Of a stretch of DNA of 61,382 bases, positions 1-61,382 are shown piece by piece. The position numbers and the translations under genes were made by a program. How positions within the stretch are numbered: the first letter of the stretch is position 1; every line of letters begins with the position of its first letter. Source of the stretch: a virus; the IMG/VR virus record IMGVR_UViG_3300031673_000041, positions 1-61,382 of that record, one strand, 5' to 3'. The notes below the pieces were generated by a model. It was not told the origin of the DNA. It ran no database searches and saw only the letters and a list, made by a program, of their open reading frames with translations.

Positions 1-127
1 AAATCGGCTGTGTTGCTCAGTATGAACCAGATGGGATTACACCTTTAACTTGGTATGCTGCAAGTGGAAACAGTTTAGACGGTACGGTTTCGGGAGCGAT
101 TGTGACAAATCCATTATCAAGTCTTAT
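1..127. repeat. terminal overlap identical to 61256..61382 (closure of a circular or circularly permuted genome assembly)
   Basis: bases 1-127 (AAATCGGCTGTGTTGCTCAG...TTATCAAGTCTTAT) recur exactly as the last 127 bases of the window. Confidence 0.95.
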
Positions 128-716
128 GGTAGATGGAACAATTATCTTAAAAGAACAGGCAGAAGCAGATGCAGACAATACGGCTTACGGCCAACTCTGG
201 GTTGATACTGCCACGCCAAACGTATTATATTTTACGGATGATGCGGGAACGGATTGGCAAATTTCCGGACTGACACCTGCTAATACTTTTGTCTGGCACA
301 TTGGCCCAGCGGACTGGGGACATTATCAGGCAACAGAACCTTACCCAAATACGCCAGTTGGATATGTTTATCCTGAAACTACAAACGGATTTATGGTTGC
401 CGGTCTTGATATACCATATCAAATGTATGGCGGAACAGTTGTTCTCGATCAAATTACAATATATTATTCTACGAACGAGGCTGGCGATGATTTTGATTTT
501 GCACTTATCCGAACAGATCAAGATGGTTCAGTTACAATCGATGAAGATCAGGACGATATTGGAAATGGTGGAACTGGATATGCGAGCATAACTTGTTTAG
601 CGGGAGATATTACATTGGCCGACTTTGCTTACTGGGTGGAAATTGATGCAAATAATTGCGATGCCCCAAGCGATATAAATATTTCAGACATAAAATTTGA
701 TGGTCACATAGAATAG
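1..716 (+). CDS. tail fibre / receptor-binding protein, C-terminal part (continuation of 59638..61382 across the junction)
   Basis: Reading frame of 59638.. stays open to 61382. Position 1 = 61256, so codons continue in phase (codon starts at 3, 6...). This is the same frame as track ORF 102..716. Stop TAG at 714-716. Confidence 0.75.
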   Translation, partial: IGCVAQYEPDGITPLTWYAASGNSLDGTVSGAIVTNPLSSLMVDGTIILKEQAEADADNTAYGQLWVDTATPNVLYFTDDAGTDWQISGLTPANTFVWHIGPADWGHYQATEPYPNTPVGYVYPETTNGFMVAGLDIPYQMYGGTVVLDQITIYYSTNEAGDDFDFALIRTDQDGSVTIDEDQDDIGNGGTGYASITCLAGDITLADFAYWVEIDANNCDAPSDINISDIKFDGHIE

Positions 717-725
717 GAGTGATAA

Positions 726-1100
726 ATGAAGCCGATTCCCGCACCACTAAAATCAGACAATAATGGTGGATTTGTGATTCACTTTAAAAGACCAACTGCA
801 AGGGGATTTTTATTGTGCATAACACTGTTTTCAATTGTAATTGGTAGCATCATAGGGGTAGTGGTATATGGTCAAAAGATTGACAATGCAGTCCAGAAGG
901 TTCCAGCAATCGAAGTGCGGGTAGACACTTTAGAGCGAATTGTACAGGCCGAAGCAGATTTCAATAAGGTTATCTTTGAGGCTATTTTAACGGCTGTCGT
1001 ACAAGATACAAGCAATGTTAATGCTATTCTGAGAACGGCTAAAACAATGAAAGATGATCGAATTAAGCAAATTAAAAAACAACAAGCTGATAATAAATAA
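726..1100 (+). CDS. membrane-anchored protein next to the endolysin gene (spanin/holin-accessory candidate)
   Basis: SD GGAGTG upstream. Single TM segment GFLLCITLFSIVIGSIIGVVVY, then a coiled-coil-like tail. Stop overlaps the next start (TAATG). Confidence 0.6.
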   Translation: MKPIPAPLKSDNNGGFVIHFKRPTARGFLLCITLFSIVIGSIIGVVVYGQKIDNAVQKVPAIEVRVDTLERIVQAEADFNKVIFEAILTAVVQDTSNVNAILRTAKTMKDDRIKQIKKQQADNK

Positions 1101-1507
1101 TGCCGAGATTTTCAAAAAAATCAATCGCTATACTTGAAACTTGTCACGAGTTACTTCAGCGATTATTCATGTCGATTATTATTGATATTGATTGTACAGT
1201 CGTCTGGGGATATCGAAATGAGTATTGGCAAAATCTATTTTTTAGTGATGGGAGATCCACGAAAAAATATCCCAATGGGAAACATAATAAAATACCGTCT
1301 GAGGCAGTCGACGTCTACCCATATATTCCCGGACTTGGGATTTCATTTGACATTGGCCAGTGTTATTATTTTGCAGGTCAGGTTGTCGAGCGGGCAAGAC
1401 AGATGGAGATTCCAATTATAACTGGCTCTGATTGGGATAGTGACGGAGATATAAACGATCAAGTGTTAATTGATACTTGCCATTTTCAAATTAATTTCGT
1501 ATATTAA
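1100..1507 (+). CDS. endolysin, peptidase M15 (VanY / L-Ala-D-Glu peptidase-like)
   Basis: Motifs WGYRNE, GKHNKIPSEAVDVYP (H-x6-D zinc site) and DTCHFQI, as in M15 cell-wall peptidases. Flanked by membrane-protein genes. Confidence 0.8.
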   Translation: MPRFSKKSIAILETCHELLQRLFMSIIIDIDCTVVWGYRNEYWQNLFFSDGRSTKKYPNGKHNKIPSEAVDVYPYIPGLGISFDIGQCYYFAGQVVERARQMEIPIITGSDWDSDGDINDQVLIDTCHFQINFVY

Positions 1508-1530
1508 AGTATCAACAAAAAGGAGAAAAC

Positions 1531-1734
1531 ATGAGCATCAGACATGAAGAACAATCACTTAGAAAACATTTGGACATGACATTAGAAGGTATTGATGGTT
1601 TTAGGCAGGCCGTTTTCGAACGTATTAAAAGTGGGGATTGGGAAGAAGAACATATTGAAGAAATAAATAAATTAAGTTTAGAACTAATATTACATGAAGC
1701 TGAATTGTTTAGAATTAAACATTTAACATGGTAA
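1531..1734 (+). CDS. hypothetical protein (67 aa)
   Basis: SD AAAGGAG upstream; charged helical sequence; no motif recognised. Confidence 0.55.
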   Translation: MSIRHEEQSLRKHLDMTLEGIDGFRQAVFERIKSGDWEEEHIEEINKLSLELILHEAELFRIKHLTW

Positions 1735-1766
1735 AATTTTATCATAAAACATAGGAGACATTAGAA

Positions 1767-2156
1767 ATGTTTGAGTCTGTTAAGATGCGAGGCTTGCCGA
1801 GACTGTCCTATATGGTTGCCGGGAAGATTGTTCGGTTACCAGTGCAGCCGACCGGGAAAATAATTTATAAGGTTGGTTTCTTTAATAAGGCGAAAGTCTA
1901 TGCAAGCAGGGCGTGGAAATGGGTTGACGGGAAGAAGTTAATTTTCGGAGGAGCTGCGGTTATTATTGCAGAAACTTGTTTGACGGGTGGAGCGAGTTTA
2001 TTGGTTCAGGGAGTCGGGTATGCTCTCGCCACAACGGGTGCCGTGCATGGGGGCATTAAACTAACGAAGGGCGAGGGAAAAGTATCGTGGGAAATTATCG
2101 TTATGAAGATAATCGAATTCATTAAAGACATTATTAAATATCTCGGAAAGGAGTAA
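1767..2156 (+). CDS. membrane protein, holin candidate
   Basis: SD TAGGAGA upstream; hydrophobic stretch LIFGGAAVIIAETCLTGGASLLVQGVGYALATTGAV. Confidence 0.55.
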   Translation: MFESVKMRGLPRLSYMVAGKIVRLPVQPTGKIIYKVGFFNKAKVYASRAWKWVDGKKLIFGGAAVIIAETCLTGGASLLVQGVGYALATTGAVHGGIKLTKGEGKVSWEIIVMKIIEFIKDIIKYLGKE

Positions 2157-2159
2157 ATC

Positions 2160-2510
2160 ATGAAATTAATCGATCTTTTAAAAGGGAAGAAAACCTATTT
2201 GATCGCTTTGGTGTTTCTCGTTCTGGTAGCTATACCACTGGTTACCGGCAAAGTAATCCCCGAACAGGTATATGGCATACTGGCCGGACTCGGATTGGCA
2301 TTTTTCAGATTGGCTATTCAGAAAGTATCGGAGAATAAAGGATGGCGCACCTATGCTGCCGCTGTACTTACAATCGCAATATCGCTTGTCACGGCTCTCG
2401 GCGTTGTCGTACCGCCCTCTATTGTAGACATGGTCTACGGAATAGCGACCGTGCTTGGGATTGTCGGCGTCAGGAAAGCCGTTGCGGATCTTATGCCCGC
2501 TATGCACTAA
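2160..2510 (+). CDS. multi-pass membrane protein, holin candidate
   Basis: SD AAGGAG upstream. About four hydrophobic segments (YLIALVFLVLVAIPLV, VYGILAGLGLAFF, AAAVLTIAISLVTALGVVV, VYGIATVLGIVGV). Last gene before a terminator. Confidence 0.6.
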   Translation: MKLIDLLKGKKTYLIALVFLVLVAIPLVTGKVIPEQVYGILAGLGLAFFRLAIQKVSENKGWRTYAAAVLTIAISLVTALGVVVPPSIVDMVYGIATVLGIVGVRKAVADLMPAMH

Positions 2511-2540
2511 TATAATAACACTCCTCAACTCCCCCTATGT

Positions 2541-2580
2541 AAGCGGAGATCGGTTTCATGCGCCGGTTTCCGCTTTTCCT
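2541..2580 (+). terminator. rho-independent terminator candidate ending the late/lysis transcript
   Basis: AAGCGGA (2541-2547) pairs with TCCGCTT (2569-2575), with inner CGG/CCG pairs, followed by TTTTCCT. Confidence 0.5.
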
Positions 2581-2888
2581 ATTATAATAAAATAGGTTTT
2601 GATTCTACAGATCAATAAAAACAATAACTTATGGTAACTTTTTTAAATTAAAATAATAAAATATAGCTTAAAATTATTTGTACCATATAACTTATTAATA
2701 ATACTTAATTTAATAACTATAGCAATCTTTGATTTAAGCGATTATTTATTACATGGCTATATATTACTATGACTCATCGACATAATATCGCTTAGACGGG
2801 CTTACATAAAGAAAAATATAAGTGACTTTTTTAAAAAAACAAGAGGGTTAACAATATAAAACTATTTTAAAAATAAATAAAAAAAGAC

Positions 2889-2917
2889 TTGACTTTTAAA
2901 ATATAATTAATTATATT
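2889..2917 (+). promoter_or_regulatory. sigma70-type promoter, copy 1 of a 4-copy cassette
   Basis: TTGACT (2889-2894), 17-nt spacer, TATATT (2912-2917). A-tract AAAAATAAATAAAAAAA lies upstream and AATTAAT abuts the -10. Confidence 0.7.
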
Positions 2918-2963
2918 ATAAGTGCGATGAGAAACCAAGACAACATAAAAAGAGGGTGTAATC

Positions 2964-3224
2964 ATGAAAGCAATTAAAGATTTTTATCAAACAGTCGAGG
3001 GATTGGATGGAACTGATTATGCAATTTTTTACAAAAATGAAAATACGGAATATGTTGAGATTGGAGACAAACTTATTACCCCGCAGGGCGTAGAGGCTAT
3101 CGTAACAAAATTGTATTACAACAAAGACATTGGTGCGATTTTTGTTCAAGCTGATAACGACCAAAAGATTAACGCAAGCAAACTTAACAAAATGATTGCA
3201 GCCGGACAGATAACAATTAAATAG
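2964..3224 (+). CDS. hypothetical protein (86 aa)
   Basis: first ORF after promoter copy 1; SD AGAGGG upstream. Confidence 0.65.
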   Translation: MKAIKDFYQTVEGLDGTDYAIFYKNENTEYVEIGDKLITPQGVEAIVTKLYYNKDIGAIFVQADNDQKINASKLNKMIAAGQITIK

Positions 3225-3236
3225 AGGATTAAAACA

Positions 3237-3389
3237 ATGAACACATTAAAGACAAGAAACCAAGCCGTAAAAGACGTACAGAACAATAAGATTACGCCAA
3301 GCGAATACTGGACGATCCTGAAATCAACATGGACGCAAATGACTGATGAAGAAAAAAGGGATGAGTTTGCTAAAATTAGCTATAGATGA
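3237..3389 (+). CDS. hypothetical protein (50 aa)
   Basis: ATG 3237 preceded by TAGAGGA; below the track's size cutoff; fills the gap exactly. Confidence 0.5.
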   Translation: MNTLKTRNQAVKDVQNNKITPSEYWTILKSTWTQMTDEEKRDEFAKISYR

Positions 3390-3424
3390 TAAAACAAGAC
3401 AACATAAATAGAGGAGAAAAAGCC

Positions 3425-3610
3425 ATGAAAGATAACATGAATCCTGATTTTATTTTTCAGTCAACAGATACGAGTTTATTGTATAAGATAAGCAGGGGTG
3501 ATCTTGACCCCGTTAAATCTGCCAAGAAAGAACTGGCGAGCAGGGGACTTGGATTGAATTGTGAGTGGGTTGGATTTAATAATGCAAAAAAAGTTCATGG
3601 ATTAATTTAA
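3425..3610 (+). CDS. hypothetical protein (61 aa)
   Basis: internal ATG of track ORF 3386..3610, preceded by AGAGGAG and by the conserved leader motif. Confidence 0.55.
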   Translation: MKDNMNPDFIFQSTDTSLLYKISRGDLDPVKSAKKELASRGLGLNCEWVGFNNAKKVHGLI

Positions 3611-3637
3611 TAAGTATAGAATAGAGGAGGATTAATC

Positions 3638-3859
3638 GTGAAGACGTGGGAAGCTCAATTAGAATTAGGCGGATTAGACTTGACAAGAAAGGATAAAAAA
3701 AATCAAATGTGTCGTGTATGTGGTTTACATTTTCAAATGGGATCTGCATTAGGTAGACACATTGACAATAAACATTCAGACGAATGGATTGAGATAAGAC
3801 ATGCAAGCATTTGTAATCGTAAACCAGAAATAACATTATTGCCAGAAAGAATTGGATAG
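3638..3859 (+). CDS. C2H2-type zinc-finger protein
   Basis: GTG start after AGAGGAGG; CRVCGLHFQMGSALGRHIDNKH = C-x2-C-x12-H-x5-H. Confidence 0.55.
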   Translation: MKTWEAQLELGGLDLTRKDKKNQMCRVCGLHFQMGSALGRHIDNKHSDEWIEIRHASICNRKPEITLLPERIG

Positions 3860-3872
3860 AGGAGAATTAATC

Positions 3873-4004
3873 ATGAAAGATTGCAAAAACAGAGAACATA
3901 AAAAACCGTGTAGTAAAAATGACCAGTGTAAGTATTGTGGAAAATCGACCTGCTCGGCCAATTATGCTTATCATGTCTGTATAAGAAAAATGGACTTATT
4001 ATGA
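3873..4004 (+). CDS. small Cys-rich protein (43 aa)
   Basis: ATG after AGAGGAG; six Cys incl. CKYCGKSTC; stop overlaps the next start (ATGA). Confidence 0.5.
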   Translation: MKDCKNREHKKPCSKNDQCKYCGKSTCSANYAYHVCIRKMDLL

Positions 4005-4165
4005 AATTCTATTACATCACATACAGGATAGACGGAGTTGATCGAATAAGGTGGATTTCATCCGCAGACTTCCACGACTTTATAGTTCATGAAGGGGTTG
4101 AGCTTTTAGGAAAGTCCAGAGCGTTCACAAGAAAGCAAAAGAATCAACTTATTAAGGGAGGATGA
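4001..4165 (+). CDS. hypothetical protein (54 aa)
   Basis: ATGA overlap with the upstream CDS; internal start of track ORF 3935..4165. Confidence 0.5.
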   Translation: MKFYYITYRIDGVDRIRWISSADFHDFIVHEGVELLGKSRAFTRKQKNQLIKGG

Positions 4166-4166
4166 G

Positions 4167-4355
4167 ATGGAAAAGATTGAATTTTGGACAGAGTTAGAAT
4201 CGGGCGAAAAACAAGTTGTGCAAGACGGGTTTTTTATACGCAACGACTTGTTTAAGTTCTTTGAAAAGTTAGAAGAGTCTGGACGTAAACCAGTGGGGAT
4301 TAGGTTTGACGGTTCTTGGAATTTAGAAATTATTTGTACTGTTCCGGTAAAATAA
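4167..4355 (+). CDS. hypothetical protein (62 aa)
   Basis: SD GGGAGGATGAG immediately upstream. Confidence 0.6.
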   Translation: MEKIEFWTELESGEKQVVQDGFFIRNDLFKFFEKLEESGRKPVGIRFDGSWNLEIICTVPVK

Positions 4356-4357
4356 TT

Positions 4358-4522
4358 ATGATCCAAAGAAACGAAATAGACTGGAAAGTATTTCTAAGAA
4401 CTCCGAGAGGAACAACCATTCCAGTTATCCAGAAAGCACTCGACAGTGAGATTGCCCGAATCCTTGTAGACTTTCATTACAAAGAAGTCGGATGCAAATC
4501 ATTTTACGCAGAAGCAATTTAG
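4358..4522 (+). CDS. hypothetical protein (54 aa)
   Basis: ATG 3 nt after the upstream stop; internal start of track ORF 4316..4522. Confidence 0.5.
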   Translation: MIQRNEIDWKVFLRTPRGTTIPVIQKALDSEIARILVDFHYKEVGCKSFYAEAI

Positions 4523-4531
4523 GAGGATGAG

Positions 4532-4843
4532 ATGAACAAAGAAACATTATTAAAACTGGTCGAACTGCAGAAAGAAGTCAAGAAAATGCAGGATCAAAAG
4601 ATTATTATGCACATGAATATTGGCGACAGTACAGAGGGAGTTTTTCTTTTCGCAAAACACTTTATTGACATTGTTAAGCAATTGGATTTAGAGTTCAAAT
4701 ACGTTGCCATGAATGGAGGTTTCAAAGTATATGAATTCATTTATGACGGCAGCCGATTTTACGCGCTCTGCACTCAGTGTGAAGCAGACAATTTGGAAGC
4801 AAAACCTATTCGCAGAAATGCAAATACTATCCACACAAATTAA
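4532..4843 (+). CDS. hypothetical protein (103 aa)
   Basis: SD TAGGAGGATGAG upstream. Confidence 0.65.
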   Translation: MNKETLLKLVELQKEVKKMQDQKIIMHMNIGDSTEGVFLFAKHFIDIVKQLDLEFKYVAMNGGFKVYEFIYDGSRFYALCTQCEADNLEAKPIRRNANTIHTN

Positions 4844-4855
4844 GGGATCAAAACG

Positions 4856-5089
4856 ATGCTTAAAAAAATAACTATTGAAGAGCGGAAAATAATCGACAAA
4901 GCGGAAGCCGAAGATTTGGCGGAACGAATAGAAGAACTGCACGACCTTTCATTGCCTAAAAATCGGGAAACATATTGGAGCTACTGGGAGCCAGAAGATC
5001 AAACAACTGAAGACAGAGCCGATGCTGAATTGGACTTTCAGGATAGAATGTTCGAACAGGCAAAAGCAGAGAACAGGGGAGAAATTTAA
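4856..5089 (+). CDS. hypothetical acidic protein (77 aa)
   Basis: SD AAGGGA upstream; acidic helical sequence. Confidence 0.6.
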   Translation: MLKKITIEERKIIDKAEAEDLAERIEELHDLSLPKNRETYWSYWEPEDQTTEDRADAELDFQDRMFEQAKAENRGEI

Positions 5090-5107
5090 CAGTAGGAGGA
5101 TGAGAAG

Positions 5108-5290
5108 ATGAAACAGCGTTGCACTATCCGTGAGAAACTTGAAGAAACAAGGCATCTTTCAATTTACATTAATGGCTCAGAAGGTATAGAGATTTGTCAT
5201 TTTTGTGAGATGATGGTTGTTAATTTCCTGCAGAGATTAATGGATTTTGAGAGCAGGATTAAGATGAACTTTTATAAAAAAGTTAAGTGA
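5108..5290 (+). CDS. hypothetical protein (60 aa)
   Basis: SD TAGGAGGATGAGAAG upstream (same cassette as at 5293). Confidence 0.6.
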   Translation: MKQRCTIREKLEETRHLSIYINGSEGIEICHFCEMMVVNFLQRLMDFESRIKMNFYKKVK

Positions 5291-5308
5291 TCATAGGAGG
5301 ATGAGAAG

Positions 5309-5545
5309 ATGAAATTAAGCGAAATTAAAACAGGTGAAATTTTTACGATTGGTGAAACGCCAACATATCCAAAACTTAGAACAGATTATGGCTATATCGA
5401 CATGAGAGATGAAATTAAAAAGGAATGCAATTCATTGCCGTGGGAATTAAGGTTAATGACTCATGAGGAACTTGTGGAAAAAGCACCATACGAAATTACT
5501 TTAGAAGAAATCACATCTTGGATAAATGAACTTCTGGATATTTAA
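5309..5545 (+). CDS. hypothetical protein (78 aa)
   Basis: SD TAGGAGGATGAGAAG upstream. Confidence 0.65.
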   Translation: MKLSEIKTGEIFTIGETPTYPKLRTDYGYIDMRDEIKKECNSLPWELRLMTHEELVEKAPYEITLEEITSWINELLDI

Positions 5546-5686
5546 ATGAAACTCCACTTCCACAACCTCAAACCGCATGAACGATTTTTAGCATTAATGA
5601 CTTTTGCGATTATGTGTTTTATACTTTGGATTGTGAATATTTTGAAACTTATAGGTGAGACGTTATGCAAATCATTAAATACATAG
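5546..5686 (+). CDS. small membrane protein (46 aa)
   Basis: ATG directly after the upstream TAA; TM segment FLALMTFAIMCFILWIVNIL. Confidence 0.45.
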   Translation: MKLHFHNLKPHERFLALMTFAIMCFILWIVNILKLIGETLCKSLNT

Positions 5687-5844
5687 ACAAGGACGACAGA
5701 GAACACAGGGTGTATTTTGTGAGCAAATCTGGTAATACATTTTCCCTAAGTCATCACCCAGATGGTAAACCAATATTCACGGTACGCAAATCTAAAATCA
5801 AAAGTTTTGACATTAAGGAGAAACGAACCATGATGTTGGAATAG
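5665..5844 (+). CDS. hypothetical protein (59 aa)
   Basis: ATG after AGGTGAGA; overlaps the end of the previous small CDS. Confidence 0.5.
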   Translation: MQIIKYIDKDDREHRVYFVSKSGNTFSLSHHPDGKPIFTVRKSKIKSFDIKEKRTMMLE

Positions 5845-5866
5845 TTAAAAATAAATAAAATATATC

Positions 5867-5895
5867 TTGTTTTTTAAAGTAAAATTAATTATATT
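5867..5895 (+). promoter_or_regulatory. sigma70-type promoter, copy 2 of the cassette
   Basis: TTGTTT (5867-5872), 17 nt, TATATT (5890-5895); AAAAATAAATAAAA upstream; AATTAAT abuts the -10. Confidence 0.65.
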
Positions 5896-5942
5896 ATGGT
5901 AGGCATGAAACCTAAAAAACAAAATTCGAAAGGGGAAAAGCG

Positions 5943-6110
5943 ATGACTGAAGATTCATATGATGAGTTAGAGGGGTTAGGATTTATTACGTGCGGAGTAT
6001 GTGAAGATCGGTGTCCGCCAGGTCACATGAGCGATACCTGCACGGCAGACGGTGATCGAGTTTGCATGGCTTGTGAAGAGGATTTTCCAGTATTAAAATT
6101 AACAGCATGA
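5943..6110 (+). CDS. small Cys-rich zinc-binding protein (55 aa)
   Basis: SD AAAGGGGAAAAG upstream; CGVCEDRC ... CMAC. Confidence 0.5.
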   Translation: MTEDSYDELEGLGFITCGVCEDRCPPGHMSDTCTADGDRVCMACEEDFPVLKLTA

Positions 6111-6121
6111 AGGGAGGAGGA

Positions 6122-6907
6122 ATGAATCAATATATTATAAATGAAAAGATCGGACTGATTGAATTGTTTGATGAAAGATGGTATCAGGTTCCTGATCCCC
6201 AAAACGAGAATCAGTTTCTTGACATTCCCGGAGTTACTACATATCTTGAGGTATATCCAAAAGGTTATGCGTTCAAACAATGGTTAAAACAAGTAGGATT
6301 TAATGCAGAAAATATTACGAACCAAGCGGGTAATTTCGGAAGCAATTTCCACGACTACATAGAGAGATTCCTGAAAAAGGAAACTGTTTTGTATGATAAC
6401 TTTAAAGATGTTGAACTTTGGAAACGGTTTATGATATGGATAGATTTTTGGACTGATCTAAAAACAAAATATATTATAACCTACCAGCCGGGATGGATTG
6501 AAACTATTGTATATGATCTTGCCGACAAGAAAAGACCGCCTTATGCTGGACGCCGAGATTTACGTCTTGAACTTACCGATAAAAAAACAAAAGAAAAAAA
6601 GAATGTAATCATCGATTGGAAGTCAGGAAATTATATTGGTGACGCAGCAGAACTCCAAATCTCCGCCTATGCAAAAGCAGAGGGGAAAATGATTGGGAAG
6701 GATATTGACGAAGGATGGATTGCATGGTTTCCTGCAAAAAAACCAAACAAAACCGGATATAAAATTGTTGTTAGAACGAAGGAGGAAATGGATGCGGACT
6801 TTCAGGACTTTATACATACTCAAAAGATATGGCTAAGAGATCACGGCAATGAAAAACCCAAATATAAGACATTGCCATTACAACTTAACATTAAAGATTT
6901 AAAGTAG
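6122..6907 (+). CDS. PD-(D/E)XK exonuclease (RecB/Cas4/lambda-Exo-like fold)
   Basis: ATG after GGGAGGAGG. GRRDL ... VIIDWKSG (D..D-x-K) followed by ELQISAYA (QxxxY), typical of this nuclease superfamily. Confidence 0.7.
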   Translation: MNQYIINEKIGLIELFDERWYQVPDPQNENQFLDIPGVTTYLEVYPKGYAFKQWLKQVGFNAENITNQAGNFGSNFHDYIERFLKKETVLYDNFKDVELWKRFMIWIDFWTDLKTKYIITYQPGWIETIVYDLADKKRPPYAGRRDLRLELTDKKTKEKKNVIIDWKSGNYIGDAAELQISAYAKAEGKMIGKDIDEGWIAWFPAKKPNKTGYKIVVRTKEEMDADFQDFIHTQKIWLRDHGNEKPKYKTLPLQLNIKDLK

Positions 6908-6919
6908 GAGGAACAAATC

Positions 6920-7306
6920 ATGATAGACTACATTGTAACAAAACAAATCGGAGACAAGAAACATACGTTTGTGGTACGCGGGAACAACCTTTGGGAATTA
7001 ATGATGGAGGCAAAAAAACTATCTTTTAATTATATCCCGCACTGTGGGTTGTGTGAAAGTGAACGTCTTTATTGGTCTGCCTATGAAACCAAAATAGACA
7101 AGTTTAAATATGTCAAGTTGGTTTGCATGAACTGTAAAGCATCGTTGACATTTGGAAATAAAAAAGAAGATCCTGACACTTATTATCCGAGACGAAACGA
7201 AAAGAAAGAATATGATTGGAAGGCATACGAAGCACCGACCACAACAGAAAAACCACAAGCTGAGCAACAGCCAGAACCTAAAGATTATGATGACTTACCG
7301 TTTTAA
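6920..7306 (+). CDS. zinc-ribbon protein with SSB-like acidic C-terminal tip (candidate ssDNA-binding / recombination partner)
   Basis: SD TAGGAGGA upstream; CGLCES ... CMNCKAS; P/Q/E-rich linker, then a terminal DYDDLPF. Confidence 0.5.
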   Translation: MIDYIVTKQIGDKKHTFVVRGNNLWELMMEAKKLSFNYIPHCGLCESERLYWSAYETKIDKFKYVKLVCMNCKASLTFGNKKEDPDTYYPRRNEKKEYDWKAYEAPTTTEKPQAEQQPEPKDYDDLPF

Positions 7307-7309
7307 TCA

Positions 7310-7555
7310 ATGACTCTCGATGGATACAGAACGTTAAGCGACGAAGAATTAATATGGGACTATATTGATACAAAAAGGAACCAACTTAAAATCTATGAAT
7401 TGCCACTGTGGAACAATACATCAATACACCTGCGGACGATCCGAGAATTGGAAAACGCTTTGTACATTGTGAGACACATTAATGAAATCAAACCATATCA
7501 ATTCCCTGAAAAGAAGAACTTTTTTAAGGAGGACAAGTCATGGGTGAGCAATTAA
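7310..7555 (+). CDS. hypothetical protein (81 aa)
   Basis: ATG 3 nt after the upstream stop. Confidence 0.55.
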   Translation: MTLDGYRTLSDEELIWDYIDTKRNQLKIYELPLWNNTSIHLRTIRELENALYIVRHINEIKPYQFPEKKNFFKEDKSWVSN

Positions 7556-7800
7556 AAATCACAAAAGAAAAAACTGCTATGATACGGATAATCTCTAAAG
7601 AAAAATGGTATTACTGGAATATGTACGAGGTGGCTTACGAAGGTGAGTCTTATATGATTATAAAACATTTTAACAATGATCGAGTAATTGCAATCCCCAA
7701 AAATTCAAATGGATGGGTTGCTACAAGTCCAACAAATGGGATCGCTGTTTATGATATGCCAGTATGTGATGCCTTTACGAAATACATTGAGAAACATTAA
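7540..7800 (+). CDS. hypothetical protein (86 aa)
   Basis: SD AAGGAGGA upstream; 16-nt overlap with the previous CDS. Confidence 0.6.
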   Translation: MGEQLKITKEKTAMIRIISKEKWYYWNMYEVAYEGESYMIIKHFNNDRVIAIPKNSNGWVATSPTNGIAVYDMPVCDAFTKYIEKH

Positions 7801-7839
7801 AAAACGCTCATAACTGGTCATACGCGGAGGTTTAACCAA

Positions 7840-8472
7840 ATGACACCTGATACTATAGCTAAGAATACAAACGATACACCATGCAAAGATTATGACGCAA
7901 ATTTAGCATCTAACAGTGACGAACAGACCACTTTAGACTTTGTGCGGCGTACAATATGTGTTCAGTGTGAGAAACCTATTCCTGAAAGTCGCCAACGTCG
8001 GGGATATCCAACGTGCAGTAAGGAGTGTACTCAATTTCGATATGAGGCAGGACTGAAACCGCCAATGGAATATTTTGAGCGATGTATATGGTGTGGCGAT
8101 CCGATCAGCGAAAAGCGTCAACGGCTCCATGCGAAATTTTGCAAACGTCCGAAGGAGTGTGCCTATCAACATACAGCGCATAAGCGAGAAATCGAGAAGG
8201 TAAAAAGCAGAGCGGGAAAGCGGGCAGAGCTTGAAATTCAGGCAATGGAGTTTCTGGACGAGACACCAGAATTCATTGGGTTGTGTATACAACGTATTGA
8301 CAAGGCTCTCGGCAGAGGTATTCAATCGAAGTGGTTATCGATCAGATGGGTGTGTGAGGACATCAGAGTATTTGAAGGGATCAAGTTTCGCAATGAGTGG
8401 CTACCTTATATAGCTCGGTTTATCGTGGAGCGAAATCCCACGTATGAAAAGTTGTTCAAATTAAAGGAATAA
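7840..8472 (+). CDS. Cys-rich protein with two zinc-ribbon-like units (210 aa)
   Basis: SD GCGGAGG upstream; CVQCEKPI...CSKEC and CIWCGDPI...CKRPKEC. Confidence 0.6.
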   Translation: MTPDTIAKNTNDTPCKDYDANLASNSDEQTTLDFVRRTICVQCEKPIPESRQRRGYPTCSKECTQFRYEAGLKPPMEYFERCIWCGDPISEKRQRLHAKFCKRPKECAYQHTAHKREIEKVKSRAGKRAELEIQAMEFLDETPEFIGLCIQRIDKALGRGIQSKWLSIRWVCEDIRVFEGIKFRNEWLPYIARFIVERNPTYEKLFKLKE

Positions 8473-8485
8473 TGGGAGGGATGAA

Positions 8486-8713
8486 ATGATAGGGTATTTT
8501 ATAATGTTTTTTATAGTAGGGGGAATATTTGGAATGATCGGAATGGCACTATTGTTATATGGTAAGTCTCCCGATGGATCAAGGGAGCGAGAAATGATAT
8601 ACAGGGATTTGTTGGGGAAGGTGTTGAGGTGGTATGGTGATGTAGGAGTCTATGCATGCTTCCGTAAAACATTTCCTGAAGAAGAAATCGAAGAAGCATT
8701 AAAGGAACAGTAA
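8486..8713 (+). CDS. small membrane protein (75 aa)
   Basis: SD GGGAGGGA upstream; N-terminal TM IGYFIMFFIVGGIFGMIGMALLLY. Confidence 0.6.
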   Translation: MIGYFIMFFIVGGIFGMIGMALLLYGKSPDGSREREMIYRDLLGKVLRWYGDVGVYACFRKTFPEEEIEEALKEQ

Positions 8714-8724
8714 GGAGGGATGAC

Positions 8725-8916
8725 ATGATAAAGTGGATATGTCAACACATTATCAGACATTATTATTCTTATTGGCTTGATGAAGATGGCGAATATTTCA
8801 GAAGCTGTTCTATTTGTAAAAAAAGCCAAAAGTTAAAAGAAAACTTTTGTGATCCCGCTAAGCCAGCATTTGAATGGATAAATATAATCATGGAGGACAC
8901 ATCATGCCAAAAGTAA
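8725..8916 (+). CDS. hypothetical Cys-containing protein (63 aa)
   Basis: SD AAGGAGGGA upstream. Confidence 0.55.
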   Translation: MIKWICQHIIRHYYSYWLDEDGEYFRSCSICKKSQKLKENFCDPAKPAFEWINIIMEDTSCQK

Positions 8917-9152
8917 AGATTGAGACAAGGGGAAACATAACAAATATGAAAATGGGAAATGGTCGTGCTTATTTAGCACAACATATCGGTAGCGGGGGAA
9001 TGAGAATTATCATTAAATTTGAAGAAAAATGTTTATATGTATGTGATGATAATACATTCGGTCAGGACAGCAGCGACGAGTATGCTCGTTCTGCACATAC
9101 CATCCTCAAAGACATCACAGACGAATTAGAAATAACCTATGTGGAGAAATGA
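8904..9152 (+). CDS. hypothetical protein (82 aa)
   Basis: internal ATG of track ORF 8874..9152, preceded by TGGAGGA. Confidence 0.55.
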   Translation: MPKVKIETRGNITNMKMGNGRAYLAQHIGSGGMRIIIKFEEKCLYVCDDNTFGQDSSDEYARSAHTILKDITDELEITYVEK

Positions 9153-9155
9153 AAA

Positions 9156-9347
9156 ATGGAATTATATGAAAGAGTTTGGGAAGCATTTGACCATGTACCA
9201 AAGCATTACCTCACAGGACAGTGGCTACCAGTTACTAAAAAAAGATTACAAGACGCGATTGCGTATGCGTTAAGGCAAGGAGAAATAAATGCGACCCGTA
9301 CCGAAACCTGGAAAACATACAAAAAAGAAATACAAAGAGCCTCTTGA
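9156..9347 (+). CDS. hypothetical protein (63 aa)
   Basis: SD GTGGAGAA upstream. Confidence 0.5.
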   Translation: MELYERVWEAFDHVPKHYLTGQWLPVTKKRLQDAIAYALRQGEINATRTETWKTYKKEIQRAS

Positions 9348-9741
9348 TAGATTGCTCTTTGACAAGCAAACTCATAGGGGTATAAAAGATATTTCCAGAA
9401 CTGCCGACCTGGGGAGTGAAGATGAGCTGCAGGAAAATTGTGAGAACTGGTTGAAAGAACAAAAAATAAAATACATCCACGTAGGACAACAAACCTATAG
9501 AAATGCTAAGTCGAAATCAACATACAAGGGCATTCCCGATCTGTTAATATTTATAAAATTCAGAGATCACAACATGGCTCATTTGGTCGAATTAAAATCT
9601 CTTTTAGGGAAAGCCTCGACAGGACAATATACTTGGTCAAGTGGGTTGAATGTTTATCTATTGAGAGCATTCGAAGATTTTAAAAAATCGGTATTGAAGT
9701 TTTTAAAAATGGTTGAATATTTAGAGACCAACCTGAATTGA
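9289..9741 (+). CDS. VRR-NUC domain nuclease
   Basis: SD AAGGAG upstream; GIPDLLIF ... AHLVELKSLLGKASTGQ (PD...ExK plus a conserved Gln), as in VRR-NUC. Confidence 0.65.
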   Translation: MRPVPKPGKHTKKKYKEPLDRLLFDKQTHRGIKDISRTADLGSEDELQENCENWLKEQKIKYIHVGQQTYRNAKSKSTYKGIPDLLIFIKFRDHNMAHLVELKSLLGKASTGQYTWSSGLNVYLLRAFEDFKKSVLKFLKMVEYLETNLN

Positions 9742-9753
9742 TGGAGGGCAATT

Positions 9754-10563
9754 ATGAGTGATTTACTTTTTAAAAAATATCTTATATGTTCCGATTCTCA
9801 ATGTGGGCACATGGGGGGATTAACCCCTCCTGCGTGGAGGGTATCAGAAGAACGAAATGAAGAGTTGATTGCTAAGGGTCACGGTGATTGGCGAACAATT
9901 GAACAAGTTGCTTTTGATTTCTTTCAAGAAAATACTCAAGGTCAATATGATGGTCTTTGTTTATTGGGAGACTTGATTGATGGGAAAGGCTATTACAGTG
10001 GTGCAAGGGAATGTTTAACGGCGGATCGGGATGAACAAGTCGACATGGCCGAGGCTTGTTTTAAGCATATTAGAGCCAAAGAAATAGCCGGTTGTTATGG
10101 CACTTGCTATCATGTGGGTGCAAGTGAAAGGTGGGAGTCTCAAGTTTTAGGAAAACTCGGTGGCTCTATCAGAAATGTTATAGAGATCCACATTAAAGAC
10201 TTTGACATATTAATGCGTTTCCGTCATCACATTGGGAGAACGTCAACTCCTACGGGTGGCGATATAATGCTTAGAAAAATGATGCTTAACGAATTGATGT
10301 GGGAGCGGGATCACGATATCCGCCCTGCCGATGTTTATGGGTTTGCACATGCTCATTACTTTAGATGTTTAAAAGACGCTACTTGGACAGTATTTATAAA
10401 TCCGTCATTACAAACCTGGACAGAATTTGGATCAACAAGATGTTCTGGTGTGATACATTTTGGGGTTGTAGAGTTGACTATTTGGGAAGACGGGAAAATT
10501 GACATTAATCCAAAATTAATGAAATTAAATACAATCACAACTAACAAACCTTTGGAGTGGTAA
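9754..10563 (+). CDS. calcineurin-like metallophosphoesterase (divergent)
   Basis: SD TGGAGGG upstream; LICSDSQCGH (DxH), LLGDLIDG (GDxxDxG), GTCYH, FAHAHY. Confidence 0.55.
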   Translation: MSDLLFKKYLICSDSQCGHMGGLTPPAWRVSEERNEELIAKGHGDWRTIEQVAFDFFQENTQGQYDGLCLLGDLIDGKGYYSGARECLTADRDEQVDMAEACFKHIRAKEIAGCYGTCYHVGASERWESQVLGKLGGSIRNVIEIHIKDFDILMRFRHHIGRTSTPTGGDIMLRKMMLNELMWERDHDIRPADVYGFAHAHYFRCLKDATWTVFINPSLQTWTEFGSTRCSGVIHFGVVELTIWEDGKIDINPKLMKLNTITTNKPLEW

Positions 10564-10564
10564 A

Positions 10565-10792
10565 ATGAAAGAATTAGACATTCCGACATGGAAAACAGAA
10601 CTTGATGCTTTGCGTGGAAATTCCAGATTGATTAAACTGACAAAAGAACAACTTGAAATAGTTCACTATTCCCGCACAGGAAAAGAACCTTTGAGTTGGC
10701 ATAAAATTAAAGATTTTATTGATAAAAAATATGGCACAATATCATTAGAGGTGATCAAAAGGGAATACAATAAATACAAGGGGGAAATATAA
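10565..10792 (+). CDS. hypothetical protein (75 aa)
   Basis: ATG 1 nt after the upstream stop; SD GGAGTGG. Confidence 0.55.
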   Translation: MKELDIPTWKTELDALRGNSRLIKLTKEQLEIVHYSRTGKEPLSWHKIKDFIDKKYGTISLEVIKREYNKYKGEI

Positions 10793-11157
10793 TGGATCAT
10801 AAAGAAGTTAAATGGAAAGATTCTAAATTATGGTATTTTGCACATCCATATTCGGGAGAAAACGAACAGGGTAATTTTGACTTGAACAACGAGAGAGTGT
10901 CCGCCTTGTTGGATTTTGGTTATCGAATTTATGGCCCAATAACATATTGTCACGTATTGCACTTGGTAAAACATAGAGACTGGAAGTTCTGGATTGATTT
11001 TGACAGACCGTTTATGGAAAAATGTGATGGATTGATACTTGCGCCTGGATGGGAAAACTCAAAAGGTTGCAAGATAGAATATGAATACTTTCAAAAAGTA
11101 GGAAAGCCAATATTGTTTTACAGGGAACTGGTAAAATTGAAGGTTAAAAATAAATAA
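10792..11157 (+). CDS. nucleoside 2-deoxyribosyltransferase-like fold protein (DUF1937/DUF4406-like)
   Basis: TAATG overlap; WYFAHPYSG ... YGPITYCH ... CDGLILAPGWENSKGCKIEYEYF resembles that family. Confidence 0.4.
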   Translation: MDHKEVKWKDSKLWYFAHPYSGENEQGNFDLNNERVSALLDFGYRIYGPITYCHVLHLVKHRDWKFWIDFDRPFMEKCDGLILAPGWENSKGCKIEYEYFQKVGKPILFYRELVKLKVKNK

Positions 11158-11165
11158 AATATAAC

Positions 11166-11194
11166 TTGTATTTTAAATAAAAATTAATTATATT
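11166..11194 (+). promoter_or_regulatory. sigma70-type promoter, copy 3 of the cassette
   Basis: TTGTAT (11166-11171), 17 nt, TATATT (11189-11194); AAAAATAAATAAAA upstream. The downstream 38-nt leader is near-identical to that of copy 1. Confidence 0.7.
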
Positions 11195-11242
11195 ATAAGT
11201 GCGATGAGAAACCAAGACGACATAGAAAGAGGAGAAAGCACG

Positions 11243-11425
11243 ATGAAAAATACAAAAATTAAAAATGTTGGCAATGCCGAAAAACTGTATGATAAATTAC
11301 ATAATATGGTGTCAAAAGAATATGAAAGGAATGATCGTAACCCACACTGGATTCCCGATTTTTATGTGTTGAGTGCTGAAGAAAAAATGATTGAATGTTT
11401 GGATTATATTCTTGAATGGTCATAA
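11243..11425 (+). CDS. hypothetical protein (60 aa)
   Basis: internal ATG of track ORF 11204..11425, preceded by AGAGGAG. Confidence 0.55.
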   Translation: MKNTKIKNVGNAEKLYDKLHNMVSKEYERNDRNPHWIPDFYVLSAEEKMIECLDYILEWS

Positions 11426-11438
11426 GGGAGATCGTAAA

Positions 11439-11663
11439 ATGAATAATAAAATGATTATAGATTATAATTCAGTTGCCGCTTTTCTTGCAAACGAAAACGA
11501 TGAAATACAAGCTGAATTTTTTAAAACATTTATAATAGAATTACAAAAAGTTTGCAAAACTCACTATCATACTGAATTCCAATTAGCAGGTATTAATCAA
11601 AATTTATCAAAAGAAGAAAGAGAATTATTATCAATGATTGGTTTTGAGAAGGATTTATCATGA
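11439..11663 (+). CDS. hypothetical protein (74 aa)
   Basis: internal ATG of track ORF 11391..11663, preceded by AAGGGAG. Confidence 0.55.
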   Translation: MNNKMIIDYNSVAAFLANENDEIQAEFFKTFIIELQKVCKTHYHTEFQLAGINQNLSKEERELLSMIGFEKDLS

Positions 11664-11801
11664 ACATCTTTTAAGTAATAATTATAGAATCGAAAACTCA
11701 AAAATGCGAGGACAAATGGAGAATCTGATATACCTTTCTTTTCGAAACAAGTAAATGGTCATATGCCTTTCTTTTTTAAAATAAGGAAATAATAGACACC
11801 C

Positions 11802-12230
11802 ATGAGACTTGAAAAAAGATTTTTAGTTAAACAGAAAAATGGCATAATCATCCCGGATGAATGGAGATTATATCATAACAATATCAAGAAATTCAAGGAT
11901 CAGGACTTCTGGGTAGTATTCGAGAAAGTATTCAAGCAAAGATCGATACAGGAAAATCGTTATCTATTTGGTTGTGTTATTAAAATCCTTATCGAACAAA
12001 CTGAATCTTTTGGCGGATGGGAAAGCATAGAAGTTTATCGCTGGCTTGAATGGTTTTTTCTTAACAACTGGCCTGATGAAAAACCGAGACCGTGGATTAG
12101 TATTAAAAATTTATCAACGCTGGATTTTGAAGCGTTAATGGAACGGATCAGGGAATATGCACCGCAGGAATGGGACTGTATAATCCCCGAACCAAATCAA
12201 GTTAATTTAACGGGAGAAGTAATATTTTGA
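11802..12230 (+). CDS. NinB/Orf-like recombination mediator candidate
   Basis: KQRSIQENRYLFGCVIKIL resembles lambda NinB NRSLDQNRKLWACLGDV; C-terminal LSTLDFEALMERIREYA. No clear SD. Confidence 0.35.
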   Translation: MRLEKRFLVKQKNGIIIPDEWRLYHNNIKKFKDQDFWVVFEKVFKQRSIQENRYLFGCVIKILIEQTESFGGWESIEVYRWLEWFFLNNWPDEKPRPWISIKNLSTLDFEALMERIREYAPQEWDCIIPEPNQVNLTGEVIF

Positions 12231-12244
12231 ATAACTTAAAATGT

Positions 12245-12391
12245 ATGTTAAAAGAACCTTGCAAAAAACACAAATTAAATAAACTTGGATATGTAGCATG
12301 GTTTGACTGGGCAGACAAAATGATAGCAAAGGGAGAAAAGGAAATATATTGCGCTGAGTGTGGACGTTGGTTTTTTGAATGTGAATTTTAA
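12245..12391 (+). CDS. small zinc-binding protein (48 aa)
   Basis: MLKEPCKKH...GYVAWFDWADK...CAECGRWFFECEF; below the track cutoff; an upstream TTG start at 12227 is also possible. Confidence 0.45.
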   Translation: MLKEPCKKHKLNKLGYVAWFDWADKMIAKGEKEIYCAECGRWFFECEF

Positions 12392-12508
12392 TGGGAGAGA
12401 TAATATTTTGAAGTTGCCCGTTCTAAAATTAACACTTTCGTTAATTAACTATATGTCACGAAACTTAAATATAAACTTTTATAATTAACTATATTGGGAG
12501 GACGAAAG

Positions 12509-12688
12509 ATGGCAAATTATTGTAAGGATTGTGGGTGTAGAACAAATGGAGGAATCTGTTCTAATTGCCAAGAAGAATTATACATAATAGAATATCAGGG
12601 AGAGTTTGTTGAAACGATAAGTGATGAATTTGCACAAAAAGCAAACGAACAAAAAGAATATTTGAAGTACGGAAAATTGGAGGAATGA
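12509..12688 (+). CDS. small zinc-ribbon protein (59 aa)
   Basis: ATG after GGGAGGA; CKDCGC ... CSNC. Confidence 0.6.
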   Translation: MANYCKDCGCRTNGGICSNCQEELYIIEYQGEFVETISDEFAQKANEQKEYLKYGKLEE

Positions 12689-12691
12689 AAG

Positions 12692-12961
12692 ATGCCAATA
12701 GAAATAGAAAACGTAATAAAGGAATTGCAAGAATTTAATAAGGCCGACCAAAACTATATGGATATGATGGGCGATATTGAGGATAGATTTAATTTATTGT
12801 TGAAGGAATTAAATAAACTTTACGAAAAATACGATCAACTTGAAAACAAGTTATTGGAGGATTCAACAATTGGAATTAATACAACACAGGAAAGAAAACG
12901 ATGTGGTGAATTTGCTTTGGCGATATTAACACTCATTAAAAAATACGATGGGAGGACTTAA
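12692..12961 (+). CDS. hypothetical coiled-coil protein (89 aa)
   Basis: SD TGGAGGAA upstream. Confidence 0.6.
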   Translation: MPIEIENVIKELQEFNKADQNYMDMMGDIEDRFNLLLKELNKLYEKYDQLENKLLEDSTIGINTTQERKRCGEFALAILTLIKKYDGRT

Positions 12962-12962
12962 G

Positions 12963-13190
12963 ATGAAAGCAACATGGGATAATTATTTACCGATGTATAG
13001 AGAATGGCAAGAAGAACATTTTGCACCGTATAATGAACCAGATAAGCCTGAGCCTGAAGTGGAATGTGAATGTGGCTGGCAGGGTCAACAGGCCGACCTT
13101 CACAATCCAAACTCCTATGGCGATGATATTTATATCGAAGGTGAATGCTGCCCTAAATGTGGTTCTAAGAATGTAGGAGACATAAAGTGA
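12963..13190 (+). CDS. small zinc-ribbon protein (75 aa)
   Basis: ATG after GGGAGGA; CECGW ... CCPKCGS. Confidence 0.6.
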   Translation: MKATWDNYLPMYREWQEEHFAPYNEPDKPEPEVECECGWQGQQADLHNPNSYGDDIYIEGECCPKCGSKNVGDIK

Positions 13191-13339
13191 AATGTCCAAA
13201 ATGTGAAATACTTCTCGAATTGTATGATCAAGTTCCACAGACCAATAGAAATTATTGGCTTATGACAGAATTATTTGTAATGATTCATAATGGAAAAGAT
13301 GTATGTGATTATAGAGACATAACAAATGATGGGAGATAA
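13187..13339 (+). CDS. small zinc-ribbon-like protein (50 aa)
   Basis: GTGA overlap with the upstream stop; begins VKCPKCE; weak call. Confidence 0.35.
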   Translation: MKCPKCEILLELYDQVPQTNRNYWLMTELFVMIHNGKDVCDYRDITNDGR

Positions 13340-13351
13340 TGTTTTGAGAGA

Positions 13352-13502
13352 AGTTGCCTCTGTGGCGAAATCAAACGCACTGATTCCATCCAGATTTCGG
13401 CTACAGGCATACCATAAATCCATGAATTGGAGAGTATGTCACGAGTGAGATGGAAACTTTAAAACGAAATGCAGGTGTCGTCGAATCCTGTCAGGGGCAG
13501 TT
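13352..13502 (+). ncRNA. candidate structured RNA / 5' leader of the 13530-16226 operon
   Basis: An ORF-free stretch, visibly more G+C-rich than its flanks. AGTTGCCTCTG (13352-13362) pairs with CAGGGGCAGTT (13492-13502). An inner hairpin pairs GGCGAAATC with GATTTCGGC (13364-13372 / 13393-13401). ACAGG pairs with CCTGT (13403-13407 / 13487-13491). Confidence 0.35.
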
Positions 13503-13529
13503 CTCTAATTTAAAAAGGAGGAATAAAAC

Positions 13530-13769
13530 ATGACTAAAAATGACATGGGTCAAGAACATAGGATATGTAAGGAATGCTGGATCGAACACATAGAAAATTG
13601 TACTACTTGTTTTGGGTTCGGCTTAAAAAATCCAAAAGATAAATCTAAAAAACCTTATTCGCCGATAACGGCAGCAGCAGCAAAGGATAAACATGGAATA
13701 GAAGATTATGTAATTTGTCCTGAATGTCACGGGACACCGTTCGGGATAAAAAAAGGAGTCAACACATGA
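13530..13769 (+). CDS. zinc-ribbon protein (79 aa)
   Basis: SD AAAGGAGGA upstream; CKEC ... CTTC ... CPECHG. Confidence 0.65.
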   Translation: MTKNDMGQEHRICKECWIEHIENCTTCFGFGLKNPKDKSKKPYSPITAAAAKDKHGIEDYVICPECHGTPFGIKKGVNT

Positions 13770-13960
13770 TTAATCGAAAATTAATAACAAAGTTGAGAAA
13801 ACAAAACGGGTGGACTCTTGCGGAATTGTCGAAGCGGGCAAAGATAACGATTCCCGCATTGCACATGGTAGAAAAGGGGAAGGTCGGGAATCCCCGAATC
13901 AGTACGCTCACTGGCATAGCGAAAGCGTTGGGATGCGGAATTCAGGATCTTGTAAAGTAA
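13766..13960 (+). CDS. XRE-family helix-turn-helix regulator
   Basis: ATGA overlap, SD AAAGGAG; LRKQNGWTLAELSKRAKITIPALHMVEKGKVGNPRISTLTGIAKALGC is a classic HTH_3 pattern. Confidence 0.8.
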   Translation: MINRKLITKLRKQNGWTLAELSKRAKITIPALHMVEKGKVGNPRISTLTGIAKALGCGIQDLVK

Positions 13961-13971
13961 GAGGGGTGTAA

Positions 13972-15354
13972 ATGTTAAAATTATTTAGTGAGAACGTAGA
14001 ATTTATTTACGTTGAAAGTGTTATTGGTTCTGGTTATGAAGAACAAGTCGCAAAACTTGCAATTGAAGATGGGGTTGCATATAGGGCGGCACGTAAAAAT
14101 ATGCAGATACATTCTGCAATAATATTAAAAATAAATGATGAATTTAGTGGATTTTTTACGTTTCAAATTAACCACGAAGCAAAAGAATTCTGTTTACTAC
14201 AATCTGCTATGTCTTTAAATAAAAAAGACAAAGATATTTATAGAGATATGGTTGGTGAAATCATAGAACAGAATACTTTCGGTTATCCAATGATAATGAC
14301 TGTTAGCACAAAACATGATCTGGAATGTCCTGCCGTATTTGAATCAATCGGGTTTCAAACATATTTGAATTTAAGTGGATTTGCTTATATGGTTTATGGT
14401 ACATTAGATCAAGTTAGAATGAAAAGATTAGCACACGCAACTATGACAAACGCATGGACAACAACGAGGTCGGATTGGTTAAGAATGAAAAAAGAATGGA
14501 ACGAGAAAATTGAAGATGCTGGGGAAAAACATAATGTACCAAATCCCAAATATGCTTCTCGTGATGGTTGCTGGCAAGGCTCTAACGGATATTCAAACGT
14601 TGTGTTAGCATCACAAATCGTAGAAGATGGTAAGGTAATAAATAAAAAAGGTAAGTCATTTAATGGCAACGCCTCCGTTTTAGATCCTGTTGCATGTGAG
14701 GTCATATTGCGGTTTTTTATGCCAGAGACCGGTAAAAGCATTTATAATCCTTTTGGTGGTGGTGTTCAATTTGGTTTTATATCTGGTAGTTATGGTTATA
14801 AATATGTAGCAAGTGAAATAAGACAAAATCAATGTGATGCTAACAATAAAATATGTAGTGATTTTAAAGATGTGAAATGGATCAAAAGTGATAGCTCAAC
14901 CTATAAACCGGATGGAATGTTTGATTTAATTTTCACCTGTCCGCCATATTATAGGGTTGAAAAATATATAGATTATGATGGAAGTTCACCTGGTGGAGAG
15001 ATTAATACGCTTGGAACGTATGAAGAATTTAGGGATGCTTTGTTTTCTGGTTATAAAAAAGCTATAGATAGTTTAAATGATAATTGTTTTTTTGTTGCTA
15101 TGGTTGGCGATAGTAGGGGAAAGGACGGTGGCTATTATGGATGTGAAGCCGAGCATGAATTGTTTTTTAGGGAGCAAGGATTATATATTTATAATAAAAT
15201 AGTTTATTTAGAGTGTGAGTTTACAAGGTTAGCACACGCAAAAAGAACATTGGATTATAGGAAATTCCCTAAAAGAGAACAAAAGATACTTGTGTTTTAT
15301 AAAGGTGATATGAAAAAAATAAAAGAATTATATCCGCCAATTGGTAGATTGTAA
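13972..15354 (+). CDS. DNA N6-adenine/N4-cytosine methyltransferase with an extra N-terminal (GNAT-like?) domain
   Basis: SD AGAGGGG upstream. Motif I IYNPFGGGVQFG, motif IV DLIFTCPPYY, C-terminal KILVFYKGD, as in phage amino-methyltransferases. The N-terminal ~150 aa are unrelated and end in AVFESIGFQ. Confidence 0.8.
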   Translation: MLKLFSENVEFIYVESVIGSGYEEQVAKLAIEDGVAYRAARKNMQIHSAIILKINDEFSGFFTFQINHEAKEFCLLQSAMSLNKKDKDIYRDMVGEIIEQNTFGYPMIMTVSTKHDLECPAVFESIGFQTYLNLSGFAYMVYGTLDQVRMKRLAHATMTNAWTTTRSDWLRMKKEWNEKIEDAGEKHNVPNPKYASRDGCWQGSNGYSNVVLASQIVEDGKVINKKGKSFNGNASVLDPVACEVILRFFMPETGKSIYNPFGGGVQFGFISGSYGYKYVASEIRQNQCDANNKICSDFKDVKWIKSDSSTYKPDGMFDLIFTCPPYYRVEKYIDYDGSSPGGEINTLGTYEEFRDALFSGYKKAIDSLNDNCFFVAMVGDSRGKDGGYYGCEAEHELFFREQGLYIYNKIVYLECEFTRLAHAKRTLDYRKFPKREQKILVFYKGDMKKIKELYPPIGRL

Positions 15355-16226
15355 TGAAAGAATTTAAAAGTTTTTACAAATCTATAGAACATAGAAAATT
15401 CAATACTTGGTGTAAATATACTAAGAGATTAGACACCTATGGTTGTGGTTGCCAGCACAATTGTAAGTATTGCTATGCAAAAAGCTTATTGAGTTTTAGG
15501 GGTTTGTTTGGTGTTGAGTTGCCAAGGGTTGCAAACATTCATAAAATAAGAAATAAAATTAGAAAATTACCTAAATATGATTTTGTAAAATTGGGTGGTA
15601 TGACAGATTGTTTTCAGCCAATAGAATCACAAGAAAGTGTCACATATAATACAATTTTATTACTTAATCAATATAGAATTAGTTATTTGATTGTAACAAA
15701 AAACAATATGGTTTCAAGTGATTATTACATACAAATTTACGATAAAAACTTAGCACACTTTCAAATAACAATAACAACTACAGACGATAAGAAATGTTTT
15801 GAATATGAAAATGCACCTGGTACGAGTAAAAGAATAAAATCTATTGAAAAATTATATGGCTTAGGTTACGATGTAAGTGTCAGGTTGAGTCCATATCTTG
15901 AACAAAACATAGACTTTAAAACATTAAACAATATAAGGTGTAATAAAATACTTGTAGAGTTTTTGAAGGTTAACTCGTTTATAAGAAAATCTTTTAATAT
16001 AGACTATTCAGAATATACATTGGAATATGGTGGTTATTATCACTTGCCGTTAAAAAAGAAAATTGAACTTGTAAATAAAATAAATGGATTTGAACAATTA
16101 AGCGTTGGTGAATATGTTAAGGATCACCATTTATGGTTTAGAGATAATGTAAATTATAATAAAGGAGATTGTTGTAATCTTGACAGAATATATGAGGCAG
16201 ACAAACAGTTAGCGTTATTTAATTGA
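15354..16226 (+). CDS. radical SAM enzyme, spore-photoproduct-lyase-like (SplB / COG1533 type)
   Basis: TAATG overlap with the methyltransferase gene. YGCGCQHNCKYCYA (CxxxCxxC), GGMTDCFQPIE, YLIVTKNN and ITITTTD...GTSKRIKSIEKL..GYDVSVRLSPY match the family pattern. Confidence 0.7.
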   Translation: MKEFKSFYKSIEHRKFNTWCKYTKRLDTYGCGCQHNCKYCYAKSLLSFRGLFGVELPRVANIHKIRNKIRKLPKYDFVKLGGMTDCFQPIESQESVTYNTILLLNQYRISYLIVTKNNMVSSDYYIQIYDKNLAHFQITITTTDDKKCFEYENAPGTSKRIKSIEKLYGLGYDVSVRLSPYLEQNIDFKTLNNIRCNKILVEFLKVNSFIRKSFNIDYSEYTLEYGGYYHLPLKKKIELVNKINGFEQLSVGEYVKDHHLWFRDNVNYNKGDCCNLDRIYEADKQLALFN

Positions 16227-16241
16227 TTATAAAAATAACAC

Positions 16242-16270
16242 TTGCTTTTTACGATATTAATAATTATATT
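16242..16270 (+). promoter_or_regulatory. sigma70-type promoter, copy 4 of the cassette
   Basis: TTGCTT (16242-16247), 17 nt, TATATT (16265-16270); ATAAAAATAA upstream; AATAAT abuts the -10. Confidence 0.6.
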
Positions 16271-16336
16271 AAATAGAGGTCAAGGACAGAATTTTTATAA
16301 GGACACATTTTGAAATGGAAATTAGATTATTAATAA

Positions 16337-16385
16337 TGCCAAAGTTGATGTTTTTGACCAGAATGTGTCCGCTTTGGCATTTTTG
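16337..16385 (+). terminator. terminator/attenuator-like hairpin in the leader of the replication module
   Basis: TGCCAAAG (16337-16344) pairs with CTTTGGCA (16372-16379), followed by TTTTTGTT; the 27-nt loop is large. Confidence 0.4.
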
Positions 16386-16397
16386 TTGGGAAATTAA

Positions 16398-16631
16398 ATG
16401 AATCAAACTAAAAAGAAGAAATTATATAAAAAACGTAAATTGCATTACCAGCTTTTTGGCGAATCAATGGTTGATAGAGCTATGAAGTATTATGATTTGC
16501 ACAACGGACAATATGGATGCCATAGGTTTGTCGCATCAGAAATCAGGATAAGCAATGTAGAGGCTTGGGAATTAATCCGTATCGGTCTTTGGCGTAGAAA
16601 CAATGATTGGAAAAGAAAGGTCGAAAATTAA
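16398..16631 (+). CDS. hypothetical basic protein (77 aa)
   Basis: first ORF after promoter copy 4; Lys-rich N-terminus; stop overlaps the next start. Confidence 0.55.
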   Translation: MNQTKKKKLYKKRKLHYQLFGESMVDRAMKYYDLHNGQYGCHRFVASEIRISNVEAWELIRIGLWRRNNDWKRKVEN

Positions 16632-17332
16632 TGGCACGCCCACAAAAAGATGGACTTGATTATTTTTCTCTTGATGTGCACAATGATGATAAATTGGATT
16701 TAATAGAAGCAAAATATGGGATTGAAGGTTATGGTATTATTATACGATTATGGAAAAAGATTTACTCAACTGGTTACTGGTATGAATGGACTGAAAATAA
16801 AAAATTACTATTTAAAAAATCAATTAATGTTGATTTGGAATTATTGGACAGTATTATAGACGATGCAATACATTTTAATATATTCGATAAAAAAATGTTT
16901 GAAAATTATCAAATATTAACATCGAATGGAATACAGAAGCGATACCTGGAAGGAATTATTAGAAGAAAAAACAGACGATTTATTAAAGAATATTGTCTTT
17001 TTGATGTTTCCGCATACATAAACTCACAAGATGATAGCATAAACGTTGAAATAGTAAACATTGGTACACAAAGTAAAGTAAAGTATAGTAAAGTAAAAGA
17101 AAGTAAAGGAAAGGAAAGTATAGTAAAACATAAGTATGGCGAATTTAAAAATATTTTACTTACTGACCAAGAACTTGAAAAACTAAATACTGAATACACC
17201 GAAGAAACAACTCTCGAAGCCATTAAATATCTTTCTGAATCTATTGAGATGAAAGGTTACAAATATAAGTCTCATTACCTTGCTATGAAAAAATGGGTGT
17301 TTGATGCGATTAAGAAAAAGGAGCCGTTCTGA
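16631..17332 (+). CDS. replisome organizer, DUF4373 (Lin1244/Lin1753-like N-terminus) / DnaD-type
   Basis: MARPQKDGLDYFSLDVHNDDKLDLIEAKYGIEGYGIIIRLWKKIY matches the DUF4373 N-terminal pattern; TAATG overlap start. Confidence 0.75.
   Translation: MARPQKDGLDYFSLDVHNDDKLDLIEAKYGIEGYGIIIRLWKKIYSTGYWYEWTENKKLLFKKSINVDLELLDSIIDDAIHFNIFDKKMFENYQILTSNGIQKRYLEGIIRRKNRRFIKEYCLFDVSAYINSQDDSINVEIVNIGTQSKVKYSKVKESKGKESIVKHKYGEFKNILLTDQELEKLNTEYTEETTLEAIKYLSESIEMKGYKYKSHYLAMKKWVFDAIKKKEPF
17070..17128. repeat. C-free A/G/T repeat tract inside the replisome-organizer gene (iteron / origin candidate)
   Basis: No C on the + strand for 59 nt. AAGTATAGTAAA occurs twice (17081, 17116). Four to five AGTAAAG-type units are also present. 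Confidence 0.6.
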
Positions 17333-17820
17333 TGACAAAACAAGAATTCCATAATACATTTTCACCAATGGCTTTAATACACTGGAAAAGCATAGAAGCA
17401 ATAAAGAGCCTTGAGCCAGGCTATTACAAAGAACTCAAAGACTTTTCAGTAAATACTTTTTATCATATTATGCAGGAACTATCCCAAAATTACAACCCGA
17501 AAGCATTCCCAACACCAACAGAATTAAAAGCATCTTGTTCTGGGATGGATAGAGAACGCCCCCCAGATACACGGGAAACCTATTTTAATTCTAATGCCTA
17601 TAGGACAACGTGTGATTCATCACCTGCAAGAGAAGCCCACAAGAAATTTATAGAAGATTTAGGGGGAAGGTGTGCAAGGCTTGAAGAAACAGGAAAGCAC
17701 ATCTGTAAGGCAGACATGGGAAAACCAATGATGCAGGCGGGATATATGATTGGTCAAGTTTTAATTGCAAGGCCGTATCAGTTACAGAAAGAATATGAAG
17801 CCAAACACAATGAGGTATGA
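17332..17820 (+). CDS. hypothetical protein (162 aa), replication-module member
   Basis: ATGA overlap with the organizer gene; no motif recognised. Confidence 0.65.
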   Translation: MTKQEFHNTFSPMALIHWKSIEAIKSLEPGYYKELKDFSVNTFYHIMQELSQNYNPKAFPTPTELKASCSGMDRERPPDTRETYFNSNAYRTTCDSSPAREAHKKFIEDLGGRCARLEETGKHICKADMGKPMMQAGYMIGQVLIARPYQLQKEYEAKHNEV

Positions 17821-18075
17821 ATGAACTGCACTATGTGTAATGGAGTGGGGAAAGTTAATATTAAATTTTTTAATGAGAACTGGTATACGAACTTATATTG
17901 TGAATTAGATACTCATAAAAAATATATACCATGTGGTTTTTGCCATGGATCTGGGCGTATCACATTGTGGTACTGTGTAAGTTATTATTTGTATTATTCT
18001 AATTATTATAATGTTAAATTTTTCATATATGATTTATTGATAAACATTAAGGAGTTTTTTAATTGGAGGGTTTGA
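17821..18075 (+). CDS. DnaJ-type zinc-finger protein with aromatic hydrophobic tail
   Basis: CTMCNGVG and CGFCHGSG (CxxCxGxG twice), then TLWYCVSYYLYYSNYYNVKFFIY. Confidence 0.55.
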   Translation: MNCTMCNGVGKVNIKFFNENWYTNLYCELDTHKKYIPCGFCHGSGRITLWYCVSYYLYYSNYYNVKFFIYDLLINIKEFFNWRV

Positions 18076-18084
18076 GTAGAGACT

Positions 18085-18198
18085 ATGCAAAGTTTATTTA
18101 AAGAATATGAGGCGAAGCTGATTGTTGAAAAACATCGTGAAGGAGCGATTGGAGAAATTGATTTACAATTTAACCGAAGTTATGCGAAATTTGAATAA
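18085..18198 (+). CDS. hypothetical protein (37 aa)
   Basis: ATG after GGAGGG; short; weak call. Confidence 0.35.
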   Translation: MQSLFKEYEAKLIVEKHREGAIGEIDLQFNRSYAKFE

Positions 18199-18249
18199 AA
18201 CAAATTACTGGCAACAAATCAAAATAAATGCCAATAATTTGAATTGTGT

Positions 18250-18358
18250 TCTACCATAGCGTAAAAGCTCCCAGTGAATTAGAGTAGATCGTGGACTAAA
18301 CCGGAACGTACCACGGTGAAGGGCCAACATAGAGTCCGGGTGAAGGTTGGATGGTAGA
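18250..18358 (+). ncRNA. candidate structured RNA (three helices plus loop-loop complementarity)
   Basis: P1 pairs TCTACCAT (18250-57) with ATGGTAGA (18351-58). Hairpin A pairs CGTGG with CCACG (18290-94 / 18311-15). Hairpin B pairs CCAAC with GTTGG (18324-28 / 18346-50). Loop A CCGGA (18301-05) is complementary to loop B TCCGG (18335-39). There is no + strand ORF, and the region is more G+C-rich than its flanks. Confidence 0.4.
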
Positions 18359-18496
18359 TTGCATAACATAAAAAGATTGAGAGGATGAAATGGAACAAAC
18401 GGGTTGTGTGATTATCACATATGAAGTATGATCAATCAGATCGATCATGTAAATATGTCGATCATTTAAAGAATTTAAAGATGGGGAGATTAGGTT

Positions 18497-18658
18497 ATGA
18501 TTAATGTAATATCTTTTTGTTTGATAGTAACACAAGTAGCTATAATTTTGTTGGGTATCTGCGTTATAAAAGTTCATAAAGATTTAAAAATATTAAAAGA
18601 TGATTATAATTCCCGTATTATATGTCGATCATTAAAAGGAAAAGAGAAAGGAAAATGA
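18497..18658 (+). CDS. small membrane protein (53 aa)
   Basis: ATG after GGGGAGA; TM MINVISFCLIVTQVAIILLGICVI; below the track cutoff. Confidence 0.5.
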   Translation: MINVISFCLIVTQVAIILLGICVIKVHKDLKILKDDYNSRIICRSLKGKEKGK

Positions 18659-18661
18659 ATC

Positions 18662-18922
18662 ATGAAAACAATACTTGACAAACTGGAATTGGCTGATGGT
18701 CATTTGTTCAGAGTAAATATCGGTGGACAGACTATGGTTGACAACGCAAGGGCGGAACTTGCGGAAGCAATGGAACTACTGATCAAGGGGTATGATGTTC
18801 ATGATGACATTGACCTACTCAAAAAGGAGTACGGGCAAATCAAAAATGTCCCATTCAAAAAAGAAAATACGGCTCGATTGCAGAAATGGGTATACAGTCT
18901 ATTCGGGATTCCGTACCCATGA
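18662..18922 (+). CDS. hypothetical protein (86 aa)
   Basis: ATG 3 nt after the upstream stop. Confidence 0.6.
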   Translation: MKTILDKLELADGHLFRVNIGGQTMVDNARAELAEAMELLIKGYDVHDDIDLLKKEYGQIKNVPFKKENTARLQKWVYSLFGIPYP

Positions 18923-18975
18923 ATACGCCGGCTAAGAAAGGATTTACATAGAAATTGAAAGGAGAGTGTCGGGAG

Positions 18976-19140
18976 ATGGAGAAAGAATTAAAAGAAGCAC
19001 AGCAAATTTTACATGACACATTTGGTGACGATTGGAATGATTTAATGAAGACTATGTACGAACCAAGGGTGCTTGTTGCTATGGTAAAATTTGCACAGTC
19101 AAATGACCGCACGGTGATAAAAGGAGAGCAAGAGAAATGA
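18976..19140 (+). CDS. hypothetical protein (54 aa)
   Basis: internal ATG after AAAGGAGAG; same start cassette as 19294. Confidence 0.55.
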   Translation: MEKELKEAQQILHDTFGDDWNDLMKTMYEPRVLVAMVKFAQSNDRTVIKGEQEK

Positions 19141-19247
19141 GTAATCAAATTTCAGAATTTGTAAATGAGTTTTTTGAAGAATTTATAGAATTTTTAATTG
19201 AGCGGGGATGTGAAAACGAAACAGCAGAGGAAGAAGCAGAAAGATAA
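19137..19247 (+). CDS. hypothetical acidic protein (36 aa)
   Basis: ATGA overlap; short; weak call. Confidence 0.35.
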   Translation: MSNQISEFVNEFFEEFIEFLIERGCENETAEEEAER

Positions 19248-19293
19248 TTACACGAAATTGATCCAGATATTTGATTGAAAGGAGAGTGTCGGG

Positions 19294-19539
19294 ATGGAGA
19301 AAGAATACAGATTTTTGATTATATGGAAAGATTTAGAGGGTAATTGCAAACAAGGAACTGTGCATACTAATTATATGGGGGATTTTTTGGGAAGTGGATT
19401 GTACGCTAACAAAGAAAAAATGCGATTATTCAAATTGTCCATTAATACTCAAACCAGAGAAAAAAAGCAAGGCAAGTGTAGCACCGAGGCTTTAAAAAAG
19501 AAAGGCAGGAGAGAGAATGAAGAAAGAAATGTGTACTAA
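19294..19539 (+). CDS. hypothetical protein (81 aa)
   Basis: SD AAAGGAGAG upstream; start cassette duplicated from 18955-18988. Confidence 0.6.
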   Translation: MEKEYRFLIIWKDLEGNCKQGTVHTNYMGDFLGSGLYANKEKMRLFKLSINTQTREKKQGKCSTEALKKKGRRENEERNVY

Positions 19540-19747
19540 TGACTATGTGCCATATACTGGTTTTTATGATTTGCGCTATTATGAAATTCCTAAAAGAATG
19601 TTCAAGAAATTATGGAAAATACAAGAGATGCTTTATCATATGAACCAGAAAAGGGATTATTATAAAAAATGGCATCCGGCGCAATGGCAAAAGGCACAAT
19701 TACTAAGTGCTGTTTATCAACAAATATTATTTGGATACGCCGGCTAA
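19517..19747 (+). CDS. hypothetical protein (76 aa)
   Basis: SD GGCAGGAGAG upstream. Confidence 0.55.
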   Translation: MKKEMCTNDYVPYTGFYDLRYYEIPKRMFKKLWKIQEMLYHMNQKRDYYKKWHPAQWQKAQLLSAVYQQILFGYAG

Positions 19748-19773
19748 GAATATTTACAATGAAGGGAATAATA

Positions 19774-19944
19774 ATGATAACAGTAAATGACATTAAAGAA
19801 AAAAGAAAGGCAGGAGAGAAGAAAAAACCAAGGAGGTTGAAACAAAAAATCAATAACGTATTTGACGTATTTTTTGAGGGTGTAAGGGTGGGTAAAGAAA
19901 TTGAAAAAAGAAATGAATCACACAGAAAGAAGGAATTAAGATAA
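19774..19944 (+). CDS. hypothetical basic protein (56 aa)
   Basis: internal ATG of track ORF 19669..19944, preceded by GAAGGGA. Confidence 0.5.
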   Translation: MITVNDIKEKRKAGEKKKPRRLKQKINNVFDVFFEGVRVGKEIEKRNESHRKKELR

Positions 19945-20429
19945 TGTGTACTAATATGTTCTGTGCTAACCACAAGTCAAACAATCCTGGATGGGCAAGG
20001 AGGGTTTATGGCAACTGCATAAAGCCGTGGCGCAGAAAATTAGACGGCTGTGAATTAGAAGAGAAATGGGATGCCAGTGCAGGATCTGAAATTGGGTTTG
20101 TAAAAAGTGCAGAGATACTGCCTCTTGATGGGAAATACTACGGAACAAGAGTGGTGGTGAATTTTAAAGATGATGATTCATCTGAAATTAAATTATGGTA
20201 TAATGGAACATTCCATCCAAGCACCAGAGAAATTGAAAGTTATGGGTATACAAAAGAACAATATGATGAAGGCGAAATTGTAGAAGATGGGTGGGGTGGA
20301 CAGTCATCAGTAAAAGATATTATTGAGATATGTGATTCGCATTTTGAAAGTGAGGAAACATTAACGCTGGCTCAATTTATTGTTGGTGCAATAAATGCCA
20401 TTTGTAATTTAAAGGAGGTCAAGCAATGA
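19944..20429 (+). CDS. hypothetical protein (161 aa)
   Basis: TAATG overlap; no motif recognised. Confidence 0.65.
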   Translation: MCTNMFCANHKSNNPGWARRVYGNCIKPWRRKLDGCELEEKWDASAGSEIGFVKSAEILPLDGKYYGTRVVVNFKDDDSSEIKLWYNGTFHPSTREIESYGYTKEQYDEGEIVEDGWGGQSSVKDIIEICDSHFESEETLTLAQFIVGAINAICNLKEVKQ

Positions 20430-20698
20430 AAGGTGAAATAAAAAAACAAATGAAAATACAGATATCAGAAATACCAGAATTATTCAGCCAGTCTAAAGGA
20501 TTAATAACGGGCGGCACGTTGAGCTTAAATGAGCTATCTGATCAAACAGCTATGTTATATCTTTTTATGTTTGAGCAAAATCAAATGCGCAGTTTTCGTT
20601 TATGCTCGGATTCAATGCAAGTTTTATATGATATGGTTGGCGAATATTTAGAACATATAAAGCAAGGGCAGGAGGTCAATAATGAAAAACATATCTGA
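20426..20698 (+). CDS. hypothetical protein (90 aa)
   Basis: ATGA overlap; SD AAGGAGG. Confidence 0.6.
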   Translation: MKGEIKKQMKIQISEIPELFSQSKGLITGGTLSLNELSDQTAMLYLFMFEQNQMRSFRLCSDSMQVLYDMVGEYLEHIKQGQEVNNEKHI

Positions 20699-20861
20699 AA
20701 TAAAAGAAGAAATACTAAAGAAACTGATAGACAGAGCAATGAATGTTGCATATTTTGAAGGACTAAACGATTCAGACAGTGTTTCTTTTGATAAAATTGT
20801 TAATGAGCATAAAAATATTATAATAAATGCGATAAAGGAGGTCAACAATGAAAAAGATTGA
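20682..20861 (+). CDS. hypothetical protein (59 aa)
   Basis: SD GCAGGAGG upstream; below the track cutoff. Confidence 0.5.
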   Translation: MKNISEIKEEILKKLIDRAMNVAYFEGLNDSDSVSFDKIVNEHKNIIINAIKEVNNEKD

Positions 20862-21675
20862 CATACTATTAATCATCTTAATCGCATTTGTGATGATGAT
20901 TGTGTTCTTTGGATTGGCAAGAGGGCAGGGTACGTTCGAATTTGTCAAAGGTCAGAACTACTCTGTAAAGTGGGAGAATATCGATCAAGAGAACAATTTA
21001 TACAATTTAGACCGTGAATTTATTGTTCATTCCTGGAATTATAGTTCAGGCTGGGTCACAAATCGAACCGTAGAATTGTTCATGGTTTTTCCTGCGACTG
21101 TGAATAGCCTTTATTTTGTTACGTCAATATATCCTGATCGGGGAGCCGTAGAATCTGATCCAGCAGATACGGTTTATGTTAATGTGATAGACGGAGATAT
21201 TCCTCCACCTGACGAACCGCCTCCAACTGGTGGCACTCCGATGCCTGATATGGCGAGAGCATGGACAATCCACAATAACGGTCAAGGATGGATTTCGCAG
21301 ACCGAACAACTTAATAACAAAATCTGCCTGACTGGTGATAATGAAATAAGGAAAACATACGAACTTAACGGGGGATCGTACCTTACTCAGATTTCATTTA
21401 TGGGAATTCTCATAAGAACTTTTGGAGCCGAGACAGATACGATCACAAGTATAGACCCAATGGATGTGGAACGTAATCAAAAAACATACAATTTAGATGA
21501 AGGAACTTATGACTTAGTCTATAGAAATCTTGGAGATACTACTTCTCTGGAATATGGCATCCATGCTTACAATAATAATAATTTATTCGACTGGGCGACC
21601 GCTTCTGTAGAGGAATTAAAAACACCGAGAAAAGCTTTGTCACCGAGGTCAACATGGGCAGAGGAAGGAGAATAA
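20848..21675 (+). CDS. secreted or membrane-anchored protein with a Pro-rich linker (275 aa)
   Basis: SD AAGGAGG upstream; N-terminal MKKIDILLIILIAFVMMIVFFGLARGQG; PPPDEPPPTGGTP linker. Confidence 0.7.
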   Translation: MKKIDILLIILIAFVMMIVFFGLARGQGTFEFVKGQNYSVKWENIDQENNLYNLDREFIVHSWNYSSGWVTNRTVELFMVFPATVNSLYFVTSIYPDRGAVESDPADTVYVNVIDGDIPPPDEPPPTGGTPMPDMARAWTIHNNGQGWISQTEQLNNKICLTGDNEIRKTYELNGGSYLTQISFMGILIRTFGAETDTITSIDPMDVERNQKTYNLDEGTYDLVYRNLGDTTSLEYGIHAYNNNNLFDWATASVEELKTPRKALSPRSTWAEEGE

Positions 21676-21679
21676 AGAA

Positions 21680-22237
21680 ATGACAAAAAGACAGGCTGTC
21701 CAAGAAACAAAAAAACATATTAAAATGGTACGGGATACAATTCATAGTTTAATTGTTCGTCTTTTAACTCAAAGCATGGAGCATGATCAAAGCAAATTAA
21801 AGAGTCCAGAGTTTGAAATTTTCCTCAAATACACTCCTAAATTGAGAAATACAACTTATGGATCAGATGAATATAAAATATTTTTGCAAGAAATGAAGCC
21901 AGCACTTGATCATCATTATGAAGTTAATAGGCACCACCCAGAGCATTTTAATAAATATGTTTGTAATGGTTGTTTTAAAGAGTTTCAACTTATGCCAAAT
22001 TATTGTGATGTTTGTGGGTATTCGCAATTTCAGAAAGAATCTGATATGAGCCAAATGAATATGCTTGATTTGATTGAAATGTTCGCAGATTGGTATTCGG
22101 CAACAAAACGTCATGCGGATGGCGATATACGAGAAAGTATTAAGATTAATACTAAACGATTTAGTATCTCAGAGCAACTTGTTTCTATTATGCAGAATAC
22201 AGCCGATTTGTTGGATGATATTAAATTAAATGAATAA
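21680..22237 (+). CDS. HD-like/DUF5662-like protein with an inserted zinc ribbon
   Basis: SD GAAGGAG upstream; MEHDQSKL ... LDHHYEVNRHHPEHF; inserted CNGC...CDVCG. Confidence 0.35.
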   Translation: MTKRQAVQETKKHIKMVRDTIHSLIVRLLTQSMEHDQSKLKSPEFEIFLKYTPKLRNTTYGSDEYKIFLQEMKPALDHHYEVNRHHPEHFNKYVCNGCFKEFQLMPNYCDVCGYSQFQKESDMSQMNMLDLIEMFADWYSATKRHADGDIRESIKINTKRFSISEQLVSIMQNTADLLDDIKLNE

Positions 22238-22334
22238 GTCGAGAAAAAGATGGATTGAGGAAATATAAAATATTTTTGCCCATATTGAAATGTTGGCAAG
22301 AGTGAATAAGATTCATTAAAAGAAAGGGGAGAGA

Positions 22335-22538
22335 ATGAAGATAGAAATAGACAAAGAAGCTTTAAGGTTTGAATTTAAAGATGGTGGGTTGAATTTATTC
22401 TGGAAGGATTTATTTTTAGGAATAGATCATGGCATGGAATTTCAAAAGGAAGTGATGAACGCATTATTTAAAGCATACAATGAATGTGTTCGAGATGATA
22501 TTCAGCCTAATCTTGAGGAAAATGAGGCAGGAGAATGA
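22335..22538 (+). CDS. hypothetical protein (67 aa)
   Basis: SD AAAGGGGAGAG upstream. Confidence 0.6.
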   Translation: MKIEIDKEALRFEFKDGGLNLFWKDLFLGIDHGMEFQKEVMNALFKAYNECVRDDIQPNLEENEAGE

Positions 22539-22780
22539 AAGATCCAGTGGGAATGCGAGAGAATGAATCATTCGAAGGGCGGCGCAAAAAATATAACAGA
22601 ATAAGAAAAGATCAAAGAGAAATGAGGCAAGCGTTTTTTGTTAAGTGGATCAAAGAAGGCAAAAGCAAGAGCCATGTGTATTCACTATTTATGAAAACTG
22701 GAATGACCGGGAAGAATCAAACACAAATTAGAAGTCAGTACAATTATTATAAAGACATGATTGACAGGGGATTGTTATAA
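22535..22780 (+). CDS. hypothetical basic protein (81 aa)
   Basis: ATGA overlap. Confidence 0.55.
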   Translation: MKDPVGMRENESFEGRRKKYNRIRKDQREMRQAFFVKWIKEGKSKSHVYSLFMKTGMTGKNQTQIRSQYNYYKDMIDRGLL

Positions 22781-22795
22781 TAATAGGAGCCAAAT

Positions 22796-23227
22796 ATGAA
22801 AAATTTAATTTTGATTTGTTTATTATTATTCGTATCTTATAGTTATGCAGGAATAAATAAAAACAAGGTGGCCATGATGCTCACGAGTTTTTCAGGATCT
22901 TATCTCGAATCTACAAAAGAGACAAACCAAAGAACGGACAAAGGGTATCATGAATATGCTTATGGCTCGAAGGTTTTACTTTTCGGGACAGGAGTATTGC
23001 TGGGTGTTGAGCATTCCAAGGATCACAGTCCTTTAATAACATTTAAAAACGCAGTGGCACTGACCCTGATGAATTGGGTTGTCTGGGAAATGAGGTATGA
23101 ATATCTAAAACCAGAAGCAGACACTTACAACGGATGGCCTTTTGACGGTAACTGGATCGACCCACAAATGACTTGGGTATGGGATATTGGAAGATTTTTA
23201 ATGGGATTTATTTTGTATTTAATGTGA
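22796..23227 (+). CDS. membrane protein with N-terminal signal sequence (143 aa)
   Basis: SD TAGGAGC upstream; MKNLILICLLLFVSYSYAG, then further hydrophobic segments. Confidence 0.65.
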   Translation: MKNLILICLLLFVSYSYAGINKNKVAMMLTSFSGSYLESTKETNQRTDKGYHEYAYGSKVLLFGTGVLLGVEHSKDHSPLITFKNAVALTLMNWVVWEMRYEYLKPEADTYNGWPFDGNWIDPQMTWVWDIGRFLMGFILYLM

Positions 23228-23234
23228 GGGAAAA

Positions 23235-23417
23235 GTGAAAATCAGAAAATGGCAAATAGTAAGAGTTGATAAAAATAATAATATTACTAAACGGTTAAAA
23301 TGTAAATGTTGCCGAAAATCTCAAGCAGAATTTATTATGGGACAACTGAAGAGGTTGCGGAATGGATTTGATCTTAGGGTTGTTCCCGTTATGACTGAAT
23401 GGATTGAGTGGGATTGA
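23235..23417 (+). CDS. hypothetical protein (60 aa)
   Basis: GTG start after GAGGGAAAA. Confidence 0.5.
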   Translation: MKIRKWQIVRVDKNNNITKRLKCKCCRKSQAEFIMGQLKRLRNGFDLRVVPVMTEWIEWD

Positions 23418-23638
23418 TGAGAGGAATAATACATATAAAAAGCGGGTCATACTTATTTAGAGATGATCATGGATATTCCCCGATTATTTTTGCTTGGGAT
23501 ATTCATGCGCCGATCGAGAATGATCGAGTTGTATGTAGTAAATGGGGGAAACTTCCCAAAAGATATATTGCAGAGTTTTTTAATATAGACAATCCACCGC
23601 AGACCGTTAGCTATCAACCATTATTGGGAGATATGTAA
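23417..23638 (+). CDS. hypothetical protein (73 aa)
   Basis: ATG overlapping the upstream TGA; a GTG at 23408 is an alternative start. Confidence 0.5.
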   Translation: MRGIIHIKSGSYLFRDDHGYSPIIFAWDIHAPIENDRVVCSKWGKLPKRYIAEFFNIDNPPQTVSYQPLLGDM

Positions 23639-23640
23639 TA

Positions 23641-24423
23641 GTGAAAGAACAGATAAAATTAAATAATTTATCTATTGAGGAAACCAATAATATTATACCG
23701 CCCCATATGATCATGCTCAATTATCGTGGATCAATAGCACATGGGACATATGTTCCCCAAGAGGACAAGGATTCTATCGATGATAAGGATATATTGGGAA
23801 TATGTTTTGCAGAACCCAATGTATATCTTGGGTTGCATAACTTTGAACAAAAAGAAAAGAAATATAAGGAATGGGATTCTGTTGTGTATGAGATTCGCAA
23901 AGCATTTCGATTGCTGTTAAAACAAAATCCAAATATTCTTAGTTTACTTTGGGTTGATGATATTCATAGAATTTATACATCAGAAGTAGGAAAACTACTT
24001 TTAGAAAACAGAGATATGTTTTCTTCCAAACAAGCATATCATTCATTCGTGGGCTACGCATATAGTCAGTTACATCGGATGGAGCATTGTAATTTTAATG
24101 GATACATGGGAGCTAAGAGAAAAGCATTGGTTGAACGATTCGGATTTGACGTAAAAAACGCTTGTCATCTTATTAGACTTCTTCGAATGGGGATTGAATT
24201 TTTAACAGAGGGGAGATTGATTATAGCGAGACCAGATGCAGAGGAACTAAAAGAAATTAAAAAAGGGAAATGGACATTACAACAAGTTAAAAAGGAATCT
24301 GATCATTTGTTTGATTTGGCAAAAGAAGCATATGTAAGATCAGACCTTCCACCCAGACCAGATTATTATAAAGCAGAAGAAATATTAATTAGTATCATAA
24401 GGAATTATTTGTATTTAATGTGA
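23641..24423 (+). CDS. Pol-beta-superfamily nucleotidyltransferase, RlaP (RNA-repair-associated) type
   Basis: YRGSIAHGTYVPQEDKDSIDDKDILGI (GS...D.D) and VVYEIRKAFRLLLKQNPNILSLLW match the RlaP/Nuc-transf pattern. Confidence 0.65.
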   Translation: MKEQIKLNNLSIEETNNIIPPHMIMLNYRGSIAHGTYVPQEDKDSIDDKDILGICFAEPNVYLGLHNFEQKEKKYKEWDSVVYEIRKAFRLLLKQNPNILSLLWVDDIHRIYTSEVGKLLLENRDMFSSKQAYHSFVGYAYSQLHRMEHCNFNGYMGAKRKALVERFGFDVKNACHLIRLLRMGIEFLTEGRLIIARPDAEELKEIKKGKWTLQQVKKESDHLFDLAKEAYVRSDLPPRPDYYKAEEILISIIRNYLYLM

Positions 24424-24425
24424 GA

Positions 24426-24532
24426 AGGATGATAGCTTATTGGAAGAGCATGTGCACAAATCCCGGGTGGAAACAATTAGAAACAAGTTCCTGGTGGAAA
24501 CGCAGGTAATGGTTCGAATCCATTTCATCCCA
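24426..24532 (+). ncRNA. tRNA-like element (canonical D-arm, T-arm and acceptor pairing, aberrant 57-nt centre)
   Basis: Acceptor: AGGATGA (24426-32) pairs with TCATCC (24525-30). D-arm: GCTT-ATTGGAA-GAGC. T-arm: AATGG-TTCGAAT-CCATT (24507-24523, by block count). No 5-bp/7-nt anticodon arm could be drawn. The centre holds a direct repeat, TCCCGGGTGGAAAC / TTCCTGGTGGAAAC. Confidence 0.3.
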
Positions 24533-24564
24533 CTCACAATATTTAATGTAAGGGGAAAGTAATC

Positions 24565-24780
24565 ATGGGAGTATTAAATTGTGATAGAGGTAATTGTGGC
24601 AGTCTTTTGGTCGAGAGATATTCAGACAATTATGGATGTATATGCAAAGAATGTTTTGAGGAGTTAATAAATTCTAACCTTACAAATATTGGAATTTTCA
24701 TGAATAGCCCAAGGGGATCATTTAGCGATTATAAAATATCAACTCGCACAAGATTGGAGAGAATATTCAAGAAGTTATAA
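24565..24780 (+). CDS. small zinc-binding protein (71 aa)
   Basis: SD AAGGGGAAAG upstream; CDRGNC ... CICKEC. Confidence 0.6.
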   Translation: MGVLNCDRGNCGSLLVERYSDNYGCICKECFEELINSNLTNIGIFMNSPRGSFSDYKISTRTRLERIFKKL

Positions 24781-24804
24781 ATTATACAGGAGGGAAATTA
24801 TAAC

Positions 24805-24978
24805 ATGGAATGCAAACATAATTATTTTCCACTAAATCCCGGACAAACATATGATAAAATAGCGAAAGATGAGGATGGCAATAGAACTTGTCTGCACTAT
24901 GAATGCAACTCATATGCCATGCTTTTCTGTACGAAGTGTGGAACAACAAAAGAAGTGATTGCAAAGGAATTGGAATAA
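24805..24978 (+). CDS. small zinc-ribbon protein (57 aa)
   Basis: SD CAGGAGGGA upstream; C..H...C ... CTKCG; below the track cutoff. Confidence 0.5.
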   Translation: MECKHNYFPLNPGQTYDKIAKDEDGNRTCLHYECNSYAMLFCTKCGTTKEVIAKELE

Positions 24979-24998
24979 TAGAGGAAATAGCAAAGGGA

Positions 24999-25133
24999 AT
25001 GTACGAATATTGCAAATTAATAAAAAAGATATGTCCACTATGTAGTGATGATGGAAAACATTGTGGACAACAGACAGGGGAAAATGAAATATTTAAAATG
25101 AAGAAATGTCCGAGGGAGAAACAAAGAAAATGA
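24999..25133 (+). CDS. small Cys-rich protein (44 aa)
   Basis: internal ATG of track ORF 24903..25133 after AAAGGGA; CPLC ... C. Confidence 0.4.
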   Translation: MYEYCKLIKKICPLCSDDGKHCGQQTGENEIFKMKKCPREKQRK

Positions 25134-25561
25134 AATACTGTGAAGAGATTGTGGTACAATTAGAGGAAGCAATCAAGTCTGGACTTTCAGATAAAAAGTC
25201 TTGTGATTTAGTGGGTATTAATAAAGTAACGTTCTATCGATGGCAAAACAAATACTTACAAGATGATAAAACACCGAATCCTGTTTATAAAAGCAACTTA
25301 AGCAACCGGTTAAAAAAAGCACGAGCGGAAAAGTGCAAACTCTATGCTGAGATGATTAAAACTGCAGGCATAGGGGAATTTGAAGCGACTTGTCCGCATT
25401 GTAATGAAAAGCATATAATTAAACTTCCACAGAAACAATGGCAAGCGATAGCATGGTTAGCAGAGCGGACAGAGTTCGATGAATTTGGAGCAAGACAGAA
25501 GATCGATAGCAATATTGCAGTCAAGGGGCCAATTGAGGTTATCGTAAAAGATGACAGATAA
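25130..25561 (+). CDS. terS: terminase small subunit candidate (HTH)
   Basis: ATGA overlap. N-terminal HTH-like AIKSGLSDKKSCDLVGINKVTFYRWQNKY. Sits immediately upstream of terL and overlaps it. Confidence 0.6.
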   Translation: MKYCEEIVVQLEEAIKSGLSDKKSCDLVGINKVTFYRWQNKYLQDDKTPNPVYKSNLSNRLKKARAEKCKLYAEMIKTAGIGEFEATCPHCNEKHIIKLPQKQWQAIAWLAERTEFDEFGARQKIDSNIAVKGPIEVIVKDDR

Positions 25562-26834
25562 TTTTGGCAATATAGCTCATTTCCGAAAGCCGCATGATAA
25601 GCAGGTAGAATTTATTGACAGTAAGGCGAAGAGGAAAATAATACGAGCAGGTAGAAGATCGGGGAAAACTGTTGGTGTTGCAGATTTAGCGGGTCGCCGG
25701 TTTATATATGATAAACAGCGCATATTATATGCTGCACCTACAGACGATCAGGTCAGTCGTTTTTGGCATGAAATAGTGAGTACATTTTGGGAGTTAATTG
25801 AATCGAATATATTATATAAAAATGAGACTAAGCATATCCTTGAAGTGCAAGGGACGGAACAGCGCATACGTGCAAAGACCGCCTGGAATGCTGATACATT
25901 GAGGGGGGATTATGCCGATCTTCTTATTCTTGATGAATGGCAATTAATGAATGAGGACGCATGGGGACTTGTCGGTGCACCAATGTTATTGGATAATGAT
26001 GGTGATGCAATATTTATTTATACGCCTCCGTCGATCAGAACAAGAAGTGTTACAAAGGCATACGATCCACAACATGCCGCTAAATTATTTAAAAAAGCGA
26101 AAGCAGATACTACAGGACGATGGGAAGCTTTTAGTTTTACCAGTCATGAGAATCCACATATCAGCGAAAATGCTTTGCAGGAAATAACACAAGATATGAC
26201 TTCTTTGGCGTATCAACAGGAAATAATGGCGGAGGATATTGAGGAAGTACCAGGGGCATTGTGGACAGTTGAAATGATTACAAAGGCATATATAGAAACA
26301 GCCCCAAAACTTAGGAAGGTAGTTGTTGGTGTTGATCCACAAGGGCGAAATATTAAATCAGCAGAGACGGGAATAGTTGTAATGGGACTTGGGGAAGATG
26401 ATTTGCATGGTTATGTATTGGCGGATAAATCGATCAATGCACGACCCGAAGGATGGGGAAGGCAGGTTGTAGAGGCATATCATGAATGGGAGGCAAATTA
26501 TGTCGTGGCAGAATCAAATTACGGTGGAGAGATGGTTGAAAGTGTTATCAAGGCAGTAGACAAAGACGTGCCCGTTAAATTGGTTCACGCGAGCAGGGGG
26601 AAGATTGTTCGGGCAGATCCGATTTCGGCAAAATACGAAAAAGGACTTATTCATCATGTTGGAAGTTTCCCCAAATTAGAAAATGAAATGTTAACATATA
26701 TAGGTGACCCAAGATGGAGCCCAAACCGATTAGATGCTTTAGTATGGGCAGGGACTTATTTAATGTTAAAGTATAGAGGACATTCGGACGGATTTATTTT
26801 AGTTGAAAGAGAAACAGAGGCGTTACCATTTTAA
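25551..26834 (+). CDS. terL: terminase large subunit
   Basis: Walker A AGRRSGKT, Walker B DLLILDEWQ, C-terminal RNaseH-like nuclease region (VVGVDPQG ... YVVAESNYGG ... D). Confidence 0.9.
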   Translation: MTDNFGNIAHFRKPHDKQVEFIDSKAKRKIIRAGRRSGKTVGVADLAGRRFIYDKQRILYAAPTDDQVSRFWHEIVSTFWELIESNILYKNETKHILEVQGTEQRIRAKTAWNADTLRGDYADLLILDEWQLMNEDAWGLVGAPMLLDNDGDAIFIYTPPSIRTRSVTKAYDPQHAAKLFKKAKADTTGRWEAFSFTSHENPHISENALQEITQDMTSLAYQQEIMAEDIEEVPGALWTVEMITKAYIETAPKLRKVVVGVDPQGRNIKSAETGIVVMGLGEDDLHGYVLADKSINARPEGWGRQVVEAYHEWEANYVVAESNYGGEMVESVIKAVDKDVPVKLVHASRGKIVRADPISAKYEKGLIHHVGSFPKLENEMLTYIGDPRWSPNRLDALVWAGTYLMLKYRGHSDGFILVERETEALPF

Positions 26835-26845
26835 GGAGGGAGAGC

Positions 26846-27070
26846 ATGAATAATGACATTAAAAAAAAATTAGATGAACTTGAAGTAAGAATTGGTCGAA
26901 TCGAGTTATTAGTAGATGATGGATATACACATCGATGTCCTATTTGTGGAAGGGGATTGTTAAGATTAGGACACAACCAGAAAGATAGATGTGATGAATG
27001 TTATTCGGAAGTCAGGCAGCAGGGAAATGGATTTTTTATTGAAACAATAGCTTCGGATTATGAAATATAA
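26846..27070 (+). CDS. small zinc-ribbon protein (74 aa)
   Basis: SD AAGGAGGGAG upstream; CPICG ... CDEC. Confidence 0.6.
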   Translation: MNNDIKKKLDELEVRIGRIELLVDDGYTHRCPICGRGLLRLGHNQKDRCDECYSEVRQQGNGFFIETIASDYEI

Positions 27071-27582
27071 TGAACTGGCAATATGTAGAAATGACAGAGA
27101 AAGCTGATCCATTTTATAAATGGTACCCAGTAAGTGAAGGCGATCAATACATCCAGAGAAAGTATATCGCAGAGCCAGTCACTTATGTGGCAGCACTGCA
27201 TTTTGAGACAGCAAATTTCAGGTGGATTCAGGAGCATACGGTTGTTAATTTATCAAAGAAGCTCAATAAAAACCTTGATGAATTTCTGTATATTCCTGAT
27301 GTTCGATTTTGGCGCAGGCAGATAGGGGAAAATAATTTCGGAATCGCAGAGGTATTGGAAGGATTTATTGAATGGACACAGAACTTCTACTATGAACGAA
27401 ACGAAAGTCTATCTAATGACCAGATAACAATAGTCGGAGCAAGCGGTAACCGTAACACACTTAACACAAAAGATCCGCTCCAACTATTTACATCTCACGA
27501 AGCAATGTGGCAGGCATACTATATGCAGAGAATTCATAATAGGATTTGGAACGGAGAAGATTATATTGAAAGGGGAAAATAA
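27070..27582 (+). CDS. hypothetical protein (170 aa), paralog-like with 27582..28025
   Basis: TAATG overlap; Trp-rich; C-terminal LFTSHEAMWQAYYMQRIHNRIWNGE resembles the next gene's C-terminus. Confidence 0.65.
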   Translation: MNWQYVEMTEKADPFYKWYPVSEGDQYIQRKYIAEPVTYVAALHFETANFRWIQEHTVVNLSKKLNKNLDEFLYIPDVRFWRRQIGENNFGIAEVLEGFIEWTQNFYYERNESLSNDQITIVGASGNRNTLNTKDPLQLFTSHEAMWQAYYMQRIHNRIWNGEDYIERGK

Positions 27583-28025
27583 TGGACACTACAGAAACTT
27601 ACATCAAGATGAACCGAGAGGCTAAAGAGATACAGAAATTATGGAAGCCACAAGAAGGGGATAAGTTTCAAGGGATTCGAGGATATTATTCGGGAAAGTT
27701 CGAAAATAGAATTGAGACTTTTTCTGACTGTAGCGATCCATATTATGGTAGCATACCAGATGGGTGGGAATCAATACATGATGGTGAACCCGGATGGAGT
27801 TATAAAACGCAATCTATTTGGCTTCCCCGTCAAGATCAATTACAGGAGATGCTTGGGGAACATGGATTACAAACAATATGCGCAGAAATATACCAATTTT
27901 CAACATCTGAATATGGATCACGATTTGCTATGTATGGTTCTATGGAACAACTCTGGCTGGCATTTGTGATGAAGGAAAAATTCGGGAAACGATGGACAGG
28001 AAAAACATGGGAGAAAATAAAATGA
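27582..28025 (+). CDS. hypothetical protein (147 aa)
   Basis: TAATG overlap; IWLPRQDQLQEML ... MEQLWLAFVMKEKFGKRWTGKTW. Confidence 0.65.
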   Translation: MDTTETYIKMNREAKEIQKLWKPQEGDKFQGIRGYYSGKFENRIETFSDCSDPYYGSIPDGWESIHDGEPGWSYKTQSIWLPRQDQLQEMLGEHGLQTICAEIYQFSTSEYGSRFAMYGSMEQLWLAFVMKEKFGKRWTGKTWEKIK

Positions 28026-28070
28026 AAAAGATTGATGTATTAATGATCGTGTCTATTTTTATAGGATAAA

Positions 28071-28436
28071 ATGAACCAGAGAATTGAAATCATGGACGGG
28101 TTTACGTTGGTTATTCAGAAGCGAGGGTATTCTTATGTGGTATCTGGCAAACGCCGGATCGGGCGGAATGTCCCATTTGGGAAACTCCCCTTGCACATTA
28201 TTGATTTAATTAATGTTAGTTTTTTGCCGTTATATATCAGGGTGTACAAATACATGATCGGAAAGGGAACCTGGGTTACACGAAAAGAGTTAATGGAAAA
28301 GTTCAATATGAGTTACGGTTCTACAGATGGGCCGATAATAAGCTTGTCTAAATATGATCTCATTAAAAAATCAAAGTCGAGGTATTCTAAGACGGTATAC
28401 TACAAGGCAAAGATAATGGAGGTAAAAAATGCCTGA
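28071..28436 (+). CDS. hypothetical protein, possible winged-helix (121 aa)
   Basis: weak SD AGGA; WVTRKELMEKFNMSYGSTDGPIISLSKYDLIKK. Confidence 0.5.
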   Translation: MNQRIEIMDGFTLVIQKRGYSYVVSGKRRIGRNVPFGKLPLHIIDLINVSFLPLYIRVYKYMIGKGTWVTRKELMEKFNMSYGSTDGPIISLSKYDLIKKSKSRYSKTVYYKAKIMEVKNA

Positions 28437-28725
28437 AAAAATAACAGCTAATGCGCACCCCGGATTAATGACAGCAAGGGATGCCAGGGCACTATCTTAT
28501 GCACGACATAACAAGGGGGTAGAATATATACTGGCGCAAATCCGAACCGCTGCGGTCATGGCTGATTCTGAAAATCCGGAGATGATGCTGAAGGTTCCAT
28601 TTTCTGTCGACAGAACAGACACGATTGGCAAGAACGAATTTTTAAGGTGTATACCAACGCTCATAATATTAGGGTATGAGGTTAAGTTGGATAAGGACAA
28701 AAAGCGCTGGACGATAAGGTGGTGA
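28429..28725 (+). CDS. hypothetical protein (98 aa)
   Basis: SD TGGAGGT upstream. Confidence 0.6.
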   Translation: MPEKITANAHPGLMTARDARALSYARHNKGVEYILAQIRTAAVMADSENPEMMLKVPFSVDRTDTIGKNEFLRCIPTLIILGYEVKLDKDKKRWTIRW

Positions 28726-28751
28726 ACGATTAGAAAGAAAGGGTTTTGATA

Positions 28752-29081
28752 ATGACAAAAGAAGAATGCATACAACAAATCGAAGTTATTTGCAGTGAAT
28801 ATAAATATGGTCAGTTGTCAAGTAGCGAGGTTCATCAAGCTATATCATATTATATTAATAATATTAGCATGGAGCAATCAGATGGATTTAACCAATGGTA
28901 TGGTAAAGATAAATTCCCGGAAAACTGCAAAGAGGTATTGGCGTGTATGGATGAAGATCAAATCTATATAATAGCCAAATACGAAGAAGGCCAATGGTTT
29001 GAGTCAAGCGAGGGGGTTTCATTAAAAAGACGTGTTACTCATTGGATGCCATTACCAGCCTTGACAAAAAAAACTTCTTGA
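28752..29081 (+). CDS. DUF551-like protein
   Basis: C-terminal ...QWFESSEG...VTHWMPLPALTKK resembles the DUF551 signature (W...THWMPLP). Confidence 0.55.
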   Translation: MTKEECIQQIEVICSEYKYGQLSSSEVHQAISYYINNISMEQSDGFNQWYGKDKFPENCKEVLACMDEDQIYIIAKYEEGQWFESSEGVSLKRRVTHWMPLPALTKKTS

Positions 29082-29106
29082 CATTGTGAAAAAAAGTTCG
29101 TATAAT
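29078..29106 (+). promoter_or_regulatory. perfect-consensus sigma70 promoter upstream of the portal region
   Basis: TTGACA (29078-29083), 17-nt spacer, TATAAT (29101-29106). Confidence 0.7.
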
Positions 29107-29151
29107 AAACTATCTAAAAACCGAAAGGTTCTTAAATATGAATCATAAAAT

Positions 29152-29343
29152 ATGATATCAAAATGCTCTAAAAAACTCCCAAAACGTATTCCTCTTAATC
29201 GGGCACGAAAATTAGTGGCTGATTATTTATGCCCTCATCCTTTGAATGACCTGACCGATGACTTATATGAGACAATGACCTCCGAAAGTAATATTGACCA
29301 GCGACTCGCCTTTGGGTTTGCTATGATCGATCAGGAGAGTTAA
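29152..29343 (+). CDS. hypothetical protein (63 aa)
   Basis: first ORF after the consensus promoter; weak SD. Confidence 0.5.
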   Translation: MISKCSKKLPKRIPLNRARKLVADYLCPHPLNDLTDDLYETMTSESNIDQRLAFGFAMIDQES

Positions 29344-29346
29344 CCG

Positions 29347-30753
29347 ATGAAGCGCAAGACAAATCTTTTTAAAAGACTTTTTGGAAAACAATCAGCACAG
29401 CCAAAGACGGAAAACTCCTTGGCGCAGATTCGAGATTCATTCGCACATCCGTTCAGCGATATACTCGGCGGCTATATTGCATTAAATCATAATCTAAGAA
29501 TGTTCAAAATGATCCGGGAAGCCATCCCATTTATAAATATAGGAATTCTGAAGCGCACTAAATTAATCGGTGACTATCAGTTTGAAACGTATGGCAATAA
29601 TGCTCTGAAGGAGAAGTTGGACGACTTCAAGGATAAGATTAGAATCATTAACCAATTAACATCCGGGCTAAATACGTTCATAGCAGAGAACGCAGATTCC
29701 ACATTTGCGACCGGCTATTGTGCCAGTGAAATAGTTCCCACGAGAACGCTATCGGATGTGTACGGATTGAAGGTAGCGAATTCCGAAGATATTACATTTA
29801 TGAAAAACAAAGAGACAAAACAGCTTGAGCTTGCAATGAGATCCGATATACACTGGCAGCCAATTCCATTTGAAAATCAGGACTTGATTAATTATTTAGC
29901 ATTCGACCAAAGAGAGGGACACCCGCAAGGATATTCATTACTGTATGCGCTTCCATTTATTGCGCAGGTTATTATAACGATGGAGCAGTCATGGAAAAAT
30001 GCAACATGGAGAATCGGAGATCCCACCTATATTGGGATGGTTACTGCGGGAGATGAGGGTGATGATGAAGAGGCTACAAGCCTTAAAAATAGCTTAGCTG
30101 CTCAAATGAAGGTAGCAATGAAGGCAAGAAATCTTGGAAAAACATACGATATATTTGGTTCTATCAGTAAGGGCGGAAAGGTTGAGATTGAGACTCTTGG
30201 AGCAGATGGGGATGTATTGACAAACGAGATTCCAGTAAGGACATTGTTTGAACAGGTAATCGCAGAAATAGATATTCCGCCTCACATGCTTGGTGTATCA
30301 TGGTCGGCACGTCAAACAATGGCAAGAGAACAAAGTGATATGCTAATTTCAAATATTAAATCAGAGCGGAAGAAAATAAAAAACAATTTAGTTGGCAGGG
30401 TGATTGATACCTTTCTAATCTTAACAGGTGATGCTGGAAAAAAGTGGGACATTATTTGGGATGACGTTAATCTGATGGATGAAGAAAATCAAGCAAAGGC
30501 CGGTCTGTGGGACGCTACGAGAGTATTGAAAGTCATTGAAGCCACTGTTCAGTTATTGGAAATGGGTTTTACTGATCCACCTGGGGCGGAAGTATATTTG
30601 CAGGAAGAAGGAGTTCTCAAGGGGAAAGCTCCGAAGGGCTGGTACAAGTCATTTCAGGGACGCAGGATGGTGGAGCAAATGGCGTTATCATTTTATAATG
30701 AGCGGAAAAATGGGAAAGCGAAAAAGATCGTATTCCCAGTGAGTGTATCATAA
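29347..30753 (+). CDS. portal protein
   Basis: 468 aa, SD CAGGAGAG upstream. Its position is downstream of terL and upstream of the Mu-F-like head morphogenesis gene. The call rests on size and position. Confidence 0.7.
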   Translation: MKRKTNLFKRLFGKQSAQPKTENSLAQIRDSFAHPFSDILGGYIALNHNLRMFKMIREAIPFINIGILKRTKLIGDYQFETYGNNALKEKLDDFKDKIRIINQLTSGLNTFIAENADSTFATGYCASEIVPTRTLSDVYGLKVANSEDITFMKNKETKQLELAMRSDIHWQPIPFENQDLINYLAFDQREGHPQGYSLLYALPFIAQVIITMEQSWKNATWRIGDPTYIGMVTAGDEGDDEEATSLKNSLAAQMKVAMKARNLGKTYDIFGSISKGGKVEIETLGADGDVLTNEIPVRTLFEQVIAEIDIPPHMLGVSWSARQTMAREQSDMLISNIKSERKKIKNNLVGRVIDTFLILTGDAGKKWDIIWDDVNLMDEENQAKAGLWDATRVLKVIEATVQLLEMGFTDPPGAEVYLQEEGVLKGKAPKGWYKSFQGRRMVEQMALSFYNERKNGKAKKIVFPVSVS

Positions 30754-30778
30754 AAGAGAAATGAGACAGGAGTCAATC

Positions 30779-31099
30779 ATGGAAAAGCCAGAAGTTAGAA
30801 AAATGACCGATGATGAAGTTGCGCAGGAATTAATCGAGATGGCTAATAATCAGGTAATCTTACCTCGTGTTCAAGAGTTATTTTTGCGAGCAGCAAGTAT
30901 CATCAGAAAACGTGGGGAAGGCGAAGAGAAGTTAGCAAAAAGAGGTATGTTAAAGGGGGCATTAGAAGCCGAGATATATATAGCTATTGAAAAGTTTGAA
31001 CTGGAAACAAATGTATGTGTAGACGAAATTTTTATATCTCATCTTGAAGGATATGTGGAGACTCCATTGGAAGTTGTGAAGATTAAGTATAGCGAATAA
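30779..31099 (+). CDS. hypothetical protein (106 aa)
   Basis: internal ATG of track ORF 30743..31099, preceded by ACAGGAG. Confidence 0.6.
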   Translation: MEKPEVRKMTDDEVAQELIEMANNQVILPRVQELFLRAASIIRKRGEGEEKLAKRGMLKGALEAEIYIAIEKFELETNVCVDEIFISHLEGYVETPLEVVKIKYSE

Positions 31100-31111
31100 T
31101 AGGGATCAATC

Positions 31112-31312
31112 ATGGATATAGAAGAAGTAAAGAAATTAAAGAAAAAACTTGAAGAAGTGATGGCGGGAGCGTGTGATGATTTTGAAGAGCAAACGGAGAC
31201 GACAATTTGTGGAATTTCTCTGAGGGATAGAGGGGCAATAATGGCAAGTGATTCATCGGGGAATATTACCTTGACATCGATTTATGTTAAAATTGATGTG
31301 GGGATATTATGA
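31112..31312 (+). CDS. hypothetical protein (66 aa)
   Basis: SD TAGGGA upstream. Confidence 0.55.
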   Translation: MDIEEVKKLKKKLEEVMAGACDDFEEQTETTICGISLRDRGAIMASDSSGNITLTSIYVKIDVGIL

Positions 31313-31506
31313 ATAGTCGTTGTTCTAAATGTGGTACTGGCAAAAACAAAGATGGGACGTTTACCTTGCCTAAAGACTGGCCAATTAATGATAAGTGTAA
31401 GGAATGTGAAAAGAGATCACGTATTAGAATGTTCAAGTTGGGTCAGTCGTGGAGAAAAGAACAAGACAATAGAATACTTAAAACATTAGTAAGTGGAACA
31501 ATATGA
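31309..31506 (+). CDS. small zinc-ribbon protein (65 aa)
   Basis: ATGA overlap; CSKCG ... CKEC. Confidence 0.55.
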   Translation: MNSRCSKCGTGKNKDGTFTLPKDWPINDKCKECEKRSRIRMFKLGQSWRKEQDNRILKTLVSGTI

Positions 31507-31724
31507 CTGCAACTCCACCAAATACAAAACCAGTAAAAGAGCCAGACAAGTTCAATGTCGCTTTTAACTGTATTCATAATGAAGTCTTGGAACATACTGT
31601 AATCGACAAGATCGAGGAACTTGGATTTGACAAAACCGACAGAGAGTACAGGCTGAGAGATGGAGTTACGGTTATTTATTTTGAGAAACCGAAAGATAGA
31701 AAAAATCGCAGGGGAGAAAAATGA
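31503..31724 (+). CDS. hypothetical protein (73 aa)
   Basis: ATGA overlap. Confidence 0.55.
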   Translation: MTATPPNTKPVKEPDKFNVAFNCIHNEVLEHTVIDKIEELGFDKTDREYRLRDGVTVIYFEKPKDRKNRRGEK

Positions 31725-31906
31725 TTAAGCATATTTGCGATCAATGCAAACGAGAATGTCTTCCAAGCATAACAATGTCAATCAGTGGAGAGGATACTGT
31801 GGCAATAATAAATACATTATTCCCATGTCCAGAAGAACTAAAGGAATTTTGCTCGACAAATTGCTTTTGGGAATATATGAGAAAATATGACCCGGATAAT
31901 AAATAA
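31721..31906 (+). CDS. small zinc-binding protein (61 aa)
   Basis: ATGA overlap; CDQC ... FCSTNCFWEY. Confidence 0.55.
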   Translation: MIKHICDQCKRECLPSITMSISGEDTVAIINTLFPCPEELKEFCSTNCFWEYMRKYDPDNK

Positions 31907-32937
31907 TGTATGTAGGCACTGACGAAATATACGATGATGTGTTAAAGCACAATTCGCTGGTTAATGGATTAGTCATTCCAGACGACATGGCTTTTTGCGG
32001 TTACAAGACAACCACGCCGAGTTTCCACGAATTAGAACTTGCGAATCGCAAGCATCGATGGCCGGAGATGCAAAGTCTTCATATTGATTTTTTCAATAGT
32101 TTATTCCGTGAAGTAACCGAGGTTGAGGATGATATTTTAGCAGTATTGAATTTGCCAAAATTAAATGAAGTACGTGAATCGATCATGTATGAAGATGAAC
32201 AAGATATTGAAAGTGCGTTAAAGTTTAAGTATACTGGCCGAATGGAAAGGGAGCTAACAAAAGAATTTAATGAATGGATTGAGGAATTAATTGGAACAGA
32301 TTTAGCCAAAAAGGAAGTAACTCTACAGGAGGCGACCTATCCGTATTGGATGGTAAGCGCCGGATCTGTTGGATTGAAAAGAACACAGCAAAAGATCAGG
32401 CGATTAATCGGCGATAGAGTTTTTCCTGTTGTGAACAATGATTATCTCAGAGCGGTCATAACAAGAGGCGGGAGTAGAATTAAAACACGATTGGCTCTTG
32501 AATATCTTCCTATAGTCAGGAAGCATTTAAAAGTCATGGCTAAAGAAGGTCGCAATCCCATGCAAGTTGCCCGCTGGATTCATAAGAATGTTGGAGAGGG
32601 TCAGGCATGGTATTGGAATCGAATAGCGAGAAGTGAATCTGGGCTGGCGGTAAATGGAGCATATAACGCAAGTGCCGAGAGAAACAATATCCCTTATGAA
32701 CAATGGAGCGCAGCATCAGACGCTTGTCCGATATGCGCATATCTGGACGGGAGGATCTGGGAAAGAGGTAATGGGCCGGAGCCAGTATCATCCTCCCACC
32801 CTTTTTGCCGTTGCGACCGAAGTCCGATATTTGTTCCTGAAAAGTTAGTCGAACAACCGTGGAGACGTACAACACCATACGATAGAATGTACACTCCGCA
32901 GGAACTTGAATATTTTAGGGTCAATATAAATTCATAA
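31906..32937 (+). CDS. head morphogenesis protein, Mu F / SPP1 gp7-like
   Basis: TAATG overlap; WSAASDACPICAYLDGRIWERGNGPEPVSSSHPFCRCD is the Phage_Mu_F signature. Confidence 0.85.
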   Translation: MYVGTDEIYDDVLKHNSLVNGLVIPDDMAFCGYKTTTPSFHELELANRKHRWPEMQSLHIDFFNSLFREVTEVEDDILAVLNLPKLNEVRESIMYEDEQDIESALKFKYTGRMERELTKEFNEWIEELIGTDLAKKEVTLQEATYPYWMVSAGSVGLKRTQQKIRRLIGDRVFPVVNNDYLRAVITRGGSRIKTRLALEYLPIVRKHLKVMAKEGRNPMQVARWIHKNVGEGQAWYWNRIARSESGLAVNGAYNASAERNNIPYEQWSAASDACPICAYLDGRIWERGNGPEPVSSSHPFCRCDRSPIFVPEKLVEQPWRRTTPYDRMYTPQELEYFRVNINS

Positions 32938-32955
32938 AAGAGACAGGAGACAGAG

Positions 32956-33312
32956 ATGGAAACATTAAAAATTTTAGGATGGTTTCTTGTTTATAAATTG
33001 CAAGAAATAGGAAAAGGTATCGGGATGGTGATACTTGGGATTGTAGGGATGTGTTTGCTTATTGCTGGTATTGGTGGAATACTTACTGGACTTGGGTGGG
33101 TTATATATCAAATTCATCCATTCGAGAATTTAACGGAGGCTACTACATTGGAATGCATAAGTAGTTACGCAGAGGCTGGATTTATAATGGTATGGATTAT
33201 TATTGGAGCATCAGCTTTGTGTTATTATTCTGTAAAATGTATAAAATTAATTCCCTCTTGGCTAAAAAAGAATTGGCGAGAAGCTGTATATAAAGTAAAA
33301 TATGATTCATAA
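32956..33312 (+). CDS. multi-pass membrane protein (118 aa)
   Basis: SD ACAGGAGA upstream; three hydrophobic segments (e.g. GMVILGIVGMCLLIAGIGGILTGLGWVIY). Confidence 0.65.
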   Translation: METLKILGWFLVYKLQEIGKGIGMVILGIVGMCLLIAGIGGILTGLGWVIYQIHPFENLTEATTLECISSYAEAGFIMVWIIIGASALCYYSVKCIKLIPSWLKKNWREAVYKVKYDS

Positions 33313-33332
33313 AAGAGACAGGAGAAATAATC

Positions 33333-33623
33333 ATGGGAAATAACGGAAAAGAGCCACTGAAAAAAGAAATACTGATAACCTCTGCGATGCTTCCAAAGAT
33401 TCCCGAAGAGATCGACACAAACGAAAAGAATCAGGAATGGGTGCAAAGTGGAGAAGCCGAGACATGGTTGAATGAGGATATGAATCGATTGATCGCTTGG
33501 AATTTGCACGCAGTATTCCAGCGGTTGCAAATAGTGACAGGAGAAATCCGATTGAACCTTCCGCCTCCGAGTAATCTTGTTGTTCCGGGAAGGGGAATGC
33601 AGATACATCGCAGGAAGAATTGA
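33333..33623 (+). CDS. hypothetical protein (96 aa)
   Basis: SD ACAGGAGA upstream (same cassette as 32937). Confidence 0.6.
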   Translation: MGNNGKEPLKKEILITSAMLPKIPEEIDTNEKNQEWVQSGEAETWLNEDMNRLIAWNLHAVFQRLQIVTGEIRLNLPPPSNLVVPGRGMQIHRRKN

Positions 33624-33624
33624 A

Positions 33625-34086
33625 ATGAATAGACGAGACTTTTTAAAGATAGTAGGTGCGACAGGTTGTATCGTTATTGCACCGTCTATAGCAATTTCTA
33701 AAAGGGCTGGTGAATATGATAAGATTGAAATTCTTTCGAGTATCCCAATAGATCATGTTGATATAAGTGCGCCGTGTCAGATTCGCTGTCTAAATGGTTG
33801 GTTGTGGAATATAACATATAATTATCCTAATGGCAGTGATTATGCAACAGCAACTCGTTGGAATCCATTTTGGTTGACGGGGGATTATATTGAAGAACAA
33901 ACCGGAATAAAATGTCTTTACGGGATTGGGATTAGACTTGAAAAAGAAAATCATTTAATTATTGTAAGTGGCGAAGATACTGGTAATGCTTATATTGTAG
34001 GCCATTATTCAAAATTATTAAAAATAAAACAGTTTCCAGATAAAATATTAAAAGAATTGGAAGGAGCCAAAAATGGGATTGTGTAA
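33625..34086 (+). CDS. protein with twin-arginine (Tat) signal peptide (153 aa)
   Basis: ATG after AGGAAG; MNRRDFLKIVGATGCIVIAPSIAIS = RRxFLK plus an h-region. Confidence 0.65.
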   Translation: MNRRDFLKIVGATGCIVIAPSIAISKRAGEYDKIEILSSIPIDHVDISAPCQIRCLNGWLWNITYNYPNGSDYATATRWNPFWLTGDYIEEQTGIKCLYGIGIRLEKENHLIIVSGEDTGNAYIVGHYSKLLKIKQFPDKILKELEGAKNGIV

Positions 34087-34303
34087 ATGTGGTAATACGT
34101 TTTGTTATGCAAAGGCAGACTTAAAAGCGGGGAAGATCAAATATCCGGATAGGTGTCATTTTTGCCAAAAGAGACAACGAAAGCTAAAGGTCGGAGAAGT
34201 TGACAAGATTGGATCTATCGCAGAGCCGGAGGAAAAAGAATTTCAAGGTGATGAGATCGAAGGAAAAAAGGAAGCGAAACACAAAAAAAGGTCAATGTTT
34301 TAA
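34073..34303 (+). CDS. small zinc-ribbon protein with a Lys/Glu-rich tail (76 aa)
   Basis: SD GAAGGAG upstream; CKCG..C ... CHFC. Confidence 0.55.
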   Translation: MGLCKCGNTFCYAKADLKAGKIKYPDRCHFCQKRQRKLKVGEVDKIGSIAEPEEKEFQGDEIEGKKEAKHKKRSMF

Positions 34304-34515
34304 TGAGACCGCTTTACTGTTTAGGGAAAAGAAAAAAGCTGTACAAGGGATTATCTGTGTGCGGTGCGAAACTGTTGATGTATTCTAATGGGACTACGGG
34401 CAGAATCGAAATCAAGTGTCCGAAATGTGGATGTATTTACAAGGCATTTTTCACAACAGCGTCAAAGGTTGACGAAATTAAAACTGATTACAAAATAATA
34501 TTTACAGGAGAATAA
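34303..34515 (+). CDS. Mu Com-like zinc-finger protein candidate
   Basis: TAATG overlap. CGAKLLMYSNGTTGRIEIKCPKCGCIY resembles Mu Com CNKLLFKADSFDHIEIRCPRCKRHI. The first CxxC knuckle is not conserved. Confidence 0.4.
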   Translation: MRPLYCLGKRKKLYKGLSVCGAKLLMYSNGTTGRIEIKCPKCGCIYKAFFTTASKVDEIKTDYKIIFTGE

Positions 34516-34554
34516 TCACAAAATAAAACATAACATTTTTGAGCTTGCACGACA

Positions 34555-34591
34555 GGCCAGTTACTATTAAAAAAGTAATTGGCCTTTTTTT
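34555..34591 (+). terminator. strong rho-independent terminator (or regulatory hairpin) before 34606
   Basis: GGCCAGTTACT (34555-65) pairs with AGTAATTGGCC (34574-84): 11 bp with one G-T, 8-nt loop, then TTTTTTT. Confidence 0.8.
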
Positions 34592-34605
34592 ATTTGGAGG
34601 TAAAT

Positions 34606-35535
34606 ATGAAGAAATTATCGTGGTATTTAAAACAGATTATTCCATTAACCTATTGGTCTGCATATGGGGTCGACAATAAAAGACAGGTTAGCATTTGGAA
34701 GATGTGGTTTGGGAGATGTTATAATGTTAGAATTTTATTGTTTTTGATTTTAATGATTCTAACAGTTACGGCTAAAGGTTTGGGACAGTCGGCACAAACG
34801 ACTTTAAATGAAATGTGGACAAATGATCCGTTTAATATTGGAATGGAAAGCGTGAGCGGTAAAACACCAGTTCGATTATCCGGCCACAATCACGCACTTG
34901 CGGCAACCGCCGAAGTGGTCGGTCACATATCAACTGTTCAGGGATATGTAAAACGGGGAACTATTCTTGCGATCAAGGCGGCGAGTGCAAGTGACGACAC
35001 ATCCGGAACAGGTATTCGATCTGTTAAGATTACTGGTTTGGATAGCTTATTTGCAGAACAAAATGAAACGATTATTTTGCAAGGTAGTGATTCTGTATTA
35101 ACTACAAATAAATATGTTCGGGTATTTTCAGTGGTAGCAATGACTGCTGGATCAGGCGGAGTGGCAGCAGGGGCAATAACAATAACAAGTTCCCATGCCG
35201 GAGCAGATACAAGTTTATTGTTAATAGTTACTGGAGAAAGTTCAGCACAATCAGCGATTTATACCGTGCCGGCAGGCAAGACATTGTACGTGGTTGAATT
35301 TCATGCGTCGTCAGCGACAGGAATATTACAGACCATAACTATTTTAAGTCGGGACAGAATCACAGATGAATCATATAGACCGTTTGTTGAAAAATTAGCA
35401 GGGCAAATTTGGCTATCAGCATTTCATTTACCATGTCCACTGCCGTTGGTTTTTGAAGCATATACCGATGTCGAGATTAGGGGAATTGGGAATACTGGGA
35501 ATATTGTTGCAGGACTATCTGGATGGATTGAATGA
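34606..35535 (+). CDS. N-terminally membrane-anchored beta-rich protein (309 aa)
   Basis: ATG after TTGGAGG. The track start at 34579 lies inside the terminator stem and is rejected. TM ILLFLILMILTVTA; the rest is Ser/Thr/Gly/Ala/Val-rich. Confidence 0.7.
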   Translation: MKKLSWYLKQIIPLTYWSAYGVDNKRQVSIWKMWFGRCYNVRILLFLILMILTVTAKGLGQSAQTTLNEMWTNDPFNIGMESVSGKTPVRLSGHNHALAATAEVVGHISTVQGYVKRGTILAIKAASASDDTSGTGIRSVKITGLDSLFAEQNETIILQGSDSVLTTNKYVRVFSVVAMTAGSGGVAAGAITITSSHAGADTSLLLIVTGESSAQSAIYTVPAGKTLYVVEFHASSATGILQTITILSRDRITDESYRPFVEKLAGQIWLSAFHLPCPLPLVFEAYTDVEIRGIGNTGNIVAGLSGWIE

Positions 35536-37271
35536 AATTTGTAAAAGAAACAAGAAGAGGATTTTATTTCTCTCTTGAAAATAATGACAGGTATCTTAAT
35601 CAAGACGGGATCAAGGTAATTGATAATCAGATAATGTTTCCCAGATATTATCCTGATCCACAAGGATTCGCAGCATATGAGAAAATAAACAAAGATCATA
35701 AAGGGATGAAGACATTTGCCACAGCAGATGAGTGTGAAAAATATTATAACCACTCTGAAAGTGAGGGAGTAAAAATGGAATTTGTGTCAGGTAAAAAACA
35801 GTATAAGAGACTATATGAAGTCCAGACAAAAGCAGTTGAAGAAATATCCGATGATGATTGGCAACTTATTGAAAAACGAATGAGACGGAAAGGTCATTTT
35901 GAAAAATCGGATATCCGAGTATTTGAAGATCGACTGGCAAATAACTGGCGTGATAGGGATGGTGAACGTTTTTCTTATGGTATTTTAAAGGCATTTGATA
36001 TGACGATACCGGGAAAGTCACGACTGATCGGCCATAGTCGCTCCGGCCCAGGGAAGGGTCGGTATTTTAAAAGTAAATTGGGATTTGTGTCAATAGAAGA
36101 AGCAATTGAGATCATGATGGAGAATGCTGAACGGTCTGGATTAAAGTCATTACTTAAACAGGTTGAAGATCGGGATGGAAAGTTAGTAGTATTAGAGCCG
36201 AGCTTTTACGTTCTTATCAGTGACGACACAAAAATTATGATTGACGAAATGGATGCGGGTATTGGTGGCGACAGTTCTATTGGATTTAGAGCCGACAAAT
36301 TGGAACCAGTTAAAAACGATCAGGGAGCCGTTCTTTATTACGAATATATAGACGAGGGTCATTCTGAAGCAGTCGAGGGTAGCGATGTCTGGTTAGGGGC
36401 GCAACGTGGAATGGGTGTGAGAAAAAGCGCAGATGAAGAAGAAGAATATGATGAAATATTAACCATTAAGGACGCCATAGGTGAAAAACCTTTCGAAAAT
36501 GAACATAGTTGTCGAATAAAAGAACCAGGACAATACGAAAAATTCGCAAGAAAGAACTGCGAACAGAAACATGAAGGGAAATGTATAGATGTTATATACG
36601 GAATAAGAAATGGGAAATCAGAGATACAAGCATTAAGATATAAAAAAGATGTCTGGAATGCTAAAGATGCGAGTACCCACTGCAAGAGCCGTGGAGGAAC
36701 ATTTGAGGCCGCAAAAGAAGCAGACCAAAGCCTTGTTGTAGAAAAAGAGAAAGACAATAAACAAGTAAACGGAGGACAAACGAAAATGAAATTTATCATT
36801 GAATCAATCGGGTTCGACCGTGAGGTTAAGGACTTGACCGAGGATTCCGTGCTTGCTATTCAAGATAGTATCGTGGAAAAAGTTGATGCAAAGATTGGTG
36901 AACTCGAAACTAGCATCGGAAGTAAAGACACTGAGATCGAGACACTGAACAAGACCATCACGGATAACGCTCCACGGCTGGAAGTAGCGAATGAGTACGA
37001 GGAATCATTAAAGAAGAAAATCATTGACTTGAGCGTGTTCCTTAAACAAACCGAAAACGATGATGTGAAAATGGCAGAGCAGAGAACCATTCTTGATGTT
37101 CTCACGGTTGTGCAATTAAAGGGACAGGTCGAGAAATTAGAGAAGCAGGTCAATGAGAAATATCCGAGTTATGGGATACTTCCATCGAATACTGAAAGTC
37201 TTGGTAGTAGTGATGAACCAAAACAGACAACCGTTTTGAACCAACACCGCTATCAGGCACCATCTCGGTAA
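35532..37271 (+). CDS. prohead serine protease (HK97 / S78-U35 type) fused to a coiled-coil scaffold-like C-terminus
   Basis: ATGA overlap. RDRDGERFSYGIL...GKSRLIGHS, GGDSSIGFR and HSEAVEGSDVWLGAQ follow the protease pattern (DRxGd ... GH ... SiGF ... EvS.V..pA). The C-terminal ~170 aa are heptad-like. Confidence 0.7.
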   Translation: MKFVKETRRGFYFSLENNDRYLNQDGIKVIDNQIMFPRYYPDPQGFAAYEKINKDHKGMKTFATADECEKYYNHSESEGVKMEFVSGKKQYKRLYEVQTKAVEEISDDDWQLIEKRMRRKGHFEKSDIRVFEDRLANNWRDRDGERFSYGILKAFDMTIPGKSRLIGHSRSGPGKGRYFKSKLGFVSIEEAIEIMMENAERSGLKSLLKQVEDRDGKLVVLEPSFYVLISDDTKIMIDEMDAGIGGDSSIGFRADKLEPVKNDQGAVLYYEYIDEGHSEAVEGSDVWLGAQRGMGVRKSADEEEEYDEILTIKDAIGEKPFENEHSCRIKEPGQYEKFARKNCEQKHEGKCIDVIYGIRNGKSEIQALRYKKDVWNAKDASTHCKSRGGTFEAAKEADQSLVVEKEKDNKQVNGGQTKMKFIIESIGFDREVKDLTEDSVLAIQDSIVEKVDAKIGELETSIGSKDTEIETLNKTITDNAPRLEVANEYEESLKKKIIDLSVFLKQTENDDVKMAEQRTILDVLTVVQLKGQVEKLEKQVNEKYPSYGILPSNTESLGSSDEPKQTTVLNQHRYQAPSR

Positions 37272-37317
37272 CATAAGAAAAATAGAAATCAATTATTTTT
37301 ATTAAAGGAGAATTAAG

Positions 37318-37779
37318 ATGACACGAGCAAGAGGATTAGGTGGGGGGCATGTTGGGGAATTTTTAAATATTTCCATGCGCCCTGATGCCACTTTTATCAC
37401 TGAAATTACCGCCCTAATTGCAGCCGGAACCGCAGTAGAGGGAAAACTTATTTCCGGAACAACCGCTGCCAATTATGAATGTACGAGCGTGGCAGCCGAC
37501 GGCGATCCTTGGGGTCAAATTATAACATACGAAAAGGATGCTGACTATACATATCTCCTGACGGTCGAGTTGTGGTTGTATGCTGATGTCGAGGGTAGTT
37601 TGCACTCGGCTCATTGCATTAGGAATCTTCCAGACAACGCCGGAACAATTGCATTGGGGCAGGAAATCCAGATCAACGGTTCTGATTATATGTATATCGA
37701 TGGCGTGAACACTGGCGGATCCGGTTATGTAATCGGCGTTGATGTTCCCACTACGAGTTGGTGCGACGTACTGTTTTAA
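37318..37779 (+). CDS. head-associated protein (decoration candidate, 153 aa)
   Basis: SD AAAGGAGA upstream; lies between the protease-scaffold and major capsid genes. Confidence 0.45.
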   Translation: MTRARGLGGGHVGEFLNISMRPDATFITEITALIAAGTAVEGKLISGTTAANYECTSVAADGDPWGQIITYEKDADYTYLLTVELWLYADVEGSLHSAHCIRNLPDNAGTIALGQEIQINGSDYMYIDGVNTGGSGYVIGVDVPTTSWCDVLF

Positions 37780-37837
37780 AAAATACGAAAAAAAGACAGA
37801 AGGCTATAATAGATTATAATTTTAGAGAGGTAACCAA

Positions 37838-38962
37838 ATGAGTTTAATTTTAAATGGAGATCTTACCAAGCTGAAAAACCTTGGAATGGGAATGTATAAG
37901 GATGCCGTAGATGCTGGCAAACCTTTCAAAGTGTGGCTTGAAGATTACGTTGCAACCAAAGAGGGTGGAGGGTTTGAAACACCATATCGTGGATTGTCAA
38001 ACATGGAAACCTTCATGGAAATCAGGCGTATGAAAGCAGCCGGTGAAACTGTCCCAATGACCGCCTATGAGTTGGCTCTGGCCGCTCACGATATTAAGGC
38101 ATTCGGGTCGATCACTGACCCAGTTTCAAAGTTTTTCACAAATGCCAGTACATCTACATTGTTTCCAGAATTCATCGGAACCAGAATTTATACTGGCGCA
38201 ATCGTATCTGCGATCTGGCCGTTTTTCATGCAGGAAACAGTTAACATTACCGGATTAACTTTCAAGAAAATCTATCTCAATGATACTGCTCCTCAGAGAC
38301 AGGGTGGGCGTGTTGGTCGAGGTGGGTTGTTCCCGAAAAAGACTTTCACTGTCGGAGACGAGAGTGTGAATCTTGAAAAGTACGGTGTGGAAATTGAATT
38401 TGATTATGAGATTCTTGCAGATCAACCTCTTAACCTTTACGGTAAAGAACTTGAAAAAATCGGGAAACAAATCGGCGTCGATGAAACTGATGATATGTTT
38501 TACATCCTGGTCAATGGTGATGGAAATTCGAATGGACTCGAATCAGCTCAAACAGTATCTGCAGTAACAAGTGGATCGGTCTCAAAGCTCGATATTATCG
38601 ATCTTGCAACTGCTTGCCCAATGCCGTATAATCTGAATGTGTTTGCTGGCCCGACTGCTTATATGCGCCTGTATTGGGATGCTCTTTCTGATATGACGAA
38701 CCCGAACTTGCAAAAAGCTGAAATCCCCATACCGCTTCCAATGGGTTATAGATGGGATTCTGGTCAAATGTTATCCGTCACTGATCGATTTTACGGAGTC
38801 GATAAATCGCAAGCTATCTCTTATGTAACTAATGACGCAATGCTATTAACCGAGACAGACCGCATAATCAATAAGCAAGTTGTAACCACAGTCGTTAGCA
38901 AGAGAGGCATTTTTACAGTCAATACTCAAGATGCGATTGGGTGTCTTGATATTACCGCTTAA
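37838..38962 (+). CDS. major capsid protein
   Basis: 374 aa, SD AGAGAGG upstream, downstream of the protease/scaffold gene. The call rests on size and position. Confidence 0.7.
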   Translation: MSLILNGDLTKLKNLGMGMYKDAVDAGKPFKVWLEDYVATKEGGGFETPYRGLSNMETFMEIRRMKAAGETVPMTAYELALAAHDIKAFGSITDPVSKFFTNASTSTLFPEFIGTRIYTGAIVSAIWPFFMQETVNITGLTFKKIYLNDTAPQRQGGRVGRGGLFPKKTFTVGDESVNLEKYGVEIEFDYEILADQPLNLYGKELEKIGKQIGVDETDDMFYILVNGDGNSNGLESAQTVSAVTSGSVSKLDIIDLATACPMPYNLNVFAGPTAYMRLYWDALSDMTNPNLQKAEIPIPLPMGYRWDSGQMLSVTDRFYGVDKSQAISYVTNDAMLLTETDRIINKQVVTTVVSKRGIFTVNTQDAIGCLDITA

Positions 38963-39001
38963 TATGAAACAAAATAATCTTTAAGATCATAGGAGAGAAT
39001 C

Positions 39002-39295
39002 ATGAATAAATTACGAGTAAGAGTTACGGAGCCACTGATTAGGGTCGATCTTGACGATAATGTTCTCGATGTTTCTCATAAGATGTTTGAGAAAGACCCG
39101 AAAGCAGTCTATGAGGTTCCTGATACAATATTCTGGCGAAGGTTAGAAGAGCCGGGAAAGATCACTAACAAGAAACCGTTACTGGTCAGGGTTGGAAGGG
39201 TCGCCGCTTCTGATGAGGAAGATGAGATCGAAGATACCAAGCCTACTCCCAAACCTAAGACCGAGGGTGTTCGCCGAGAAAAGGGAGGTAAGTAA
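39002..39295 (+). CDS. hypothetical protein (97 aa) with an acidic then basic tail
   Basis: SD TAGGAGAG upstream; stop overlaps the start of the 992-aa gene (TAATG). Confidence 0.6.
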   Translation: MNKLRVRVTEPLIRVDLDDNVLDVSHKMFEKDPKAVYEVPDTIFWRRLEEPGKITNKKPLLVRVGRVAASDEEDEIEDTKPTPKPKTEGVRREKGGK

Positions 39296-42273
39296 TGCGT
39301 AAACTCTTTTCATTTATAATGGTCGTATTATTGCTGGTGATTGGTGTTTCCAGTACATACGGTCAGAATTTGCCTGCCACGATTACAAACAGGGCAACTC
39401 TCGCATTGTGGATTCGGACAGGCACATTTACATTCACAAATAAGACACTGACCAGCCCGACTATTAATGGCCTATCGCTTACTGGAACGATTTCAATTAC
39501 CGGAACAAGTTATCTGAATCTGGGTACGGCTCTGGTTCCACTGGTGTTAACGACTACGCCACTTTTTACGGTGTATTCGACATCGGCTTCGGTTGCTGGA
39601 ACAATCCGTTCAGCCATTATTAATCAGGTACACACCGGAGACGGATACGCGACTATAGAAGCGTTGAGAGTCAATGTCAGTTCTGCCGTCCAGACCGGAT
39701 CGTGGACTAATGCGATTGTCGCACGGATTGCGTACAGTGGAGCGACTGGCGATGCAGGCGGGGGTTTGGCAGCAGCACTTTGTGCTGAAGTTGTTCTTCC
39801 TGCGATTACCGGCCCAGCCGGTTCATACTTTGCCGTCGATCTTGAATTTGATGCACAGGCGAGTTATGTGGCAAATGCCGGAACCGGATACCCGACCGCT
39901 TATATTAGGTTTGGGTTATACGGCAATGGTTCTGCAATTGCATCCTTTGAGGATGACGCTTATTTCATGCAGATGTCAACCGACTTTTCAAGTGCTTCTG
40001 GAAATATGTGGTATAATAATACTTTGAGAGTACAACTTGAAACCACAGATTTTTTCATTGCACTTTCGGACGCAGAGGGTGAATATTCATCCGCTTATAT
40101 GATTGACATTTCTAATGCAACCAATGCCACAAATTTAACGACTGCTTCTATTGCAACCGAGGGTGGACTTGCCGTTACACTGGAAACTTTTCTTGGTGAT
40201 GATTTAGATATGTCCACTTCTGGAACTGGTGTTTACGACATCACATTAAAAGACAATGTGGCTGATGCTCTCAGTATTGTACGTGGTACAACGGATATGA
40301 TGGAATTCACTTCAACATCAGCTTCGCCGTTAATTACCATTACACCGGCGACCACAATTACTGGGCTGTTGACGGCAAACGGAAGCGTGGCAGTTGGGGA
40401 TGCTGATTATATCGGTATAACTTCAAATGAGGTTATCACTTTTGCGGTCGCAGGAACAATAACAGCTTCTGGTGCTGATTTTGTAATTGGTGAAACTGCC
40501 GCCGAAAACGTTCTCAGACAATTGAGGATAATCGGTGATGCTGATTCGGATGCTGGTGGAAATATCACATCGGAAACACTGACAATTGAATTGAATACCG
40601 ACGCAACGCCCACAAATTCAACTTGGGATTTCTCAAGTACACAGGGTGCAGGTTATGCGTTTGATAAGGCAGTGAGTGTAACTGGCCTGATCACTTCAAG
40701 TGCTGGGTTTGTTTTAGGTGATACTGATTATATTGGTATTACTTCGAACGAGACTATTTCTTTTTTAGCAGCTGGATCAATTACTGTTAATGGAGCAAAT
40801 TTTCTCGTTGGCCCGGTGACTGCATTAGATGAAGGCAGACCGACCTTTGCTATTGTTGGCGATGCAGACACTGATGGAACAGCAACAACTGAAGCATTAA
40901 CGTGGACGTTGGCCGGAAATACCGATCCTACTGCAGCGACTTGGGGACTTACGTCAACTCAAAGTGCCGGTTATACTATTGATAAGGCGGTAAGTGTAAC
41001 GGGTTTGGTTACGTCGTCGGCCGGTTTTGTTTTGGGCAACACTGATTACATCGGAATAACAGGCAATGAAATAATTACATTTACTACGGGTGGCACTATA
41101 GATTTTACTGGCGCACTTGTTACAATTGTCAGTCCCGATCTTGCAGCGGCCGCAAACAATGCTCTGATCATAACCGCAACGACTTCTATTACAACGGGTT
41201 CGAATTATGCGGTTGAAATTACCCACACCAATACCGCTGGTTCTGCTGCAAATTTTGCAGGTTTATTTGTCACGACTACAGCCGGAGCGGATTTCGCAGG
41301 TGCTATGGGTATTATGTCACGGGTTGATATGGGTGCATACGAGGGCATAGTTGGTGGAGCGAATGCTTTATATGCCGAGCTTTTATTGTCTAACAAAATA
41401 CAGACCGGCGGCGAGTATCATGTTCTTGTTTTGACACTTGCTGAAAGTGGAAGCACTTTTTCACCCAGTATTACCGTTACTCGTCCTACGACCTTCACGA
41501 AGTATGAAACTTGGGGTGATGGTGCTGAACACATAGACGATTATGCGTATCTGTTTTATCTGAACGGATTCACGGCAGAGGCAGGTCATTTAGTATCGCT
41601 CACAAAACAAACACTTCGAGTCAATATTGGTCAAGTAGCCCGTTATATGGTATTGAGTCAAATGCAGGACGGACTTGGTTTGGGTATCAGCGGAACACCG
41701 ATGGTATTGGCGGCAACTACAGATCAAGCAACTGAAATTTTTACAACCGGCTCGTCAACATCTGGTAATCATTTTCATAATTATATGAAGGCAACCAGTA
41801 CAGCACAAACTACAGGCGGTCATTTTGCTCTCTACGTAGAGAATGATGTGGCGTTTCAAGCAGCCGGACAAATGGGCGGTTATTTTAAAGTTGATATGAA
41901 TGCGATTCAGGCTCCCACGGGTGGCGCAAGTGTTGTCAATGCCGAACTGGTTATGCCGACCGGTGTACAGAACGGCGGACAGTATAACGCATTTGTAGCT
42001 GACATCGAATGCCCTGCAACCATGGATATGTTTTACAATGCTGCTATACCGTCTGGTTTTATGAAATTGGAAGTCTATGGGAATGGTACTGCTGTGACTG
42101 ACTTTAACTTAAGTGCTAATCTATTTAATTTGAGTGGTATTACTGCAGCGACAGATGCAATGCTTGAAGAAACTACAGTAGCGGATGCAAATGTTAGTAT
42201 AACTCATTCAATAAGAATTAATATTGGTGGAACACCGTATTACATAGCTTTAAATACAGCTAACACTTGGTAA
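39295..42273 (+). CDS. large Thr/Ser/Ala/Gly-rich repeat protein with a signal-peptide-like N-terminus (992 aa)
   Basis: MRKLFSFIMVVLLLVIGVSSTYGQ. About 2.4 tandem copies of a ~106-aa unit (G[DN].DYIGIT.NE.I.F). Three dispersed copies of a second unit (AE[VL][VL][LM]P...YGNG[ST]A). Confidence 0.8.
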   Translation: MRKLFSFIMVVLLLVIGVSSTYGQNLPATITNRATLALWIRTGTFTFTNKTLTSPTINGLSLTGTISITGTSYLNLGTALVPLVLTTTPLFTVYSTSASVAGTIRSAIINQVHTGDGYATIEALRVNVSSAVQTGSWTNAIVARIAYSGATGDAGGGLAAALCAEVVLPAITGPAGSYFAVDLEFDAQASYVANAGTGYPTAYIRFGLYGNGSAIASFEDDAYFMQMSTDFSSASGNMWYNNTLRVQLETTDFFIALSDAEGEYSSAYMIDISNATNATNLTTASIATEGGLAVTLETFLGDDLDMSTSGTGVYDITLKDNVADALSIVRGTTDMMEFTSTSASPLITITPATTITGLLTANGSVAVGDADYIGITSNEVITFAVAGTITASGADFVIGETAAENVLRQLRIIGDADSDAGGNITSETLTIELNTDATPTNSTWDFSSTQGAGYAFDKAVSVTGLITSSAGFVLGDTDYIGITSNETISFLAAGSITVNGANFLVGPVTALDEGRPTFAIVGDADTDGTATTEALTWTLAGNTDPTAATWGLTSTQSAGYTIDKAVSVTGLVTSSAGFVLGNTDYIGITGNEIITFTTGGTIDFTGALVTIVSPDLAAAANNALIITATTSITTGSNYAVEITHTNTAGSAANFAGLFVTTTAGADFAGAMGIMSRVDMGAYEGIVGGANALYAELLLSNKIQTGGEYHVLVLTLAESGSTFSPSITVTRPTTFTKYETWGDGAEHIDDYAYLFYLNGFTAEAGHLVSLTKQTLRVNIGQVARYMVLSQMQDGLGLGISGTPMVLAATTDQATEIFTTGSSTSGNHFHNYMKATSTAQTTGGHFALYVENDVAFQAAGQMGGYFKVDMNAIQAPTGGASVVNAELVMPTGVQNGGQYNAFVADIECPATMDMFYNAAIPSGFMKLEVYGNGTAVTDFNLSANLFNLSGITAATDAMLEETTVADANVSITHSIRINIGGTPYYIALNTANTW
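40399..41150 (+). repeat. in-frame tandem repeat, period 318-321 nt (2 full units + 1 partial)
   Basis: Unit starts align at 40399 (GAT GCT GAT TAT ATC GGT ATA ACT), 40720 (GAT ACT GAT TAT ATT GGT ATT ACT) and 41038 (AAC ACT GAT TAC ATC GGA ATA ACA). Confidence 0.85.
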
Positions 42274-42296
42274 TTGTAATATTTAACCGGCTTATC

Positions 42297-42331
42297 GGGG
42301 ACTGTGCCGACATAAACAGTCCCCACTTTTT
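42297..42331 (+). terminator. rho-independent terminator after the 992-aa gene
   Basis: GGGGACTG (42297-304) pairs with CAGTCCCC (42317-324), 12-nt loop, then ACTTTTT. Confidence 0.75.
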
Positions 42332-42351
42332 AAAAAGAGGAGATACGAGAA

Positions 42352-42735
42352 ATGATTAAAAAAATCATGTTAACAGTGGTGATGTGCTTTGTATTTGTCG
42401 GATCAATTCACGCAGAAGTAATCGAAGTAAACACGATGGAGCGAATGGTATTATTGTCCTTGTTGCCAGTGGAAGCAAGTTACGCTACTTGGAAAATTAT
42501 TCAAGAACTACGAATGGAGTTGTCTTTCACGGAAGAGGAACTTGTTTTAATTGATTTAAAACCCGATGTGAATGGTAATACAACGGCAAATTGGGAGGCA
42601 GTCGATCCGAAGTCAGTTGAATTCGGAGTTACCGCAGCAAGATTTATAGAGGATGCCCTTCTTGCTTTAGACGAACAAGAAAAACTATTACCAGAACACG
42701 TTAGTTTGTATGAGAAATTTATTGTGAAGGAATAA
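42352..42735 (+). CDS. secreted protein (127 aa)
   Basis: SD AGAGGAGA upstream; signal peptide MIKKIMLTVVMCFVFVGSIHAEV. Confidence 0.65.
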   Translation: MIKKIMLTVVMCFVFVGSIHAEVIEVNTMERMVLLSLLPVEASYATWKIIQELRMELSFTEEELVLIDLKPDVNGNTTANWEAVDPKSVEFGVTAARFIEDALLALDEQEKLLPEHVSLYEKFIVKE

Positions 42736-42745
42736 AAGAATTTTT

Positions 42746-42813
42746 GCGTGAGGCAGGATTATTATGGATTCAGATGGATGCCACGTAGGTTCTGCCTTAC
42801 GCACCCCAAGGGG
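42746..42813 (+). promoter_or_regulatory. long RNA hairpin plus SD-sequestering mini-hairpin upstream of 42822
   Basis: GCGTGAGGCAGGA (42746-58) pairs with TTCTGCCTTACGC (42790-802): 13 bp including G-T pairs. CCCC (42804-07) can pair with GGGG (42810-13) of the SD GGGGAGG. Confidence 0.45.
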
Positions 42814-42821
42814 AGGATACA

Positions 42822-43004
42822 GTGCCGTTGAATGATTTCAGATGTCTGCAATGTAGAACGATCTTTGAACGACTCACCTCAACATACAAGAGAAGAACAA
42901 AATGCCCGTACTGTGGCGCTATGGCTCTCAAAATGATTCCCAGAGGCGTAACTCCCGTATTTAAGGGATCGGGATTTTATACTACTGATTACAAAGGGAA
43001 ATGA
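42822..43004 (+). CDS. FmdB-family (CxxC_CxxC_SSSS) zinc-ribbon protein
   Basis: GTG start after GGGGAGGA; FRCLQCRTIFE ... KCPYCG ... FKGSGFYTTDYK is the family signature. Confidence 0.8.
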   Translation: MPLNDFRCLQCRTIFERLTSTYKRRTKCPYCGAMALKMIPRGVTPVFKGSGFYTTDYKGK

Positions 43005-43007
43005 GAC

Positions 43008-43763
43008 ATGATGCAGCTTATCCATTCAAGTGGTACAGAATTTTTCAGTAAAATATTTACTGTAATGTATAATCTGAAAAACGTAAATAAATACGGTTAT
43101 AATTCATATGAGCCATGCTTATTTTATGGAATGTATTTCAATGAAGATTCTATACGGTTAATGGAGCATAGGGGACAGGCGATTATATTATGGGCTGGAT
43201 CGGATATTAGAAGTAAGGGTCAACCATTTATTACAAAAAATACACCTACCAAAGTTTTGCATTTGGCAGCATCTCCATCGATTGAGCAGAGATTAAAAAG
43301 GGTAGGATTTTCATATCGCAGAATCCCGAACATTGCATTTACAAATTGGGATTACTGGAAACCCGAACCGCTTGGTGAAAAGATTTATTTCTATGCGCCG
43401 TCCGATTTTTATGGTCTTAACTGTCTTGACCAGATTAAAGAATTTGGTTATCCGGTTATCCATATTGATCGAGCGCAGAGACACGACATCTCAAAACTAC
43501 GCAACATTTATAAGGAATGTTTTATTGGGTTGAGATTAACACCGGAGGACGGAAACTCTGCAACGGTCTTAGAGATGGGATTAATGGGAAGGAAGACTAT
43601 CTGGAATGGCGACCAGTTGTCGGCTATACCGTGGAATGATTTTGATAAGCTCAATGAATTAATTTGCGTGGAAGCAAAAAAGATCGGAACAAGTCAAGAT
43701 GCTTTTGCAAAAAAAGTTTATGATTCAGTTACTAAGACAACCGAGGGGTGGTTTGATGTATAA
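43008..43763 (+). CDS. glycosyltransferase-like (GT-B C-terminal half-like) protein
   Basis: FIGLRLTPEDGNSATVLEMGLMGRKTIWNG resembles a GT-B nucleotide-sugar-binding segment; weak by-eye call. Confidence 0.35.
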   Translation: MMQLIHSSGTEFFSKIFTVMYNLKNVNKYGYNSYEPCLFYGMYFNEDSIRLMEHRGQAIILWAGSDIRSKGQPFITKNTPTKVLHLAASPSIEQRLKRVGFSYRRIPNIAFTNWDYWKPEPLGEKIYFYAPSDFYGLNCLDQIKEFGYPVIHIDRAQRHDISKLRNIYKECFIGLRLTPEDGNSATVLEMGLMGRKTIWNGDQLSAIPWNDFDKLNELICVEAKKIGTSQDAFAKKVYDSVTKTTEGWFDV

Positions 43764-43911
43764 ATTAATAATAGGTTTTTTGTTGTTTATTTTATTGTCT
43801 TGTACTTACAATCCAAACATTCAAGATAATTCTATATGCGAGCATAGACAGACAAAGGTATCATGGGATGGTATTGAACGATGTTTGCAATGCGGGGCAA
43901 TAATTGAATGA
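43756..43911 (+). CDS. small lipoprotein-like, Cys-containing peptide (51 aa)
   Basis: MYKLIIGFLLFILLSC (lipobox-like LLSC), then CEH...CLQCG. Its start overlaps the upstream stop and its stop overlaps the radical SAM start (ATGA). Confidence 0.45.
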   Translation: MYKLIIGFLLFILLSCTYNPNIQDNSICEHRQTKVSWDGIERCLQCGAIIE

Positions 43912-44687
43912 ACAGTCCGAACTTATTGAAGATTGAAACAACTGACAAATGTAATTCGGAATGTGTTTTCTGTCTACATCGAAAACATGCAGGGCACGAT
44001 ATGGACTTTGATCTATTTAAAAAGATAGTCGATATGTTTCCGGATGCGCAGACTGTTTCACCTCAATTTTTCGGAGAGCCTACAATGTATCTGCAATTAC
44101 CAGAAGCGATTCAATATGCAAAGGATGCAGGGAAAAGGGTAAACTTTTATACAAACGGATCTTTTATTTATGGCAATATGGTATCGGTGGCGAGCGCAAA
44201 ACCGGATCATATCATATTCTCGGTCGAGGCAGACAATAAAGAACTCTATGAAAAGATAAGGGTCGGACTTAATTGGAGCAGATTCTTGTTTAATCTTGAT
44301 GCAATGCAGGAATTCTGCACAGACACAACTATTACAATCAGGATGACAATCTGCAAAGAAAATCAGAATCGGATTGGAGAGATTAAAGCATTCTGGCAAG
44401 ACAAGGGATTTTATGTTGTGGCAGTTCCGGAGGCTCCCATAAAAAGATTTAAAACAGATAAATATAACAACTATAAATGTGATCGACCAATGAGACAGTT
44501 AATTGTAAAATGGAATGGCGACGTGGTTTTTTGCTGTGTTGATTTATGGGGAAAATATGTAATAGGTAATGTCAAGAATGAGGGGGAGTCAATTTGGATG
44601 AATAAAAGATTTAATGAATTAATAAAAACAATTAATACGGAAGACGCCCCAACTTTATGTTTAACATGTGGATTTCGGACAAGATAG
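43908..44687 (+). CDS. radical SAM enzyme with partial SPASM (twitch-like) domain
   Basis: CNSECVFC (CxxxCxxC). C-terminal CDRPMRQLIVKWNGDVVFC fits C-x9-15-G-x4-C, then CLTC. At 259 aa it is BtrN-like in size. Confidence 0.8.
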   Translation: MNSPNLLKIETTDKCNSECVFCLHRKHAGHDMDFDLFKKIVDMFPDAQTVSPQFFGEPTMYLQLPEAIQYAKDAGKRVNFYTNGSFIYGNMVSVASAKPDHIIFSVEADNKELYEKIRVGLNWSRFLFNLDAMQEFCTDTTITIRMTICKENQNRIGEIKAFWQDKGFYVVAVPEAPIKRFKTDKYNNYKCDRPMRQLIVKWNGDVVFCCVDLWGKYVIGNVKNEGESIWMNKRFNELIKTINTEDAPTLCLTCGFRTR

Positions 44688-44698
44688 AAGGAACGACA

Positions 44699-45247
44699 AT
44701 GGGACAAGAACAAAATAGTCAATTTTACAATAATATATACGATTCGGTTTTAAGTTATCAACATCACTATGCCGACAGTTTGTATTATAAACTGTGGCAA
44801 GAATTAAGTAAATGGATTGAACCAGACATGAAAATCATTGATCTTGGTTGTGGGTCGGGGCAATTAGCAAATCTTTTATACGATATTGGGATCAAAAATT
44901 ATATTGGGATAGATTTTAGTCAGACTGCAATTGATATGGCAAATAAAATTAATCAAATTAAAACATTCCAATTTATTTGTGCTGATTTTAGAACTTGTCC
45001 GATTCCCGAAGGTGACACTTATATGTTATCAGAAGTGCTTGAACACGTTCAAGATGATCTTGAATTATTAAAGAAAATTCCTGATAATAAACGGATTATT
45101 GCCAGTGTTCCAAATTTTGATTGTTCAGGACATGTTAGATATTTTTTAAATGAAAATAGTGTTAGTAAAAGATATAATAAAATTATCAATATTGAATACT
45201 TATATAATGTTAACAATAAATTTTTTGTTTTTATAGGAAAAAATTAA
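44699..45247 (+). CDS. class I SAM-dependent methyltransferase
   Basis: IIDLGCGSGQLAN (motif I), IGIDFS, YMLSEVLEHV. Confidence 0.8.
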   Translation: MGQEQNSQFYNNIYDSVLSYQHHYADSLYYKLWQELSKWIEPDMKIIDLGCGSGQLANLLYDIGIKNYIGIDFSQTAIDMANKINQIKTFQFICADFRTCPIPEGDTYMLSEVLEHVQDDLELLKKIPDNKRIIASVPNFDCSGHVRYFLNENSVSKRYNKIINIEYLYNVNNKFFVFIGKN

Positions 45248-45290
45248 TATAAAAGTTGCAGGTTTAAGACAGGACAGGAGAAACGAAAAA

Positions 45291-46352
45291 ATGAAAAAAC
45301 CAACTATCGCATACGTAACACAGCACAATTGTTTAAGAGTAACTAAGGAGTCGGTTTGTTTAATTGATCTCGGCTACAAGGTGCATTTATTGTCACAAGT
45401 AATGACCAATAATAGACATTATACCAGTCCTCACCAATGGATACAACTATCGGATTTTGAAGAGACTGTCAAGCTGATGGATAAAAGTATTGACATCTGG
45501 CACGTTCATAATCATCCGAACTGGTTTGCATCAAAGATTAGAGAACTACTTCCAAAGTCGAAAATTGTATTCGATTATCACGATTCAAATTATTGGTTTA
45601 TTGATCAGAGCCCTCTACATAATACGAGCGAATTAACGACATGGTATACAGAGGATATCGCAGTCAGATCCGCAGACGCTTTTATTGTCCCGTCTGAAAA
45701 GTGCAAAGAAGAACTCCGGACACGAACAAGGAAGCCGATTAGGGTGGTACCGCCCGCCGTTCCGATTGCGATGTATGCGAATACGGAATGGAATGTATGG
45801 GGCGGATTAGTATCAGCTGGCGGCCATGCAACTGCATCTCGAAAGGGAGTTTTTCAGCATAATTCATGGCGGGATTACGGAGAACTTTACAAAGCATTGC
45901 AAGGGAAGCGAAAAGTCTTTGCATACTCTCCGTCATTTAATTTGGTCGAGAATGACAAGGTCGCTCAATATTATATGAACATGGGTGTCTCACTGAATAG
46001 ATTTAATTATCCGGATTTGATTGACAGGATTGGAGAACATACATGGAATCTGGTTGGGAATTTAAAACATACGAAAGTTATGGATTATATGGCTCCAAAC
46101 AAATTCTATGATGCAATCGCCGCAGGAGTTCCAAGCCTTGTATTGAACGCAGAGAGTGTCGGTAATCTTGTGGAAAAATACGGGATCGGAATTTATATTA
46201 AAGGTGATGATACGGATTATATTATTGACCAGATTATGAAACGATGGGAAGAACACCACGAGAAAAGATATAATCTAATAATGAAACGCAGAAAATTCTC
46301 AATGGAAAATTATATTGGACAAATAACCAGGTTGTATGAAACAATATTATAG
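45291..46352 (+). CDS. glycosyltransferase, GT-B fold (GT1/GT4-like)
   Basis: SD ACAGGAGA upstream; two-lobed pattern; APNKFYDAIAAGVPSLVLNAESVGNLVEKYGIGIYI resembles the GT-B C-terminal donor site. Confidence 0.6.
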   Translation: MKKPTIAYVTQHNCLRVTKESVCLIDLGYKVHLLSQVMTNNRHYTSPHQWIQLSDFEETVKLMDKSIDIWHVHNHPNWFASKIRELLPKSKIVFDYHDSNYWFIDQSPLHNTSELTTWYTEDIAVRSADAFIVPSEKCKEELRTRTRKPIRVVPPAVPIAMYANTEWNVWGGLVSAGGHATASRKGVFQHNSWRDYGELYKALQGKRKVFAYSPSFNLVENDKVAQYYMNMGVSLNRFNYPDLIDRIGEHTWNLVGNLKHTKVMDYMAPNKFYDAIAAGVPSLVLNAESVGNLVEKYGIGIYIKGDDTDYIIDQIMKRWEEHHEKRYNLIMKRRKFSMENYIGQITRLYETIL

Positions 46353-46363
46353 GGGAGGATTAG

Positions 46364-46852
46364 GTGGCGGCAAACGTAACAGTAGCAGAAGTTAGATACA
46401 TAGGGAATTGGAATGCAGTAGATATTCCCGATGCAGATTTGGACGGCATTTTTATACCGGCTGGTGATGCCTGGATTTCATTAAAACTTGAAACGACATT
46501 AGCATTATATACAACGGCAAATACAAACAAGGGAGCGATTGCGAAGCAAGCCGAACTTTATTATGTCGGTTATCATATTGCATCCCGACCTACAAAAGAA
46601 GATTTCCAAGTTGGGCCAGTCAGGAGTGCTAGAGTAAAAGGCGATGAAGTTGTGGCAATGGCAAAAAACCTGAAAAGTCTATGTAAAGAGATGCTGGGAC
46701 TTCTTGGATTGTCCTGGAGCAGTCACGACTTCACGGCAGTTGGTGGAGACAGCTATCATCCACTCGGACAGGACGATACAAACATTAATATGTCAGTAGC
46801 TCAGGATGATTCTGATTATCCATTTAATTTAATGGGGAGAAAAATCGATTGA
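46364..46852 (+). CDS. head-tail connector/adaptor candidate (162 aa)
   Basis: GTG start after GGGGAGGA; first gene of the head-tail joining block. Confidence 0.45.
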   Translation: MAANVTVAEVRYIGNWNAVDIPDADLDGIFIPAGDAWISLKLETTLALYTTANTNKGAIAKQAELYYVGYHIASRPTKEDFQVGPVRSARVKGDEVVAMAKNLKSLCKEMLGLLGLSWSSHDFTAVGGDSYHPLGQDDTNINMSVAQDDSDYPFNLMGRKID

Positions 46853-47325
46853 GCAACCAGACGAGATTGTTGAGTTGGTTATTAAGTAATCCGTTGTCCG
46901 AGTCGGCAACTATGAGCGTTATTACCGGGACTGCTTGCCCGTGTATGGCTTTTGGTAGAGCTGGATCTTATTCGGAAGAATGGCACAGAAAAAACTTGTC
47001 CGATGAGGATTGTCTAAGCACCGGCATAATCGATCCCAGTAAAACAACGACATCCACAACATTCAAGGGCATATTCTGTCCTCCTGCATTAGTGGCTTCT
47101 TCTGTTCCGACAGGACAAGAAATATTAGCTGCGATTGGTGAGATTCGGGACGATGATTTATTATTATGGGGAGCGGTCAATACCAGCACAAATGCAATTG
47201 TAGACTTCACGGGTACAAATGAATACATTGAATATATCACAAGGGATTCTATTAAATATTCGATTAAAAACGCTTATGAGATCCCGCAAATTTGTTCAGC
47301 CGCACATCTTAGGAGGCAAGCATAA
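46849..47325 (+). CDS. head-tail joining protein candidate (158 aa)
   Basis: TTG start overlapping the upstream TGA, with GGGGAG 9 nt upstream. Confidence 0.45.
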   Translation: MSNQTRLLSWLLSNPLSESATMSVITGTACPCMAFGRAGSYSEEWHRKNLSDEDCLSTGIIDPSKTTTSTTFKGIFCPPALVASSVPTGQEILAAIGEIRDDDLLLWGAVNTSTNAIVDFTGTNEYIEYITRDSIKYSIKNAYEIPQICSAAHLRRQA

Positions 47326-47756
47326 TGAATCCTTCAATGTATGGCGGTCAGTCAGTGTCCTATGTCGATCCTACTGGAATGCACATGAAATTGAGAGCCG
47401 TTAAGTTGGTTATGGCAGAAACTATTCCGCCCTTGGTATTAAAGGAAGCGCAGGAAGTTTTTAGGGAAGCCAGAAAAAACCTGTCCGGCCCGAAATCCAA
47501 TACTGGGAAAATGCCAGTTCCGAGAGTAACCGGTACACTGGACAGGGCATTAACATTAACTCCGGTCAGTCCTTCTGTGGCCGCAATTTGGATGAATAGG
47601 GTGATCGCCTACTATGCACCCTATGTTCATGATGGAACAAGATATATGGATGGTCGACCTTATTTGGCCATGGCTATTCGCACACGCAGACCGATTGCGC
47701 AAGCGAATTTCCAAAGGGCATTATTGCAGGCAGTGAGAGGAGTTGGGAGAAGATGA
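47325..47756 (+). CDS. HK97 gp10-like head-tail/tail-completion protein
   Basis: TAATG overlap; VIAYYAPYVHDGTRYMDGRPYLAMAI matches the gp10 family pattern (YA.yVe.GT..m.arPfl). Confidence 0.7.
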   Translation: MNPSMYGGQSVSYVDPTGMHMKLRAVKLVMAETIPPLVLKEAQEVFREARKNLSGPKSNTGKMPVPRVTGTLDRALTLTPVSPSVAAIWMNRVIAYYAPYVHDGTRYMDGRPYLAMAIRTRRPIAQANFQRALLQAVRGVGRR

Positions 47757-47959
47757 GACGACTCGCAACATTGATTACTTTCGATGATGAGGAAAAAATA
47801 GAAACGCTGAAGTTTAATAATCAATTCAGCATAACAATAAAAGAGTTTGATGAAATTGGTAGGGACTTGATTCTTATATTTGGAGATAAGGTCACTGATC
47901 AGTTTATTGCAGACATTAAACAGATCCGAAAGGAACGAGATGGCGGTAAGAGCGACTGA
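47753..47959 (+). CDS. hypothetical protein (68 aa)
   Basis: ATGA overlap. Confidence 0.5.
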   Translation: MRRLATLITFDDEEKIETLKFNNQFSITIKEFDEIGRDLILIFGDKVTDQFIADIKQIRKERDGGKSD

Positions 47960-48428
47960 AATAATCGAGGATTGTCAGCGATGTATTGAGGCATTAATCG
48001 CTAAATTATGTTCAACGACAGTACCCTGGACAAGTTGGACATCAACACTTGGGCGACCAGAGACAGATCGATGGGAACTTGCATCATCGTTTATTTACAC
48101 AATGGAACCATATTTTGTAGAAATAACAGGACAACAACAAGGCGGAAGTAGTCTGGCTATTTATGAAGTGATTATCGGAACGTGGAACAACAGAAAGTCA
48201 GGAGGTGCGGAGGAAATAAATATAATGACGTCCCGCATCCAAAATCTGTTTCAAGTTCCGGCAACGTGGAGTACAGCATTTACGATCACAATTAATAGTG
48301 TGGTATTTACCGATACAACCTTGCGAGCGCAGGGGATCGGGATATTAGGTATCACTGGAGCCAGACAGATAGAAACAGAAGAAAAGAAAGAGTTTAGGAA
48401 CGAACAAACATTGCGATTTATCGCATAA
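47940..48428 (+). CDS. tail terminator candidate (162 aa)
   Basis: internal ATG of track ORF 47880..48428 after AAGGAA; immediately upstream of the major tail gene. Confidence 0.45.
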   Translation: MAVRATEIIEDCQRCIEALIAKLCSTTVPWTSWTSTLGRPETDRWELASSFIYTMEPYFVEITGQQQGGSSLAIYEVIIGTWNNRKSGGAEEINIMTSRIQNLFQVPATWSTAFTITINSVVFTDTTLRAQGIGILGITGARQIETEEKKEFRNEQTLRFIA

Positions 48429-48446
48429 CAGAAGGAGATTAATCAC

Positions 48447-49244
48447 ATGGCAGTAACAGACCAATTAGCGAAACCACTTGAATCCACGCATCAAATGGGA
48501 AGGTTTACGCTAAATAGAATCGTGAGACAGGACGCTGCTGTAACTAAACCGATAGCATGGGCGAATGTTGAAGCGATTGTGGCAATCAGTATCGGGGAGC
48601 CTACTTTCCGATATACCTACGACCAGCATCAGCAAGGAGCCGGTGACGAAGCGAACGAGATCAAGCGAGATCCGAGATGGAACGGCACGGTCACAGTTCT
48701 CGCAGGCCAGATCGGGGATTTTATCGCTGCAATCGAAGGCAAAACATGGGGAACGGCGCAGGCTGTAATGTCAGCACGAATGGACAGCGACAATCCTATG
48801 GTACACTGGGAAGCTATTTGTCGAGATGCTGATAATTCCACACATTTATTCAGTCTGGTTATTCAGGATATGATTATCGATAGTTTTGGCTTCGACAATC
48901 CAATGGACTACAGCGACCGGTCCATTCCGTTTCATACTTACCACGAGCCGTTTATTTTAGCTCAAGGTTATGAAATGGTATTCGATAAGTTCGCTGCAAC
49001 ACCCACGACATCGACTTATACATTGTCTTGTTCAACACCAGCTACCTTATTGACCGCAACTGAACATGATGACTGGGACTTCAACAATGCTGTGTTTATT
49101 AAAAATGAAGACCATTCAGCAGGTGATGTTACCGGGCGCAGAGTTCGAGCGGCTGTATCGATTACGGCGGCCTCTCTTATATTTACAGCAGGGCTTCCGG
49201 CAGCGACAGATGAGGTTAGCGTACTGTACGCAAAAGCAACTTAA
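48447..49244 (+). CDS. major tail (tube) protein candidate
   Basis: SD GAAGGAGA upstream; 265 aa; position between the head-tail genes and the chaperone/tape-measure genes. Confidence 0.6.
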   Translation: MAVTDQLAKPLESTHQMGRFTLNRIVRQDAAVTKPIAWANVEAIVAISIGEPTFRYTYDQHQQGAGDEANEIKRDPRWNGTVTVLAGQIGDFIAAIEGKTWGTAQAVMSARMDSDNPMVHWEAICRDADNSTHLFSLVIQDMIIDSFGFDNPMDYSDRSIPFHTYHEPFILAQGYEMVFDKFAATPTTSTYTLSCSTPATLLTATEHDDWDFNNAVFIKNEDHSAGDVTGRRVRAAVSITAASLIFTAGLPAATDEVSVLYAKAT

Positions 49245-49265
49245 TAACTGATTGGAGGTTATGAC

Positions 49266-49664
49266 ATGGGAAATGAAAAAGGAGAAACGCAAAAGCCGCG
49301 AAAGTTTACGACATTTCGTTTCCATATTATGGGAGCGATTGCAATGCTCACGGCGGATAATCCGGGAGGATCGTATTATCCGGATAGCATATACGTTGAA
49401 AAGGATTTTCGAAGAGCAGGCGCTCTGGTAGCCATAGCAGTTTATGATGATCCGGAGCGTCTACCTTCGAGCGAGGCGTTACAACCATATACCCGAAGAG
49501 ACTTTCAAGAGAATTTCGTCAAGCTGAAAAGAATGTGCAGGGATGCGATTGACGATATGGTGAAAAAGTCTAAGGAGGAAGAAGAAGTCAAAAAGATGCA
49601 AATAGTAGAGGATAAAATTAACGGTAAAAAGGAGACAAGCGAAAATGACACAGAGACCAATTGA
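49266..49664 (+). CDS. tail assembly chaperone candidate (132 aa)
   Basis: SD TTGGAGG upstream; position before the tape measure gene; acidic C-terminus. Confidence 0.45.
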   Translation: MGNEKGETQKPRKFTTFRFHIMGAIAMLTADNPGGSYYPDSIYVEKDFRRAGALVAIAVYDDPERLPSSEALQPYTRRDFQENFVKLKRMCRDAIDDMVKKSKEEEEVKKMQIVEDKINGKKETSENDTETN

Positions 49665-50196
49665 TTTATTTGTGGCTGCTCACCAAAAAAGAGTAATTGA
49701 TGAACGATTAGAATTGCCTGTCGGGGACGGTGTTACGGTCAGCGCATTGTTGGAAGCCCCCGACATTTACGATATTCAAGGCGTTCAGGATATTTTGTAT
49801 CGGAAGGTTTTTGCAAAGTATCGAAAAGAAGGCTTGCATTTAGAAAAGATCGATGAGGCTGAATGGGAAAGAGATTTAAAACTATACGATCCGGATGTTC
49901 GCAAGTTACAAGAAAAGCCTGCAAATTATGCACAACAGGGAGCGGAAAAGACAGCAAGGGTTCAGACCATTCAAGAGCTTATCCCAAAATATCTCAAAGA
50001 TCCCGCTACTAAGGAATTATTATTTCCTACAGAAGCGGAACAAGTGGCATTTAAAAAGATTATTCGATCTGATCCAGGACTGTCGAGTATGTTAGCGAAA
50101 GCGTACATTAATATTGCTAAGAAGCTCAAAGAGGTTAGCAAGCAAGCAAAAAACTTGTCAGCACCCACGCCGGATGGAAAGTCAGAGAAAAAGTAG
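49645..50196 (+). CDS. tail assembly protein candidate (183 aa)
   Basis: own SD AAAAGGAGA plus ATG; overlaps the previous CDS by 20 nt in the +1 frame. Confidence 0.45.
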   Translation: MTQRPIDLFVAAHQKRVIDERLELPVGDGVTVSALLEAPDIYDIQGVQDILYRKVFAKYRKEGLHLEKIDEAEWERDLKLYDPDVRKLQEKPANYAQQGAEKTARVQTIQELIPKYLKDPATKELLFPTEAEQVAFKKIIRSDPGLSSMLAKAYINIAKKLKEVSKQAKNLSAPTPDGKSEKK

Positions 50197-50270
50197 CTCG
50201 GCGATATGGGTGCCTTCCATTTTCGAAGGAGTTTACGGAAGCGTGGAGCAATATATATCAAAGGGAAATA

Positions 50271-50552
50271 ATGATGCACAGCCTTGCGATAGATGACGAT
50301 TATCAAGTAATGATTGACCAATTATTTAAAATCATGGATGGAATAGGAACAGATATTCATAACCAGTTACAGTTATTAATTAATCAAAGACTCAAAAGTC
50401 CGAGAAGGGGGCTCATGTCGTTATTTAAAAAGAATCCAAAACCACAGGATAATTTAAAGCAAGGATCGTTTATGTCAGGTTTTGGTTCTGGTCAAGTAAT
50501 ACACACAAGAGATAGAGAGGGAAATCCAATGACAGTACAAATGGCGGATTGA
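50271..50552 (+). CDS. hypothetical protein (93 aa)
   Basis: SD AAAGGGAAA upstream; just upstream of the tape measure gene. Confidence 0.5.
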   Translation: MMHSLAIDDDYQVMIDQLFKIMDGIGTDIHNQLQLLINQRLKSPRRGLMSLFKKNPKPQDNLKQGSFMSGFGSGQVIHTRDREGNPMTVQMAD

Positions 50553-50556
50553 TAAT

Positions 50557-53500
50557 ATGGGTATGTTTACTGGACTCACTGGTGGTGGCGTAGGGGATAT
50601 TGTAGGGTTTGTAAAATTTTCCGGAATAGACCAAGCGAATGCGGATCTCGACAGGCTGAACGCAAAAGTTAGTAATGCCAGTCAAGTAATGAACAAGACT
50701 CTTAATATTACCATGCTCGCTGGGGCAGCAGCGATGGGAGCGGCCGCCATTGCATCTATTAAGTTTGAATCAGCATTTGCCGGAGTTACTAAGACAGTCG
50801 AAGGACTCCGTGACCCGATGGGTAAACTCACCGCAGAGGGTGAGGCAATGGCTAAATCCATTCGGGGCATTTCTCTTGAGACACCCATCGCAGTTGGTGA
50901 ATTAGCACGAATCGGAGAACTTGGTGGACAGTTAGGAATAGCAAGGGGCGACTTAACTTCATTCATTGACACTATTTCAAAAATAGCCGTAACAACAGAC
51001 TTAACTATTGAGTCAGCTTCGACAGACATGGCTCGGTTTGTCAATATCACAAAACAGGTTGCCCCAGAAGGCATGACGGCAGCGATGCAGATTGAACGAC
51101 TTGGTTCTACCGTTGTTGATTTGGGAAATAATTTAGCCACGACAGAATCAGAAATTCTATCAATGGGTATGAGGTTAGCGGGTGCAGGAAATCAGATCGG
51201 ATTATCGCAAGCTGAAATACTTGGATTATCAGGGGCATTATCTTCTGTTGGTTTAGAAGCACAAATGGGCGGTACTGCTATTTCTAAGGCAATGATTGAA
51301 ATGGCTAATAGTGTCGCTGTAGGTGGCCCAAAACTCGAAGCATTTGCAGATGCAGCCAGAATGTCATCGGATGAATTTGCTAATTTATTTAAAGAAGATG
51401 CAGCCGCAGCAATCACGGCATTTATTACCGGGCTTGGAGATGTTAGCGAAACAGGTGGAAATACTTTTGCTGTTCTTGAAGATTTGGGATTTTCAGAAAT
51501 CAGGCTTCGGGATGCTTTATTGCGAGCCAGTTCCGCAAGCGATTTATTCTCAAAGTCTATACAGATGGGATCGGATGCCTATGTAGAGAATAACGCTTTA
51601 AATAAGGAAGCAGCGCAACGATTTGGAACAACTGAATCACAATTAAAGATATTAAAAAATATTATTGTTGATACGTTTATTTCTATTGGCAATGACTTTG
51701 TTCCCGTATTGAATGATATGTTGACCGCATTTAATCAGCATCCGGAAGCGATTCAATCTGTTATAAAGGTATTGGGAAAAGCTACTATTGCAATAGGGGG
51801 GCTCGCAGTTGCAACAAAAGCCTATTTATTAGTGGCTAAATTAGCAGGTATAAATACAGCGGGATTTGCAGCGGCATTCGGCCCTATCGGTCTGGTGATT
51901 GCCGGAGTCACAGTCGCTATGGCTGCTCTCAAAGAGATTAATGATAAATATTATGCTAAGCAGATTGAAACAATACAAGCAACCAGTGATGAAATAGAGG
52001 AAATGGATGCACTTGCAAAAATCATCGGTGAATCGGAAAAGGTCACAGTAGACGTATGGAGAGCGCAAGAAGATTTTGAGGAAGCATTGCGCAAGGTCGG
52101 TATTGAAGCGAATGTAACAAGGGAGAATGTTCGTGAATTGAATGAGCAATACCGGAAGATGCGAGAGGAATCTATCAATGCACAGATTGCTGATTTAAAA
52201 ATAAAACTCGACTCATTAAATCAGAATCTTGGGGTTGCTGCTGGATATTTAGGGAACGTTTATAATAGTACCGATGAATGGGAGCGGAAATTAGCGGCAC
52301 TGGAAGCAGAGTTACTCGAACTCAATCCACCACTTGAAGAAACGGTTACAAATACCGATGAACTCGCAGGGGCAATGGAAGACGAAGCATTAGCAGTGAA
52401 AGCATTAAATGATCCCTTTGCAGAGATGCTAAAAACAATGGAGGATGGTGTCGAACCGATACAGTCATTGAGAGACCAGTTCCATATAATTAAAGAGGAA
52501 ACGGCGTTATGGTCTGATCAAATCAAGGGAGTTCCGGGCAAGATTGTTGACGTAGGTACAGCTGCTGATGGAGCAAACAAACCGCTTGAATATGAGGTTG
52601 GGTTGTGGGGGCAATTAGTCCATGAGATAAAAACAGGAGAGGGAACATTAGTAAAGGATGCTGCATTAGTTTTTAACATAGCTGGTAAATTAGGGATATT
52701 TAACGAAGAAACAAAAACAGCGATTGATAAAACTGTCAGTTTGGTTGCCAGTTTTAATACCCTTAGCACTACAGGGCAGATATTGAGCGGTATTTCGCTT
52801 GGGATAGACTTACTGTCGTATGGTTATGATTTATTGTTTGGAAGTGCTGAAAGAATACCAATGACCTTAGAAGATGTTACGGCTCATTTTGATACAATGG
52901 GTATATCCATTGATAATATTCAGGCTAATCTTGAAGCATTAAATGCAGAATTTAATTTACCAGTTTTGGAAAAGTACGGACAGGATTTAGCATACGCAGT
53001 TGATCAAGTTGTATTGCAGGAAAGTTTAACCGGATCATGGGCTATGCGGGTTGAAGAATTGACGATAGCTATTGGCAAGTTGAGTGGGGCATTTAATTTT
53101 ATGACTCTATTCGACGAAGCAGTTCAGGGATATAGTGCTTTTAATGATGAGATTGAACGGATGTTTGTTTTATTTGGTGGTGGCTTAGCTCCCGGAACTG
53201 ATCCTGCTGGATTTGCAGAACTGTTAACAGGTAGTATTATTTCACTTGGGGTTGAGATGTCAAGGGTGCCAGTAGATTCAGAGGCATGGAGGTTGTTAAA
53301 TGCTGAATGGATGGAAAGTCGGCAATCATTGACTGATTTGGCAACTATGTATCCTGAAGTATTGCAATATCTTCAAGATCATGCCGTATATGGTCAAGAC
53401 TTAACTTGGATGTTAATAGAGGAAACGGTGGCAACCGATGCTTTAAGTGTTTCGACAAAAAGGGTTATAAAATCTACTGGGGAGAGTGCGGCTGCGGTTG

Positions 53501-54837
53501 ATGGTATGGGTGAGTCTGCCGGTAAGGCTTTTACTAAATTAAATATGTATGATGATAAAATTTTTGATATAGCGCAGAGAGCTATACCGCCCGGACTTTT
53601 AGACGAATCATTAGCAGAAATTGATGTTGCACTTGTAAAAATGGATGAATATCAAACTATTATAAATAATCTTGAAGATAGAAAAATTGAAATAAAAATA
53701 AAAATGGCTGCCGATATTGCCATACAAGAAGGTCGCATAGCTAATTTTGATGATATAATCAAAACATTAACGAGGGGGCTTGGTGCAGGTGGTCATTTAG
53801 TTGAATATACTATTCCCATTGAAACAAAGATCGGGACTGAAACCGTAATTGAACAAATAAAGCAATTACGTTATGAAGCTGAAAGTGGCATAGATTTTTA
53901 TAAAATCGCTCAAAGTCTTGCAGAGTTAACTGGCGGATCGTTAGCATTGACAATCCAATGGGAAGACATGCTCGCTGTAATGTTTCAGGATTATACTTTA
54001 TTTGAACAGGACATGAAAACAGCAACGGAAACCATTGACCAGTTACTCTACTTCGACATTGATTTAGATACTACTTTTGCGGATGAACAAATTAACGCAA
54101 TGATATTCCAGTGGCAAAGCTATATTGATGGATTGAGTCCGGGAAGTCAAGCTCAAATAGATGCACAGGCAGGACTTAATTCTTTGATTACAAAGTTTAC
54201 TGAGATGGGTGGAATTGTTGATGAGGATATGGCGATTGAATTTAATATCGAACAGGCTGAACTTGCAGCAGCAGAAGCGGAAGGATTAATTGTTGGGATA
54301 AGAACAACCGCAGAAGGTGAAATTGCACAAATCGATCTTGATATAAGTGCGGCACAGAAAGCATTTAATGATTTGGCATTAGTCATACAAGGCATTGTCG
54401 ATATGTTATTGGAAACTTATGGTATAACGATAGATGTCCCAGACATTCCGCCAATTTATATCGATGTCAGACCAAGATATTCTTCAGAATGGAATCCGGG
54501 CGATGATCCGGGCATTCCAAGTGCCCCCGCTATGGCAGAGGGTGGGAGTCTTGCAAGTACCGGATTGATTCTTGCCCATGCAGGGGAAACCGTTATTCGT
54601 CCTGCGGGAACACAGAAATTCGGAACAGCAAATATGGAGGCATTCAACAGGACACTCGACCCATCAGTTCTGGGTGGTCAGCAGGGACGCCAATATCGGG
54701 AACAGGATTCCGGCAAAATATCAGTTGAAATTAGAGAGGCAAATCGACATACCTATGCAAGAGTTTATAAAGAAAAAATCAATCAATCTAAAGAATATGT
54801 GGAGCGACAGAACTCTGCTTCCGGGAGTCCGTTCTAA
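50557..54837 (+). CDS. tail tape measure protein
   Basis: 1426 aa. N-terminal TMP core pattern (SAFAGVTKTVEG ... LGGQLGI ... GMRLAGAG), hydrophobic central segments, long helical regions. Confidence 0.9.
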   Translation: MGMFTGLTGGGVGDIVGFVKFSGIDQANADLDRLNAKVSNASQVMNKTLNITMLAGAAAMGAAAIASIKFESAFAGVTKTVEGLRDPMGKLTAEGEAMAKSIRGISLETPIAVGELARIGELGGQLGIARGDLTSFIDTISKIAVTTDLTIESASTDMARFVNITKQVAPEGMTAAMQIERLGSTVVDLGNNLATTESEILSMGMRLAGAGNQIGLSQAEILGLSGALSSVGLEAQMGGTAISKAMIEMANSVAVGGPKLEAFADAARMSSDEFANLFKEDAAAAITAFITGLGDVSETGGNTFAVLEDLGFSEIRLRDALLRASSASDLFSKSIQMGSDAYVENNALNKEAAQRFGTTESQLKILKNIIVDTFISIGNDFVPVLNDMLTAFNQHPEAIQSVIKVLGKATIAIGGLAVATKAYLLVAKLAGINTAGFAAAFGPIGLVIAGVTVAMAALKEINDKYYAKQIETIQATSDEIEEMDALAKIIGESEKVTVDVWRAQEDFEEALRKVGIEANVTRENVRELNEQYRKMREESINAQIADLKIKLDSLNQNLGVAAGYLGNVYNSTDEWERKLAALEAELLELNPPLEETVTNTDELAGAMEDEALAVKALNDPFAEMLKTMEDGVEPIQSLRDQFHIIKEETALWSDQIKGVPGKIVDVGTAADGANKPLEYEVGLWGQLVHEIKTGEGTLVKDAALVFNIAGKLGIFNEETKTAIDKTVSLVASFNTLSTTGQILSGISLGIDLLSYGYDLLFGSAERIPMTLEDVTAHFDTMGISIDNIQANLEALNAEFNLPVLEKYGQDLAYAVDQVVLQESLTGSWAMRVEELTIAIGKLSGAFNFMTLFDEAVQGYSAFNDEIERMFVLFGGGLAPGTDPAGFAELLTGSIISLGVEMSRVPVDSEAWRLLNAEWMESRQSLTDLATMYPEVLQYLQDHAVYGQDLTWMLIEETVATDALSVSTKRVIKSTGESAAAVDGMGESAGKAFTKLNMYDDKIFDIAQRAIPPGLLDESLAEIDVALVKMDEYQTIINNLEDRKIEIKIKMAADIAIQEGRIANFDDIIKTLTRGLGAGGHLVEYTIPIETKIGTETVIEQIKQLRYEAESGIDFYKIAQSLAELTGGSLALTIQWEDMLAVMFQDYTLFEQDMKTATETIDQLLYFDIDLDTTFADEQINAMIFQWQSYIDGLSPGSQAQIDAQAGLNSLITKFTEMGGIVDEDMAIEFNIEQAELAAAEAEGLIVGIRTTAEGEIAQIDLDISAAQKAFNDLALVIQGIVDMLLETYGITIDVPDIPPIYIDVRPRYSSEWNPGDDPGIPSAPAMAEGGSLASTGLILAHAGETVIRPAGTQKFGTANMEAFNRTLDPSVLGGQQGRQYREQDSGKISVEIREANRHTYARVYKEKINQSKEYVERQNSASGSPF

Positions 54838-55226
54838 TGGCTGAGACTGCGGTTAGATTTGTATTGTCATCTGGTAATGTGGATTTTGATATAAATGAAA
54901 TCTTATACGAGCCAATCGCAAGTAATCAGAGAATAGATATTCAGGAGCGACAGGTCGGCGTTCCGTATGTTAAATTAAAAGGTGATGTTTGGAAAGAATT
55001 GGAGATCACTTTTATTAATCGCAGAAAAATAACACAGACGAAAATCGATCAATTAATTAATGAAGATGACGAAATGGTTTGTTACTATGCTTACTTAAAA
55101 GATACAACTTCCAAATCATTGAATGTTATTTTCTATCCCAAAACGATAACGCATTCATATATATATTCAGTCGGCGAATTAACGGTCAGGGAAGTAAAGT
55201 TAGTATTTTTACAATCATCGAAATAA
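54837..55226 (+). CDS. distal tail protein candidate (129 aa)
   Basis: TAATG overlap with the tape measure gene; call rests on position. Confidence 0.4.
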   Translation: MAETAVRFVLSSGNVDFDINEILYEPIASNQRIDIQERQVGVPYVKLKGDVWKELEITFINRRKITQTKIDQLINEDDEMVCYYAYLKDTTSKSLNVIFYPKTITHSYIYSVGELTVREVKLVFLQSSK

Positions 55227-55238
55227 TGCGGAGAATAA

Positions 55239-58200
55239 ATGCCTCACTATAACACATTGCCACAGGATATCCAGGACGGTATCGATAGCAACCCTACGGC
55301 AGAAGTGCGGATCGAAGTAATTTATGATCCAGACGGTCAGAACGTTCCGCTTGCGTGGAAACATGACATTGTAGACATTTCGCCCATTGTCAATATCAGA
55401 GACATGGATATTGAATGGACTGGGCGACCGACAGCGTACGATATGGTTTTGACGTTCCATGATCCTGATGACTATTTTAATCCAACGAATTCAGAAAGTC
55501 CTTTTTATAATTGTGTCGGAGAATTGCAGAATAATTATTCAACAGGTGCTACGACCATTCGGCTTCTTGATAAATCGGGAGTTAGTTTTTCGGCAGGAAA
55601 AACCGTACAGATTAATGATGGGACAAACTCGCAGGACTTAATTGTAAAATCGTTTACGGCTGCAGCCGGATCAACTTATTATCATTCAATGGAATTCACT
55701 TCCGCACTATCAAGTCCGTATAAAGCCGGAACGAGAATATTCGCAAAGCCAAATGAAAAGACAGAGGTATTGGTCAGACTTCACTTGGTAGGGACAACCG
55801 ATAAAATAACGTGCTACCGTGGGCGTCTCTTAAAAGATCCGGAATGTATTAATGGTAAGGGGATCTTAACGCTGGTTGACTTGAAAAAATATAATCTTGA
55901 TGAAGCAGTAATTGGAGCCGATACAAGTTCGGCAAATAAACTTAAAAGAATGAATACATCTGGGACTCTGGCCGATTCGGTAGTTGTCAGTTCTGGAGCG
56001 GGTGTTACTTTAGATCGATCAAAAGTAGTTGTTTTAGATAACGCGAAACTTGATTCGTGGACGGCGACATTTAGCTCAGCAACAGATTTTACTTTGAAGG
56101 GATCAGAAATTTCGGAAGGTGTTAGTAGTCAGATCGACTTAGAAACAGTTGGTGCTTTAATTGGCACTTCATATCCTTTCTATATTGGTTATGTATATGA
56201 TGTGGCAATTTATAAAAATTATCTTTTATTTGCTAATGGCGGCGATAACGAAAATGCTGTTGTTGTGATTGTAGATATAAGCAATAAACAAAATCCTACA
56301 CATTATGGCAGCTTTGGTGGTTATGGCGCACCGAATTATATGAATGGCGTTGTCAAATTACTTGTAGTTGATAATTATTTATATATGATTTCACAAGTGG
56401 ATGAAATGTTTGTAATTTATGATATGTCAGATATTAATAATCCTTTCATTGTTAGTTCTTTGACTAATATTATTAATAGTACGGATAGTTCTAGTGGTAT
56501 GACTATAGACGGAAATTATGCTTATGTAGTATCGTATACAAATGATGCCTTATATGTTGTTGATATTACAGACAAAACAAATCCCACATTAATCGGAACA
56601 TTTTCAGGTGCGGGTGCGCCAAATTATATGGAACATCCCGGACGTGGAATCGACAAACAAGACGATTATATTTATTTAGGAACCAATGATTCCGACGGTG
56701 CGCTGGTTGTAATTAATGTATCTGATCCTACAACGCCAACATTAGCAGATGTTATTGTACACGGATCACCACCGGGCGATCAATTAAAAAGTGTGCACGA
56801 TATTGTAGTTAATGGGAATTATGCTTATACGATTACAAACAACTATGCCCAAGCCATGTTGACTGTTTGGAATATTTCTGATCCAACAAACGTAACTTAT
56901 GTTACTGATATTAGTGGAGACGGAGCACCGGAATATTTAAATTCATCGTGGACTATGAATTATCGCGATAATCGTATATATATAGTATCGGCCGCCGATA
57001 ATGCGTTAACGATTTTTGATGTATCTGACCCACTCAATATAAGTCACGTTGATGCGATTACTGGGATTGGTTCTCCAATATACTTAGAAACACCTACAAC
57101 GTTTATATTGTCTGGGGATTATGCGTACATTGGAACGAACGGTAGTTCTGCCAGATCAGTTACCGTTGTCCGAATATCAACATCCGATACCAACACGGTC
57201 GGGAAAGAAAGTATTCGAATTCCCGCTGATGCATGGGGCGGAACGCCTGCGGATGGAGAAATAGTAACTTTCGCAACAGCAATTAATTTTGACAGTGTGA
57301 ATGTCGCTCAAGCATTATATAGTTTATATGTTACTTATGGCGGAATTGATAATAATCTTTTGGGTTGTTCGAGTTATTTCGGGGATAAGCAGGTCGGGAC
57401 TTTGCAATTTCCTGCGGCTAAAAATGCCACGTCAATCAAAGTCAAGGTTACCGTTCCAACAATTTTAAAAGCGGCTGAAACCTTAACAATCACAGAGGGA
57501 TCGACAACTGAAGACGTGACAATATCAGTTGGCACAGGAACGCAAAATCAATATCCCGAATATATCTCTTTGACTATTTCCGCTCTGGCTCATTCTTATA
57601 CAACGGCGGCAACAGTCACTTGGAAACAACGAGCAACTCTTGATATAGACTTTAATTGGGACGCTGAATATAATTATTTTGATCAGCAAGATTATAATAT
57701 AAGTCTGTCGCTTGATCGATCAATGAATTACTTACAGGCGATTGAAGAGGTTTCACGCCATGGCGATTGTTTTACTTTTACGGATAACTGGGGCGTTGAA
57801 AAGATACATACTTTCAGACCGCATTATTTTGCGTCAGTTCCCACATATTCCAAGTCAACGAATCTCGCACAACCCGACCCTGAACTGGAAAGCTTCCCAC
57901 TGGTTAATCAGATTACAATAAACTATGGGTATAATCACTTGGCTGGTGAATATCTCTATCAATATATATTTCCTGAATCATTAGAAGAAAATCATAGTTA
58001 CAGCAAGAACGGATTTATCCGAAACAAAACGATTAATCTCACGGGTGCATGGACTCAGGAATATGTCGAAAAACTTGCACGAAGAAAGTACGCAATCTGG
58101 TCTAATGGATTGCAGGGCGTTTTCTTCAACACAACCATGCAGGGGCTTTTACTAAATATTGGTGATCGAATTGCTATCGATAGTGATGAGCCAACATTAG

Positions 58201-58349
58201 ATACGGAACTTGAAATTATCGGAATAACAGGAATGAGATATACCGGGGCATTACAGTTTGAGTTTTTAGGATATGATGCGGAGTTTTTATGGAACAATTA
58301 TTTTTTAATCAACTCGTCAGGCATAGCGACCGGTCGAGTGCTTTGGTGA
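55239..58349 (+). CDS. tail tip/hub protein carrying a 7-blade LVIVD-repeat beta-propeller insert
   Basis: 1036 aa, following the TMP and distal tail genes. Seven ~48-aa units carry VVIVDISNKQNP, FVIYDMSDINNP, LYVVDITDKTNP, LVVINVSDPTTP, LTVWNISDPTNV, LTIFDVSDPLNI and VTVVRISTSD. Confidence 0.7.
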   Translation: MPHYNTLPQDIQDGIDSNPTAEVRIEVIYDPDGQNVPLAWKHDIVDISPIVNIRDMDIEWTGRPTAYDMVLTFHDPDDYFNPTNSESPFYNCVGELQNNYSTGATTIRLLDKSGVSFSAGKTVQINDGTNSQDLIVKSFTAAAGSTYYHSMEFTSALSSPYKAGTRIFAKPNEKTEVLVRLHLVGTTDKITCYRGRLLKDPECINGKGILTLVDLKKYNLDEAVIGADTSSANKLKRMNTSGTLADSVVVSSGAGVTLDRSKVVVLDNAKLDSWTATFSSATDFTLKGSEISEGVSSQIDLETVGALIGTSYPFYIGYVYDVAIYKNYLLFANGGDNENAVVVIVDISNKQNPTHYGSFGGYGAPNYMNGVVKLLVVDNYLYMISQVDEMFVIYDMSDINNPFIVSSLTNIINSTDSSSGMTIDGNYAYVVSYTNDALYVVDITDKTNPTLIGTFSGAGAPNYMEHPGRGIDKQDDYIYLGTNDSDGALVVINVSDPTTPTLADVIVHGSPPGDQLKSVHDIVVNGNYAYTITNNYAQAMLTVWNISDPTNVTYVTDISGDGAPEYLNSSWTMNYRDNRIYIVSAADNALTIFDVSDPLNISHVDAITGIGSPIYLETPTTFILSGDYAYIGTNGSSARSVTVVRISTSDTNTVGKESIRIPADAWGGTPADGEIVTFATAINFDSVNVAQALYSLYVTYGGIDNNLLGCSSYFGDKQVGTLQFPAAKNATSIKVKVTVPTILKAAETLTITEGSTTEDVTISVGTGTQNQYPEYISLTISALAHSYTTAATVTWKQRATLDIDFNWDAEYNYFDQQDYNISLSLDRSMNYLQAIEEVSRHGDCFTFTDNWGVEKIHTFRPHYFASVPTYSKSTNLAQPDPELESFPLVNQITINYGYNHLAGEYLYQYIFPESLEENHSYSKNGFIRNKTINLTGAWTQEYVEKLARRKYAIWSNGLQGVFFNTTMQGLLLNIGDRIAIDSDEPTLDTELEIIGITGMRYTGALQFEFLGYDAEFLWNNYFLINSSGIATGRVLW

Positions 58350-58356
58350 GGTAAAT

Positions 58357-58950
58357 ATGGCTTATGCAACAGGGAACGCACTTCCACTTTCGGAAGTCAA
58401 TTCAAAACCAAGAGCAAATATGTTACAAGAGGATGCAGTCCCTTACTTGATCCCACTATCCGCCTTTCGATGGGCAGATGGATCTATTCCCAACATAACG
58501 GGGGCTGCGGGAAATCCCGCTCTTGTCATGGGAGGGTACGGATCAGGGACAGGAATTCTTCAGGGAGAAGATGCGCAGGCGGGACTCAAAACAGAAACCG
58601 TTTATTTTGATTTTGCTATTCCTGAATGTTATGTAGCTTCAGAAACGGTGATCATCGATGTGACCGCAAGATTCAATGACGCTGGTACAAATACCGAAGC
58701 TACAAAAACAATCGATATGCAAGCATACGAAATCGCAGAAGCAGGAACTGCGGGATCAGATATTTGTGCAACTGCGATTCAAACCTTGACCGCAGCAATG
58801 GCAAGTTATTCCTTTACGATTACAGATTCGGGTTTATCGGCAGGTGATCTATTGAGAGTATTTGTACAGTGCAAATTACAAGGCGATTCAAACGGAGCCT
58901 TAAAAGTTGAAATAGGTGGAGCGACTGTTAATCTGGACATTAAAGCGTGA
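58357..58950 (+). CDS. tail/baseplate-associated protein (197 aa)
   Basis: SD GGTGAGG upstream; call rests on position. Confidence 0.5.
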   Translation: MAYATGNALPLSEVNSKPRANMLQEDAVPYLIPLSAFRWADGSIPNITGAAGNPALVMGGYGSGTGILQGEDAQAGLKTETVYFDFAIPECYVASETVIIDVTARFNDAGTNTEATKTIDMQAYEIAEAGTAGSDICATAIQTLTAAMASYSFTITDSGLSAGDLLRVFVQCKLQGDSNGALKVEIGGATVNLDIKA

Positions 58951-59372
58951 CCACTTTATTAACATTTTACTATGGTTCGACGTCCATTACTTTTGATGAT
59001 CAGGAGTTGCATCGTGTCGAGATTAATCATTATCAAAAAATCAACTTGACCAGACTTCAAAATGGTCAACCGATATTAACTAAATTATCAGGAGAGCGAA
59101 GGGAAGCCGTGATCGATTTGAAGCCAGCATATATTTCCACAGCGGAGGACGTAGAGACTTTAATCGCATTAACAAATGTAATGGGAATGAGACTGGATAA
59201 TCTCGCAGGAACACAGCAAGAACTTTTCGCGGTCGTAATCGATCCGAATGCTGAAACATTTTACATCGGTGGAAGTTGGGATGGGGGAACGATCATGCGG
59301 ATCAGAGCAATTGAATCAACATCGGTTGTTATTCCAATAGACATATATAATGATATTATAGGAGTAGCGTAA
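58947..59372 (+). CDS. tail-associated protein (141 aa)
   Basis: GTGA overlap. Confidence 0.5.
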   Translation: MTTLLTFYYGSTSITFDDQELHRVEINHYQKINLTRLQNGQPILTKLSGERREAVIDLKPAYISTAEDVETLIALTNVMGMRLDNLAGTQQELFAVVIDPNAETFYIGGSWDGGTIMRIRAIESTSVVIPIDIYNDIIGVA

Positions 59373-59641
59373 TGGCAATTACAGCAGCAAAATGTTCAGT
59401 CCCTATATTAAACGTTACCCTTGGAGCGTGGGCCACAACGGCCTATACTATAGAGCTTCAGCCAACGGGTAGCGCATATCCGACCGGGAAAATTAATTGT
59501 ACCCGTGTTGGATCTACATTTGTATATACACCAGACTCGATCCCTGATGCTTATACTCATTACTGGGTATATATCGATGGTGAAGATTCTGGTAAACAAT
59601 TAGCTTGGGCGAGTGAGCCACAATTTGGAGGTGTTCCATGA
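59372..59641 (+). CDS. tail-associated protein (89 aa)
   Basis: TAATG overlap. Confidence 0.5.
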   Translation: MAITAAKCSVPILNVTLGAWATTAYTIELQPTGSAYPTGKINCTRVGSTFVYTPDSIPDAYTHYWVYIDGEDSGKQLAWASEPQFGGVP

Positions 59642-61382
59642 GAAAGTATTCAATCTTTTTATCAATATTATTATTTGCATCGATTTCATTCGGTCAAACC
59701 AATTGGCGAATGAACACAATGAGTGGTGCTTGGTTAGATATAACAAATGAGGAACACCGCCCGAACGATGCTTTTTCTCTTGTTGATTCGTCGGCAATTA
59801 AATTTCGATTGGCAGATGATGGGACGTGGTCGATCATTGTCTTAGATGAAGTGGGTAATATTCATGCGATCTTAGATTCTGTGGGATATTTAGGACTCAA
59901 TGGAATAACCGCTCCAACCGATCCATTACATATAAAAGCAGATGCCGGACATGACAATATTCATCTTGAAGAAAATTCGGGAACTGAGGATTGGCAAATT
60001 GGAGTTGATGCAGATGGAAGCATGACTTTTCAAGACGAAGGCACAACGAGAGTATTTTTTGAAGATGGAGGAGGTGTTGGGGTCAATATGACAGCCGCCC
60101 CAGACAAAGCCATTGAGATCAATTCTGCTACAGGTGCAAATCTAAGACTAACCTTTAATGATGCGAATGGAAGTGCCACATATTACACAGACTTGGAAAC
60201 AACAAGTACGGGCGGATTATCCATTGATGCAGTTGACGAAACAATAGACTTTAATGGTAATTATGCAGTAGACTTACAAAACATCCCCGATCTTGCAGCA
60301 GGAGCAGGAAAGACAGGGTATTGGCTCACAACGGATGATTATATAGAAGTAACAGATGATGCTGATATTGATTTTGGAACAGCCGATTTTTCTATTTTCA
60401 TCGGTGGATTGAGATTAAATAGTGTTACTGGAACGCAATACCTTATTAATAAAGAAGCTGGTGGAGTTGGCTACGGATTATACATAACAACAGATGATTT
60501 ATATATCCGCTTCGATGATAGCAATGTAGATGTTTCGGCAGTAATAGCTTCTAACGTTTTCGCAGTTGACACAGAATATGATATTACAGTTACTTTTGAT
60601 CGGGATGGAAATGCAACTGCTTATATTAATGGTGATTCAAAGGGAACAGTTGCCGTATCAACAGCAAGTCTTACTTTAAGCAATGCAGGAAATTTAAGAA
60701 TTGGCTGCACAACTGCTGGTGCAAGTTTTTTAAGTGGATCATTACAAGTTGTTTTGGTTTGGAGTAATGTATTAACATATGCAGAAGTGAAGTCATTAAA
60801 TGCTCCAATACCTTACAAATATCTGGGTGCGAGTCAGACAGCAAAATATACAAGTGATTTTAGCGCAGACGCAAATGGATGGACGGCGAGTGGGGGGACT
60901 GTTGCTGGAAATATTGAGCCGATTGGTGGAGAAAGTGATAATTTAAGATTTACAACAGATGCGGCAAATAGTACCCATTATATAAATCATTCAGCATTAT
61001 TAACAGTAGGAAAACAGTATAGAGTTACATTTTATTATTATATTCCTTCTGGACAAAGTAATATTGATGGGATCAAAGTAACAACATTTGCAGGAACGTC
61101 AATTTTAACAGAAACCGATGCGTGGACAATTAATTCGCTTGAGGGACTTGGATATTATACAAATATAAATATTAGTGCTTATGATGGAGCTGTTTCTACT
61201 TTCCAAGATGCTGGTGGAGATGATGTATTTTATATTCGTGGAATGACAGTTACCCAAATCGGCTGTGTTGCTCAGTATGAACCAGATGGGATTACACCTT
61301 TAACTTGGTATGCTGCAAGTGGAAACAGTTTAGACGGTACGGTTTCGGGAGCGATTGTGACAAATCCATTATCAAGTCTTAT
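59638..61382 (+). CDS. tail fibre / receptor-binding protein with LamG (concanavalin-like) and CBM-like domains; N-terminal part, continues at 128..716
   Basis: ATGA overlap start. N-terminal MRKYSIFLSILLFASISFGQ. LamG-like segment ADFSIFIGGLRLNS...NLRIGC...LQVVLVWSNVLTYAEVKSL (about 60335-60800). No in-frame stop before the window end; translated by eye. Confidence 0.75.
   Translation, partial: MRKYSIFLSILLFASISFGQTNWRMNTMSGAWLDITNEEHRPNDAFSLVDSSAIKFRLADDGTWSIIVLDEVGNIHAILDSVGYLGLNGITAPTDPLHIKADAGHDNIHLEENSGTEDWQIGVDADGSMTFQDEGTTRVFFEDGGGVGVNMTAAPDKAIEINSATGANLRLTFNDANGSATYYTDLETTSTGGLSIDAVDETIDFNGNYAVDLQNIPDLAAGAGKTGYWLTTDDYIEVTDDADIDFGTADFSIFIGGLRLNSVTGTQYLINKEAGGVGYGLYITTDDLYIRFDDSNVDVSAVIASNVFAVDTEYDITVTFDRDGNATAYINGDSKGTVAVSTASLTLSNAGNLRIGCTTAGASFLSGSLQVVLVWSNVLTYAEVKSLNAPIPYKYLGASQTAKYTSDFSADANGWTASGGTVAGNIEPIGGESDNLRFTTDAANSTHYINHSALLTVGKQYRVTFYYYIPSGQSNIDGIKVTTFAGTSILTETDAWTINSLEGLGYYTNINISAYDGAVSTFQDAGGDDVFYIRGMTVTQIGCVAQYEPDGITPLTWYAASGNSLDGTVSGAIVTNPLSSL
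61256..61382. repeat. terminal overlap identical to 1..127
   Basis: exact 127-bp match to the window start. Confidence 0.95.

Follow-up and report, generated by a model that had tools for sequence, protein, structure and literature searches.

Between the capsid block and the head–tail connector genes, this virus carries a cassette predicted to encode four soluble enzymes: two GT-B glycosyltransferases, a class I methyltransferase and a twitch-type radical SAM enzyme. The reading that we prefer, with a probability of about one half, is that these enzymes would glycosylate phage proteins in the cytoplasm, late in infection, with a tailored, methylated sugar. This function is entirely predicted, and in it gene F would encode the core glycosyltransferase and gene B an accessory one. 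The window, which is the whole stretch of 61,382 nucleotides analysed, is nearly the entire 61.4-kb contig. A sequence-only reading had described an island of six open reading frames, and all six were found on the + strand at 42822–46352; the identities of the flanking genes confirmed the site. The features of the region are the following:

37838..38962, + strand: major capsid protein (phrog_3922 major head protein, 8.8e-36; Pfam Phage_capsid_4, 6e-8)
Upstream flank, listed between the major capsid protein and the 992-aa protein: 97-aa open reading frame
39295..42273, + strand: BIG, 992-aa Thr/Ser/Ala/Gly-rich protein, a core gene after the capsid gene in all relatives
42297..42332, + strand: terminator-like hairpin directly 3' of BIG, a 9-bp GC-rich stem and then ACUUUUU
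42352..42735, + strand: SP127, 127-aa signal-peptide protein, conserved after BIG and outside the enzyme cassette
42745..42803, + strand: long stable hairpin between SP127 and A, abutting the ribosome-binding site of A
42822..43004, + strand: A, 60-aa FmdB-type zinc ribbon (TIGR02605, 38 bits, cutoff 31.3; Pfam Zn_ribbon_8, 3.7e-8)
43008..43763, + strand: B, 251-aa compact GT-B-fold glycosyltransferase-like protein
43756..43911, + strand: C, putative 51-aa lipobox-like, Cys-containing peptide (ATG at 43756, Shine-Dalgarno-like site GAGGGG)
43908..44687, + strand: D, 259-aa radical SAM enzyme with a single-auxiliary-cluster (twitch) C-terminal domain
44699..45247, + strand: E, class I SAM-dependent methyltransferase (Methyltransf_11/25/23, E ~1e-12 to 1e-13)
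45291..46352, + strand: F, 353-aa GT4-type GT-B glycosyltransferase (Glyco_transf_4 N-domain, 44.8 bits, cutoff 28.5)
46364..46852, + strand: first head–tail joining gene, with homologues right after the slot in L001, L073, L080 and L081
47325, downstream of the island: Neck1/tail-completion gene (phrog_5)
50557, downstream of the island: tape measure protein

Comparison with relatives showed the island to be a mosaic cassette, occupying a hypervariable slot that separates the 992-aa protein from the head–tail adaptor. The slot is empty in L080; it contains a radical SAM gene and F in L001 and L004, F with an E-like methyltransferase in L073/L082, and an FkbM methyltransferase, a GT1 gene and F in L081. 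Every relative with a glycan cassette has F, while the radical SAM gene, the methyltransferases and the second glycosyltransferases are exchanged among them. The empty slot in L080 and the different cargo elsewhere support the earlier statement that the island is inserted in the structural module. Its downstream limit is the gene at 46364..46852, whose homologues in relatives come first after the head genes; this gene had no match in Pfam or PHROG and is called adaptor-like, head–tail joining, from its position only. The six genes had been presented as one island and, although the enzyme genes and their assignments stood, they form no fixed unit, because A is accompanied by an SP127-like gene in L079, in a region lacking glycosyltransferases, and C is unique to the window. 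A, for which the FmdB-type call holds (TIGR02605 above cutoff, Zn_ribbon_8 match), travels with SP127, separate from the glycan enzymes: in L079, its homologue (4.7e-18) comes after the SP127-like gene, with neither a glycosyltransferase nor a radical SAM gene in the vicinity. Homologues of SP127, which has a hydrophobic N-terminus (KD 2.05) and no family match in Pfam, PHROG or NCBIfam, were found in L004, L073/L082 and L079. Accessory genes (morons) are often inserted at head–neck junctions, so location by itself says little about function; the enrichment next to capsid genes, with a binomial p of 0.006–0.24 depending on the background assumed, is suggestive at most.

The radical SAM enzyme, D, contains the Pfam domains Radical_SAM (2.3e-12) and SPASM (1.3e-11), both above cutoffs, and the motifs CNSECVFC (C15/C19/C22), C191-x12-G204-x4-C209 and C251-x2-C254. 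Eight cysteines, C15/C19/C22 and C191/C209/C210/C251/C254, are invariant in 10 relatives. The closest solved structure is BtrN (E=1e-6, ~31 bits), in which cysteines of the motifs ANMSC and LPC align with C191 and C209. Domains, motifs and nearest structure all agree with the radical SAM/twitch, BtrN-like assignment made at first. A predicted glycan role for D is independently supported by five distant cellular homologues (P0011, P0012, P0013, P0015 and P0021), all of which are found in sugar/polysaccharide clusters. Their partners include DegT aminotransferases, NeuB, CTP_transf_3, PglD-like and Epimerase_2 proteins, GT2, GT4, PMT, a Polysacc_synt flippase and methyltransferases, a GT4 gene coming directly after P0021. 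The neighbours of compact twitch radical SAM genes in 25 viral contigs include GT2 (7), GT25 (2), GT1 (2), class I methyltransferases (8), epimerases/dehydratases (3) and NeuB.

SPASM/twitch radical SAM enzymes are known chiefly for peptide maturation (PMC10114670), and D might instead mature C in the manner of a RiPP maturase, or directly alter a capsid protein by crosslinking, epimerisation or Ser/Cys oxidation, the glycosyltransferases being separate. We consider this quite unlikely. D does have weak NCBIfam matches to the PapB, CcpM and mycofactocin maturases, but these fall far under the cutoffs (e.g. 34.6 vs 340 bits), and the CxxxCxxC motif begins at residue 15, too early for a peptide-recognition (RRE) domain to precede it. 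C, whose reading frame is given as 70 aa (43699–43911) in the ORF list, overlaps the B stop by 8 nt and the D start by 4 nt and is translationally coupled to both, a point in favour of C as substrate. The 51-aa peptide proposed earlier keeps its lipobox-like LLSC, its hydrophobic N-terminus (KD 1.75) and a start preceded by GAGGGG, but it has no homologue in any fetched locus, and no precursor is conserved upstream of D: the radical SAM gene is preceded in L001 by a gene for an 81-aa protein and in L004 by the SP127 homologue, neither related to C. In L014, L018, L022 and L037, the capsid gene is followed within three genes by a distant radical SAM relative, and in the last three loci no glycosyltransferase is recognisable within three genes, which would suit a peptide or capsid substrate; the cellular homologues, however, sit in sugar clusters and not beside peptides, and the closest structure is that of a carbohydrate enzyme.

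The two glycosyltransferase assignments, one of them weak at the outset, were both upheld, and profile and structure searches reassigned neither gene to a non-glycosyltransferase family. F, with Glyco_transf_4 above cutoff, belongs to a GT4-type family of 356 cluster representatives, in which 44 of 50 members match Glyco_transf_4. The family profile gave its best matches to 4w6q (3e-11; deposited as 'glucosyltransferase', which we take to be GtfC) and to the Gtf3-type chains 3qkw/3rhz (1.5e-8), a likeness limited to the nucleotide-sugar-binding C-domain, the N-domain being GT4/BshA-like. B had no sequence match in Pfam, PHROG, NCBIfam or PDB, and is a real conserved family with 14 homologues that share the motif CFIGLRLT..DG..TV.EMGLMGR; in L067 it sits among GT2/GT11 genes. 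Its AlphaFold (AF2) model is confident (pLDDT 91, pTM 0.87) and matches GT-B glycosyltransferases, so B is predicted by fold to be one of them. The top Foldseek matches were sucrose-phosphate synthase 6kih (2.8e-6), SdgB, BshA and SenB, with TM ≤0.66; the alignment probability with SdgB is 1.0, and the small-molecule enzymes sucrose-phosphate synthase and BshA score as well as SdgB. Neither a GT-B fold nor membership of GT4 tells which acceptor is used. The methyltransferase call for E was borne out by the DLGCGSG motif and a match to Pfam Methyltransf_11 (5.6e-13). Its start in the ORF list is 44657; the true start is probably Met15 at 44699, giving 182 aa, in view of a GAAGGA before it and of the homologue in L073, which has 181 aa. 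The E homologue (1e-55) adjoins that of F in L073/L082, both of which lack the radical SAM gene.

Some phages have GT-B enzymes that act on DNA (Pyle 2024, as cited in PMC12619734), and the phage described here has another radical SAM gene and a DNA-methylase-like pair at 13972–16226. Sugars could conceivably be added to hydroxymethylated bases and tailored by the radical SAM enzyme and the methyltransferase, but we hold this to be highly improbable: F and B are GT4-like and outside the known DNA glucosyltransferase families, the cassette is in the head module instead of the replication module, and a Pfam scan of the ORFs of ≥140 aa at 102–30753 yielded neither a thymidylate-synthase-like hydroxymethylase nor any other base-modifying enzyme.

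Regarding expression, the island is AT-richer (GC 0.35–0.37) than its structural neighbours (0.43–0.47), and no promoter stood out above chance (29 promoter-like sites vs 30.2 expected). The terminator-like hairpin after BIG has a dG of −18.5 kcal/mol (z −4.1), and the longer hairpin before A, with no U-run and no Rfam family, −34.8 kcal/mol (z −5.9); each was equalled by 0/200 shuffles. The cassette would be transcribed with the late structural genes, by read-through past the terminator-like hairpin.

The enzymes may, alternatively, act on undecaprenyl-linked or nucleotide-sugar intermediates of the LPS, capsule or general glycosylation of the host, a late surface change that would block superinfection or stop progeny from adsorbing to debris. 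We regard this as less likely, but as a serious rival. It would fit the cellular homologues of D, all of those examined being in polysaccharide/nonulosonic-acid clusters with flippases and GT2/GT4 genes, and the three signal-peptide or lipobox proteins (BIG, SP127 and C) that flank the enzymes. GT4 enzymes are common builders of lipid-linked glycans, and relatives have other LPS-type genes elsewhere (a weak Glyco_transf_9 match in L001 and L079, a Sulfatase domain in L079). However, the island encodes no flippase, polyprenyl-phosphate glycosyltransferase, polymerase or ligase, and it lacks membrane components, whether of the GtrA/GtrB/GtrC type or otherwise; membrane segments are absent from B, D, E and F (maximum KD(19) ≤1.24); and no integrase or lysogeny module was detected among the ORFs scanned, the genes lying in the late operon. 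The distribution of F also stands against it. Besides L001, L004, L073, L081 and L082, F occurs in a further phage lineage, which is unrelated and has another capsid protein and where F directly follows the capsid protein and p152 genes in 5/5 loci (L077, L078, L105, L106 and L108) and is followed by B in all four loci that extend past it, L105 ending at F. No relative of the neighbourhood that F has in the window was found in GenBank phages. F keeps 38–44% identity and the same post-capsid position in two unrelated lineages, in phages of GC 0.32 to 0.49, which would be difficult to explain if its acceptor were a host-specific glycan. The evidence on the target leans toward phage proteins.

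The candidate acceptors are the major capsid protein and BIG, possibly a head fibre. In BIG, which is 22% Ser+Thr, an N-terminal region of ~300 aa is conserved and the C-terminus varies, and some of the C-termini look like phage fibre knobs. Profile searches of Pfam, PHROG and NCBIfam gave no family match, and its structure model (pLDDT 53.6) is too low in confidence to use. The N-terminus is Sec-type signal-like, with a hydrophobic segment (KD 2.30) kept in most homologues, and ends in AQ, GQ or SQ in BIG and most aligned homologues; such a conserved terminus is odd for capsid assembly in the cytoplasm. GtfA/B and Gtf3 add glycans to serine-rich-repeat adhesins prior to export, and BIG, perhaps with SP127, might likewise receive sugars from F and B in the cytoplasm before Sec-dependent export, as a surface or extracellular glycoprotein encoded by the phage and not as part of the virion. 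The signal-like N-terminus, the size and composition of BIG, and the Gtf3/GtfC and SdgB matches would agree with such an adhesin, which we nevertheless judge unlikely: BIG is a core gene after two unrelated capsid protein families and has the usual fibre layout, and the Gtf3 likeness is confined to the nucleotide-sugar-binding C-domain. BIG is also present without any cassette in L080 and L079, and F and B without BIG in the L077 group, so BIG is not an obligatory partner of the cassette.

In the preferred reading, F, aided by B, would O-glycosylate a phage-encoded protein in the cytoplasm from host nucleotide-sugars. The acceptor would most likely be a virion surface protein, either the Thr/Ser-rich, fibre-like 992-aa protein or a capsid/decoration protein. 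A protein acceptor is hinted at by the best F-family profile matches, as Gtf3/GtfC extend O-glycans on serine-rich-repeat adhesins (PMC5207161), and by SdgB, a GlcNAc-transferase of SD-repeat proteins, among the fold matches of B; for phage glycosyltransferases that act on the virion there is a precedent (Freeman 2023, as cited in PMC12619734). A link to head genes and to a phage-borne acceptor is further suggested by the post-capsid place of F in the second lineage and of the distant radical SAM relatives in L014, L018, L022 and L037. In a length comparison, the capsid and tail-tube proteins of cassette-bearing phages had no extra C-terminal extension relative to L080. The mycobacteriophage case reportedly differs in having a C-terminal acceptor extension. 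E would O-methylate the sugar, and D would abstract a hydrogen atom from a sugar carbon through a 5'-deoxyadenosyl radical. This could either epimerise the centre or, as in BtrN, oxidise a hydroxyl to a ketone, electrons passing to the fully Cys-ligated auxiliary cluster; by either route, a common host sugar would become a rare one. To our knowledge, a radical SAM enzyme has not been described in phage sugar-modification gene sets of this kind. If the reading is true, the particle would carry a variable glycan coat, for shielding, adhesion or stability.

Several known systems invite comparison. BtrN, the 2-deoxy-scyllo-inosamine dehydrogenase of butirosin biosynthesis (PDB 4M7S/4M7T), performs a two-electron oxidation of a carbohydrate-like substrate (PMC9012708). 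Both proteins are compact (~250–270 aa), with an N-terminal CxxxCxxC and a twitch domain in which four cysteines ligate one auxiliary [4Fe-4S] cluster, as predicted for D. Unlike BtrN, D has the invariant pair C209–C210 and no aminoglycoside pathway around it, and the match, at just 31 bits, indicates that it is not a BtrN orthologue; its chemistry, suggested by that likeness and by context, could equally be epimerisation or other C–H chemistry. The seroconverting cassettes GtrABC and Oac are also phage-borne accessory genes that alter glycans, but they encode membrane-embedded enzymes expressed from prophages, whereas the enzymes described here are soluble and lie in a late operon, with no lysogeny genes detected. 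Gtf3/GtfC and SdgB are GT-B enzymes too; they act in the cytoplasm and add sugars to serine-rich or SD-repeat adhesins. A large Ser/Thr-rich signal-peptide protein is likewise encoded next door here, but there is no accessory Sec system, and the likeness is limited to the GT-B scaffold/nucleotide-sugar domain, from which acceptor specificity cannot be inferred. By our own reading of the lipobox and the AQ/SQ-type signal peptides, the host is probably not Gram-positive. Finally, Freeman et al. 2023 (Cell Host Microbe) are said to describe virion glycosylation in Che8-type mycobacteriophages. Relative to that system, the proteins here are non-homologous, the glycan is a predicted one, the cassette lies inside the head module and includes an extra twitch radical SAM enzyme, and the capsid and tube proteins have no evident C-terminal acceptor extension. 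What the two would share is a set of soluble phage glycosyltransferases proposed to decorate virion proteins in the cytoplasm, late in infection.

The window corresponds to a nearly complete phage contig of about 61.4 kb, in which all long ORFs are carried by the + strand. The structural genes are arranged as follows:

25551, +, large terminase
29347, +, portal
31906, +, minor head protein
37838-38962, +, major capsid protein (phrog_3922, 9e-36)
between the major capsid protein and BIG, 97-aa ORF
39295-42273, +, BIG, a 992-aa protein
42352-42735, +, SP127, a 127-aa signal-peptide protein
42822-46352, +, island of six ORFs (A to F)
46364, +, head-tail adaptor, named by position alone, with no family match
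47325, +, Neck1/tail completion protein (phrog_5)
50557, +, tape measure protein

A glycan-modification island had been proposed between the capsid and connector genes by the sequence-only reading, and its six ORFs, together with every motif quoted for them, were all recovered by ORF listing, profiles and alignment, so the feature is real. The island has a GC content of 0.35-0.37, versus 0.43-0.47 in the flanks on both sides. A is a zinc ribbon of the FmdB type, and C, a lipobox-like peptide of 51 aa for which no homologue was found, shows translational coupling to B and D. Hydrophobic N-termini are present in BIG, SP127 and C, and membrane segments are absent from the four enzyme candidates B, D, E and F (maximum KD ≤ 1.24). 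The SP127 gene is bracketed by two unusually stable hairpins: a terminator-like stem followed by a U-run directly 3' of BIG (42297-42332, +; z -4.1), and a 59-nt hairpin abutting the ribosome-binding site of gene A (42745-42803, +; dG -34.8 kcal/mol, z -5.9). Neither hairpin matched an Rfam family. As promoter-like sites were no more frequent than in shuffled sequence, the simplest route to expression of the island enzymes would be attenuated read-through from the late operon.

The 259-aa protein D carries the CxxxCxxC motif of the radical SAM superfamily and matches PF04055 (47.9 bits; cutoff 29.5) and the SPASM domain PF13186 (45 bits; cutoff 21.5). Across ten relatives, no cysteines are invariant other than C15/C19/C22, C191, C209, C210, C251 and C254, and downstream of the core only C191-x12-G-x4-C209(C210) and C251-x2-C254 are conserved. 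Twitch domains are shortened SPASM domains that hold one auxiliary cluster, not two, and do not have the full seven-cysteine CX9-15GX4C...CX2CX5CX3C...C motif (PMC9012708). D is predicted to belong to this twitch subclass, its cysteines sufficing for one auxiliary cluster, and about 28 viral homologues repeat this cysteine pattern. Among solved structures the best relative is BtrN (31.5 bits, E=1e-6, over two short segments), with C191 and C209 aligning with the cysteines of its ANMSC and LPC motifs. The likeness to BtrN in size and cluster layout noted from the sequence therefore holds; an orthologous DOIA dehydrogenase was ruled out by the low score and by the lack of aminoglycoside genes in the window. 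Because all named NCBIfam models scored far under their cutoffs, orthology cannot be claimed, and D is at most BtrN-like in function. Modification of a peptide or protein by D is highly unlikely. A RiPP maturase of the sactisynthase or ranthipeptide type was rejected, as the small genes upstream of the radical SAM gene differ between the window and two relatives (L001 and L004), leaving no conserved precursor; the motif begins at residue 15, which leaves no space for an RRE/PqqD-like domain, and maturase HMM matches are far under cutoff.

The N-domain of F, a 353-aa protein, matches Glyco_transf_4 (44.8 bits; cutoff 28.5), and the C-domain reaches only 12.7 bits when F is searched alone. An exhaustive search gave a family of 356 cluster representatives, and 50 sampled members matched Glyco_transf_4 (44/50), Glyco_trans_1_4 (14/50) and Glyco_trans_1_2 (9/50). 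With the family profile, the C-domain matched 4w6q (3e-11), deposited as 'glucosyltransferase' and presumably GtfC, and the Gtf3-type structures 3qkw/3rhz (1.5e-8), and the N-domain matched BshA. Gtf3 adds glucose onto GlcNAc-modified serine-rich-repeat adhesins (PMC5207161). The canonical EX7E was not found in the C-domain, where the segment reads PNKFYDAIAAGVP, a variant motif with PNK invariant or nearly so and the second Glu replaced by Asp. F is predicted to be a GT-B glycosyltransferase of the GT4-like type. B, of 251 aa, found no family and only chance PDB matches in sequence and profile searches; its 14 homologues share a conserved C-terminal motif. Its AF2 model (pLDDT 91, pTM 0.87) gave 36 Foldseek matches in the PDB at E ≤ 1e-3, all of them GT-B glycosyltransferases (query-normalised TM 0.36-0.66), among them sucrose-phosphate synthase, SdgB, BshA and SenB. 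The modelled two-Rossmann GT-B fold makes B a putative glycosyltransferase, which bears out the weak GT-B call made from the sequence. No relation between B and F was detectable by hhalign, so they represent independent GT-B lineages. E, with a DLGCGSG motif, scores above cutoff for Methyltransf_11, 25, 23 and 31 and far under it for its best named models (UbiG, BioC); it is predicted to be a class I SAM-dependent methyltransferase, probably starting at Met15 (position 44699). The enzyme assignments first made for B, D, E and F are thus supported by profiles and, for B, by fold. Glycosylation of DNA, for which such transferases could also serve, was rejected as extremely improbable because no hydroxymethylase was found among the ORFs scanned.

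Searches against cultured phages returned one 81-bp chance-level blastn match for the island, no tblastn match for BIG, and for D only tblastn matches of ≤ 28% identity; none of these phages resembles the region. The stretch from BIG to the adaptor was compared in metagenomic relatives whose capsid, BIG, neck and tail genes are homologous, and is a hypervariable cargo slot, with the following contents:

L001-L003: 81-aa ORF, radical SAM, F, 121-aa signal-peptide protein
L004: 67-aa ORF, SP127-like, radical SAM, F
L073, L074 and L082: SP127-like, F, E-like methyltransferase (1e-55), 116-aa signal-peptide protein; no radical SAM gene
L081 (closest capsid protein, 2.7e-129): FkbM-type methyltransferase, 158-aa ORF, GT1-family GT-B, F, 142-aa ORF
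L080: 87-aa ORF only
L079: SP127-like, homologue of zinc ribbon A (4.7e-18), unrelated unknown genes; no glycosyltransferase

It follows that F is the constant member of every cassette with glycan enzymes, that radical SAM, methyltransferase and second glycosyltransferase genes can be swapped for one another, and that zinc ribbon A travels with SP127, not with the enzymes. The minimal version of the cassette consists of the radical SAM enzyme and F only. Outside the slot, L079 encodes a 255-aa Sulfatase-domain protein (3210-3977), and weak Glyco_transf_9 (heptosyltransferase-like) matches occur in L079 (1-689) and L001 (2220-3107). Three near-complete relatives lie in metagenome-assembled genomes, L080 in candidate division KSB1 (GCA_014381395.1), L081 in Neomegalonema and L082 in Syntrophomonadaceae; since these are three unrelated phyla, the bin assignments are unreliable as evidence of host.

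A second lineage (L077, L078, L105, L106 and L108; GC 0.32-0.49) differs in terminase and portal and in its capsid protein, which is about 515 aa long. Here F comes immediately after the capsid gene plus one or two genes of the p152-like type. In the four loci that continue beyond F, it is itself followed by B and then by a protein of 690-1275 aa; the fifth, L105, ends at F. Across phages F retains its position and 38-44% sequence identity. The enzymes encoded by the cassette are soluble and comprise GT-B, methyltransferase and twitch radical SAM types; the cassette forms a mosaic around F and lies beside head genes in two lineages.

The compact twitch radical SAM architecture is found at about 28 loci on viral contigs. 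Its distant cellular homologues (28-33% identity to D) lie in sugar or polysaccharide clusters in all five cases examined, with DegT aminotransferases, NeuB, CMP-sugar synthetase, PglD-like acetyltransferases, epimerases, dehydratases, GT2 and GT4 enzymes, PMT, Polysacc_synt flippase and methyltransferases; in one of the five a GT4 gene directly follows. The three genes on each side were pooled from 25 viral contigs carrying such a gene. This census contained class I methyltransferases (8), Methyltransf_24 (4), GT2 (7), GT25 (2), GT1 (2), epimerases/dehydratases (3), NeuB and one aminotransferase, and also head genes, namely Phage_capsid (3), Gp23 (1), portal (2), head-completion (2) and connector (2). 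In four unrelated contigs the radical SAM gene lies at most three genes downstream of the major capsid gene:

L037, 9986-10906, directly following a T4-type gp23
L018, 9986-10774
L022, 5880-6668
L014, 8825-9586

The p values for this adjacency range from 0.006 to 0.24, and the enrichment is suggestive only. In L018 and L022 the gene before the radical SAM gene encodes a methyltransferase of about 470 aa, and no family is known for its C-terminal half. This half in L022 (466-aa protein) and a 298-aa protein of L014 were considered as hidden glycosyltransferases; as neither is related to F, the PDB or PHROGs beyond the N-terminal methyltransferase domain, they are not called as such. In L017, a 252-aa protein (1826-2584) encoded beside the radical SAM gene has a sulfotransferase-like ILITGCARSGTS motif, read by eye. 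Members of the twitch family (CxxxCxxC...C-x17-CC...CxxC, 250-320 aa) are present on 25 or more viral contigs, and in several unrelated lineages, T4-like included, their gene immediately follows the major capsid gene. The family might be a capsid-associated maturation enzyme that oxidises or epimerises sugars on capsid or fibre proteins, or modifies the capsid protein directly; we regard this as speculative and unlikely. If true, it would represent the first radical-SAM-dependent step of phage particle maturation.

The gene content suggests that the cassette glycosylates phage proteins, probably those of the virion, in the cytoplasm, a reading to which we give a probability of roughly 0.5. F, together with B, would transfer sugars from host nucleotide-sugars to a phage-encoded protein, E would methylate the sugar, and D would abstract a hydrogen atom at a sugar carbon, followed by a BtrN-type two-electron oxidation or an epimerisation, either of which would yield a rare sugar. 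Candidate acceptors are BIG, the capsid protein, p153, the 97-aa protein and the tail-tube protein (48447-49244). A phage-borne acceptor is favoured because F keeps its sequence and position in phages with presumably very different hosts, because the enzymes come without any membrane machinery, because no lysogeny genes turned up in the ORFs scanned, and because the solved structures nearest to F, like some of those nearest to B, belong to protein-glycan transferases. A main weakness is that similarity to GT-B enzymes leaves the acceptor unfixed, and remodelling of host glycans by the same enzymes is possible, if rather unlikely. The form this would take in a Gtr-type seroconversion cassette is contradicted by the soluble character of B, D, E and F, by the lack of the corresponding Pfam families in the island ORFs, and by the lack of an integrase among the ORFs scanned.

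BIG, the neighbour of the island, belongs to the core genes and immediately follows the capsid gene, although most of its homologues share a conserved Sec-type signal-like N-terminus (MRKLFSFIMVVLLLVIGVSSTYGQ). It has internal GDTDYIGITSNE-type repeats and a variable C-terminus, and its homologues follow a third, unrelated capsid protein family in L071 and L072. A model of its N-terminal region from 15 homologues was too poor for use (pLDDT 53.6, pTM 0.30). BIG may be either a virion fibre or an exported protein. The signal-like N-terminus would suit an exported glyco-adhesin as the product of the cassette, which we consider quite improbable given the place of BIG among the core genes. For virion glycosylation, two further main weaknesses are that this N-terminus is not reconciled with cytoplasmic capsid assembly and that BIG occurs without the cassette and the cassette without BIG; the virion glycan itself is a predicted one. 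Bacteroidetes-type general O-glycosylation of BIG was dropped, as the D[ST][AILMTV] motif is absent from BIG (0, versus about 5.7 expected from composition) and strong Shine-Dalgarno sites precede nearly every gene. Such sites speak against a Bacteroidota host, and they argue against one here despite signal peptides of the AQ/SQ type.

The early region holds a second radical SAM ORF of 290 aa (15354-16226, +), which scores just below the Radical_SAM cutoff (27.7 bits). Its translation is coupled to that of a 460-aa protein, whose C-terminal part gave a weak N6_N4 DNA-methylase match (E=4e-4). The two genes (13972-16226, +) may together serve to modify nucleic acids. Among the ORFs scanned, none was identified as a DNA polymerase or an integrase. 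Other matches in the region are:

16607-17332, Lin1244_N (1.8e-24)
21680-22237, DUF5662 (1.5e-30)
23641-24423, RlaP-family nucleotidyltransferase (3e-18)
24426-24532, +, Rfam tRNA (38.3 bits; gathering score 29), 107 nt over model positions 1-71

ARAGORN found no tRNA anywhere in the window, and the Rfam match, just downstream of the RlaP gene, may be an interrupted or atypical tRNA.

Phage particles are usually regarded as plain, unmodified protein shells, and to our knowledge most documented cases of virion glycosylation come from a few mycobacteriophages. Defined here are the F glycosyltransferase family (about 356 sequence clusters), found beside capsid genes in each of two unrelated uncultured phage lineages, its companion compact GT-B (B), and a family of small twitch radical SAM enzymes, spread across phages and associated with both sugar and capsid genes. 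Should virions be decorated by these enzymes, phage coats would bear tailored, rapidly swappable rare sugars, with consequences for immune recognition in phage therapy, adsorption, mucus binding and evasion of host defences. As the enzymes are small, soluble and few, down to a radical SAM enzyme with F, the system lends itself to direct tests by co-expression, and it could be a source of new radical carbohydrate chemistry and of tools for glyco-engineering. In the literature, radical SAM genes are mentioned in phage "hypervariable" or "antibiotic" clusters with no function assigned; a radical SAM-glycosyltransferase cassette beside phage capsid genes was not found described, in line with the sequence-only reading, which knew of no such version.

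Among known systems, the adhesin glycosyltransferases Gtf3/GtfC and SdgB resemble F and B at the level of the scaffold only. Gtr-type seroconversion relies on a membrane flippase, on bactoprenol and serotype-specific membrane glycosyltransferases and on expression from a prophage, whereas the enzymes of the cassette are soluble. The closest parallel in mode of action would be the virion-glycosylation systems of mycobacteriophages, with which the cassette shares no genes and to whose scheme it adds a radical SAM enzyme.
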